In this document: positions 1 through 64,000 of the stretch, in pieces
Layout of the letters: each line of letters starts with the position of its first letter
Numbering within the stretch: the stretch's first letter is position 1
From: Macrostomum lignano
Taxonomy: Eukaryota
DNA: 64,000 bases
Direction of reading: 5' to 3'
Assembly: GCA_002269645.1 (NCBI GenBank)
Contig: NIVC01000845.1
Coordinates: 310,001-374,000, forward strand
The notes under the pieces: model-generated
The model's database searches: none
Seen by the model: the letters and a program-made list of their open reading frames with translations, nothing else
Told to the model about the DNA's origin: nothing
Translations under genes and position numbers: made by a program

Positions 1-2044
1 CGGTGGCCGTGTTAAATATTTCGTCAGCAATGTACACCTTACTGCAGTTGGCTCGGGCAACGTACAGAAGAGCTGTGTAGTCCGTCAAGCAGGCTTCCTT
101 CCCTTGGAAAGTCTGAAAATGCAAATGCATGAGCAAATATATCATAATTATGTAGATAAAGAGCAGTATAGATAAGAGGCTGAGGGCTGAATGAACCTGT
201 TCAATGCACCCAGGGAGGGTGTCCGACATAAGCATTTTGTCCGCAACTTGTCGATAAACGCCGCCGGTGCTCGAAGAAAGCAGGGTGTCTAAATTTGTAC
301 CTTCGGGTACCAGCGGCTTAACAGCGGACTGAGCCACCAGATCGCTTAGCGTTTTTATGGGCAAATCCGTGAAGCTGATCGTCAGATGGGCCGTCAGGTC
401 GCCTGCAAGTGTAACGAAATCAGGATCCAACCCGTGACATTTCTGAGCTCAACTTTCAGGTTTCCAAGGCCTTTGAAGTAAAAATATTTGCACCCTCACC
501 CGTGTAAGTTCCATAAATGATGACGGTGAACATCCACCAGAAGGCCAGCACAGCTCTTGGAGACATGGCAAACGGATAAAAGTCCTGACCCTGCTGCATG
601 AAGCTGCCAACTATACTCCAAATGTACTCCTGCAGCCAGATCTCATCAGCAATGGCGAACTCCAGTCTCAGGTTGTAGGCAGAGAATGGAGAGAAATAAG
701 CCAGCACCCAGGTGACTGCGGCGCAGACAAAGATGAAAATAATGACTAGAATCCACACATCGTATTTAAAAGGAGCGTAGACATTCCACAGCTTGGATTC
801 GGGAGGTGGCCTGGGCACCAGAATTCCGTTCGCTTCTTGGAAAAGTGGCGTTGAGAAGTCGACTACGCTATCGCGGATGGCGGTCTTGGTGAAGGTGGAA
901 CCTCCGATGGAAACAATCTGAAGGTTGTCAAACATAAAGTTGTTACTAATTTGTTCGAATTATAACTTACAGCGATCAACTTCCCAGTAAAACACTCACT
1001 CCTCTTTGTACTTCTCCGACGCATCCGGAGAAGTAGCTCTTTCCAGCCTGCGGCCCGCCCCACTGGCCATCGTCAGGCACCTTCACGCTGTACCTAAGAT
1101 GACGATGAAGATTCAGCGAATCGTAAACATTGGTTGAGCACCACCTAAAATAGGCGACAGATCTAACGAAATCATTCACTCACCGAAAGTCCAAGCGCGC
1201 TGCAAGGATGTCCAAGACATCCTTTAGCATTCCACCCACAATCACCGTCTTGTTAGGAAAGGTTTGCCGGTAAATTGTGAAAGGCAAAATCTGAAATTAC
1301 GAGCACAAAAAGTTCTTTATTTGCTAGAATTTATACAAAAGATCAGAGGACAGAAAAAATAGACTAACTTCAGTGCTACAGATACGAATAGTTTCGTTCT
1401 TGAACCCCAGGAATGTGTTTGGAAACACGAGGCTCACGCCCTTTTCTCTGAACAAAACGCTTAGCGCTCCACTCTGGGTGTTGTACATTCCCGACTGAAT
1501 GAACTGAATAGGTGATGACAGTTTCTGGTTGAAGCTTCCCACCACTTCGATGCCCTGCGAGTCGAAGTGACCGGTGGTCGAGTTGAACGAGATCACTCCT
1601 CGGTTCGAGTTGTAGCCGGACATCTGTTATTACATTTCAGTGGTCAGGAGAGTAAGTCTGCATTCGATAGTAGGCGTAAAAAGCAACTCCGATTTTTAAA
1701 GCACTCAACTCACGCTTGTCAGCTTCGAATAGACGGACGGCCCCGAGCTCCACACCTGCAGAGGATTGCAGGCAGCGTTGCTGACATTGAACGTCGACTC
1801 AGTGACCGCATCGTTCAGTGCCTTCGCCAGAGCCTCGACTGCATCAACGAATCGAGTGTCCAGTGTCTGCAATTGTCAGAATTTTCAGAATTTCAGCGTT
1901 GCAGTTTTCACATCGACCATTTTCATAGCTCGCAGCTATGCTCAACCGTTTCACTGCTCACTCGGATCCAGTCTGTGTCGCAGCTGTCGAACACGTCTCG
2001 CACAGGAGCGGAACACGATCCGGGAACGTTGATTCCGGTTGTGC

Positions 2045-2050
2045 CTCCTC
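2045..2050 (+). repeat. Left 6-bp target-site duplication CTCCTC (partner at 11431-11436)
   Basis: GTGCCTCCTC|ACTACT ... AGTAGT|CTCCTCTGACG, compared with uninterrupted GTGCCTCCTCTGACG in paralog B. Confidence 0.95.
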
Positions 2051-2887
2051 ACTACTAAGGGATTCCGTATGGCGCGATTTTGGAGGTGAGGTGGGTGTCA
2101 ACCCTCCTCGCCTCTCATTGGCTGGCGCCCCGATCACTAGGTGATCGATACCCGTATCGATATCGGCGCTCGGCGCGCGCGCGCCGCAGGCCGCGTCCAG
2201 CCGCAGGCGACCGATCCCCAGCCGCAGGCACCTCCGAGCCCACCGCACCGATATGTACCCCGATATGTACATAGGCGCACCCTCCCGAGCCGTAGGCGCC
2301 CATGCCGCAGACGCCCATGCCGCAGACGCCCATGCCGCAGGCACCCCGAGTGTACACTCTACCGAGCCGCAGGCACCCCGAGTGTACACTCTACCGATAT
2401 GTACACTCTACCACTCTCCCGATATGTAGTCAACGATATTAGGCTAGTGAAAACTACTTATAGTAGGTGAAATTGAGTATATTTACATAAAAATGTAGAT
2501 AAAACATATTGGTAGGTGAATAATGACGCATATTGCATATTAAAATGTACATATTGGAGCATATGAGCAGCAAAAACACACAATGTAGGTGTATGGGCAG
2601 AAATAGACAAAGCAGGTACTGTAGGCGCTACATAGGTGGAAATACACACAGCAGGTTTACAAAGTGTACTTTCGATACATATCGGATTAATGTATAAAGC
2701 AGGTTTACAAGGCATGCATAAGGTGTAGTTGTATAATACAGGCACGCATGTATAATCAGATTATAGGCAAACGCCCAGGTGCAACAGACGCGTAAATAAT
2801 GTCGCACCGACTAAAGAGTAAATATTGTCTAACCCGCAGGTGCATAAAAATTTTAACCAAAAGCGGTTCGGGGAAATCCCAAAAGGG
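2051..2887 (+). repeat. Left terminal inverted repeat (~837 bp)
   Basis: Reverse complement of 10540-11430. Essentially identical except for a variable GC-rich segment (~2190-2290) and a few mismatches near the inner end. Confidence 0.92.
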
Positions 2888-2896
2888 TGGTTCACG

Positions 2897-2928
2897 ACCT
2901 AATGACCCGATATACTTTCAACACAATT
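2897..2928 (+). repeat. 32-bp direct repeat just inside the left TIR (partner at 10450-10481)
   Basis: ACCTAATGACCCGATATACTTTCAACACAATT vs ACCTAATGACTCGAAATACTTTCAACGCAATT; 29/32 identical, same orientation. Confidence 0.8.
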
Positions 2929-3482
2929 AAACCCAATAGTGACGCAGGGGCCGGAAAAGTCTACAGCCCCCAGCCAGGAATCGAGCCTGGGTCACCCTGT
3001 TTTATACCGCCAGGGTTACCCGCTCGGCCATTAACCTCCCGGGGTCAGAGTCTCATTATTGTCTAAAATAGATGAGCAAAAGGGAGGTTTCGCCGCCCTA
3101 TGATGTGGAGACTTATTATTATTACAACGTTATTGAACGCATCAACATCTTTTAACGTAAATGTACCCACAAGTGGGCTAGAAAAATGGACGTATTTCGA
3201 TTGCGCTATCAGTACGCTAATCAGCGCAGCAAGTTTATGTCAGGAGTTCTACTCCAAGAGGCGGACCGCTGGGCCACAAACCGCCCCGAGGGAATAGGTG
3301 TCAAATGGGAGTTTTAACACTTGAGGGGATCCCGCTCAATGTACAGTGGAGGTGCCAAATGAGTAAGGACCCCTAAGTACAGTGCGGGCGTAAAACCATT
3401 TTTCAACCCCAAGAGTCAAGGGATCCCAAGTGGGCACATAGGGGAATCCCAGGCGTAAAAAAGATAGATCCTTATCTTTCAC

Positions 3483-6400
3483 TCACTCACGAAAGCCATA
3501 CGGACGGCTGGCGGCCCCATACACCCTCTTAGTCATTACGCGCTGGAAAGTCTTGTCCATCTCGAGGGTCCGGATTGTACAGCTAGCCTTATCGCGCCTG
3601 AACTGGGCCTGGGGCAGGCGTACAGTCCCGCCGTGACGCAGAATTTCCTGCAGCTCGTCCTCGCGCTCGGAAATCTCGGGTGTGACTCTGATGCCCTTGC
3701 ACTTGAGCACCGAGTACAGCGACCCGTCAGGCTTCTCCACCACGTACCGGTAGAGCTTGGGGCCTCCCGTGGTGAACTGTACCATGCGGCAGCCAGCAGG
3801 TACCTCGTCAGTCCACTGCCCCAAACTCGAACCGCCCGGAGGCTCGTACTCGCCCGGAGAGCAGCGGTATACGACCCTGGGAGGAGGAGAAGGATAAAGT
3901 GTTAAGGGGAGAAAGAGAGACAGAGACAGTTGAAAAAATTACTCACGAATCAGTATCGGCGTAAATGACGCGGGTTCCTAGACCCTCCAGAGCCTCGTAG
4001 AGTCGCAGCCGGGCGTGGGAGGTGGTGAAAACGCCAATAGGTACATTAGCGTACTTGAACGCCCGCTCGCCAGCACCGCCAAATCGGGGCTTGTACTCGA
4101 GCATCATGAAGCTCTCCCCAATTGGCTCGCACGACTTGACCTTGATCGAGGGGTCGGTCAGGCGCTGCAGCCACGCCTCGTAGCTGTCCACAATCTCTGT
4201 GGAGGTCAGGTCGTCGCGCTGGCAGAATTTGCCCCAGAGCCTGCAGGGAAAAATAAATTTTTTTTGTAAGTAGAAAAACACGGCCCCCACTGCAAGTAGA
4301 AAAAACTTACGAGTTTAGAAAAATCTTGGCCACAAAGCGCAAGCCAGGATTCTCCTCCACCTTTTCCAGCCGGACGCCTTCGCGCTCGAAAAAGCTGGCC
4401 ATGTAGGCAGCCTTGGCGTCCTCAGCCATCCCCGGCGAACCGCTAGACTCGGCTTTGAGCTTCAAAAAAGTGTTTACATAATCTGCAAACAGGCCCGTGC
4501 GAGTCTCGGTCCAATAGGCCAGGGCATGAACTGACTGCAGCTTGTAACCCAACTGCAGGGCTTTGTGGAGCTCTGGGGTCGACCACGTGCCGCGGAGCAT
4601 TCTCTCAGCGTCAGTGTGTGTACACTCGCTGCTGCACTGGTCTCCATGCAGACGCGGCAGAGGCCGAAAACCAGCTTCTTGTTAATCTTGGCGGGCAGTA
4701 GCGGGATGTGGAGATTGGTTGGCGGCAGAATCGACACCTCGGCGATGCCAAAATACCGGGCCAGCTGCAGCTCATCCAGTAGATGAGGCTCGGGGTGGTG
4801 TACCGGGTGCCCGACCGGGTACTTGTCAAACTTGTTGACAGTCGGGTAGAGCGACACCTAGGGGATAAGGATAATAGAGAATTAGAGGATAAGATAAACT
4901 CAAACGCATGTCAACTGTGTGTGTACAAGTGTACAAACTTACCACATCCCGATAGCGCAGCTCTACAGTCTCGGTGGCCTCGGCGTGCGGGACAAAAGCC
5001 TCGGTACGGCCGCCAAACAGGGCATCCTCCAGGTGAATAGGCTGCTGGACTGGCGCTCCCTCGTCCTGATAGTCGTGCTCCCACAGAACACGCACATTGT
5101 ATGCAGTGGAGAGCAACCGGGTGAAGCGCTCAGTCTCCTCATAAATCGCCCGCATTGGCTGGTTCTTGAGCGGGTGCAGCACGTCGCCGTTGGGGAAGCA
5201 CTTGGGACAGCCATGGAAGAAACAGCCATGAAACTGCAGCACTGTCCTGGTCTCTGGGTCGAAGCCGTCGACCTTACGGCCCATGGCGAAAGCCTCGCCG
5301 CCAGAATCGGCTGTCCGCAACCGGCCGCCAAACTCGGTTGCATTTAAATGTGCCAGCCAGCACCGCGCCTTGTGCGACTGTACATCGGACCGGCGGGAAA
5401 TCACCCCAAGAGTGTTGGGCTCCATAAACTTGGTGGTGAATACCGACATGGCCAAGCCCGCAATGGTGTTGGATTGAACAAATGCGTCCAGTCCGCAAAT
5501 GTCCTTAATCAGGCGGGTGTACTTTAGACAGCCTTCCCGCAAAATTAACGTGTCCTGCAGGCAGTAGTCCAGGTACTCCTTATTGAAATTAAACACCTGT
5601 CCCTCCTGCTTGGCCAGCCAGTCTGCGATGGAGTCATGCTGCTTGTTTTTCTTTCCTCCATACATATCAATTGAGCAGTAGGGTCCCACGTACCCCCAAT
5701 TTTCCGGCTGGTTAAACACGTGCGGGAAATCTCCTTTGGTCAGTTGGGTGCCCAAACCAAGCGCCTTTGGGAATTGCGCCAGACCAATAGGGATGAAATT
5801 GAGGCTGTCCTTGAAGGTGATCTTGTCGCACTTCATATACATTAGGCGGCTGTTCTGGAAGATCACTTGCGGCTTCTTCTTGGCCAGTCCGTTGAGTAGG
5901 GCGCCGAGCAGGAGGAATGCGTCATACGCAGAGCCATTGTGCGCAATAGCAATTGCCCCCTGCTTGAACACACTAGTCAGCCAGCAGTAAAAGGCATCGA
6001 TAGAGTGCGGCCCGACAGATACAAACTCTCGCATCCCACAGGCACAGTCATTGTGCGAGACACAGCTCGTGAAATCGAGCGCCAAATCGCGTCCCGCAAT
6101 GCAATTGGCTGAGCTGTGTAGTCCCCGCACACGCTGCAGCGGGCCTGGGGAAGAGTTTGGGACACGCCTCGCAGGAGGTGGCAGCCGTAACCAAGTGTAC
6201 CCGGTGCTGCTTGCCAGAGTCCACGTACGTCTCGAAATCATAGTAAACATACGGGGCGCTAGACTCTTTGGCTTTGGGCGGGGTGACAAAGCACTCGTGG
6301 GTGGCAGTTTCGTCGTACTGCTTGCAGACTGGACACTTGGCGTAACCACACTGATGCTCAGGGGGCTGGCCTACTTTTAGTTCTTCTAGATAGCCACACG

Positions 6401-8319
6401 TGCCGCAAACGTGGACCGAATCACAGCGCGATCTGCCGGCCTTATTCTTGCGCTTGTGATTTTCTAGGCACTGAGCATTATAGCAATTTAGCCCGCAATC
6501 ATGGCATCTTACATATGCGCGGTTTGCCTTACAGTTGGAGCCCGGAGTCTTGCATGTGCTGCAGGCATCAGCGCACTTGTGCTTCTCATTATTGCAGTCG
6601 TGGCCATCTCGCACTTGTCGCAGTAGTGGTGGCTGCCGAAAAACGCAGGCAGCTTGGTGACCACATTAAAGTGCTGCTCGACCAGGTGTAGGTGCAGAAT
6701 CTCGGTGCCCGGCAGGTTGAAGATGCACCTGTTGGCCTCCTCTGCGCGGTACACGCGTACACCAAAATCGTGCCCTGGATGCAGCCGGTTCAGGGCACGG
6801 ATCGCTTCGGGCAGTGCATCCACCCCGAAAGGACCAGCCTGCGAGACGGTTTGAAGAGTCTGTGTGGAGGGTAAAATATTTCTTTTAGTATTCCCTGATA
6901 CTGTGTAAAAAATCTTATCAGAAAATATATCTTTTAGTATTCCACGATACTGTGTAAAAATTCTTATCAGAAAATATATCTTTTAGTATTCCATGATACT
7001 GTGTAAAAATTCTTATCAGAAAATATATCTTTTAGTATTCCACGATACTGTGTAAAAATTCTTATCAGAAAAATACTAGAAACTTACCGTGTAGAGGCCA
7101 GCTTCGATTTGTAGCTCAGCCACCAGCTTAGTCTGCGTGGGCGAATTGGCCTTGATTGTGTGCCACACCCGCTTGGTGATGGACTTGGCCACGAATTGCA
7201 GGTAGGCGCAGGCCACGACCAGAGCGCGCAGCAGGCATCTCTTGTCCGAGTTGGTGATGCGGACATAGTGCTTGGAGAAGGCGTGCCGCTCTTCTAGATG
7301 CTTGTTCTCGAGAGCACATCCACCTCGAGGCACCCAGGCCTTTAGCAACCGGATAGAAAAGTTGCCCGTCAGGACAGTGGCATCCGACTGCACAATCTTG
7401 TTGATGTGCTTAAACAACAATTCAGCCGTCATGCGGGATGCACGCACCGGGGGAGTGTGGGCCGCTTTGAGCATATTGTCGCTCTCGAATTTCGCGGCCA
7501 TAAAGTCATCACCAGCCAAATCTTGCTTGAAAACTTCGAGCATGTCAGCAAACACCTCCCGCAAATCTTCGGTGTTGGTAATATGCACCACATACTCGAC
7601 ACCCTTTGCCCTAAACTTGGGCAGGTCACGCTGATTATCCAGCCGGGCCGTAAAACCTGCATGGGGGAATGGGGGAGTGTGAGTCAGCCAGGGTCTGTGT
7701 GGGAAATGGGGGGCTGGATAACTCACCCGGTCCGGTAACAGATTCCGGCTGTGTTGGCGGGACAAACGCGTCTGAAAAAACACAAGGAGATAAAAAACCA
7801 GAAGAATCTGTCATTTTCCTGGCCCCAGCGTGTTTCCCCGCCCTAGCCCCAGCAATTTCTTAACAGAGTTTACTCTGCTGTCCCCGCAGCAACTCTCTGC
7901 AATTTCTTATCTGCACCCCCGCTGCAGCCTGTCGCAGCAGTCTTTGTTTACTCACCCCTGCAACTCTCTGTCGCAGCAATTTGCACCCCAGCTGCAGCCT
8001 GTCTGGACAACACCCCCCTAGCAGCAATTTCTTATCAGCACACACCCGGCTGAAACTTGTCTAGCCCTCCCCTGCAACTCTCTGTTACAGACCCTGCCGC
8101 AGCACCCCACCCTAGCAACTCCAGTCTAGACCCCTGCAGCTGTCGCAGCAGTCTTTGTTGTTTACTCTGCGTCCCACAGACCCTGCAGCTGCTGCTGCTG
8201 CTCAGCCCCTACCCCACCCTAGCAACTACAGTCTAGACAGAAATTAATTAAAACTTACCATAAAGACGTTGCCTCTTGTCAGCCAGGAAAGCAGTTGCTG
8301 CGGCGCTGCGTTTAGCCAT
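3483..8319 (-). CDS. polB: Protein-primed family-B DNA polymerase (pPolB), 7 exons: 8319-8259, 7771-7727, 7656-7088, 6859-4943, 4857-4311, 4240-3947, 3876-3483; about 1,276 aa after correcting apparent single-base frameshifts
   Basis: Motifs: ExoI YDFET, ExoII AHNGSAYD, ExoIII YCLQD, FGGRTEAF, motif A YRDV^VSLYP, CTH-ER-LRGTW, motif B KIFLNS^LWGKF, motif C YADTDS^VVY, C-terminal RPYGF. All six introns have GT(A/G)AGT donors and pyrimidine-rich YAG acceptors, and their phases restore the frame. Frameshifts at ~6605, ~6080-6160 and ~4645. Confidence 0.93.
3877..3946 (-). other. pPolB intron 6 (70 bp, phase 2) in the Ser codon of catalytic motif C (DTDS)
   Basis: GAT ACT GAT TC|GTGAGT...CTCCTCCCAG|G GTC GTA TAC gives DTDSVVY. 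Confidence 0.92.
4241..4310 (-). other. pPolB intron 5 (70 bp, phase 2) in the Ser codon of motif B (KxxxNSxWGK)
   Basis: CTA AAC TC|GTAAGT...TTTCCCTGCAG|G CTC TGG GGC AAA gives LNSLWGK. Confidence 0.92.
4858..4942 (-). other. pPolB intron 4 (85 bp, phase 0) in motif A (DVVSLYP)
   Basis: CGG GAT GTG|GTAAGT...ATCCCCTAG|GTG TCG CTC TAC CCG gives RDVVSLYP. Confidence 0.92.
6860..7087 (-). other. pPolB intron 3 (228 bp, phase 0), containing a 49-bp tandem repeat
   Basis: TAC ACG|GTAAGT...CCACACAG|ACT CTT CAA joins AGLYT to TLQTVSQAGPFGVDALPE in frame. Confidence 0.85.
6874..7075. repeat. 49-bp tandem repeat, ~4 copies (CTTTTAGTATTCCACGATACTGTGTAAAAAT/ATCTTATCAGAAAATATAT)
   Basis: Unit starts at 6882, 6931, 6980 and 7029. 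Confidence 0.9.
7657..7726 (-). other. pPolB intron 2 (70 bp, phase 1)
   Basis: GGA CCG G|GTGAGT...CCCATGCAG|GT TTT ACG gives GPGFT. Confidence 0.78.
7772..8258 (-). other. pPolB intron 1 (487 bp, phase 1) with degenerate GCAGC/CAACTCTCTG repeats
   Basis: CTT TAT G|GTAAGT...TTTTTTCAG|AC GCG TTT joins MAKRSAAATAFLADKRQRLY-D to AFVPPTQ; phase is compatible with the 45-bp exon 2. Confidence 0.72.
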
Positions 8320-8557
8320 TTTGCAAACAGAGAGCGTGAGAGAGCGGAGAGAGAAGGATTTATCTCTCTACCCTGGCTCTGGGGGTCTGTATATATACTA
8401 AAAAATCTGCTCAGCTCGCCTGTTATTGGATAAATCGCCAAAAACCAACCAAAATCATCAAAAATCACCCCAAAATCATCACCCACCCCACCCTCCACCG
8501 GGGGTATATAAGGCGCTGCACGGCTGTCAGAGAGCTCTCTGCTGCTGCTGCTAAATC
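8320..8557. promoter_or_regulatory. Putative bidirectional promoter between pPolB and the PC4-like gene, with two TATA-like boxes
   Basis: TATATATA at 8390-8397 (~70 bp upstream of the pPolB ATG, context CAAAATG) and TATATAAG at 8505-8512 (~50 bp upstream of the ORF 8558 ATG). Confidence 0.55.
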
Positions 8558-9091
8558 ATGTCTTCTATCTCTCTATACGAAAACTTTGTGGCGCGGAAGC
8601 CCACATTTGAAACTGAACACAACTTGATTGAAATTCGGCGTCTCTACACCAACGAGGCCGGAGTGTGGAAGGACGGCTTCCCTGCAATCTACTTGGCCGA
8701 GCCAGAGTGGAAGAAGCTCGAAGCTGCGCGCCCTGACCTGGAGGCTGCTGCCCGCCTTCACGTGAACAAGCGGGTCCTGTTGGGCAATTTCAAGGCAGTT
8801 GAAGCTTCGCGAGGGAGGATCCGTTTGCTGCGCAATTGGCTCAATCAGGACCCAAAGTTTAATTGGCGCTACACGATCGAATTCACGCCTGAACTGTGGC
8901 GCCGGATGTTTGCCGCCCGTTTGGACAAGCTCTTCAAGCCGGCACCTGAGGCACCCCCTCCAGCCAAGCGAGTCAAGACAGACACGCCTCCGGTAGCCGG
9001 GACTGAGGTGGATGTTCTTCAGCTCATGGGTCTCAAACCCTACCAATCTCCACCCTGGGAAAATCTGTTTAACGAGGGTTGGGACTGCTAG
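8558..9091 (+). CDS. PC4-like ssDNA-binding protein (possibly two tandem PC4-type repeats), 177 aa, basic NLS-like PAKRVK
   Basis: LIEIRRLYTNEAGVWKDGFPAIYLAEPEWKKL fits the PC4 pattern (IDIRxxY...GxxKPxxxGIxLxxxxWxxL). A second weaker repeat is RIRLLRNW...TIEFTPELWRRM. Recognised by eye, no HMM run. Confidence 0.62.
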   Translation: MSSISLYENFVARKPTFETEHNLIEIRRLYTNEAGVWKDGFPAIYLAEPEWKKLEAARPDLEAAARLHVNKRVLLGNFKAVEASRGRIRLLRNWLNQDPKFNWRYTIEFTPELWRRMFAARLDKLFKPAPEAPPPAKRVKTDTPPVAGTEVDVLQLMGLKPYQSPPWENLFNEGWDC

Positions 9092-9207
9092 TTTCCTATT
9101 GGTTCGCACCGCCTCACTCGATCCGTCTATATAATTAGTGTTTCCCCCTCTCTCAGAGAGTCAAACCCTATCTCAGCTCTAATACTTTACTCTCTGTTGA
9201 TTCTAGC

Positions 9208-10222
9208 ATGTCCCGCCGAGCTCTATCCAACCTCTGGGATAATAATCGCCCGACTGAAGAGTTAACCAGCCTCGACGGGGATATCCCTGAACACATAGTT
9301 CCCCTAGGCACTGAAAACAACGGAAGTGATAATTGGGAGGCTGATCAATATCTAGCTTGGGCTATGTCCTATGATAGCGACACCGAGTCTGAAGTTTTTG
9401 ACCTCCCGCTGCTGGCTATCGGCGGGGTTGTGAACGGTGCCCCTGCTGCTACTGCCTCCGATTTGACTACCGCCTCAGCCGCCCTCTTTGACGTCTCTGT
9501 TGAGGAGCTGACCACAACCGGCCCTGCCTCTGCTGCGCCCGTCTCTGCTGCTGCCGCCTCTACTACGCCCGTCTCTGCTGCTGCTTCAACTACCTCCCAC
9601 CGGGCCTCAATATCATCAGCCGCTACGCTCCTTCTCTTCGACGACGAGGACGAGGATATGTCTGAGGAGATCGCCGTGGTTCGTGAGCGCTTTCCTCGCA
9701 TTGTGGCCTCATTTTTCCGCGGGGACATTGACTGGCTGAGGTCTCGGCATCCTGGCGGGCTGCCCTCCCAAGCTACCTTTGTCAGAGCCTTTAATCGGGT
9801 TCTTGATACTTTGGTTGCGAGGGGTGCCGGCCTACGGGAGGTGTTGGAGGCTGAGACTCTGCACCAGGACTGGTTGATGGGGCGCAATTCGTATGCCCCC
9901 GACTCTGAGGCGTACCTGGCCGGTCCGGGAGCGCGGCCAACTGCGTGGGATGAGCCCGTCGCATGGCCCTCCAACTGGGAGGAGCACCTTTCGTTGGTGC
10001 GCTATACAGCGTCTCTACGTCTGTGGCGGCTGGAGGACGATTTAGATTTGGTAAGATATTACATTATATACACAACTCATCTAATCATATACCTTGCATA
10101 TATTCTATCTACATTGACTGTTATAATTTCCACATTGCCAGTCATCCGACTACTGCTTCGAGAGCGTGGAGGAAGAGGCCGCGTACGAGACAGCCCTGAG
10201 GGAGCGTATGGAGATTGACTGA
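9208..10222 (+). CDS. Orphan acidic/Ala-rich protein of the element, 2 exons (9208-10050, 10142-10222), ~307 aa
   Basis: Long GC-rich ORF. AT-rich GTAAGA...TTGCCAG intron (10051-10141); splicing gives DDLDL|SSDYCFESVEEEAAYETALRERMEID*. No family recognised. Confidence 0.6.
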
Positions 10223-10539
10223 TAAGGTATTTCTCTTTGTACGCGGTTTGGGGAACCCAACACTGTACACTGGGTAGGTTAGAATGGGCGCTAGCTGGGG
10301 GCCTCTATGTGTGTATACACGGGGGTTAAAAGACCAATTCTGATAGCTCGCTCCTAGGGAGGAAATTGGCAGAGGGGCCGGCCCAAAAAACTGAAATGGG
10401 CTGGCCCCGGGCTCGAGTCCACCCACCTAAAATATGGAGGGTCATTACAACCTAATGACTCGAAATACTTTCAACGCAATTGTACCTATAAGAGGGTTAG
10501 GGCGGCGGCGGCGGTGGCGAAAACGGGCGGCTAAAACCT

Positions 10540-11430
10540 CCCTTTTGGGATTTCCCCGAACCGCTTTTGTTTAATATTTATGCACCTGCGGGTTAGACAA
10601 TATTTACTCTTTAGTCGGTGCGACATTATTTACGCGTCTGTTGCACCTGGGCGTTTGCCTATAATCTGATTATACATGCGTGCCTGTATTATACAACTAC
10701 ACCTTATGCATGCCTTGTAAACCTGCTTTATACATTAATCCGATATGTATCGAAAGTACACTTTGTAAACCTGCTGTGTGTATTTCCACCTATGTAGCGC
10801 CTACAGTACCTGCTTTGTCTATTTCTGCCCATACACCTACATTGTGTGTTTTTGCTGCTCATATGCTCCAATATGTACATTTTAATATGCAATATGCGTC
10901 ATTATTCACCTACCAATATGTTTTATCTACATTTTTATGTAAATATACTCAATTTCACCTACTATAAGTAGTTTTCACTAGCCTAATATCGTTGACTACA
11001 TATCGGGAGAGTGGTAGAGTGTACATATCGGTAGAGTGTACACTCGGGGTGCCTGCGGCTCGGTAGAGTGTACACTCGGGGTGCCTGCGGCATGGGCGTC
11101 TGCGGCATGGGCGTCTGCGGCATGGGCGCCTACGGCTCGGGAGGGTGCGCCTGCGGCTCGGGAGGGTGTACATATCGGGGTACACATCGGTAGGGTGGGC
11201 ATACATATCGGTAGGTGCGCCTGCGGCTGGGGAGGGTCGCCGGTGGCTGGGGAGGGTCGCCTGCGGCTGGACGGCGCTTGGCGCCACGCGCCTGCGGCGC
11301 GCGCGCGCCGAGCGCCGATATCGATACGGGTATCGATCACCTAGTGATCGGGGCGCCAGCCAATGAGAGGCGAGGAGGGTTGACACCCACCTCACCTCCA
11401 AAATCGCGCCATACGGAATCCCTTAGTAGT
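10540..11430 (-). repeat. Right terminal inverted repeat (~891 bp)
   Basis: Reverse complement of the left TIR; the ORF track shows mirrored identical peptides (2458-2745 and 10680-10967). Confidence 0.92.
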
Positions 11431-14035
11431 CTCCTCTGACGAGAGCGACATTCGAGTTCGAGATGATGTGGTGTCTTATCTGTCCTTTTGCGATTCCCGT
11501 ATCGATGATGAGCCAAAAGTAGTTCTGCTGCATCACCAGTGACGCGTTTGCGTGATCAAGAATTGCGAAGACGTTAGCTGGTTCGGCCAGCACCAACATG
11601 TGGAACACCTTCTTCTTCAGAAGTCGAGTCATGTGAGCGTTGAGGTCGGTGACCAGAGCTCCGCTATTTGTGTCCACTTGGAATGTGAGCGAGCTGATTC
11701 CGTGTTTCGTAAACGAGTTTTGCAAGTCCTGCAACACCATGATACCTGAAAATCAGTTTAGTGAGCTTATATGAATATGAGCTATGTCAGATAATTTAGT
11801 ATCTGATTCTCATCATTGAGTACTCACTCTGCTTGCTGTCAAAGAATATGACGACCTCGGATGCAGACTTCGCAGCCATTGTCTTCACTGCAGCATTGAC
11901 CATGTGTAAGGGTTCGTGCATTCCGAAGACACTGTAGTCTGAAGTGAACCCGATTTTCATTTGGGCTTTTGAGATCAAGTACTCCTAGCTTAAGGACTGC
12001 ACAGACTTACCCGTTGACGAATATTGTTCTTTGCAGATGCCAGATGGAAGCGAGATGAGTGGCAGCTGCATCGTCTTTGTGGCTGCCGAAATCTGCATCA
12101 GTGTACTGCACTGACCGACGGCAATCACGCCTGATAGTCCAGTCTGCTCACACACTGTGGGTGGGCCATGCAGTTGGACAGGCAACAGTCAGACAGTAAA
12201 GACACATAATACAAGGCAGACTGGCTCACTTACTTGACTTGACGATTTGAGTAGCACTGCAGGAAGTGGCGTTGATCTCGACAAAGCTGATGCTGTGACC
12301 CGCCAACACCCGCCAGTTCGAGCTGACTCGGTGGCTGAACGCGTTGACAACGAGAGAGCGATTCACGGCGCCGTTCTCGACGACCACGGCCACTTTGAAG
12401 TTCAAGGACAGCGAATGCGTAATGCATTGCAGAAAAAACAGGGCAAAAGTTAACCAGGCCATGTCGGTTTCAAATAGGGATGAAAGAGTTTTTGTTGTTT
12501 TTTCTTGCAGTTGCGTCCGCATTCGGCACTCCTTTATACCACTCTGCTGTGATCTTTTTTTGTAATTGAAAAATTGATTAAGAAGATTTAGCATCTTAGC
12601 AACCGAACAACAACTTTCTCTATGAATTTTCTTCAATGTGCTTTGATCTTCTCTTTGGGTTAAATTTCTCCCTTCAAACTTGCAGATCGATGAACTTTAC
12701 TCAGTGAAGCTTTTCAGTTCAGGTTGCAGGGAGCACGAGAATGAAATTTTTGTTTAAGGCCGAGCATTCTTCACTCAGTATTTAATAGTTTCAGTTTTCA
12801 TTTTGTAACGCGATGCGTTTGGCGGAGCTCAGTTTGCCATTGGGAGCTTTGTTAGAGATGTCATGCAAGAGAAGCCGCATTCAGTTTGTCTAAGCTTTGA
12901 CGAGTATTGATTGAAACAGTCAAATGAAAATTTGTTCGCCGTCTCTTGTCAAGCACTTAATTTAAGTGAAAATTTGAGGAAATGTAATTCTAACATTCTA
13001 ACTGCTTGCTGTTCTATAAAGATTGAGGACTTGATGGACTATCGCTTGATTCAAGCGAACCGTGATCCAGCCACGTCTATTGTGTGATTTCAAGCCAATC
13101 GGACTGAGCCTTCATTTCATTGCTGTCTTCAACTCACCCACGTCTCTAAATCCTGTTCTGCTTCCCTTTCTCTACGAATGCACTTTTCTTTGTGTTTTTA
13201 CCTGTATTCTTGCATCCCTGCTTGGATTCAAAAAAATTTTTGCATCCATCTTGGTTGCCCTTGAGTAGGCGAGACGCCACCCTGGAGTGGACAGTGTCTG
13301 CTCAATGGGTAAAAGTTTTCATTCTCGATCATTATAGCGAGTAAATACGAGTATTGCAACGCAGATTGTACGGTAGTCTGCCGCTTGTGTTAGTATAAAA
13401 ATCGAACAGCACAACGAACAAAGATACTCCCTATACTTAGAATGTCTCTCGATGCTTGTAGCTCTTGTGACTTGGTAGACGTTGGAAGAACTTCTCCTAA
13501 ACAAAAACTTATACCAGAAAATTCCACTCAGTTTCCGGGGAACTTTATGGACCTAGCGAGGGCTTCATGCTTCAAGTGTTCATCAAATATGAATACCTTC
13601 AGAATCATTGTTGCTGCTTTTAAAGCATTTTAAGCAAAGCACAAAAAATCTAGCTAATAATATAAAAAAGGTCGGTTAGTAGCAGGGAGGCGACAGGATG
13701 AAGGCTCAATACAAAGCGACCCCGGAGCACGTGCCATTGCACACACAGGAATATGTACTAAGACCTAGAATCTTAGATTGCGTGGCAGCAGGTTTTGAAG
13801 CCCGGTCGAACCAAGGTAATTCCACGGCAACTGAACACCATGGTAGTTCCGATCGAACTGGGTTTTGGGACACCCCTCGTATATAAGTTAGAGAGAATTA
13901 TCATTACAAACATATTCGAATAACTTGAAAAACTAATAGCATAGACATTTTGAGGTCAATCTGAGAGATGCGAAGAAGGTCTATGGTAATAGCTATTCCC
14001 ATCCGACTTGCTAGGGTGGGCAGAAGCGTTTTTTT

Positions 14036-14432
14036 CATGGATGAAGGAATAGAAAGGATCGCTCATCTGAAAGCGAGTCTATGGCTAAAACCTCCTAAAA
14101 ATTGGGATATTCCCCCCCATAAATTTCATTGGCTGCTGGAATTTAATAATAGTCCCCCCTAAGTTCTTAATGGCTGAAGCTTGTACGCGGGGGGAAATGC
14201 TAATTTCTTTCCCTTAAGCCGTCGTGGCCCAGAGGAAGTTAAAGATGTCTAACGTTAATCGTGACTTTGGAATTTCCCTCGCGTACAAGCTTTAGCCATT
14301 AAGAACTTAGAGGGCGACTATTATTAAATTCCATCAGCCAATGAAATTTATGGGGGGATATCCCAATTTTTAGGAGGTTTTGGCCATAGACTCGCTTTCA
14401 GATGAGCGATCGTTTCTATTCCTTCATCCATG
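14036..14432. mobile_element. MITE-like foldback element (~150-bp inverted arms, ~90-bp spacer)
   Basis: CATGGATGAAGGAATAGAAAGGATCGCTCATCTGAAAGCGAGTCTATGGC... is mirrored by ...GCCATAGACTCGCTTTCAGATGAGCGATCGTTTCTATTCCTTCATCCATG. TSD is ambiguous (AT or CATG). Confidence 0.75.
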
Positions 14433-16281
14433 GTTTTTTCACTGCCCGGTACCAAAATTCCATGGGTTGAAATGTGGCGGGAGCTTCGCCCCACACCCCC
14501 ACTTTCTCCCGCTCTTTCATAGAAATATTCAAATATGCAACAAATATTCTTACAGGCCTTGAGTTCATTTCTAAGAAAATCTGGTGTAAGGTCCTTCTAC
14601 TTTAGCTGACATGGCTGGCATTAGTACTATCGACCTAACGGATATGAAGTCACGCGTAAGAAAAGGCTGGTTTCTTAGGAAATCGGTCGATAACATTTTG
14701 TGCCATGCTAAAGTCAAATGTCATCTAAAGCTAATTTCTCGACTTACCTTGCTTCATTTATGTCGAATAATTCTTCAAAATTGATTCTCGATCTCTTTTG
14801 AAAGCGGATAATTTTTTTCTACAGTAGAATTCACGAAAGATTTCGGATTTTTATCGTTATTAAAGCAGTTGAAGTCTTATAGCTCTAAGGAATCAAAGAC
14901 TGCCCTGAGGGAAAAACTCTTAAAAACGATGATTTGACCACGCAGATTGGCAACATTAAGAGTCGAAATATTCGATCTAAAATGTTAAATTGTACTTTCT
15001 TTAGAGCCAAAAATTTTGAGAAGACTTGACTAACGTGTCTGCTTCTCGTCGACGACTCAGCAACCCTCCTAGCTGCCAGTAGACAAATGCTACCGGAGAC
15101 TGGGTATTGAGCAAAGTTCAAGGCAAATTTATGTTCTTCCAAATCTCTGTAATGTATTCTTTCTGGGTGGATTTTTTCGACCGACATGTCTATAGTAGAA
15201 CCACATTTCACGATGTGCAAGACGGATATCTGTGAGCAATCCGTTTACAGAGCACAACAGCATCTTGCATTTTTGTCGTTCTTCAATAACTCTTTTTCTT
15301 AATTACATCTATATCAACCTGTGGATCAACCTTGGACCAAGCGCATATTTGCGACATTTGCAGGTCTCAAGTGCAGAGTGTGAGATATTGTCAATTCGAT
15401 GCTAAAAAACCTGAAAGCAAATCTCCATCTCGACAATGCATTTTTCACCGAGAACCAGCCTCCAGTGAGATTTTCGCGATTTACGAGCATTGTCCGTGTG
15501 ATCACAAGCTGTTAAACTCAAATTAAGTTGTTAGTAACTTCGGAAAAGCGTAAAAAGTTAAATTGACTGCAGGATTAAACTTTAGGATTGCTATGTGTTA
15601 ATGCATTTTATATTTTGATGCGTCAGGCTACAAATATACGAGTAATAAAGCACTGGTGCATTGTCTACGTGTGTGTGAGAAGCAGTGTAGTAAGTTAACA
15701 TGTAGTTATAGTCAATGCATATAGTTGATAAGAGGGTGAGACTAGATTGAGAATAAAAAGTCATGTGGATATTGTGCTACGCTTTGTGTAAGGCAGACTG
15801 TGCGCGAGCCTGTTGGCTAGAAGTTAGGGTAAGAACGGTAACTTTTACTGACTCTTGCTGTGGCCTATCATGGAGTGTGTTCTAAATTAGTTAAATAATA
15901 TTTTTGCTCAATACTATATTAGGCAGACCTCTTAATTTGTTTCAATTCTTTGAATTGTGCGTCCGCTTAGATTATTTTTGCCTCACCATCTACCACATAC
16001 TCAATATATGCGAACGAAACCAGGGACGTTTTCATTGGTTCCAAGCTTTAGTCCATGACAAAACCGATAGGTACAGTACGACGCCCTATTTCAAAATCCG
16101 ATAGTAAGCCTTACTAAATGAGAATACGCTACAGAACCTTACTTTGCACGGCACAATTTGCGACTGGCCCATGCTTCGTGCTGTGCAAAGATCTATGAAT
16201 AAAAACGTGCTTTATAATCATAAAAATTACTCTGGGCAGTATTATAGCTGCCATGGTATTCATCAAAGTCTTTAAATCGGT

Positions 16282-19200
16282 TTAGTAAAACAGGCAGTCA
16301 GCCGGTGTCCGATTCAGTGCCTTCGTCCAGGCCAGCTCGAACACTAAAATAAACAGGCCGATGACGTAGCAGGCGAGGGAGACAATGAAGCAGCCACCGA
16401 CCCCCTCCAAGTCGATCGGGTCGGCACTGGCTGATGAGCCCGTGGTGCAGACAGAGTCGCTAGACCAATACTTTTTGAATAGCTTGTCCATCACGCCGTT
16501 CTCTTGCATCTTCTCAAAACTGTGAATTGTTGTTCGAATTTAAACAGCTCCAGACGGTAATAGAAGTTATATGGGAGGTGTAAGGTTGTTATGGGTAGCT
16601 ACTCTCATTCTGTATTTCTGCTGCAGCTCGGAGCTGCTACCCAATAACAGGAGTGTGAACTGGAGCTCAGCTAAATTTTTTACTCACTAGAAGTCAAACA
16701 GCTCGGCAAAATAGGCGTCTCTGGGATAGGCAAAAGCAACGGTGGCCGTATTAAAAATCTCGTCAGCCATGTACACCTGACTGCAGTTGGCCCCGGCTGT
16801 GTACAATATGACAGTGTAGTCGGTTATGCAGGCCACTGGTTCGGTGAACACCTGCACAGTTTAGTAATCGGAATGTATCGATTCATTTCTGTAGAATTCA
16901 TTCTACTACGAGCGTATGTCTAATCCAGTTTAGTTCAGTTAGTGGGCCCAACGTATCGATCTTTCGAAACTTTATCGAAGTTGTCTAAGACAATAGACAG
17001 ACTCACCCGTTCCGCGCACTGTGGAATGCTGTCAGCGTCAATCATCTGATCAGCCACCTGTCTGTAAACGCCTGTTTTCGTAGACTGCAATAGGGTGTAG
17101 ATGTTTGTGCCAGCTGGGACCAGTGGTTTCAGAGCCGTCTGAGCCACCAAGTCGTCCAACGTTTTAATAGGAAATTTGGTCACGGTGATGGTGAGATGGG
17201 CCGTGAGATCGCCTGAAGGTGTCAGATCAGTTATTAAATCTTGGCTGCATGTGACTAATACATAGGCTTTTACTGCTTCTACTCAATTTTACTGTCTCAC
17301 CCGTGTAAGTTCCATAAATGATCACGGTGAACATCCACCAGAAGGCCAGCACAGCTCTTGGAGACATGGCAAACGGATAAAAGTCCTGACCCTGCTGCAT
17401 GAAGCTGCCAACTATACTCCAAATGTACTCCTGCAGCCAGATCTCATCAGCAATGGCGAACTCCAGTCTCAGGTTGTAGGCAGTGAATGGAGAGAAATAG
17501 GCCAGCACCCAGGTAACTGCGGCGGAGACAAAAATGGATGCCACGATGAGAATCCACACATCGTAGTTAAATGGAGTGAAGACGTTCCACAGTTTCGAAC
17601 CCGCGGGAGGTCGCGGCACCAGAATAGCGTTGGCCTCTTGGAAGAGAGCTCTTCCAAAGCCGATGTGAAACTCCCGCTCGCTGGTCTTTGTGAATGGCCC
17701 GGCTCCGAATTCCACCAACTGGAATTTATGGAATTAGCATCAAATTTAACTTCCGATTTTTGTTACTGTTCCGGCGTTTTTGGACGTACGCTCAAAATAA
17801 TATGAGTACCCTAAAAAGTATTGGCAGCTGAAGGCTTAGGTACTGGCTACCAGAGTTTTACATCCGCTTACTCCTTTCTGAATCTCGCCAACGCAGCCGG
17901 TGAAGTACTCGTTTCCCGGATGAAGGGCGCCCCACTGACCATCATCTGGAGCCTTCGCAACATACCTAAAAGCAAAAGCTTCATGATACATTCAGGTACG
18001 CCAATGATACGAAACAATTGCCGAACTTTAGAAAAAAAATACCTAAAATCGAGCTTCTCGCCAAGAATTTTCATAACATCTAGAAGCATTCCCCCAACTG
18101 TTACAGTCTTGTTTGGGTAGATGGATGCGTATGTCGTAAATGGAGGAATCTGAAATTATATTTTGGAACATTTAAATAGTTTCAATTGCACAGCTATCAA
18201 ACGATATGACAAAAATATTGTATGACAAACGTACATCGGGGCTGCATACAAGCAGGGTTCGATTCTTAAATCCCAGGAATGTGTTGGGGAACACGAGGCT
18301 CACGCCCTTCTCTCTGAACAAAACGCTTAGCGCTCCACTCTGGGTGTTGTGCATTCCCGACTGAATGAACTGAATAGGTGATGACAGTTTCTGGTTGAAG
18401 CTGCCCACCACTTCGATGCCCTGCGAGTCGAAGTGACCGGTGGTCGAGTTGAACGAGATCACTCCTCGGTTCGAGTTGTAGCCGGACATCTGTTATTACA
18501 TTTCGGTGGTTAGGAGAGTACGTCTGCATTCGATAGTAGGCGTAAAAAGCAACTCCGATTTTTAAAGCACTCAACTCACGCTTGTCAGCTTCGAATAGAC
18601 GGACGGCCCCGAGCTCCACACCTGCAGAGGATTGCAGGCAGCGTTGCTGACATTGAACGTCGACTCAGTGACCGCATCGTTCAGTGCCTTCGCCAGAGCC
18701 TCGACTGCATCAACGAATCGAGTGTCCAGTGTCTGCAATTGTCAGAATTTTCAGAATTTCAGCGTTGCAGTTTTCACATCGACCATTTTCATAGCTCGCA
18801 GCTATGCTCAACCGTTTCACTGCTCACTCGGATCCAGTCTGTGTCGCAGCTGTCGAACACGTCTCGCACAGGAGCGGAACATGATCCGGGAACGTTGATT
18901 CCCGTTGTGCCTCCTCTGACGAGAGCGACATTCGAGTTCGAGATGATGTGGTGTCTTATCTGTCCTTTTGCGATTCCCGTATCGATGATGAGCCAAAAGT
19001 AGTTCTGCTGCATCACCAGTGACGCGTTTGCGTGATCAAGAATTGCGAAGACGTTAGCTGGTTCGGCCAGCACCAACATGTGGAACACCTTCTTCTTCAG
19101 AAGTCGAGTCATGTGAGCGTTGAGGTCGGTGACCAGAGCTCCGCTATTTGTGTCCACTTGGAATGTGAGCGAGCTGATTCCGTGTTTCGTAAACGAGTTT

Positions 19201-19972
19201 TGCAAGTCTTGCAACACCATGATACCTGAAAATCAGTTTAGTGAGCTGATATGAATATGAGCTATGTCAGATAATTTAGTATCTGATTCTCATCATTGAG
19301 TACTCACGCTGCTTGCTGTCAAAGAATATGACGACCTCGGATGCAGACTTCGCAGCCATTGTCTTCACTGCAGCATTGACCATGTGTAAGGGATCGTGCA
19401 TTCCGAAGACACTGTAGTCTGAATTGAACCCGATTTTCATTAGGATTCGAATCGCATTCGTGATTTTTGATATCAAGTACTCCTAGGTTAAGGACTGCAC
19501 AGACTTACCCGTTGACGAATATTGTTCTTTGCAGATCCCAGATGGAAGCGAGATGAGTGGCAGCTGCATCGTCTTTGTGGCTGCCGAAATCTGCATCAGT
19601 GTACTGCACTGACCGACGGCAATCACGCCTGATAGTCCAGTCTGCTCACACACTGTGGGCGGGCCATGCAGTTGGACAGGCAACAGTCAGACAGTAAAGA
19701 CACATAATACAAGGCAGACTGGCTCACTTACTTGACTTGACGATTTGAGTAGCACTGCAGGAAGTGGCGTTGATCTCGACAAAGCTGATGCTGTGACCCG
19801 CCAACACCCGCCAGTTCGAGCTGACTCGGTGGCTGAACGCGTTGACAATGAGAGAGCGATTCACGGCCCCGTTGTTCTCGACGACCACGGCCACTTTGAA
19901 GTTCAAGGACAGCGAATGCGCAACACATTGCAGCAGGATAAAGTGCAGAAGAAATCGCATTACTCGATGCAT
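16282..19972 (-). CDS. Ionotropic glutamate receptor-like gene, copy B (multi-exon, apparently complete)
   Basis: Signal peptide MHRVMRFLLHFILLQC; ATD exons; S1 PFTKTSEREFHIGF; M1; pore SFMQQG; M3 TYTGDLTAHLT; S2; M4 GGCFIVSLACY; stop at 16282. Confidence 0.88.
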
Positions 19973-21074
19973 TTCACGGCTTTGGATGAGGCACAGCTAC
20001 AATCTGATTTTCCATTTATTTTCCAGAGAATCTCTCGCTACTTTTATAGTTTCTTCCATCTTTGCCCCACCAATAACGCAGCGGCATTTGTAGGGATGCT
20101 CTCAGAAATCTGATCAGCTACTGTTTTCATTTGTAGCTGGTCAAGCGGAACGTGCGCGTCTCTTGTGTTTCCTTCGTACTCGCTATTGACCCACTACCTA
20201 AATGCGCAATGTAGGACACGCACACGCACTGTAGCCAAGGTGTGTGTTTACACAAAAAATATTTGTCTTAGGTATCGTATTTAATTAGTAAAAAAAGGTG
20301 TTTAGCCACTCAGATTTCAATTGTTAGTGGTCGGGTTTTTCTAATTGGCTATTAAAAAATTCTTCTGCTAATCTGCTCTATTTTGATTCACCGGTCATCC
20401 GGTAATTTAAGAAATTCTAGAGCTTAATATAACACTACCATAGAATTATAACAATGCTGGAAATGCTGAAGTCCATCACCAGCAGCATACCCGAATTGAG
20501 AGCAATGAAGCGAATACGAAAACAGAGGGATTTAAAAGTACAAAAACAACTCTTATTTCGCCTCCAAATAGACTAAACTTAAATCGTGTACAAATGGATG
20601 GGTTCGAGTGATCAATATGTTTTGGAAAAATAAAGGCCTGAAATGCAGTGAAAAATGAAAAAAGCATACAGAAGTTGTTTAGGGATTTTTATTGATTAAA
20701 AGTCAAGCTAATTATGACACGAGAAGTGACACCTAGACAAGTTTTATGGGCATTTCGGGAGGCGTTGAAGGTGCCTTGCGTAAGCCATACCGTATTGGCC
20801 GCTCTTCCATAGAATATCCTACTCTACCCAAGGTGCAATAACCCAGATTTTTATTCCTCACTATTTCGCTTCACTCCTACATCGGATTGCAGCTATAAGA
20901 CTACTTACAGTACTACTTACTGCTAGATTTAGTTGTTCGTAGTAATAGTATCGAAGCGGTGCTTTTAGGCACGCAGGGATCAAACAACCACTAGGTTCCC
21001 GACGATATCTCGTGGTTCTTCGGGAACCAACGGCCAATGAAACACTGGGGTAAGTGCAAGCCCGGCCGCACGTC

Positions 21075-21230
21075 GGGTGGGTTTCACAAACGCGAAATTT
21101 CATAACCGCTAAAAGCATTTGCTTTCATAAACGTGAAACTTCACAACCGCGAAACTTCACAACCGCGAAACTTCACAATCGCTAGATCACCTACTTTCAT
21201 AAGCGCTAAATTTCATAAACGCGAAACGAC
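21075..21230. repeat. Degenerate 16-17-bp tandem repeat (CGCGAAACTTCACAAC)
   Basis: About 7 imperfect copies of GCGAAA(C/T)TTCA(C/T)AA. Confidence 0.7.
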
Positions 21231-22953
21231 GGAAAGAGAACTGATGCGCACCTCGGCAGGAAAGTCGGCGATAGGTTCGCCCGGCTGACGCGGCCGCAGC
21301 TGTAAAACCAACGTCCCCGAGCAAGATCCCGGACGTTGCGGAATCAAAATGATTTTTTTCAAAATTTGCAGATCGTAGCGTAGTCAGACTTGGCTGGCGA
21401 TCAGCTGGTAGGTCTTCCTGTCGCAGACGCTTAGATGGGCCGCATTCTGCTTTCAGGTTTGGTGTCATTCGCCTGGAAGAGCTGCTCCAATCTGGCTTGA
21501 TGCTGCTGCCATTTTTCGCAAGATGCTCACGACTCGTAGCCACTTTAAAGACTTCAGTTTAGATTGCAGAACCCAATAACGCTTGATACGAAATGGCAAG
21601 TGACTGTGGTTTATATATTGTTATTGATTAGCAGGATACATTGACACGAAGAGACAGGACGGAGACTTAGGGGTGCGGATGAGAAAGAGCGGCCAGAATG
21701 AAATGTGCAGCGAATAGGAAGGCGCACGTCAGGGAAAAAACAGCACCTGCCAAATACACTAAAGAATCATTGTCGACTTCGACATCGATATCGCCCATCG
21801 AATCCAGGAAAGGCAGAAGCAGACGGCGGCTTACTCAGACCAGCAGCGAGGACCTGGAATCAGCAGTGGCTTGTACGCTTGTACCAACTGCGTTGCGACC
21901 GAGCTCCGAGCCATCGAGGTCAACCGAGCTGGTCCCAGTCGTAGACATCCAAAAGCAACAAGCGGTCCAAGAGCCAGTTGAAGTACAAGCCGAGCCACCA
22001 CTGCGTCGGTCCATCGACCACGCCGACCAGTTCAACGCTATGGCGCACGACCTTGGGCATGTGGCACGGCTTGCAAAGCCAGGCCTGAGAGCGCGCCGCG
22101 GGTCCAGTCCGATCGGGGTTACCGGCCGGCCGGCCAGCCACCCACCAACCGGCTTAAGTGGGGTAGGACTGACCATAAGTAAAACTGTATTTCAGATCTT
22201 CTCTCTTCTTCTCTTCTTCTCTCCGCTCACCGCCTTTGATTCAACTCCCGACCGCTTTACCATCTATTTCAGCCATATGCCGCGCTTTGAAGCGCATTGA
22301 TTCTGCCCCGGCCCGTTTGTTTACTTCCCCTGCCCGATCGCAATAACCTTGCCGGCGTAACGATCCGGAGCGGTTTGACAGAGTATCTTTGCCGGCAAGC
22401 GCCGTCTAGAAAGGAGCTCACGAGTTAAGAGAAAGCCGAGCATCGGATATTATTCGAAACCTATGTTTTACGTAACCTTCTACAAGTTCTAGAATGTCTT
22501 ATAAGACTGGAAACTCCTGAATGAAACGGTGCAGTTTACCAGGAAAATGATTCAATAGCCAATTAAAAAACCCTCGTCACTAACGATTAAAATCTGAGAG
22601 GCTAAACATCAAGTAAAAAAAGATTATTAGTGATCAACTACACTTATCAGAGATCAAACAGATCAAATAATTATCTAGGGAAAATATGAGTCAATACCTT
22701 GAGTCAATAGTAAGTACGAAGGCTTAAAGAAAATCAATCGGAAGTCAAAGAGAGAGTCCAATTTTTGCGTTCCGCTTGAAGAGATAAGAAGAAAAGCAGT
22801 AGCTGATCAATCAGATATCTGAGAGCTTGTCAACAAATGCCAGTTCCTTATTGGTGGAGATGAGAAAGGAGAGCACTATAAAAGCTGCAAGAGATTCTCT
22901 GCAAAGTAAATGGAAAATCAGATTGTAGCTGTGCCTCATCCAAAGCCGTCAAA

Positions 22954-26786
<3,833 letters not shown>

Positions 26787-28228
26787 ACACCGGCTGGCGA
26801 ACTGTCTCACAGGCTGACGCAGCGAAAATTTCTAATTCTCAATTCTTACATTGTTCTGTGAGTTCTGAGGAATTCATTCAGCTTTAAAATACAAAATCCA
26901 TCAATTCAAAAAATGCCCGATGCACAGACTTCGACGGAACTTCATCCGCACCGAGTCGTACTGATCACAACCGGCGCAGGATGTCCTGCTGCTGACGCTG
27001 CATGTGGACACCCTGCCAGCCCTGGTCTCACTTTTAATGATCTCGCAATCGATACTTGATGTTGTTTGCTGTTTTAAGGGTGCACAGAAAATCATCAATA
27101 GTTTGAGACCAGGGATCAGCTTCCAGTTCAGCTGTCTCGACTTACGAGTAAAAAGCCTCGTCCAGACTGGCAGTAAAAATGGATGCGCTAAGTGCATAAG
27201 AACCTGGGGATTAGCCCGGGGATTATCAAAAGCCCGGGGGTAGCCACAGTGACAAAAGTGGTCCATCAGACCCATGACCCATTGAGAAGCGCTGGGCCAT
27301 TAGGCAGCAGCTAGAAAAGCTCCATGATAATGCTTTCAATCCATGCAAAGGGGACCAGCTGGGAGCGGCCAGTGCCACTCTTCCACTCTTCTTGACCGAA
27401 CTCTCTACTAGCTATTTTTTTCTCCAACAGCCTTTTTTCGCTCTCACAATGACTTAAAATCTGAGTCCAAAGCGAGTATAGTTCGATAATCCCTAGTCTC
27501 GAGTTGGCTGACCAGGAGCATTGCCTGTGAGCGGCATGATCTGCACACTCTCGGTCGCCACTCTTTTTGATTGATTATATTTGGATAAATTTTTATACGA
27601 CAGTAATATTTTCTTCAATGATATAATTTTTCGTAAATATGTAAATACCTATAAAAATCATGCCACATTTTTGTGATTTTAACAACCATTATGTATGCAA
27701 ATTGAAAACAAACATAGTTTTACACTCCCATTAATAAGATTTAATAAAGATTTAATACGCTGCTGCTGGAGAGAAAAATGCACTTTCACAATAATATTTT
27801 TGACACAATGAGACAATGTACACGCAGAGGTTAGAGTAAAAAGCCCTATTGAAATATGTGTTTTGTACCTACGAGTCTCCTGCCAAGTATTTATTTTGAC
27901 TACAGGAGGCCAGTGTGCTTTCCGGTATTAAAACGAGAGTTGCACAAACAGCAAGGGCCCAAGTTTAGTGTAGTGCAGGTATGTATTTTATAAATTTCTA
28001 GGAACTTCTACGATATAACTATTAAGTTTTTTGAATCACAAACTTTTCTTCCATACAACATTTCAGATTTTCCCTCAGATTTCTAAAACTTTTCACTCTA
28101 ACGTATAATAGATTATTCTAACTAGTAACTATTTTAACTACTAATATCAGTCAAAGGTAAACCCTGTCCACAGATACTAAAATACCTACAGTAAAACAGC
28201 TTTTTACTTAGTAAAACTGCTTTCTACT

Positions 28229-31200
28229 CACGCCTCCCCTGAAGAGAGAGTTTGGTCAATGAAATATACCCTAAAAAATATTGATTTCCCATGAATCTAT
28301 GACCCAACAGACGTCCAAAAAAGCAATAGTTGAAATCCTATCGCATTGTCTGCATAGTGTACAGGTATGCTAATTAGTACAGTGATTTTTAGTACCAGGT
28401 AGGTACTACAAGAAGAACAAGAAGGTCTGAGAGAACATGGCAACCATCCTGCAGCAACGAAAATGCTAAAACAAGGTAGAATTTACGTTTCTGTTCATTC
28501 TCTGTCACTTATGGTTCATTAATAGTGTTTTTATTACCTGTCCATACCTGTGTACACCTGAAAATTATGTTTTTGCATACTATATTGTGCTGAATTCACA
28601 CCAGGGCGTGTATCTTCACACTTATCATTGTACGAGCGTATTTACATGTATATGCTCATGGCTCAAAATAAATTGAATTCAATATTCTGGCTGCAGACTT
28701 TTCTTTCTGTTTCAATAAGCTATTTGGCCCATAGACATCTCCAGATGATGAGGCAGTCAGAACTAGGAGACAAGTTAATTCCAGTATTTTCTTCAGAACA
28801 AAAAGAAATAGCAAGCAGCAGCTGCTACAGTTTTACTAAACTTTTACTGAAATTAAAGTTACTGTAAGTGAGACAACTAGCTATGAAAATGGAAAGGGTA
28901 TATTTGAGTGAGATACTCTAGGTCGACATTTATAAGCTGAGTGAAAGCGTACAATACACGATTGAGTGTAATATGGGGTGGGGCGATCAATAATTTGGGG
29001 GAATGTATGTATGAGCTACATAAATATGCATGCAATATATTAGACTAATTGAGTGTGCAGGTAGAAATACAAGAACAATAAAAAAATACTGCGACACTGG
29101 CTGCTCCAGAACAATGCCAAACAACAAGCGCTCACATGAAGAAAATCGAAGATGTGTGTGCATCTTGTGCTTTCGGAAGGGAGACCAACCGCTGACAGCC
29201 ACTCTTGAAGCGCTGATTGAATGCCATGTGCTGCCAGGCTTTGCTGACCATCGTGGATTTCTGCCTTTAAGCATCTGCAACTCCTGCAGAATCAAGCTGA
29301 TGTCACAAAGCAGCCCTGCACCAACACCTCTGCCACCAAAAATGCCCTACAAGCAAATTATTACAGATCTGCGCTGTCTTCCGCCACTCACTCGCGAATG
29401 CCCCGATTGCAACTGCTGGGTGTGCCATGTGGGCTCCAGCAGAGCCAACAAGAATGTGGCTGTATATCACCCTTTCATGCCAGATGAGTCTGCTGCTGGT
29501 ATTGCGACGCCACTTGGTCGCCCTCCAAATAAGGCACCTGGGCCGATGGGAGACAGTGTCGTCAAACGCTGTGAGACATGCTCATCGCCAGTGGCACGTG
29601 GATTGAGGCACCAGTGTGGACAGGCGGCAAAACTGCGCTATCTTGATGCCCTAAGCCCCTACTCAAGGGAGCACGTAGCCTGCGGTCTTCTGCGTGAGAA
29701 GCTGGGTGTAGCCACCTCTTCTGGCTCCTTAGCAACTGCAAGCCTGACTTCTGGCACAGGTGGGCGCCCACTCCAAGTTCAAGTGGCTGGTATATCAACT
29801 ACCGAGATTGCGTCAGTCCAGCATAGCACTATGCGAGCTGTAAAGACTGCACTCAACCTCAGCACCAGTCAGACGCTATGTGCGGCTCAAGTGATCAGAG
29901 AAGCGTCCGGCAGCAAAAAGGCCGTGCAGTCTGGGCTGAAAGAGTTTCTGTTTGCTGAAGGTCAGAGTGTCACCAAGTTTTTTACAGCTGAGCAGTGGCA
30001 GTTTTTCCGCAAACAGCCTAATGGACAAGAGTATGTGATCGAACGGTCTGTCATGTTCTGCCGGGATGTATACGCTTTTCTGGCGCATGTCAGTAACTCG
30101 AGAGGCACTGCTGAGATGCACCAGAGAGTGAAACTTGCGATTGATAGAGGAGGCAATTCCTTAAAGGTGTGCATCAGTGTTACCGTGGATGACAGAGGAT
30201 GCACTTTGTCTGCCCAATTTAACCGATTTATGGACTCTGGAGTGAAAAAGATCCTCATCCTGGCCCTTGTTGAGGATGTCAAAGAATGCTACCAGAACGT
30301 TAGTGTACTAATGGCAACCATCGACATCAGCTCCATTAACTTCACGTTGGCCTGCGATTTTAAACTGGCAAACATAACCAGCGGGATCCAGAGCCATTCT
30401 TCATCGCATCCCTGCCTGTACTGTGAGGGCAGGCCTCCATGGGAAGTACCAGCACAAAGGGGGATGCTCGGCTCAATTCGACACCTGGCAAGTGAGTTTC
30501 AGGCAGCTGGTAGACACCAGCCTCTAGCCAAAAACTTTGCCAACTGCGTCTAGCCTCCACTGCTACCTGGGAGCGATTCTGCTGAACTGCTGGACGTGGT
30601 ACCACCGCCAGAGCTGCACATGATGCTTGGCATTGTGAACCGATTGCTTGATGCTCTCAATGCAAGCTAGGGTAGCAACAAGGCCTACGAGTGGGCCTAT
30701 GAAGCAGGCATCTGCAGGCAGCAGTATCATGGAGGTTGCCTGGAGGGCCCAGCGTGCAAAAAGCTCCTTCTGAAGGCGAGTGAGCTGTGGAGCGTGCTGC
30801 CTCCACACCTGAAGCTCTACGCAACAGCACTTCAAGACTTCAATGCTGTGCGCGAAGCTTGCTTTGGCCAAAGTCTGGCAGCTGATTACAGTCTCTACAT
30901 TGCTCGCTTCCAGACGACATGTAGGTACCTCGAGCTTTCAGTTACGCCAAAGATGCACACGCTTTTTGACCATGTGCCAGCGTTCTGCGGCAAGTATGGC
31001 AAGGGGCTTGGCAGCTTTAGTGAACAGGCTGTTGAATCAGCCCACAGTGACTTTGAAGCCACCTGGCAGCGCTATAAGCGCCCCCTAAATCATCCTCAGT
31101 ATAGCACGTGTCTACTGCAATCCATCATAAACTATAATTCATTTCACATCTGAGCCAAATATGTCATAACTTGTAACTTGCAAATTCCAATTTACTACTG

Positions 31201-32107
31201 CCAAGATAACTACAAGTAAACTGTTGAAAAAAGTAGTTAGTAGTTAGTACATTGGTTTTGCTGTTACATTCAATGGTTGTATTTTGACAACCCACTAAAC
31301 TCGTATGTTTGTATTAGGTAAAGCAGAAAGTTGTCGCAGGTTTTAAGGCCTTCTATGAAATGAAGTGCTTGAAGTACATGTAATGGTACTGTATCACAGT
31401 AGCTGGAACTTGAATTTGGGTTTGCTCTACATCAGTCAATGCATGTCTTTTTTATTCTGCAGCACACAAGGCTTCCAGAAATTCTGTAGGCTTATCTTTG
31501 CAAATTGCAAGAACTTTCTGTTTTACTAAATATTGTACTAGCTTTAACAACTATTCTAGCTATTTTACTCTAGTTATTCTACCCGTGTAGTCATTTGCCG
31601 CCAAAATAAGCTTGTAATTCCCAATGACCTCTGCTTATGCTTTCTGTTTTTCTTTTTTCTCTTCAATAGTTACTGGCTTTGTTTTGACTCTCAGTGCCAG
31701 TCTATCGCTGCACTGCTCCAAAAACTTTAAAAAATTGAAAACGTTACTAGGAAAACACAAGCTCCATGTGTAAATTAATCTCAGTCAGGTATGGACAGGT
31801 AATAAAAACACTATTAATGAACCATAAGTGACAGAGAATGAACAGAAACGTAAATTCTACCTTGTTTTAGCATTTTCGTTGCTGCAGGATGGTTGCCATG
31901 TTCTCTCAGACCTTCTTGTTCTTCTTGTAGTACCTACCTGGTACTAAAAATCACTGTACTAATTAGCATACCTGTACACTATGCAGACAATGCGATAGGA
32001 TTTCAACTATTGCTTTTTTGGACGTCTGTTGGGTCATAGATTCATGGGAAATCAATATTTTTTAGGGTATATTTCATTGACCAAACTCTCTCTTCAGGGG
32101 AGGCGTA
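28229..32107 (+). mobile_element. Chapaev (CMC superfamily) DNA transposon, decayed
   Basis: 322-bp TIRs (28229-28550, 31786-32107). Termini CACGCC...GGCGTA (terminal G changed to A relative to the CAC/GTG rule). 4-bp TSD TACT (28225-28228, 32108-32111). Internal transposase gene. Confidence 0.88.
29114..31153 (+). pseudogene. Chapaev transposase with two in-frame TAG stops (30551-30553, 30668-30670)
   Basis: N-terminal Chapa zinc finger H-x7-C-x2-C...P-x2-I-C-x2-C...C-x-C-x2-C (HEENRRCVCILC / PLSICNSC / CNCWVC). Core motifs AIDRGG, CDFKL, PPPELHMMLG, TPKMH..HV, GLGSFSEQAVESAH. Confidence 0.85.
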
Positions 32108-32366
32108 TACTTTTAGTTCAGTAGCAAAGAAGAATACATAAGCTATTTTATAAAAATAAAGTCAGCTGAAAGGACTTTAATAAGTTTAGAAGCCCAAGCT
32201 TGCAGGCGTAAACAACTTGCTAATTGATTCAGCAATAATGTACATTAGCCAGTCCACTGAAATGTACATGGCAGCTTTAGGCTGGAAGTCCGAGAAAGGC
32301 AATAAAAATTGGGGCGGAGCGGGCGGGGGGTAGTGCGGAAAGGCGCAGTTGGATTGTTTTAGCTGG

Positions 32367-32599
32367 TGTAGGCAGCGCCTACTATCGTGTGTGTTGGGGG
32401 GTTGTTAGCGGCTGCGCCGCGTGACTCTGCTAGCTCAACCCTTATGCGTACAATATCAAATGTGCAAGGTGCGACTTTAGCCACCATTCTGACTTAGCTC
32501 AATAATTCAATAAATATACTGTTCGCTATTATTCTCGCCTGCAAGCTTTCGGCAACTATCGACTACAACAAGCAGTCTAGCCTCGTTTCACTCACTACA
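32367..32599 (+). repeat. 5' LTR (233 bp)
   Basis: Matches 36336-36569 with 5 substitutions and 1 indel. Confidence 0.95.
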
Positions 32600-32633
32600 G
32601 TGGCATCGCAAGCAATTGCATCCAGCGCGGGGC

Positions 32634-35600
32634 ATGGCCACAAATTACATCGCTCTACCGCCCCCCCCCGAACCATTTGTCATCTCCGACGACCCTCACA
32701 ACGCTGGCAAGCGTTGGCGCGAATGGGCAGCGCGCTTCACAGACTTTATCGAGGCGTCCGGAGTTGCAAATGAGAACCAGAAGTGCAAGCTGCTCTGCTA
32801 CACTGCCGGAAAGGAGGTCTCTGATATCGTTCGCGAGCTACCAAAGCCTCAGGTTGAAGGCGAAGAGAAGGAGCACACATTGGCCAGCATCTTCGACGGA
32901 CTGAAGCGCCATTTCGACGACAGGAAAAACATCGTTTTTGCGAGATACCAAATTCGCCTGTGCATCCAACAAGCCGGTGAGAAAATCGAGGCCTGGCACA
33001 GCAGACTGCGGGCGGCAGCCGAACCGTGCGAATTCGAAAACTTGAGGGACTCGCTCATCCGGGACCAGCTCGTCGCGACATGCACCTCCGACAAACTGCG
33101 CAGACGGCTGCTCCAAGAAGCAGACATCACGCTTGAGGATGCCCTGCGGAAGGCCAGAGCATTCGAGGCTGCGGAAGAGCAGGCTGCTGAGATGGAGAAG
33201 ACCACCGACGCCCAGGTAGCTAGCCTGGCCAGGAGCAGCAAAACAGCGACAGACAGACGCGGACCCGCCAGCGAACCGAGATCAAAGCCGAGCCAGTTGA
33301 CCACCTGCTACCGATGCGGCGAGCGTGGCCACGCCACCTGCGACGCAGCCAGGGGCAGGATCTGCAATAACTGCGGTAAGCCAAATCACCTGGCCAAGGA
33401 GTGCCGTCAACCGCGCTCAGCCGGCAGCAGAGCCCGGCAGCAGATCCACGCCAACGCAGACTGCACGGTCCCTGACGCCGTCGCCAGCGAAGACGTGTTC
33501 ACCCTGCACAGAAACGGCACCTACCCGGCTGAGGTCTCGCTGAAAGTCCAAGTGGGAAGTCGACAGCTCTCGATGATGATCGACAGCGGTGCCAGCTGCA
33601 GCATTATGAGCAGCCGCACTTTCAAGACGCTCAATCGGCCTCTCCTGCGAACTCTAGAATCAGAAGTCAGAGCCTATATGGCTGCTCTGCACCACTCAAC
33701 ATCTTCGGAATCGCCGACCTGGAAGTTCGCGTCGGAGCAGTCAGCACCGTCGTGCCCTTCCACATCATGGATGGCGATGGTCTCACAATACTCGGTCGCG
33801 ATCCCGCATTCAGGCTCGGAGTTCTCAAAATTCAGCGCCCGGAGTTCAATGCGACGGAAGCCGTGAATTCGAACAGCGACTCGGCGCGTCCGTCGCCACA
33901 GCTTCAGGACATTCTAAACCGGTACAAAGCAGTCTTCGAAGGCATCGGATGCATCAAAGGTGTACAGGTCAGAGTGCAGCTGTCAGACAACGCCGTGCCA
34001 GTCTGCCACGCGCCATCCCGGGTGGCGGCGCACCTGAGAGCAGCCGTGGTGGATGAGCTGAAGGCACTGGAGCGGCAGGACATCATCGAGTCAGTCAAGG
34101 GTCCCAGCGCCTGGGTGGCACGCATGGTCGTGGTGCCCAAGACCGATGGCGGCGTTAGGATCTGCCAAGACCTTCGCGACCTGAACGCCTTTGTGGTCCC
34201 CGAAAAGCAGCAGATTCCGACCCTGGACGAGGTCACCGAGGAGATGTCCGGAGCCAAGCTGTTCAGCGAGCTGGATGTCCGGAAAGCCTTCTACCAGATT
34301 CCGGTGCACGAGGACAGCCGCCATCTCTTCACGTTCAGCACGCCGCTCGGACTGATGCGACTCAAGAGGCTGAGTATGGGCTTCACCAACGCTTCGGAGA
34401 TCCTTCAGCGGGTCATGCTGGGCATCCTCAGCGGCATCGACGGTGTCAGGTGGGTCCACGACGACGTCATCGTCTACGCCGCGGATGCCAAGCAGCACCA
34501 CGACAGACTGGACGCCTGCCTTCACCGCCTCCGCGAATTCGGCATCACGCTGAACAAGGACAAGTGCAAGTTCGCCAAACCGGCTGTTGAATTTCTCCGG
34601 ATGCACCTGTCAGCCAAAGGCATCCAACCAGCTGCTGAGAAAATCCGCGCAATGCAAGACTTCCGACAGCCCGCCAATGTCTCAGAAGTTCGGTCGTTTC
34701 TCGGCACCGCAAACTTTCTGGCGAAATTCATCCCAAGATTCGCCGACGTGTCAGCCCCGCTGCGCCATTTGACCAAGAAGGGCCAGCCATGGGAATGGAC
34801 TGCCAGCCACACTGAGGCATTCAGCACAATCAAGAAGGCCATCGCCGGAGCCGACACGCTGGCGTTCTTCGACCGCAAGCGGCAGACGGAGCTTCTGGTG
34901 GACGCATCTCCCATCGATCTCGGCGCCATCCTCACCCAGAAGCAGCCAGACGGCAGCAGCAGACCCGTGGCCTACGCCAGCCGAGCTCTGTCGCCAGTGG
35001 AGCAGCGCTATGCTCAGATCGAGCGGGAGGCGCTGGCCATCAAGTTTGCCTGCCTGAAGTTCGAGCATTATCTGGCAGGCGACCCGAACTTCACCGTCGT
35101 GACGGACCATCGACCTCTTGTGCCGCTCTTCAAGCCGGGGTCCCGCCCTCCGCCGCGCATCTAGCGGATGGCCCTCCGCATCCAGCACCTCCGCTTCACT
35201 TTGGTGTACCGGCCGGGACCTGCCAATCCGGCCGATCTGCTGAGCCGCCAGCCGCTACCGGAGCTCAGGCCAAACATCGGCGAGGTCATCGATGCGGCAT
35301 TCGTCAGTGCTGTGTCAGCAGGTGCCGTGCCAAAGGGATTCAGCCTTCAGCAGATCCGAGACTCTTCAAGTACTGACACGGAGATCCAGGCTGCGCTCAG
35401 TGCGATCAAAACCGGCAGCTGGAACATGCTCGACCCGGTGCAACGCGCACTCAAGTCCAGCAGCAGCGAACTTTCCGAGAGCGACGGAATTCTGCTCCGC
35501 GGAGATCTCATCGTTGTCCCCGAGTCGCTGCGGAGACCGATACTGCAGCTGGCCCATACGGGACATCTCGGTGCGGACAGAACCCTGAAGCGACTGCAGA

Positions 35601-36217
35601 CCAAAGTCTGGTGGCCAAAGATGCGCAGCGACTGCGAAGTATTCGTCAAGTGCTGTGTCGGTTGCCAAGCAGCGGCCACGCACGTGCACCAGACGCCTTT
35701 GAAGCCGACGGAGATGCCGGACGGACCTTGGCAACTGCTCGGCATGGACTTCTACGGCCCGGTGCAAGGTCAGATGCTGCTGGTCACCACGGACCTGTAC
35801 TCCAAGTACCCGGAAGTCGACATCATGCAGTCAACGACGGCCGGCAACGTGACACCACATCTGAGACGGCTGTTCGGTCGACACGGCATCCCTGCTGAGG
35901 TCATCACGGACAACGGACCGCCCTTTAACTCTGCCGACTTTCGCAGCTTCCTCAGCGGATACGGAGTTCATCATCGGCTCATCTGTCCGCTGCATCCGGA
36001 GTCCAACGGAGCCACCGAGCGTGTCAACCGCAGCATCGGGAAGGTGGTGAAGACTGCTGTCGCTGAAGGTCGGAACTGGAGAGAGGCCCTGGACGACTGG
36101 CTTCTGGCGTTCCGCACAACGCCTCACCGAGCAACTGGGCGGACTCCGGCCGAGCTCCTCATGGGCAGGCCGATCAACGACGGAATCCCAGCCAGCAGAC
36201 ACGCCGAAGTGCTATAA
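32634..36217 (+). pseudogene. gag-pol polyprotein, frameshift at ~33678 and TAG at 35162-35164
   Basis: Two CCHC knuckles (CYRCGERGHATC, CNNCGKPNHLAKEC); protease IDSGAS; RT (ICQDLR, DVRKAFYQ, WVHDD); RNase H (VDAS, EREAL, TDH); integrase (HTGHLG...CVGC, MDFYGP, TDNGP, SNGATER). Confidence 0.92.
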
Positions 36218-36335
36218 GAGTTAAGTATCTGATCCGCATTGCCTGAAGCGGCATAACTCAAGCTGAAGCGGTGTACTTCGTAAACAGTTAATTTTATTTA
36301 GTTCGAAGTTTTTTAATTCCTTTGGGGGGGAGAAG

Positions 36336-36569
36336 TGTAGGCAGCGCCTACTATCGTGTTGTGTTGGGGGGTTGTTAGCGGCTGCGCCGCGTGACTCTGC
36401 TAGCTCAACCCTTATGCGTACAATATCAAATGTACATGGTGCAACTTTAGCCACCATTTTGACTCAGCTCAATAATTCAATAAATATACTGTTCGCTATT
36501 ATTCTCGCCTGCAAGCTTTCGGCAACTATCGACTACAACAAGCAGTCTAGCCTCGTTTCACTCACTACA
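36336..36569 (+). repeat. 3' LTR (234 bp)
   Basis: Follows the polypurine tract; matches the 5' LTR. Confidence 0.95.
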
Positions 36570-37739
36570 GCTGGGTGTAAAGAGCCAATAAATTGAGCCT
36601 TGGCTTTAAAAGTACATTAAAATGCTTCTGTTTAACTTACTACTGAACTGAAAGTAGCTTACACGCAAATGAGCTGAGTGGCCCATCTAGTTATTCTAGT
36701 ATCTGTGACCCCTGTTTAAAGATGGTCTCAGCAATTCGCGTGACAAACTTCGTGACAGGAGACGATCTGGCGACCCGGGTGGATGTGCCTCGACTAGTAA
36801 ATTTCCTGACTCTATATCTGCCTCACTGGCAACATCGAGTAACCGAGTCATCGCTGGTGTATCCGACCAGACAAGTGCCTGTCTGTGGAGCCAAAAGCAT
36901 GGAGGAGGCTCTCGCAGAGACGGAGAGTACTGTAGCCCTATAAATTACAGAGCATAAAATTGCTTCTAAAAATGATTTTTGCCCGTCACAAGCATTGAAA
37001 AATTTATGAAAAACAAAACGAAAGTACTAATGCCTGTCGCATGTATTTAGAAGAATAAAACATAAAAAACAGGGGCGGTATTTATAGCCTGGAATGGTTA
37101 TTACAAGCATGAAGCATTCATGAAAACATTTGAGCAGTATTGATTATTTAGAATGAGAGAAAAGCCTCGCAATGGTCATCCCACTCTGCTGGCTGCGTCT
37201 CTGGCAGTGTCATCTGTTGGTCCGACGAAGGTTTTTACGCCCCCACTCCGCGCACTCACCGGGCTCCGATGGACAGTTTCCGAGCCACCACGGTTGTGGC
37301 TTTGGCGGGTTTGGCTGGTCCTTCGTGTTCTTCCAATATCCATTGCCTGTGTTGCCACAGCTAGCGGCATGGCATGTCTCAACTGCAGCACGGGCCCTGT
37401 GGGAAGGCTCTCGAATCAGATTGCGAATTCCTCCCAACGCTCTTTCAAGCTGGCCATGCGTCGGAATTGATGAATGGTGAGCTCTATGAAGGGCAGACCT
37501 GACCGATGAGCCTCGCCAGATTTGAACCACTTTCGAATACTGATGGTCTGTGTAATCCGACACCAGGGCTGATGCGATAACCATATGAACGCCAAGGTGC
37601 AAAGTACTTTGTTTATAAAGGGTCCAGGACTGCAAACATAATTCATGATATTCAATTCCAACTGTGGGAATCCAATCGCGATTACCACTCGCAATCTTCC
37701 CTTTTGCACCAATCTGCTTTCGGCAGTCCGGCAGTCTCC

Positions 37740-38020
37740 CCGGACAAATTTTCACCATCTACACAGCCGGAGCTTTTGGAAAAATAGATCTCCCGCGATT
37801 CCACGAAAGTGTACAGCAGCAGAGTTGGAGAAGTTGCGCAGAGATCCAAAGCAAAACTACTGGATCTGCTCATTGCATTTTTTAGAAAGGCTATTTGTAA
37901 CCAAATCTCAGGACTCCAAGTCGAGCCGTAAGTGTCCGCATTTGCTAATGCAGCTGAAAAATATCGGCGCTTGAGTTCTGACGCCATACCTAGCATCTTT
38001 CCAAGCGCGCCATCCTACTT
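37740..38020 (+). pseudogene. Degenerate THAP-domain coding relic (P-element/THAP-transposase-like N-terminus)
   Basis: Across frameshifts: PELLEK(W>TAG)I..IPR, WICSLHF, RRLSSDAIPSIFPSAPSYLS, resembling the THAP W...CSxHF...LxxxAVPxIF signature. Confidence 0.55.
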
Positions 38021-40001
38021 GAGCATCCAAATATGCCATCCTACTTGAACAAAACTGTTCCTGAGGAACAGTTCCTTTCCTTTTCTACATTTCCTGCCTT
38101 TCCTACCGATCCTACCTAAACGCTGAGAGGAAAAGACAAAAAATCCTCGAAAGTGATGTCATCGGGGGCTTCCATGATCTACTGGCGTTCGAGCTGTCCA
38201 ACACAAAGGGTTGCAAAATCTATATTTTGCACTAAAGAAACAACAGTTTTGTGAATAATGCAGCTCTAAAGTTCTGAATGTTTTGCGTTCAATGATGCAA
38301 ACCGAATCTTTCTATGACCGTTACTTATAAATTTATGAGTAATAGAAATTAAAAATCATTGCAATTTCCTATATTCATTCACTGCATTCAAATTCGGCTT
38401 TTACCCCTAAACTTGTATGCTGCCTAAACTAGTGTCACTTCCTGTTCCTGGAGAGCGCAGCGATGGATATTCGAATAAGTAATGAAGGTCAACAGATCCC
38501 TAAGAGATCGGATCAGATTTTCATTCGAATCTTATGTGTACGCAGACTGAGCCGCGCAACTTGCAAGATATAATATAATAATTGAGAGAAACAAATTAAC
38601 AGTAACAAGAACTAAACGCGTCTGCAGCTAAGCAATCATTGCATGGTGTCACATGTCAAGACAAACGTTAAATATAAGATGCGGGATTTGCAAGTGCTAC
38701 TGGGTTGGCTCACACAAAAATATTATTAATAATAAAACAACGAATGATGATAACAAAGGCGGCAAAGATAAGCACAGTACAGGACAAGGACTCACGAATA
38801 CGAATATGGCTTTGCCGACAAAATAGTGTATTTTTCACAATTCGAATACGTTCACTTCACATTGGTGAGGACAATTAAATTATCGAGTCGAATGGCTATA
38901 AACGAACAATTCCGGGTTTGAGTATGTACAAATTAGGAACTCGGCGGAGGTCCGGTACAGTATAAAATTAAACAAATTTTGTGCATTTATTCGAAAAACT
39001 ACCAAACTAAAAACACTACTCACGGTAGCATTGACTGATAATACTAATTATATTCTTACTAATGCGCCTTACATTTAAATTATATTATGTTACTTTATTT
39101 TAATTGAAATTAAATGAACTTTAAATTCTAAAAAGGTATGCTGATTGCGACGCTAAAGGCAAAAATTGTCACTGAATAAATGGGAAAATTGAGATTAAGT
39201 GTTTTGAAGTGGCGCAATGGCTTAACTAGGGTACATTTCATTCTCTAAAAATCAGCAACTAAACTGTAGTTTTTTTCGGCATCCCTGACAGATGGTTAGA
39301 CTTACTAAATTTTTCCTTACATAATGAAAAACTAAGTGGATCATTCTACAATAAGGAAACAAACAAAAAAATTAGGCTAGATCAAGCTCATTACCTGTAG
39401 GATATAAAGGAATGGAAAGGGTTCGACCTCAAAATTTCATGTGAACAGCCTCTCAAATGGTAGGTGGCAGCGGGTTGTGCTTGCTGTCCTTGAAAAATAT
39501 ATTGAATTTAATTCACGTTTTATCTTTTTAACTTCAACCTTATGAATGATAGCTTGTAAACAGGAATAATTATTTCTTACTTGTTCATTATTTTTTATAA
39601 ACTAATGCTTTTCATTGATTTTTTGCTATTTAATTTCAATTAAGCTCACCTTGTATTCAAATTTAAATTTATTTACAATATTTTCAAGTCACTATTTTTC
39701 CAACTAATATTTTTGTTAAATTAAAAATCAATCCAAAGATCAATATAGATCTTAATAAATCCTAATAACTCTAATCTTTAGTCTTAAAGATTTTAATAAA
39801 TATGAAAGATTAATATAGAAATTCAACTACAGGAACTACCATAATTTTAGGCCATTTAACCTGCAAGTACCCTCTGCCACCCTGCAAGAGTACAGGGATT
39901 TTGCAAAAAGTATTTTTGTGTTTTTTTACAGTAGCCCAAAATCTCTGTATAGAATGAACATTCTCTACTACTGTTGAAGAGTACTAGCATTGAGGTAATA
40001 G

Positions 40002-44295
<4,294 letters not shown>

Positions 44296-47200
44296 TCAGT
44301 AAATCGCTCTGGTTGCTCAGCCGGAGCTCAACTTCCTCGTGGGGGAATTCTTCTTATGAGGAAGCGCAGCTCGTTGCTTCTCTTCTCCTCTTTTCTGCGA
44401 GCAGCGGTGCAGTGGCTGGGGAGGAAGAGATGGAGACTGGATGGCTGGGCTGGCAATGCTGCTACCGCTGCTCAGAACGGCACTTCAGCAGGAGAAAAAA
44501 ATTGGGCTGCTTTTCTGCTCAGGCTCGCGTGCGAGCTGCCCGTATTGCGTGCGCGCAGGGCAAAGGGGCCCGGTTTTTAATGCCACTAACAGAAAATCCA
44601 AAGCCCCAAAAATCTCTCCGCTTCAAGCCACCACCCCCCGAAGCCCTGCCGCTTATTTAGTTCTCCTCTTCGGACTCCGGATGGGGTGGGTGACTGAGAT
44701 GGGCAGAGGGGAGTGAGGGGTCTGGCTGGATGGGATCGGGGACTTGGCCGAAGGAAAAGAGACTAGGTAAAGGGGGTGGCTTGAATTAGAGGGGCCCAAA
44801 ACTCCCTTACCCCCCTCGGTGAAGTTTTGGCCAGCCTGGGGGTGGGTGATTGGTGTGCCGCGTATGCGAAAGCCCCCCCCCACCGAGCCGTGGTCCTGGA
44901 GCCTTTGGTATTGACGGGCACCTATTGGGCCGAGAGGCAGCTGTCACGGAGTTGTGAGCACACACACACACACACGCACACTCGCGGGCCTGAAGGGGAG
45001 ATGAGGAAGAGAGGACTTCGGGATTGCAGGGGTGCACACGGAAGCAATGAGAAGGCCCGGAGGTGGTATTGGAGACTGGGAGGTCCATGAGCAGAGGGGA
45101 AAAGGGAAGGGTGCGCCAGCCTCAACTTTCCTGCCCAGTGCATCTTCCTGAGCCCCCCCCCCCTAGTTCGCTCCGCTTCCCTTCATTTTGGTTCTGCAGC
45201 TACCTCCCCCCATCTTCCCCATCCTCTCCCCTCTCCTGTTTCTTCAAACTCGTTCCAATCGGCCCTTACTCACCTTAAGCTTGGAGACAGGGAGAAGAGA
45301 TGAGGAGAGAGAGAGAGAGTTTGAGTTTAAGGAGAACCGCAGTGTCTGGGAGTTCACTTTACTAAAATCGAGGAGAGAAGAGGGGGTTGCGGGACGCTAA
45401 AGATGGAAAGAGGAGTTTAGCCTGGCCGAGCTGGCATCGGAACTCCCTCCTCTATCCCACCGATTTCGATCCTTTCCCCTAACGAATGGCTCATTATTCC
45501 ATTCGTCTCTGGCTGAGCAAGGCCAGAGAACAAAGACTGCTGAGCTGTCGCTGCTCCACAGTTCGGCACGCCGAGCGGCATCTCAGTCGATGACATAACC
45601 CTATTGGACCAGTCAGGCATAAGCTGTGCGCTTCAGAAATGCTTTAGCATTTGGGAAATGGCGAAGCCGCTCGACCTTGCCTGTCTAGGAAGCCTTGTAG
45701 TAGTCGGATAAGAGGAGAAATAAGGAAGAAAGATTTCCTAGCTGGCCTCGTTGCAAAAATACTGGGAGCCCATTATTATAATTTCGGCAAGTCTATTTTT
45801 CTAATTAGTGCATCGAATGGAATGCATGCGCGATCCTCTGGGTAGGTATACGACTCAGGTTAGCGTCACAGGCGCCTTTTTGGCGGCCTCTGACATCAAA
45901 CATGGCGCCTCTGGCATCCAACATGGCGCCCCCTGACTCTGACATCCAAAGAGTGGCGCCCCTGTCGACCCTGAAATCCTGAATTCACTGGCCAAGGGTT
46001 ACAGGCTGATCGATAGCGTAAAGTAGGCTAAACACGGCAATACTTTAAAAGGTGTCGCGAGAATTTTAGAGCTGAAAACTGAGGTCAGAAGCAGTCAAAA
46101 TTTTGACACGAGAACACATGAAAAGGAAACTTATAGAGGCATGCTATGCAGAGGAAAGGCGATTTTTGAGTAGCCTTGAACGGACACAGCACATATTGAC
46201 AGGAGCAAGGAGGTACTGTAACGACCTGAGGGGGGAATTTTTCATTTTCCTCACTTACGAGGCCGCTATACCTCCTTTCATTTTTAACAATGGAGGAAGC
46301 AGAGGCCCTTCAGGCTATCAGACGCTGACCGTAAGAAAGCAAGGACTGGAGTTGAGCCAGCACGGAGTTGCCTGAGACTGCGATTTATTCCACCCAGAAA
46401 CCTACGGAGTACGCTCTCGCTCGAATGAAACGGACTTCAAAGAGATTTTTGCCGACGATAAGTCTAAATCAATCGGTTTTTGTTAGAAAAAAATCTAAAA
46501 TGATGAGGCGAATTTTATCGGGAATTTACCTAAGCTGCGTGACAGGCTGTTTCCGTCAATTCTCTGTCTGCCTTGGAATCAAAGCGAACTACCGACAAGT
46601 TATGGCCACAAAGGGCGGCAGAAGGATTGGGAACTGACTAAGACGAAGAGCGCACCAATTTTGTTAATTTATAGATGCGAAAAGAAACTGATTTTATGGT
46701 TACAACCTTGGGCCTTGCAAATTAGGGAGGCACTGGGATTCTTTAACCACCACCCCTCATCCGTGAGCCTGCCTGCAGCAGGGATTTGCTCGATTCCCAG
46801 GTCCTGCTTCCCCTTTCTGACTCAATTTCTTTTTTATCTCCTCTGCGCTGCTGCTGTCGAGTACGAAAGGCTTGGACCAGCCAGAGGACAAAGACCTTCT
46901 TCGCTTCTAAAGCAGAAACTGGCAAATCATATTTTCTGCTTCTTTCAACTGAGCTTAGGGAATTTTCTGGGGTTCGAGAAAGCCCAGACGCTTGGAACAA
47001 AGAAGGTAATTATTTTAAGGCACGACTGGGTAATGGAGTGAGCAGAGTGAGGCAGTTCAGTTTGGGAAATCGCGCAGAGCCCCCCCCCCTCCCTAGAATG
47101 CAGCTCAGCCCCGATGCCTCTGCTCAGTGCAGCGTATTTCACTGCGGGGTGGGCGGGGAGCGGGTGGCGTGGCCGCTGGGACAGCGAAGTTCAAACTCAA

Positions 47201-48229
47201 CGCCAGATGGCTTCTCCCCCCGCCGATGCTTATCATCAGTCACCGTGCTGTCACTAAAGCTACCTTGCTTAGGGCAGCTCTGTTTGCGCAGCCCCGGAGA
47301 GTTCCTAAGCTCTGGGGAGGTCGCTTATGGCAGCAGGACTCGCGAGCTCGCGGACTGTGTGTGTTTTCTTCTGCGCCAAGACTCCGGCGTCACAGTTCGA
47401 CAACTGCTGACCAGTCCGCTGTACTAAAACGGGGGTTTTTAAGGAAAGAAATGGGGTCCTAGCGTCAGAGTGGGAGAGTTACACTGCTTTATTAATTGAA
47501 GCTATGGGGAGCTACTGTATGCTTTCAGTTTTGTTGGGAAAGCCAGAGACCAAGCGCCAAGGCCGCCGCCCGATCCATCGATCATATCCCGGAGGGGACG
47601 GGGCGGTGGAATGGCCAGTTGGTGAGCCAGGATGAGAATTCTGCGATCGCGGCTTTTTCAACAAAATATTGCGGGACGATGCGCGGAGAAGATTGACGAA
47701 CTGCCTCATCTGCACCCGGGCCTCACTTTTCCCTTTGTTGTTGACGTCGGAGAATGGGTACGGGGGAGTGACTGACCGGTGAATGAAAATTAGATGCTCA
47801 ATTTCCCGTTGTCGACTGAATGGCAAATATTGGAGCCATAGTAACGCTTGGCTGGGGGCCAACCATTTTTCATTTTCGGAGACCCCCGGTTCCACCCACT
47901 GCGCACGCGGCCTTTCGAACAATGGAGATTCATTAGCGCCTATAATTCGAAATATAGGCATAAAGCTGTGTGGAGAACAATTGCTAACTGAAGCCCCCCC
48001 CCCATCTTGGCTGAGGCAATTATAACTCATAGTTCGCGCTTTTACGTTCGTAATTAACAGCTGTCACCTTTACTTTGTAGAACGAGAAGGTGCTTCGATC
48101 TTTGTTTGTGTCCAATGCGATCGTGCAAGCCAAAAACACATTGTGCTTTCTTGGTGCCTCGTCTTTTGAATCAACTGCGTTAGAGGTGCTTTGAGTGCTA
48201 AAAAGGCATTGTGGTGTCAAAATGGTCAA

Positions 48230-50978
48230 ACTTGACTGTTGAGGCGCCGTATTGGGAATTAATGCTTCAAAGTTGACTGTTGAGGCGCCGCATTGGGAAT
48301 TGATGCTTCAAGTTGATTGTTGAGGCGCTGGATTGGGAATTGATGCTTCAAAGTTGACTGTTGAGGCGCCGTATTGGGAATTGATGCTTCAAAGTTGACT
48401 GTTGAGGCGCTGGATTGGGAATTGATGCTTCAAAGTTGACTGTTGAGGCGCCGTATTGGGAATTGATGCTTCAAAGTTGACTGTTGAGGCGCCGGATTGG
48501 GAATTGATGCTTCAAAGTTGACTGTTGAGGCGCCGGATTGGGAATTGATGCTTCAAAGTTGACTGTTGAGGCGCCGTATTGGGAATTGATGCTTCAAAGT
48601 TGACTGTTGTGGTGCCGGATTTGGAATTGATGCTTCAAAGTTGACTGTTGAGGCGCCGGATTGGGAATTGATGCTTCAAAGTTGACTGTTGATGCGCCGT
48701 ATTGGGAATTGATGCTTCAAAGTTGACTGTTGAGGCGCCGCATTGGGAATTGATGCTTCAAAGTTGACTGTTGAGGCGCCGGATTGGGAATTGATGCTTC
48801 AAAGTTGACTGTTGAGGCGCCGCATTGGGAATTAATGCTTCAAAGTTGACTGTTGATGCGCCATATTGGGAATTGATGCTTCAAAGTTGACTGTTGAGGC
48901 GCCGTATTGGGAATTGATGCTTCAAAGTTGACTGTTGTGGTGCCGGATTTGGAATTGATGCTTCAAAGTTGACTGTTGAGGCGCCGGATTGGGAATTGAT
49001 GCTTCAAAGTTGATTGTTGAGGCGCTGGATTGGGAATTGATGCTTCAAGTTGATTGTTGAGGCGCCGGATTGGGAATTGATGCTTCAAAGTTGACTGTTG
49101 ATGCGCCGTATTGGGAATTGATGCTTCAAAGTTGACTGTTGAGGCGCCGGATTGGGAATTGATGCTTCAAAGTTGACTGTTGAGGCGCCGCATTGGGAAT
49201 TAATGCTTCAAAGTTGACTGTTGAGGCGCCGCATTGGGAATTTATGCTTCAAAGTTGACTGTTGAGGCGCCGTATTGGGAATTGATGCTTCAAAGTTGAC
49301 TGTTGAGGCGCCGGATTGGGAATTGATGCTTCAAAGTTGACTGTTGAGGCGCCGGATTGGGAATTGATGCTTCAAAGTTGACTGTTGAGGCGCCGCATTG
49401 GGAATTGATGCTTCAAAGTTGACTGTTGAGGCGCCGTATTGGGAATTGATGCTTCAAAGTTGACTGTTGTGGTGCCGGATTTGGAATTGATGCTTCAAAG
49501 TTGACTGTTGAGGCGCTGGATTGGGAATTGATGCTTCAAAGTTGATTGTTGAGGCGCTGGATTGGGAATTGATGCTTCAAGTTGATTGTTGAGGCGCCGG
49601 ATTGGGAATTGATGCTTCAAAGTTGACTGTTGATGCGCCGTATTGGGAATTGATGCTTCAAAGTTGACTGTTGAGGCGCCGTATTGGGAATTGATGCTTC
49701 AAAGTTGACTGTTGTGGTGCTGGATTGGGAATTGATGCTTCAAAGTTGACTGTTGAGGCGCCGGATTGGGAATTGATGCTTCAAAATTGACTGTTGAGGC
49801 GCCGGATTGGGAATTGATGCTTCAAAGTTGACTGTTGAGGCGCCGGATTGGGAATTGATGCTTCAAAGATGACTGTTGAGGCGCCGTATTGGGAATTGAT
49901 GCTTCAAAGTTGACTGTTGAGGCGCCGGATTGGGAATTGATGCTTCAAAGTTGACTGTTGAGGCGCCGGATTGGGAATTGATGCTTCAAAGTTGACTGTT
50001 GAGGCGCCGGATTGGGAATTGATGCTTCAAAGTTGACTGTTGAGGCGCCGGATTGGGAATTGATGCTTCAAAATTGACTGTTGAGGCGCCGGATTGGGAA
50101 TTGATGCTTCAAGTTGATTGTTGAGGCGCCGGATTGGGAATTGATGCTTCAAAGTTGACTGTTGATGCGCCGTATTGGGAATTGATGCTTCAAAGTTGAC
50201 TGTTGAGGCGCCGTATTGGGAATTGATGCTTCAAAGTTGACTGTTGTGGTGCTGGATTGGGAATTGATGCTTCAAAGTTGACTGTTGAGGCGCCGGATTG
50301 GGAATTGATGCTTCAAAGTTGACTGTTGAGGCGCCGGATTGGGAATTGATGCTTCAAAGTTGACTGTTGAGGCGCCGGATTGGGAATTGATGCTTCAAAA
50401 TTGACTGTTGAGGCGCCGGATTGGGAATTGATGCTTCAAGTTGATTGTTGAGGCGCCGGATTGGGAATTGATGCTTCAAAGTTGACTGTTGATGCGCCGT
50501 ATTGGGAATTGATGCTTCAAAGTTGACTGTTGAGGCGCCGTATTGGGAATTGATGCTTCAAAGTTGACTGTTGTGGTGCTGGATTGGGAATTGATGCTTC
50601 AAAGTTGACTGTTGAGGCGCCGTATTGGGAATTGATGCTTCAAAGTTGACTGTTGTGGTGCTGGATTGGGAATTGATGCTTCAAAGTTGACTGTTGAGGC
50701 GCCGGATTGGGAATTGATGCTTCAAAATTGACTGTTGAGGCGCCGGATTGGGAATTGATGCTTCAAAGTTGACTGTTGAGGCGCCGGATTGGGAATTTAT
50801 GCTTCAAAGTTGACTGTTGAGGCGCCGGATTGGGAATTGATGCTTCAAAGATGACTGTTGAGGCGCCGGATTGGGAATTGATGCTTCAAAGTTGACTGTT
50901 GAGGCGCCGGATTGGGAATTGATGCTTCAAAGTTGACTGTTGAGGCGCCGGATTGGGAATTGATGCTTCAAAGTTGAC
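48230..50978. repeat. 41-bp minisatellite (GTTGACTGTTGAGGCGCCGGATTGGGAATTGATGCTTCAAA), ~67 copies
   Basis: Head-to-tail tandem units with recurring variants and no spacers. Confidence 0.97.
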
Positions 50979-52204
50979 TCACTGCTACTTCTCGATTTCA
51001 ACGGTGCAAAAGCCATTTAGCCTACAGCAAAAAAGCGGCCTTACTTTTGCATAGGACACAAGCTAAACAGCTTCTTTCAAGACTGCCTCCCCATCCAGCT
51101 AATAACTTTCCGACACGCTTCAGTGAGAAAGAAAATATCTTTCAAGGCCGGCAGCAGGCGATCAAGTGCATCTGGTGCGCGGGCGCCATCAGTTCGAATC
51201 CCCACGAGCTCGAGGATGATTGCCTTCGCTTTCGCCTATGGCGGTTCCGGTGTTCGAACTTGCTGATTCTTCAGATATCTATAATTCCTAGAAAAGCCGA
51301 AAGACCCCAGTTTTTGGTCGCAGAAAAAGCCTAGCAATTCACTGCCTGCAACTGGTGCTATAGTGCAATTTCGCCGGTTATCAATCTGAATTCAGTCTCG
51401 CAAAATGGAGCGCCATAAAACAGCATCGAATGCGATATCGGAAAAGAGTTTTTCTGGCCAAAGCCAGCTCAAGAAGCCAGAAAGTCCGTCGGCATCATTA
51501 TGTATTCATTCTCACGGACTAAAGGAGGCTGGTAAAAGGGGTTCTCTAAGCTCTCTTTCTCTGGGCTCTTTCCACTTCTCTCTCCCCTCCTCTCAATAAG
51601 GCCTCCGACTGGTGGCTCCAGCATCGCTAAGAATGCCGGTCTGCTCGCCAACTGCCTGCAGTTCGAAAATCAATAGCCAGCCTTCTAGCTGCAGCAACTT
51701 TGCTGCGCGTGTGCCCAGCTTTGCCCAGGAGAACAAGGAAGCAGTCCTTAGGAGCTGCTGCTTGGAAAAGGCTCAGAGCGAGAGATGGAGGGGTGGATGG
51801 CATTAGACCAGGCGGATCGGCTAAATTACTAATTTAGCGTCCACCAAATGCCAAATCCTTGCTGAAAATCCCATGCGTTCCCGTGCTCCTCTCCTCTCCT
51901 CTCTTTCTCAATCTCAATCTTTTTCGCGCTTTGCTCTCTTCATTTTCTAGTCATTGGTTTCTTCTTTTTCATCGCCAACTTGCAGAACAACTTTCTCTCT
52001 CCTGCGCGCTTTTTTCTGTCTCCTATACTTTCTTTGCCGAAAGGGGCCAAATTATTTGCTGGGGCCAAATAGCTGTTTCTTTTTTAGAAGGCGTTTCTTG
52101 ACTATGGACTTTTGACACTTGTCCAACTAGCATCAGAACTCTTCCTAATAATCGTATATCTGCTAATCCTGTCTCCAACATCTACTCGTCTCCTCCCTCT
52201 ATTC

Positions 52205-52555
52205 CTGTCCCCCTCTACACCTGTCCCCCTCTACTCCTGCCCCCCTCTACTCCTGTCCCCCTCTACTCCTGCCCCCTCTACTCCTGCCCCCTCTACTCCT
52301 GCCCCCTCTACTCCTGCCCCCTCTACACCTGTCCCCCTCTACTCCTGCCCCCCTCTACTCCTGCCCCTCTACACCTGTCCCCCTCTACTCCTGCCCCCCT
52401 CTACTCCTGCCCCCTCTACTCCTGCCCCCTCTACTCCTGCCCCCCTCTACTCCTGCCCCCTCTACTCCTGCCCCCTCTACACCTGTCCCCCTCTACACCT
52501 GTCCCCCTCTACTCCTATCCCCCCTCTACTCCTATCCCCCTCTACACCTGCCTCT
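52205..52555. repeat. 15-bp C-rich minisatellite (CTCTACTCCTGCCCC)
   Basis: Tandem periodicity; G-rich on the minus strand. Confidence 0.92.
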
Positions 52556-54149
52556 CCCCTTCCCCTAATCAAGCCACAGTCAATTCCCGATGAAGTTCGC
52601 TTTATAGAAAAAAGCAACATAAAAAGATGCCGAAAATGCTGGCGGGAGCGGATGAAAGCTGCGGTTTCTGCAGTGTGGGTGGGAATTTGCTAGAGATTGA
52701 AGGGGAGCGGCCAGCCGGTCGAAGCTGCGGGAACGGAATTCGATTGAGCTGCCGGACGGATTGGTGGGGACTGCTTGGTGGGGCAGCGGCAGCAGCGGAG
52801 ACCCCAAATTTTTTGCAGCACGCACAGTGCGCACCGGCCGTCAGCTGCTCGCAGCCGGCTTCTATGCAGAATTTCGAACTCCGCTTCCGTGGGCTCGAGT
52901 GGGGCTTATAGTAAAAGTACTTTCTGAATCTCTCTCTCCCTCTCTATCTCGCTTTCGCCCATGTCTTCTCAATCTGTCTATTTAGTTGTTAAAGCAGAAC
53001 AGTTGCAATCGATGTTGAAAAAAGCAGAGTTGGCTTCAAGGCCAGATTTCGTGTTTAAGTGCGGAGAAAGTTGCGCTTGGGCAAGACTGGGGTGTGACGC
53101 TTCAGGCAAAGGTACAATTTTTAAGCTGCGCTCTCAGCGGCACTTGGCTTTTCCCTACAGGGTGCTGCCTGGAGGGAGGCACTTATGCCTCAGTCTGTGA
53201 CGCAACTCCAGCAAAGGAATTGCATTTGCCAGTAATTGGCGTGTTCTGATGCGATTGCGCAACCAAACCAATCTACCCGAAGGCACCGAGCCACACTATT
53301 GTGCTGGCATTGTGCTTGCCAGCGTGTCAAGCAAGCCATGCATTGGGCAAGTCTGCATTCAGTTTAAAAAACATATAAAATAATTGCAGGAAGGCTGTGG
53401 AGTCCTTTTCTGCCCTTAGTTAATATTAGGTACTGTAGATGATTACTAAACGGCCAGAAGTGCTGATCAGCAGTGCGAATACAATTAGAAAGCTGAGTGG
53501 CAGACGAGCCGAAGCCCTATTATTATTATTATACGCTTGAACAAATAAAATTTCTTTTAAGTCTCAAGTCTCTCTCACCCGTACATTTACTAGCTTCTAT
53601 GATATAGAGATTATGCTATACAGCTTGTTACCTATAATTGAATTCAGTCAGACTCTGCCCATGGCATATTTGCTCTCTCCAACACTGTATGTGTGCGCGC
53701 AGTTTAGACAAAGGAGACTCGAGACCCCCTCCCCTCCAGCCGAGAGGCAATCTATCGATCCACTTGTGCGAAATGCTTCGATATTGATGGGGTGGAGTAT
53801 AAAGTTGTCTTGTGTGTGCACAGGGGACTGTCTTGTGTGGCCGTGTGCTCAAACCGAGGTCAAACCCAATTTTCTATTCTAATTTACTTCAAAGTAAATT
53901 GGGACAATTTTCCCTGCCAGGTAGGGGGTATTTTTGAGTCTTTGTCCCAATATTAATTCCGAGGGAATATTTGAGATCAGCGAGGCGTGACAGGTGTGTA
54001 TTGACGAGTAAATATGGGTTGTTTGTGTTAGAAGGTATTGCGATGAAGTTTGCTAAGATTCATGCTGAACAGTTTTGAGCAATATTTGGCATTGAACAAT
54101 CTGAGTGACTTCTCCACCAGTGTGTCTTTTTTTAATAAAACAGTGATGC

Positions 54150-55455
54150 TTTGGGCGCTTCGGTTGGCTTTTTCGCATCTACTGGCGCTTCGGTTGGCTT
54201 TATCGGATCTACTGGCGCTTCGGTTGGCTTTATCGGATCTACTGGCGCTTCGGTTGGCTTTTTCGCATCTACCGGCGCTTAGGTTGGCTTTATCGCATCT
54301 ACTGGCGCTTAGGTTGGCTTTATCGCATCTACTGGCGCTTAGGTTGGCTTTATCGCATCTACTGGCGCTTAGGTTGGCTTTATCGCATCTACTGGCGCTT
54401 CAATTGGCTTTATCGCATCTACTGGTGCTTAGGTTGGCTTTATCGCATCTACTGGTGCTTAGGTTGGCTTTATCGCATCTACTAGCGCTTAGGTTGGCTT
54501 TATCGCATCTACTGGCGCTTCGGTTGGCTTTATCGCATCTACTGGCGCTTCGGTTGGCTTTATCGCATCTACTGGCGCTTCGGTTGGCTTTATCGGATCT
54601 ACTGGCGCTTAGGTTGGCTTTATCGCATCTACTGGCGCTTCGGTTGGCTTTATCGGATCTACTGGCGCTTAGGTTGGCTTTATCGCATCTACTGGCGCTT
54701 AGGTTGGCTTTATCGCATCTACTGGCGCTTAGGTTGGCTTTATCGGATCTACTGGCGCTTAGGTTGGCTTTATCACATCTACTGGCGCTTAGGTTGGCTT
54801 TATCGGATCTACTGGCGCTTCGGTTGGCTTTATCGCATCTACTGGCGCTTAGGTTGGCTTTATCGCATCTACTGGCGCTTCGGTTGGCTTTATCGCATCT
54901 ACTGGCGCTTCGGTTGGCTTTATCGCATCTACTGGCGCTTCGGTTGGCTTTATCGCATCTACTGGCGCTTAGGTTGGCTTTATCGGATCTACTGGCGCAT
55001 CGGTTGGCTTTATCACATCTACTGGCGCTTAGGTTGGCTTTATCGCATCTACTGGCGCTTCGGTTGGCTTTATCGGATCTACTGGCGCTTAGGTTGGCTT
55101 TATCACATCTACTGGCGCTTCGGTTGGCTTTATCGGATCTACTGGCGCTTCGGTTGGCTTTATCGCATCTACTGGCGCTTCGGTTGGCTTTATCGTATCT
55201 ACTGGCGCTTAGGTTGGCTTTATCGCATCTACTGGCGCTTAGGTTGGCTTTATCGCATCTACTGGCGCTTCGGTTGGCTTTATCGCATCTACTGGCGCTT
55301 CGGTTGGCTTTATCGCATCTACTGGCGCTTCGGTTGGCTTTATCGCATCTACTGGCGCTTCGGTTGGCTTTATCGCATCTACTGGCGCTTAGGTTGGCTT
55401 TATCACATCTACTGGCACTTCGGTTGGTTTTATCGGATCTGCTGACGCATCTACC
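54150..55455. repeat. 30-bp minisatellite (ACTGGCGCTTCGGTTGGCTTTATCGCATCT), ~43 copies
   Basis: Tandem periodicity, two units per 60-nt line. Confidence 0.97.
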
Positions 55456-56197
55456 GGCGCCCTTATTTTGTACCATCGCTCTGCCCATTCACTCAAGCAG
55501 AAAACCAATTTTTCCAGTCTTCTATTCTCTAAAAAGCTCTTTAATTACGTAACGAAAACATGCATTTACGAGGCCAAAAATAACTTGGAAGCCGTTCGAG
55601 TCTCAACGAGAGTCTCCAATTGAAAATCGCTCTTCAGTCTCTCGAGTACAGCCGTCTGTCACATCTCATTTACTCTGTGATGATTTTGCAGCGCCCCCCC
55701 CCCATTGTTCTCCTTTCAGAGTTCTCTATAGTCCCGAAAAGAGTTCTTTTTCAACAATCAAGGTGCTTCACTGGCTTTCATGACCTCCGCAGTTTCAACG
55801 GTTTTAGAACGAACACAATCGGTCGTAGACCCGCGAGTATCTGAGCACAGTGAGCAATCCCCCCTTTTGATTCAGTTTTTAACAATCGAACTGTGTTTGT
55901 TCACAGCACGAATGCCAGAATAGATTGAGGCAGGTAGTTGAGCACGAGAGCAGCTCACTTTGGCGCTTTTTCAACTGATAGGTTGGTCGCTGGGCCCAGT
56001 TTTTTGTCCTGAATGTCGGGAGATCCAATTTTCGGCATTGACTGAATTTGCATAGCAACCGCTGTTTGATGAGGCCTTTTTCATGCCATTCTGTGAGTGG
56101 CATCTATTGAAATTGGTGAAAAATTACTTGGGATAATATTCACATGATCGAGGAGTGAAAACCTGCAATAGTTGAGAAGGGTAGGCTGCAAAGCTGG

Positions 56198-57125
56198 AGG
56201 GCGGAACAGAGAGGGCGGAACAGAGAGGGCGGAACAGAGAGGGCGGAACAGAGAGGGCGGAACAGAGAGGGCGGAACAGAGAGGGCGGAACAGAGAGGGC
56301 GGAACAGAGAGGGCGGAACAGAGAGGGCGGAACAGAGAGGGCGGAACAGAGAGGGCGGAACAGAGAGGGCGGAACAGAGAGGGCGGAACAGAGAGGGCGG
56401 AACAGAGAGGGCGGAACAGAGAGGGCGGAACAGAGAGGGCGGAACAGAGAGGGCAGAACAGAGAGGGCGGAACAGAGAGGGCGGAACAGAGAGGGCGGAA
56501 CAGAGAGGGCGGAACAGAGAGGGCGGAACAGAGAGGGCAGAACAGAGAGGGCGGAACAGAGAGGGCGGAACAGAGAGGGCGGAACAGAGAGGGCGGAACA
56601 GAGAGGGCGGAACAGAGAGGGCGGAACAGAGAGGGCGGAACAGAGAGGGCAGAACAGAGAGGGCAGAACAGAGAGGGCAGAACAGAGAGGGCGGAACAGA
56701 GAGGGCGGAACAGAGAGGGCGGAACAGAGAGGGCGGAACAGAGAGGGCGGAACAGAGAGGGCGGAACAGAGAGGGCGGAACAGAGAGGGCGGAACAGAGA
56801 GGGCGGAACAGAGAGGGCAGAACAGAGAGGGCAGAACAGAGAGGGCAGAACAGAGAGGGCGGAACAGAGAGGGCGGAACAGAGAGGGCGGAACAGAGAGG
56901 GCGGAACAGAGAGGGCGGAACAGAGAGGGCGGAACAGAGAGGGCGGAACAGAGAGGGCGGAACAGAGAGGGCGGAACAGAGAGGGCGGAACAGAGAGGGC
57001 GGAACAGAGAGGGCGGAACAGAGAGGGCGGAACAGAGAGGGCGGAACAGAGAGGGCGGAACAGAGAGGGCGGAACAGAGAGGGCGGAACAGAGAGGGCGG
57101 AACAGAGAAGGCGGAACAGAAGAAC
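56198..57125. repeat. 14-bp purine-rich minisatellite (GAGGGCGGAACAGA), ~66 copies
   Basis: Tandem periodicity. Confidence 0.97.
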
Positions 57126-60100
57126 GGATGAGATTGACGGGAGATAGGAGAGAGCGGAGAAGCCGTTAGAGGGCGGAAGCAAGTGTTATACTAGAAAAGG
57201 GGCGGACAGAGGGGGGCGGAAAGGAAGCAGCTTAGCTGAGGTGCAGAACAAATGAAGGTAAAGGAAGATCAGGGTAAAATATGGATGGCTAAACAGGGAA
57301 GAGGAAGGACGTAAGAGATTTGGGGGAAAGCAGCGGGAAATTACTGCAAATATAGGTGCGTGAGAGCTGATGCAGGGGGGGGGGGTACCCTCTGGGCCGG
57401 TCTCCAGAAGATTAGCATGAGATTTCAGGTCAGTATCTCCCTGAGCCATGCGGCAGCAGCCGGGCTGGATTCGCCGGTCAATAAGGCGGAATCAAAAAAG
57501 AGATGGGGAGTCTATATTATAGGTAGAAAATGAAAACGTCCGCGACCTCGAGGGAATTATGAGTCGGGCGCGAGGCAGAGAAGGCTGGTGGGGGTGGAGG
57601 GGAGGGACGGGAACTCTCCAGAAAAATGAGACACTCCCGGCTATTTGAAGAGTTGCTGGCAAAAGTCGGGAGGGCTGAAGAAATTTTCAGCTCGGCTAGA
57701 AATGCAAGGAGCGGCACGAGGAAGCGGGTGTGTGATTTCTGGCCTGGGCGCGCGAATTTCCTGCCATTTCTTTCGGCTCAGCTCAGGCACAGGGCACTCT
57801 CTCTCTCTCTCTCCTGGCAAAGTGCTCCCCGATGCGAGAGATTCACAGAACGAACTGCTGGGGGAAGATTCTTGGCAGCTCGGGGGGTGCGGTGGGGACC
57901 TCCTTGCTGCCGATCGCCTTTCCTCACGTCTCTGCCCTCAGTCCCGATCTCTGAATTCCGCTCCTGAACTGCTGGTTCAAGCTGTGCAGAGGAGGGGGTG
58001 GGCGCCGCCGCTGCTGCTGCATAAAAATGATGCATTAATGAGCTGCGGGAGAAGCAAGTGAGGGCCGAATTCCCGCATTTGCATCCAGCTCTCAGTTCCC
58101 CTTCTCTCTTCCCCCAGCCACCCCTCCCCATCGCCTGTCCCTCCACTCGCAGGCCGAGTACCAGCGGCACCTGTGCGGCTTTGAAGACGGAAATAAAAAA
58201 TCTTCTTGCAATTTTGCACTTTTTTATCCTCTTTATAATTGAGATTGAGAGAAGCTTTTCACAGGCAGCTCGTACATAATCAACTGGGATAATAACTGGC
58301 TTTCGGATGCTTTGGTTAAAAAAATATATTGTCAATTTATCTTGGCTATGACAGCCATCTCTCCATCTCTCTCTCTCGCTGCCCCCAGTAAATATAGAGA
58401 TATCCAAAGCTTGGATAAAAAAAGCAAAAAATATGTATAAGGCCGTATTTATGAGCATCTGGACTCGCGGGGCAAGATTCAGGGGAGGGGGGTGTCTCAC
58501 GCACACTCGCCAGCTTTATAGTTTTTGCCTTCAATCCATCACGGACTTCCATATTGGCTTAGTCAGTTTAACAGCATGGACAGATGCGGCCTGGACCGTG
58601 GGAGGCTGTGGCAGCGGCGGCGGGAGGGATAGGAAAGAGAGAGATGAGGCCCAGAGTCTGGTGGCTTACCCTGCTGTCCCCTCCCTCAAGAGTTGCCATT
58701 GACTTTTTTTACTCAAGCACCGAGCCGCGAGTGGTGCGGCAAAGCGAAACAGCGGTGGGACGCAGGCAGGGAGAGAGAATGAAAAAAAGTAGTAAAAAAT
58801 ACGGAGACAGAAAACAGCATTTCTCCTCTTCGACTTCAGGAGCCGATGCAATTTCTGGTTTATCGATCACCGCCAGAAGCGGCAGAACTCAATAGGCGCT
58901 CAACTTTGCTGAGGCGCGGAGGCTGACCATGTGGCTGCTCTTTTATTACATCTGATGCACCCCCCCCCTCCGGCCCAGAGCCATTCTTTTTCACTCTATA
59001 ACGCCACACACGCGGTTGAGTAGAATATGAGAGCGAGCCCGTTAGGGAGAGACGGTTGGAAAGGAAATCACTTTTGCATTTTTGTCGGGGCGGATGGTTG
59101 GGGGGGGGAGGTCTCCGGGATCTGAGCAACGGCGGCAGGGATATCAAATTGCTTCTATTTCCCTCTGCCAGCAGATTCACGCGGCTGCAGAAGAAGGCAG
59201 CAAGCCCGGGGAGCCTCGATTACTAGCCGAATGGAAGGAGTGGGGTGGGCCTCGCAGCAGATCACCTTAGAGGCATTTTCCACTTCACTAAACCGAGCTT
59301 CCCCTACCCGAGCTGGTTGCGTGCCAGTGTGTCGGGGATAAAAGTCGCGTTGGAGATAGTCTCTAACTACCGGCTACAACTCCTCAGCCTCAAATCTCGG
59401 GCCGGAGCTCATGGAGTTCCCCCATAAAAAATCTTATGTTTCAGCGCTGGTTGTGGGAGAATTGTCTCAGCGCTGTCTGAGGCCATGCAACTGTCAGCAT
59501 GGAGTATAGAGTATAGCGAAATCAATCAGAACACACAAAACTAGTTTAGAACAGGAATTTACGAGACACGATATTTTACCTGATGACTCAAGACTTTATA
59601 AATCAGCTTGATCGCTGTGTTTGCACCATAGATTTCAACTTTCCGATAAGTTGAGTCGAAAATAATAAATTAATTTACTAAATTTTTGTGCTTAGTTTTC
59701 AATTTTACGTTCTAGAACTTTGAAAGTTAAGAGTTTTATTAACAGTCAACCTAACAGAGGGTGAATTGGCGTTAACGATGCACAACCTTATCGGTGTTAC
59801 TGTTTCCCGGCCACCTGGACTTCGAACTGGACTGTCATCGAGGAGCTGGCGGCTGTTGGGTTGCGGTTTGGCAGCTCATTGTCCCCACTGTTTTTATTTG
59901 AAATTTCAGACCATCGGATGACGGATCACCTAGAACCATAATTCAGCGACAGAATGCGCTGGCGAGAGAGGCGCCATACAGAGACAGATCTGTGGGATCA
60001 GGGAGCCGTATCTCTGCAACAATACCGAAACTGATGTCCGCCCTTTCGTTCTGTCACGTTACAAAGAAAGATCGAATCCGTATAATATTCAAATTTTCCA

Positions 60101-60274
60101 TTTGATAATGCGGGTTGGGCGATCAACTCATAAATGCTTGACAGATCTATTTTGCGTGAGTGAGTCATCCTGAGGTGCGGAGCTTTATGGATACTGGCTC
60201 AGGTAAATATTCGAGGGTGCCAGTTTTGGATTTGAGAGACGCTATTTTTAGGTTCAAGAGATGCCATTTTTTAA

Positions 60275-61140
60275 TTCGAGGGATGCCATCTTTGAATTTG
60301 AGGGGTGCCATTTTATGGATTTGAGGGATGCCATTTTATGGATTTGAGGGATGCCATTTTATGGATTTGAGGGATGCCATTTTATGGATTTGAGGGATGC
60401 CATTTTATGGATTTGAGGGATGCCATTTTATGGATTTGAGGGGTGCCATTTTATGGATTTGAGGGGTGCCATTTTATGGATTTGAGGGATGCCCTGTTAT
60501 GGATTTGAGGGGTGCCATTTTATGGATTTGAGGGGTGCCCTGTTATGGATTTGAGGGGTGCCATTTTATGGATTTGAGGGATGCCATTTTATGGATTTGA
60601 GGGATGCCATTTTATGGATTTGAGGGATGCCATTTTATGGATTTGAGGGATGCCATTTTATGGATTTGAGGGATGCCATTTTATGGATTTGAGGGATGCC
60701 ATTTTATGGATTTGAGGGATGCCATTTTATGGATTTGAGGGGTGCCATTTTATGGATTTGAGGGGTGCCCTGTTATGGATTTGAGGGGTGCCATTTTATG
60801 GATTTGAGGGGTGCCATTTTATGGATTTGAGGGATGCCCTGTTATGGATTTGAGGGGTGCCATTTTATGGATTTGAGGGATGCCATTTTATGGATTTGAG
60901 GGATGCCATTTTATGGATTTGAGGGATGCCATTTTATGGATTTGAGGGATGCCATTTTATGGATTTGAGGGATGCCATTTTATGGATTTGAGGGGTGCCA
61001 TTTTATGGATTTGAGGGGTGCCCTGTTATGGATTTGAGGGGTGCCATTTTATGGATTTGAGGGGTGCCATTTTATGGATTTGAGGGATGCCCTGTTATGG
61101 ATTTGAGGGGTGCCATTTTATGGATTTGAGGGATGCTATT
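60275..61140. repeat. 23-bp minisatellite (GGATTTGAGGGATGCCATTTTAT), ~37 copies
   Basis: Tandem periodicity with GGGGT and CCCTGT variants. Confidence 0.96.
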
Positions 61141-62441
61141 TTATGGAATTTATGGGCAGGTTATCTTTACTTCGAACAAGAGTGAAATTTTAGCTGCACA
61201 GGTGGTGCATACTCGTAGATACTGCATCAGTGAATCGCAATTGAAAATCTTATTTTTAATTGACACGATGGGAAGGCAGGAAGGAAGGCGGGAGCAGCTC
61301 GCAGTGTGAAGTGCATTCAATGAGAATAGAGAATTTCAATACTCTGGCTGCTTTCTCTTCGGCAAAAGCCTTCAAGTTGGGCGGGAAATTCATCTCAATG
61401 CAACCGAGCCGGAGGCAGACTGACAGACAGAGGTGCGGACAGCGGCCGAGAGTGCAGCTTAAGTGCACCCGACCGCCCCCCCATTCACTGTCGCCTCAAC
61501 TCCGTCTGGGCGATCGAGGGAGAGAATGAAAGTAAAATAGTATTGGACTGAGAATTTCTGCTTTCAGGCCAAAGCCCTCACCTACCCTCTCCTCTCCTGC
61601 ATCCGCTGCCGCTGCGGCCCGAGCTTTGAGAGAGGAGAAGAGCGTGAGGACTCTGAGCAGGCGTGAATGAGGAGGTCCCAGGCGAGACTGGCTGGGCACT
61701 TTTCCCCCCTCTCTCTCTCTCTCTCTCTCGCTTCATCCTTTTTTTTCTAGCAGAAGAGCCGCTTTCATTCCATTGACCAGTGGCGAGTTCCCTCAGCCTG
61801 AAATCCCCCGGTTCCCCAATTTCGTGTGCACGCAAAAAACTCCCCAACCCACCCCCCTCACGGCCGCAGCTTCTCCCAAGCAACCACCGCGGGGCCGCCG
61901 AGTCCACGGGGCCCGCCAGCCAGCTTCATCGATGCCACTGAGGCAGAAACGGAGGCAAGAAAGGGGAAGCGGAGACCAAAGCCAGTCGGCTCCCCTCCCC
62001 CCCCAGCCTCTCCAATCAATCAAGACCAGATTTGAAAGCGGCGAGGCCCGGCGCGCAGCCGGCTGTGCAGGCCTTCGGCCATTGATTTTTGCTTGATAAT
62101 TCTTAAGTAGCGCCGGCCAATGGTCAGGTAATTTTCGGTAGGAGAGGAAGAGAGGAGAGGAGCTCTCGTGGCTTCTTTCTGGAGCGGACTGCTCAAGGTC
62201 TGATGGAGCTGACTCCCCCTCTCCCGGTCTGTGGGCAGCTGATGGGAACAGCATGGCGTGCCAGAAATCCCCGGAATCCCCACCGTCTGCCCTGCTGCAT
62301 CCCCCCCCCAGACTGAAGCTCATGATGGAGCTCAATTATATGAATGTTGCTATGGTGCCTAGTAACAGACTTGTAACCGTGAGTCAGATTGGTAGGTAGT
62401 TTTCCTGGGTGGACATCTATGGTATTGTGGTAAAGACATTG

Positions 62442-62937
62442 TTAGACAGGCACTGAGACAGACAGTGAGACAGACAGTGAGACAGACACTGAGACAGACA
62501 GTGAGACAGACAGTGAGACAGGCACTGAGACAGACACTGAGACAGTGAGACAGACAGTGAGACAGACAGTGAGACAGACAGTGAGACAGACAGTGAGACA
62601 GACAGTGAGACAGACAGTGAGACAGGCACTGAGACAGACACTGAGACAGACAGTGAGACAGACAGTGAGACAGACAGTGAGACAGACAGTGAGACAGACA
62701 GTGAGACAGACAGTGAGACAGACAGTGAGACAGACAGTGAGACAGACAGTGAGACAGACAGACAGACAGACAGTGAGACAGACAGTGAGACAGACACTGA
62801 GACAGACAGTGAGACAGACAGTGAGACAGACAGTGAGACAGACACTGAGACAGACACTGAGACAGACAGTGAGACAGACAGTGAGACAGACACTGAGACA
62901 GACACTGAGACAGACACTGAGACAGACAATGAGACAT
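62442..62937. repeat. 12-bp repeat (GAGACAGACAGT/GAGACAGACACT)
   Basis: Tandem periodicity. Confidence 0.95.
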
Positions 62938-63749
62938 CAGACAAATCAAGATCGCCATGCAGGCAGGTGGGCAGGTCCAGGTACTCCGAGTTTCGAATAA
63001 TTTATGCCGAAAACCAGGCCGCAGATGGGGTGGTGGACAATGAGCCAGAGAGCAGTTGCCTGCATCGATTCGAAAGCTCGCCTGTCACAGAAATCTGACG
63101 AATGCCGGAGCGATTCGTCACGCTACAGACATTTTTGCATTACGTAATCGAGAAAAAGGTAGGGAGAGAGAGAGGGTAGAAATATGTAAGCAGTAGGGAA
63201 GAAGACTCAAAACTGAAACAAAGACTTGCCAAGGGCGCATCCTGGAAGAAAATTTTAATTTGCGATTGAATTGGGAAACTGTTTTATGCCAGGCAGATCC
63301 CGATGAGTCCTGGGGGGTCGGCGGAGAGGCGCTCTGTCATCATCAGGGGGGGGGGGGCTGGGGTGCGTCATCTAAGGGATCGGGGCTATTGGGGCTGGAG
63401 CACTGAGACGTAAGTCAAACAATGCCTCAAGCAATCAAGGAGAGAGAGGCGGTTGAGAGTGCGAATTGAAGAGCGCGGCTTAGCCTTTGAGAACTTGGAT
63501 TCGTGGGCGAAGTGAGCAGTGGTCACGTGATCCCATATTACCGGCGCAGTGGATGACGGCCGGTTGCGCAACCATTTTGCTCATCCGACCCGAGGGGTTG
63601 CTGGACTTTAAAGAACAAATTTTTATTTTATTTTATAAAAAAGGTGCATTGGTTATTTGAATTTACATATCTTTCTACTAGCAGTAGGCAGACGGAATCC
63701 CAAACTAAACATTTATCGGTTCTAATCGTACAGCTCTTTGCTTTGAGGT

Positions 63750-64000
63750 ACAGATACTAAAATAACTACAGATGGACCACTAAGGCATGTATACTTAGTA
63801 AAACAGCTTTCTACTTTCAGTTCAGTAGCAAAGAGGAATACGTAAGCTACGTAAAGGCAGCTGAAATTACTCTGTTAAGTTTAGAAGCCCAAGCTTGCAG
63901 GCGTAAACAACTTGCTAATTGGTTCAGCAATAATGTACATTAGCCAGTCCACTGAAATGTACATAGCAGTTTAGGCTGGATGTCCGAGAAAGGCAATAAA
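63750..64000 (+). repeat. Second, uninterrupted copy of the dispersed repeat at 28169-32310 (runs off the window end)
   Basis: Aligns to both Chapaev flanks and has a single TACT at the insertion point (GCTTTCTACTTTCAGTTCAG). Confidence 0.82.

Follow-up and report, generated by a model that had tools for sequence, protein, structure and literature searches.

The 9,380-bp element at positions 2051-11430 of the window (the whole 64,000-nucleotide stretch of Macrostomum lignano DNA analysed here) is probably the polymerase half, termed R, of a bipartite Polinton whose other half, termed S, carries the integrase and capsid genes between the same ends. The dependence of the two halves looks mutual, since the integrase/capsid elements found with these ends are themselves devoid of a polymerase in all 24 copies examined. 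Combined, R and S hold the full Polinton core set of pPolB, integrase (INT), ATPase, protease (PRO) and major capsid protein (MCP), and their gene contents suggest that they complement each other in trans.

Results

The window element has the termini 5'-ACTACT...AGTAGT-3', a left terminal inverted repeat (TIR) of 842 bp (2051-2892, + strand) and a right one of 896 bp (10535-11430, - strand), and is flanked by the target-site duplication (TSD) CTCCTC at 2045-2050 and 11431-11436 (both +). It breaks a host gene that encodes a ligand-gated ion-channel domain (Pfam Lig_chan), and two paralogues of this gene display the empty site with a single CTCCTC (18911-18916, +; 24013-24018, -). The length, long TIRs and TSD given in an earlier, sequence-only reading were therefore borne out. 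Three genes were identified, namely pPolB, a PC4-like ORF and an orphan. The divergent intergenic region between the first two (8320-8557) holds putative promoters with TATA-like boxes at ~8388-8400 (-) and ~8504-8513 (+). The PC4-like protein (8558-9091, +; 177 aa; Atlas 0.90) is likely to bind single-stranded DNA, and its family-2 homologue (44% identity) lies above the Pfam PC4 cut-off. The orphan gene (9208-10222, +; exons 9208-10050 and 10142-10222) encodes 307 aa of low complexity, for which Atlas gave no usable match.

Profile and similarity searches of the products of the window element revealed no rve integrase, and no capsid, ATPase or protease gene was found in this element or in other R copies. 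The gaps between its genes contain no stop-free frame longer than 75 aa, and no integrase similarity was detected in the orphan. The element had been described as having three genes without integrase or virion functions, a description to be abandoned if an integrase lay hidden in the orphan or the gaps; none was found there, and the description holds. By itself, the window element thus resembles a Polinton in its pPolB, long TIRs and 6-bp TSD, while it lacks the integrase, the capsid, ATPase and protease genes and the length of 13-25 kb.

The pPolB gene (3483-8319, -) consists of seven exons (8259-8319, 7727-7771, 7088-7656, 4943-6859, 4311-4857, 3947-4240 and 3483-3876), and a 49-bp tandem repeat (6873-7068) lies within intron 3 (6860-7087). 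Its product matches Pfam DNA_pol_B_2 (PF03175) with an E value of 9e-18, exonuclease and polymerase motifs are recognisable, and UniRef contains M. lignano proteins 94-99% identical to it. A PDB sequence search with exon 4 gave no match, and the single-sequence structure model reached a pLDDT of 30. The N-terminus shows candidate Cys and His motifs, which may belong to terminal protein and vOTU domains, with vOTU and VSR-like as provisional labels.

The proposal that pPolB is spliced was confirmed by GT-AG joints across its six introns, and across the single orphan intron, in contigs of RNA-like runs, a class that was guessed for three contig-assembled runs and is backed by their spliced joints. 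Four of the seven joints occurred in all three of these runs and three in two of the three, while none (0/7) occurred in the DNA-like run. In family 2, introns are present at the three pPolB positions compared. The genes had also been taken to be intact; however, the window pPolB as assembled is interrupted by four single-base frame breaks, at about 6601, 6140, 6122 and 4638, which are absent in most sibling copies. These breaks are likely to be assembly errors, because the contigs of all four runs contradict the window letters at three of them. In sibling copies pPolB has ~1,276 codons, with exon lengths that sum in frame with the observed splice borders, and all seven exons are open in 11 of 34 siblings.

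Further R copies were collected with the terminal 150 bp (best 40 of 275 candidates scored) and with the pPolB exons (131 rows; best 125 of 158 candidates scored). Among the pPolB matches listed, an R1 group of ~85-100% identity, an R2 group of ~60-70%, a further small group, R3, and a single distant locus were distinguished. R1 comprises dozens of copies of 8.5-9.8 kb with the spliced pPolB and the PC4-like protein, and R2 copies are mostly 9.5-10.4 kb long. Copies chosen by their polymerase rather than their ends were again short, each with its own TSD. With dozens of short copies, the window locus is not a unique internal deletion of a full-length family, the outcome that had been named as fatal to the earlier reading. 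The orphan gene is missing from one R1 subtype, and one R2 copy carries a dUTPase gene. No S-family genes were found between the ends of the R copies examined, and no integrase was found within R copies except for a 34% match inside a 31-kb foreign insertion. For the R3 subfamily, no S partner was identified among the elements found.

S was discovered by an exact end-pattern search. The S copy G000:C181:646907-657417 measures 10,511 bp, with the TSD TAGAAG, and its ends are identical to the outermost 32 bp of the left TIR of the window element, although nucleotides ~7-27 are hypervariable between copies; identity between the two elements is confined to these terminal 32 bp. The S integrase matches Pfam rve and retains D-D-E-like motifs, while the ATPase, with its Walker motif, and the protease were identified by motifs, weak Pfam matches and 25-37% identity to one-piece counterparts. 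The structure model of the predicted major capsid protein (pLDDT 80) matches the double-jelly-roll capsids of PBCV-1, Sputnik and mavirus (E ~1e-16). A ~380-aa ORF at the expected position, with weak matches to one-piece relatives, is a candidate minor capsid gene, and further ORFs are TBP-like or encode a Fic domain. The gene order, PW-INT-candidate minor capsid-PZ-MCP-PRO, where PW and PZ are our own labels by position, is that of one-piece metagenome relatives. A Pfam Pox_A32 search of the genome returned no ATPase; the profile is insensitive here, since S elements do carry an ATPase and yet none matched. Pfam DJR matches considered as a partner were rejected as other, more distant capsid families.

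The S capsid search delimited an S1 group (~97-100% identity; length about 10.5 kb) and an S2 group (~80-90%) among the best 98 of 451 candidates. The termini of S1 start as those of R1, and the termini of S2 as those of R2. The virion/integrase set was present in 24/24 S copies (12 S1 and 12 S2), whereas no polymerase gene was found in S, and tblastn with pPolB, the PC4-like protein and the orphan gave no match in any of the 24. An integrase/capsid element with the same termini, as sought by the sequence-only reading, was thus found, but it lacks a polymerase and is not a full-length Polinton.

A third class of element with the same ends consists of nearly perfect, non-coding palindromes, of which each family has its own. 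Terminal pieces of R and S make up part of these passengers, and the two representatives tested gave no match to R or S proteins. Lengths of 8.1-9.4 kb were found for about 14-16 of the 18 family-1 passengers that have TSDs. The passengers resemble snap-back defective genomes, and they are probably cheats that exploit both R and S.

Palindromic passengers also look like long-read foldback artefacts, and many copies carry private 1-bp indels, as might be expected if long Polintons had merely been broken or collapsed at repeats during assembly. We nevertheless regard such an artefact as exceedingly improbable. The palindrome arms differ by ~0.1-2% and the passengers have their own TSDs, the window copy has its empty sites, and the TSDs match at unique sites: of 105 copies examined, both ends were visible in 90 and an exact 6-bp TSD in 85, at 79 distinct target sites, some of which may be duplicated host-genome regions.

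No element joining the R and S genes was found among the 105 copies examined, nor was a full-length element with the same ends. The best-scored candidates were merged by hand into 102 loci for pPolB and 62 for the capsid, after removal of rows below 53% for pPolB or 67% for the capsid and of second exon fragments. Loci of the two kinds shared a contig three times, with gaps of 48, 165 and 468 kb. Close integrases (74-100%) lay, by eye and among the best 150 of 1,510, on S contigs and on two contigs without a listed pPolB, and beyond these the identity fell to 34-38%. Four end-pattern searches, two of them represented by 100 of 199 and 100 of 161 matches, yielded at least 114 facing end pairs, of which 88 were 8-11 kb apart, 14 shorter and 12 longer. 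Eleven of the 12 over-long pairs were opened, and in none were R and S genes joined; each was a single half or a passenger, enlarged by inserted foreign DNA, internal duplication or nested elements. C56, an 18.4-kb candidate with S1-type ends, was rejected as a joined copy because it comprises passenger sequence and tandem repeats only. C558:43471-53355 was likewise rejected as a third segment, being short end sequences that flank a tandem LTR retrotransposon. A rare joined copy may escape detection, since scoring was confined to the best candidates and the genome is spread over 5,269 contigs.

The M. lignano genome also contains many one-piece Polintons, in which integrase, capsid and pPolB occur together. 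In five of the six nearest in-genome capsid relatives, the pPolB beside the capsid block belongs to another class, and 13 of 15 metagenome relatives of at least 8 kb have a pPolB beside the capsid genes. The relatives of the S capsid in the metagenome scan reached 28-41% identity only, and neither the S capsid nor the R polymerase had a match in scans of IMG/VR. In the capsid and polymerase trees, S1 and S2 form one clade and R1 and R2 another. We do not claim a common origin of the R polymerase and the S capsid, because their relatives share just ~25-35% identity and long branches join in the trees.

The abundance of one-piece elements might suggest that R is a satellite with its own replication that parasitises other Polintons, with S as an unrelated non-autonomous element served by one-piece polymerases, and one R1 copy does lie within a distant one-piece Polinton, flanked by its capsid and protease genes. 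This copy has its own TSD and is therefore an insertion. C114 (14.3 kb), the only one-piece element with resolved ends, starts with AGTAGT rather than ACTACT; the integrases of C114 and S1 are ~33% identical, and the pPolB of C114 belongs to another class. C114 unites the PC4-like and TBP-like genes, which are divided here between R and S, respectively. The proposal that the window element is a satellite or parasite of full-length Polintons is thus not supported, in that the same-ended integrase/capsid elements examined have no polymerase and no full-length copy was found among the 105 examined.

The terminal sequences bear further on this question. Nucleotides 7-27 are highly variable between copies that are otherwise 95-99% alike. 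At nucleotides 7-17, six end variants are common to R1 and S1 and four to R2 and S2, while none occurs across families after exclusion of one passenger end that flanks an S2 locus; six full terminal 27-mers are common to R1 and S1. Independent elements should not share hypervariable end variants family by family, and we judge the satellite explanation to be very unlikely. Two variants of nucleotides 18-27 do occur across families, and S2 ends agree with R1, not R2, over nucleotides ~22-50, which speaks against a clean pairing of R and S by family. Left and right ends are unlike in 22 of 85 copies with TSDs still matching. The variants common to R and S and the unlike ends suggest that ends were exchanged between molecules replicating together.

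We next considered selection by pooled pairwise Nei-Gojobori dN/dS against one reference copy, in which the comparisons are not independent. Within R1, dN/dS was 0.03-0.17 for the pPolB exons and 0.24 for the PC4-like gene, and within S1 it was 0.03 for the ATPase, 0.04 for the capsid, 0.16 for the integrase and 0.18 for the protease. Between families the values were 0.09-0.14 for pPolB and 0.03-0.07 for the S genes, with a dS of 1.4-3.3 or undefined. These ratios indicate that R and S are both under purifying selection, and the low values within each half imply that the halves are selected as halves. The claim of a replication-only family with integrase supplied in trans is supported by a multi-copy R that is under selection and has no integrase. 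From the saturated between-family dS it follows that families 1 and 2 are old relative to synonymous saturation, and the R/S split probably predates their divergence. Copies of S1 differ from each other by a dS of 0.006-0.03 and those of R1 by 0.06-0.15; S1 being less diverged, the histories of R1 and S1 are not in step.

R and S could alternatively both have arisen by deletion from a one-piece parent that is absent from the assembly, whether unassembled, recently lost or an exogenous virus, and that supplies the functions they lack. Our searches covered only the best-scored candidates of a fragmented assembly, capsid relatives at 80-81% lie on short contigs, and butterfly Polintons without polB are described beside complete ones in the available text of 10.1101/2025.02.07.637071. 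Against such a parent, the complementary split is repeated in two families with saturated dS, each half is under purifying selection, remnants of the missing module are absent from every R or S copy examined, and joined copies numbered 0/105, and 0/11 among the over-long pairs opened. A missing parent is therefore unlikely in our judgement.

Discussion

Taken together, our results favour a bipartite Polinton, in which R would provide replication, and S integration and capsids, to any molecule bearing the ends of the family. The R-encoded pPolB would prime replication of R, S and passenger molecules within the terminal ~32 bp that they have in common, the S-encoded integrase would recognise the same ends and insert all three, and the halves would swap terminal sequence during joint replication. 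Each S capsid may take one molecule of ~8-11 kb, whereas the unique sequence of R and S together amounts to roughly 17 kb. The segments would then be packaged separately, one per capsid, a step to which we assign somewhat less than an even chance.

A purely intracellular two-component transposon, with capsid genes kept and no infectious particle, differs from this scheme in the packaging step only. The R spliceosomal introns, conserved between families, suggest long nuclear residence, and 14 of the 114 listed end pairs are shorter than 8 kb. Such a transposon does not readily explain capsid and ATPase dN/dS values of 0.03-0.04 each, within and between families, nor the retained protease and ATPase motifs, nor passengers that are mostly 8.1-9.4 kb rather than MITE-sized, and we consider it less likely than not. 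As in multipartite viruses, complementary genes are found on separate molecules with shared ends. Tentatively, and with confidence falling a little short of even, we propose a multipartite integrating dsDNA animal virus, with one-per-capsid segments, separate germline storage, reassortment, trading of terminal tags, size-matched palindromic cheats and an old split.

According to a 2016 review, animal multipartite viruses are rare and have ssDNA or RNA genomes, polydnaviruses being excluded (PMC5094692, as excerpted). Integration may offer a way round the usual multipartite cost, as both halves can persist within a single genome. With a two-part Polinton and its cheats preserved as dated germline insertions in a laboratory flatworm, one could test directly whether complementary cheats come to replace a full-length genome, as has been proposed (excerpted text of PMC10159356). 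Polintons are defined by a polymerase and an integrase on one molecule, and at least one survey, in its available text, required all five core proteins to lie within a 20-kb span (PMC10748475). Surveys that require all core proteins together would consequently drop split forms as fossils. No bipartite Polinton and no study of M. lignano Polintons was found in the literature searched, as represented by listings, abstracts and text excerpts.

The components described here are all canonical Polinton parts; what is new is the two-component architecture, with no full-length form found, in two old families. As described in the available parts of PMC10748475, PMC11161782 and PMC4061559, pPolB replicates linear DNA by protein priming at the ends, and Polintons possess both pPolB and an rve integrase and generate TSDs of 5-8 bp. 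Like Polintons/Mavericks (adintoviruses, Eupolintoviridae), R and S together have pPolB, an rve integrase, an ATPase, a protease, a double-jelly-roll capsid, long TIRs and a 6-bp TSD; unlike them, they are two separately integrating elements of 8.5-10.6 kb. In the available descriptions, Polintons measure 13-25 kb (PMC10748475) and intact vertebrate Mavericks 12.7-24.6 kb (PMC8097293). The three terminal motifs listed for vertebrates do not include the ends 5'-(ACT)2//(AGT)2-3' seen here, and intact vertebrate Mavericks are intronless, in contrast to the six introns of R pPolB.

Bidnaviruses (Bombyx mori bidensovirus, BmBDV) and the Drosophila Vesanto virus resemble R and S in being segmented, with a Polinton-derived pPolB, similar-sized segments and shared terminal repeats, but they have ssDNA and a parvovirus-type capsid, and the excerpted texts describe no integrase (PMC4061559, PMC8363768, PMC8502044). 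BmBDV is further reported there to carry capsid and PolB on one segment, unlike R and S. An assignment to Bidnaviridae fails, as S has a double-jelly-roll capsid and an rve integrase. In the Acheta domesticus segmented densovirus, replication and structural cassettes lie on separate segments, one per particle (available text of PMC10267136), a division of genes similar to that of R and S; this virus is, by the same account, a non-integrating ssDNA parvovirus with unrelated proteins.

Butterfly Polintons without polB and PLVs without integrase likewise miss one core module, whose function is presumably supplied in trans (10.1101/2025.02.07.637071; PMC11296320). In them, complete relatives coexist or a single module is missing, and no complementary partner is described in the accessible text of these sources. 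Transpovirons and linear pPolB plasmids are, like R, capsid-less linear replicons from Polinton-like elements (PMC11161782, in part). As portrayed there, they depend on giant viruses or are free, whereas R is found integrated between 6-bp TSDs and is paired with a dedicated partner.

Terminal tags and accessory genes

Nucleotides ~7 to 27 were found to be hypervariable at the ends of every class of element, namely the polymerase-bearing Polinton half (R), the integrase/capsid-bearing half (S) and the non-coding passengers that carry the same type of ends. The left end differed from the right end in 22 of the 85 copies having matching TSDs. This tag is apparently combinatorial and built of short modules.

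The accessory slot adjoining the PC4-like gene also differs from R copy to R copy, and one R copy of family 2 (R2) carries a dUTPase gene (L128:739-1257, minus strand). The S segment at L034 contains a TBP-like ORF (1848-2381, minus strand) and a Fic-domain ORF (3921-4724), the latter being confined to family 1 (S1) among the copies examined.

Passengers, nested copies and surroundings of the element

Giant non-coding palindromes, ~8-9.9 kb long, that have Polinton ends and are flanked by 6-bp TSDs were identified at L004, L005, L007, L013, L014, L169, L171, L176, L177 and L198-L200, each family having its own single type. At G000:C1485:44228-62496, an R2 copy is nested inside a family-2 palindrome, with a separate TSD for each. 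Several rearranged R2 copies are clustered inside 30 kb at G000:C157:54478-84477, which could represent a silencing cluster. At L173 (G000:C558:43471-53355; 9.9 kb in total, TSD CCTGTA), a tandem gypsy-like LTR retrotransposon is enclosed by ~1 kb of family-1 end sequence, reflecting either cargo capture or a later insertion.

In the window, an ionotropic glutamate receptor-like gene is present in three near-identical copies, one of them inverted (1-25900), and the element at 2051..11430 sits within an apparent exon of the first copy. The window also contains a MITE-like hairpin of ~400 bp (14036-14432), a 3.9-kb element with perfect 321-bp TIRs (28230-32106) and a GC-rich 4.2-kb stretch flanked by LTR-like direct repeats of 211 bp (32390-36570).

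Other Polinton-like families and capsid relatives

Besides R and S, the M. lignano genome harbors at least three further Polinton-like families, located at L053-L054 (G000:C67), L043-L044 (G000:C1316) and L150-L152 (G000:C114). In the C67 type, a frame assigned by eye as primase-helicase-like adjoins the capsid, ATPase and integrase genes. Four capsid proteins located on short contigs (P0001-P0003 and P0027) share 80-81% identity with that of S1 and form sister rows to S1 and S2 (the family-2 S half). They are possible markers of related split elements in hosts other than M. lignano.

Follow-up and report, generated by a model that had tools for sequence, protein, structure and literature searches.

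The element and its genomic setting

The window, 64,000 nucleotides of contig NIVC01000845.1 of Macrostomum lignano, carries a 9.4-kb Polinton-derived element at positions 2051-11430. Its terminal inverted repeats (TIRs) of approximately 850 bp, located by inverted-repeat pairing, span 2051-2892 (plus strand, starting ACTACTA) and 10535-11430 (minus strand), and the 6-bp target site duplication (TSD) CTCCTC is present at 2045-2050 and again at 11431-11436. Other copies of the element each have their own 6-bp TSD. Both features agree with the definition of Polintons/Mavericks (TIRs and a TSD of 5-8 bp), the length falling below their 13-25 kb. No gene for integrase, capsid, packaging ATPase or protease was found within the element among the ORFs of the window or by a Pfam scan.

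The insertion (2050/11431) disrupts one of three gene copies arranged in tandem, within a coding exon. The paralogues, at 18233-19954 and 22975-24696, are intact at the matching site. From a reading of the ORFs, the interrupted gene looks like an ionotropic glutamate receptor.

Two ORFs lie on the plus strand of the element. The first (8558-9091, 177 aa) likely encodes a PC4-like single-stranded DNA binding protein. It is a strong lead in the atlas and shares 31% identity (E 4e-9) with an ORF of a full Polinton of the host, which itself matches Pfam PC4 below the cut-off. The second (9208-10218, 336 aa), of low complexity, is dispensable and is missing in six of 20 close copies.

A DNA search that gave 98 candidates, of which 40 were scored, finds at least 40 close copies, and one exon of the polymerase gene has 105 matches in the genome, at 56-100% identity. 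The polymerase elements fall into two families, a first one of near-identical copies and a second one about 76% identical; among the top 40 matches the spacing of TIR pairs is mostly 8.7-9.7 kb. Integrase, capsid and ATPase genes are absent also from all five second-family elements with both ends. One palindromic derivative (L074, G000:C3085:5300-15299) contains two inverted partial polymerase genes that are 99.9% identical, and similar pairs occur on C4430 and C2274. Such derivatives arose perhaps from strand switching during replication.

The polymerase gene

The polymerase is a pPolB (Pfam PF03175) encoded on the minus strand in seven exons. Exon 1 (8259-8319) and intron 1 (7772-8258, GT..AG with a pyrimidine tract) are predicted only. 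The 45-nt exon 2 (7727-7771) is also predicted, a similar exon being present in the second family. Intron 2 (7657-7726, phase 1, GT..AG) lies outside the motifs and is at the same site in all three second-family copies examined. Exon 3 (7088-7656), from the ORF list, covers the N-terminal region. Intron 3 (6860-7087, phase 0) falls in a poorly conserved region and includes a short tandem repeat; loose ends of RNA-type contigs from two runs resume in exon 3, and the site is common to the second family.

Exon 4 (4943-6859) encodes a Cys-rich region, the exonuclease and an inserted nuclease-like domain that may be VSR-like, to judge from a resemblance in motifs; the insert gave no match in Pfam or the PDB. 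Jeong et al. distinguish a pPolB group in which a VSR nuclease domain lies between exonuclease and polymerase. No splice joint is listed within this 1.9-kb exon, in line with the earlier description of it as intron-free. Exon 5 (4311-4857, matched by PF03175) extends from motif A to motif B, exon 6 (3947-4240, from the sequence and genome matches) from motif B to motif C, and exon 7 (3483-3876, from the ORF list and spliced alignment) from beyond motif C to the stop codon.

The three introns that separate these last four exons each interrupt a catalytic motif. Intron 4 (4858-4942, 85 nt, GTAAGT..TAG) is in phase 0 in motif A (DV|VSLYP), at the site GTG|GT. Intron 5 (4241-4310, 70 nt, GTAAGT..CAG) is in phase 2 within the Ser of motif B (KxxxNSxWGK, here NS-LWGK). 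Intron 6 (3877-3946, 70 nt, GTGAGT..CAG), also in phase 2, splits the last Ser of motif C (YxDTDS, here YADTDS). The Ser codons at the motif B and motif C sites are both TC|G. The coordinates, phases and motifs had been proposed from the sequence alone, together with the shared TC|G, and all were confirmed on the sequence. The same three introns also emerged, unaided, from a spliced alignment guided by a profile built on 27 homologues from outside the host. The intron set proposed then was incomplete: the three motif introns stand, and three additional introns upstream, outside the motifs, had been missed.

The window copy carries frame shifts near 4640 in exon 5 and near 6120-6140 and 6600 in exon 4. 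All four sequencing runs that we compared differ from the window at the frame shifts, at full depth in three places and in part at the fourth. The four frame shifts are probably assembly errors or copy damage since the runs read otherwise there.

Splicing and conservation of the motif introns

All three motif introns are skipped exactly, with GT..AG ends, in contigs of three of the four runs (three studies), whose RNA status is inferred as none is recorded as RNA; contigs were compared over 3100-6870. A single contig of 1,679 nt covers all three exon joints. The fourth and deepest run covers the sites and shows none of the three joints. A processed, intronless genomic copy as the source of the spliced contigs was considered and rejected: a spliced database model has 177 matches in the genome, and none of the 150 listed continues through the motifs without a break. 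The contigs are most likely the element's RNA.

The introns carry the marks of the U2 type, namely GT..AG ends, a GTRAGT donor and a pyrimidine-rich 3′ end. Their lengths of 85, 70 and 70 nt are not multiples of three, stops occur inside them and they are removed in the RNA-type contigs. An intein is excluded, as the insert is not an in-frame coding sequence and is removed at the RNA level. A group I or group II intron is likewise excluded by the length of 70-85 nt, too short for a ribozyme, and by the lack of any Rfam intron family at E up to 1. The longest stop-free frames are 23-28 aa, with no nested nuclease ORF, and no long version of a motif intron was seen in 41 host copies or 84 outgroup loci. 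The three motif introns are genuine major-spliceosome introns.

Of 41 copies examined, the site of intron 6 is kept in all 37 that were measurable, the gap of intron 5 in 39 of 39 and that of intron 4 in 37 of 37. Codon and phase are identical across measurable copies, down to 60-75% protein identity. Five of the 41 copies have a damaged splice site. A comparison of 20 close copies (a truncated one of 21 having been dropped) reveals purifying selection on the exons only: shared substitutions in exons fall at third, first and second codon positions in the ratio 101:12:4, and shared indels number 17 in 224 intron sites (0.076) versus six in 3,156 exon sites (0.002). The terminal GT and AG are retained in all 20. 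Between the two families the intron sequences are no longer alignable and the sites are unchanged, so the introns predate the divergence of the two families. Compared pairwise, the element's introns give three of 45 pairs at a shuffle p of 0.015-0.03, which is about chance, with the caveat that old introns would lose signal.

Placement of the introns and comparison with other polymerases

If six introns are placed uniformly, all three of the motifs A, B and C receive one with a probability of 2e-5. The probability that at least three of six fall at sites of such conservation, measured on 21 full-length homologous proteins, is 0.0005-0.012, depending on which of four window sizes is used. When the conservation test is confined to A and C and to the polymerase domain, it gives p 0.005-0.03. 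These tests were all framed after the data had been seen and, with that proviso, intron placement in this gene is non-random. Papers are cited here by accession for those parts of their text that were accessible. In PMC2814812 spliceosomal introns are described as lacking a preference for conserved sites, and inteins and group I introns as preferring them; the sequence-only reading, which regarded the targeting of conserved motifs as typical of the latter two, agrees with this.

Motifs A, B and C of the host DNA polymerases delta and alpha are unbroken, as is motif C of zeta, the motif seen in that enzyme. Intron transfer from host B-family polymerases is excluded on these grounds. Other pPolB families in the same genome, multi-copy and intronless, have open frames of 875-1478 aa in which the readable motifs are whole. 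At least three further intronless types are present (L236, L240, L261, L267-L272), and one intronless host type, which lies inside full Polintons, has an Endonuclease VII domain. Intact vertebrate Mavericks are intronless according to the accessible part of PMC8097293. The premise that pPolB genes are normally single ORFs holds for these and for the other host families. In a degraded copy of the pPolB type studied here, none of the motifs A, B and C drew an intron call.

The outgroup comprises 84 loci, the best 80 of 285 metagenome matches and four viral sequences, and is biased to intronless genes. In 80 of 84 the polymerase domain drew no intron call. Five calls were made from this set (L149, L171, L178, L160 and L185), of which only three look real. 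In the DNA of L149 and L171 the Gly of motif B, 8 nt past the host site, is interrupted by an intron with an in-frame stop. L178 has a probable intron before KxRGF, AT-rich with GT..AG ends and without a stop. The calls in L160 and L185 proved to be in-frame coding inserts and were discarded. Two outgroup intron sites, 907 and 1241, are only moderately conserved (ranks 0.2-0.8). The host sites in motifs A and C were not seen in any outgroup examined. These comparisons favour a gain of the motif introns over a default state of the host.

Recurrent interruption of motif B in relatives

Length-limited searches for ORF fragments, in which the best 120 of 439 and the best 120 of 580 were taken, extend the comparison to relatives at the protein level. 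Among 119 new fragments from the search between motifs A and B, 40 break at the motif B Ser, reading LN-R-stop or LN-R followed by Tyr or other junk; Arg after LN is the read-through of AG|GT at this Ser. The LN-S-stop of the host occurs in two of the 119. A further 16 are interrupted at the Gly, three codons past the Ser, where an intron 8 nt further on than that of the host is seen at the DNA level in relatives, and ten start with junk three codons before motif A. Cluster members of the fragments show the same ends. In two fragments an F/L-rich insert of 22 residues is read through and the motif resumes as SFWGK or FWGK. The searches favoured finding breaks at the motifs because the fragment queries ended there; in a search without the length limit about 13 of 150 matches, counted by eye, begin with junk before xWGK. 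AG precedes the break in 40 of 42 Ser-site fragments, as against an AG-type Ser in ten of 71 DNA loci, the rows being related. The motif B Ser therefore appears to be a recurrent intron site in other Polinton-type pPolBs, as judged outside the host from protein ends only.

In viral contigs the DNA pattern of the Ser-site intron gave four matches, none in a pPolB, and viral scans using a fragment or the alignment gave zero and five loci. A pPolB fragment of the same type is present in three long contigs of a viral collection (L193-L195, L201-L203), and its alignment ends shortly past motif B.

A tree of 88 rows needs at least ten changes in the state of the Ser site and rejects its confinement to one clade (p-AU 0.0003). 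This tree has 191 columns, long branches and unsettled bootstrap values, and gain and loss are indistinguishable on it. Near-identical rows were left out, as were protein-only rows without an intron, which may be spliced models, and four of 20 possible Gly-site fragments, which were ambiguous. A larger tree of 147 rows that includes the protein-only rows gives 19 changes. The sequence-only reading had counted common intron-rich relatives with randomly placed introns as evidence against its view. Introns do prove fairly common in relatives; their sites are not random but cluster in motif B.

Probable partner elements

A Polinton-type integrase is encoded at about 150 other places in the genome. 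Some are full Polintons with different ends. Others are elements of 10-12 kb: ten of 12 that were fetched have integrase, capsid and ATPase, and none of the 12 has a pPolB. Where both ends were found, five of six have a 6-bp TSD. The capsid-like protein is assigned with very high confidence in the atlas, where a DJR-like family is recorded on 30% of members. There are two families of these integrase-capsid-ATPase elements without a polymerase, at G000:C150:69199-79699, G000:C175:235327-245769 and some 50 similar places. One such element has a Fic-domain ORF, and an ORF with a TATA-binding-protein domain (L242:6295-6942) lies in an element that encodes integrase and capsid and whose ends are of the AGTAGTAG type. 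Two loci of 7.6-8.7 kb (L287, L288) have partner-type ends and none of the core genes, and are probably non-autonomous derivatives.

Over the first 32 nt, the two polymerase families match the respective partner families at 25 and 27 positions and crosswise at 16-17. Another first-family copy matches its partner at only 19 of 32 and the window at 25. The 97 polymerase and 61 capsid places are never closer than 46 kb to each other. In gene content the two kinds of element complement each other and their ends are alike, as in a segmented (bipartite) virus, which suggests a likely two-part system of a polymerase element and an integrase-capsid partner. The polymerase element would supply replication, and the 10-12-kb partners integration and packaging. 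Alternatively, the full Polintons with other ends in the same genome could be the helpers.

Comparison with known systems

The element shares with Polintons/Mavericks (polintoviruses, adintoviruses) a PF03175 pPolB, long TIRs, a 6-bp TSD and a multi-copy state, and the closest non-host pPolBs are about 47% identical over exon 5; the contig of one of these also has an integrase and an ATPase. The element differs in its length of 9.4 kb, in ends that begin ACTAC and in the absence in cis of genes for integrase, capsid, ATPase and protease. Its polymerase is in seven exons whereas that of intact vertebrate Mavericks is intronless (PMC8097293). A literature search, which included few subscription papers, found no report of an intron-split animal pPolB or of a Macrostomum Polinton, and no description of a two-part Polinton.

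Inteins of B-family polymerases, like group I introns, insert in active-site motifs. Intein sites I and II lie in motifs A and B. Three alleles are described, site III being YGD|TDS (PMC549080); the intron in motif C of the element lies 8 nt downstream of it. In contrast to these insertions the introns of the element are GT-AG RNA introns of 70-85 nt with neither nuclease nor ribozyme. Group I introns are recorded in cryptophyte PLVs (PMC12220804).

Closer in kind are the introns (shintrons) of mirusviruses (PMC12768974), likewise spliceosomal and about 80 nt long, which interrupt core genes of a nuclear DNA virus and some of which have a target preference. Those introns are in morphogenesis genes of viruses that lack a polymerase and some encode nucleases, whereas those described here are in the polymerase and non-coding. 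Dinoflagellate introners (PMC12166617) are also spliceosomal introns within polinton-like proviruses, but are young, repeated and host-wide; the introns of the element are old, resemble one another in sequence no more than about chance, and are under selection in a spreading animal element.

Why are the introns in the motifs?

Several explanations should be considered. The one we favour, tentatively and a little short of thinking it probable, is that ordinary introns were gained at splice-ready codons of the motifs and then locked in. In motif B, the codons for the invariant Asn-Ser and Trp-Gly would supply ready exon ends (AAC AG| and TGG G|), and we infer that gains recur there for this reason. 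An element copied from DNA to DNA would seldom meet the cDNA route of exact intron loss, and deletions would purge introns from loops more readily than from motifs. Introns in motifs would be locked in because only exact removal leaves a working enzyme, an argument also made for the survival of inserts at conserved sites (PMC2814812). Similarity between elements at the DNA level probably peaks at the motifs, and intron spread by gene conversion may be promoted there. Some observations count against this account. The contexts of the host sites, TC|G at B and C and GTG|GT at A, are not the strong (A/C)AG|G, so a splice-ready gain would require codon changes after the event. Protosplice sites are, in the accessible text of PMC3488318, no more conserved than random sites. 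The loop-purging step is weakened because introns 2 and 3 persist in variable regions of both families. The modest conservation of the outgroup sites 907 and 1241 and the failure to see the host's A and C sites in the outgroups also weigh against it, as does the bias of the fragment searches towards the motifs.

A second explanation, possible but rather unlikely in our judgement, is a history of homing, in which nucleases borne by Polintons or introns cleaved the polymerase genes of rivals where the DNA is most conserved. According to its details, held with the same reserve, introns arose or arrived at the cut, conferred immunity and spread, the short introns being remains that have lost the nuclease. 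All three sites are in active-site motifs, as are those of PolB inteins (PMC549080), a placement unlike that of ordinary spliceosomal introns (PMC2814812). There are two separate sites in motif B, 8 nt apart, and the state of the Ser site is patchy on the tree. Spliceosomal introns of mirusviruses carry homing nucleases, VSR-like ones included (PMC12768974), inserted nuclease domains occur in Polinton pPolBs (PMC11161782), full Polintons of the host have an Endonuclease VII domain, and double-strand-break repair yields parallel intron gains in Daphnia (PMC4202315). The motif introns themselves, however, contain no nested ORF or structured RNA, no long version was seen in the 41 host copies and 84 outgroup loci, and the intron in motif C misses the intein site by 8 nt. 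The suggestion of the sequence-only reading that the introns are relics of selfish inserts may still be true, though their frames of 23-28 aa, the Rfam searches and the position in motif C give no direct sign of it.

The introns could also have separate origins. On this account, which we regard as unlikely, one old or hot-spot intron in motif B was inherited and repeatedly lost, and those in A and C are gains of the host lineage that fell in motifs largely by chance. Motif B is indeed the only site that recurs in the relatives examined, three of the six introns of the gene lie outside the motifs, the p of 0.005-0.03 for A and C alone is post hoc, and the tree is blind to gain versus loss. Against it, the 1.9-kb exon and the remainder of the polymerase domain are intron-free, and a second lineage has its own site in motif B and one just before motif A.

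More doubtful is a combined scenario that draws in the partner elements: a two-segment polintovirus, the segments of which integrate separately but retain matched ends, with motif introns that are footprints of nuclease conflict between Polintons and a motif B intron that, though an ordinary spliceosomal one, moves from one distant element to another like a homing intron.

Selected control, by which the introns make polymerase output depend on splicing in the host nucleus or let the transcript evade the silencing of intronless foreign genes, with motif splitting ensuring that unspliced RNA gives a dead enzyme, we consider improbable on both counts: unspliced introns in motifs B and C do place a stop right at the donor and introns are restricted to the polymerase, the integrase and capsid ORFs of the partners being unbroken, but any upstream frame-breaking intron acts alike, the genome also contains multi-copy pPolB families without introns, and the contigs, which cannot reveal levels, gave no sign of regulated retention. 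The safeguard proposed earlier fails to explain the position of the introns because any frame-breaking intron makes the protein dependent on splicing, and the three upstream introns would do likewise.

Implications

Two rules, that Polinton genes are intronless and that spliceosomal introns have no preference for conserved sites, both fail in this element, and with RNA support. The apparent recurrence at motif B can be counted and offers a case on which to test whether spliceosomal introns are gained in parallel, locked in or spread by homing. Polinton surveys demand an ORF of 900 aa and a linked integrase (10.1101/2023.08.22.554363, in the part accessible) and such filters would miss the element. 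Polinton diversity is then undercounted, because intron-split elements that lack an integrase escape selection by ORF length and integrase linkage. If the reading of the partner elements is true, a Polinton has been split into two complementary elements, an arrangement for which we found no prior description.
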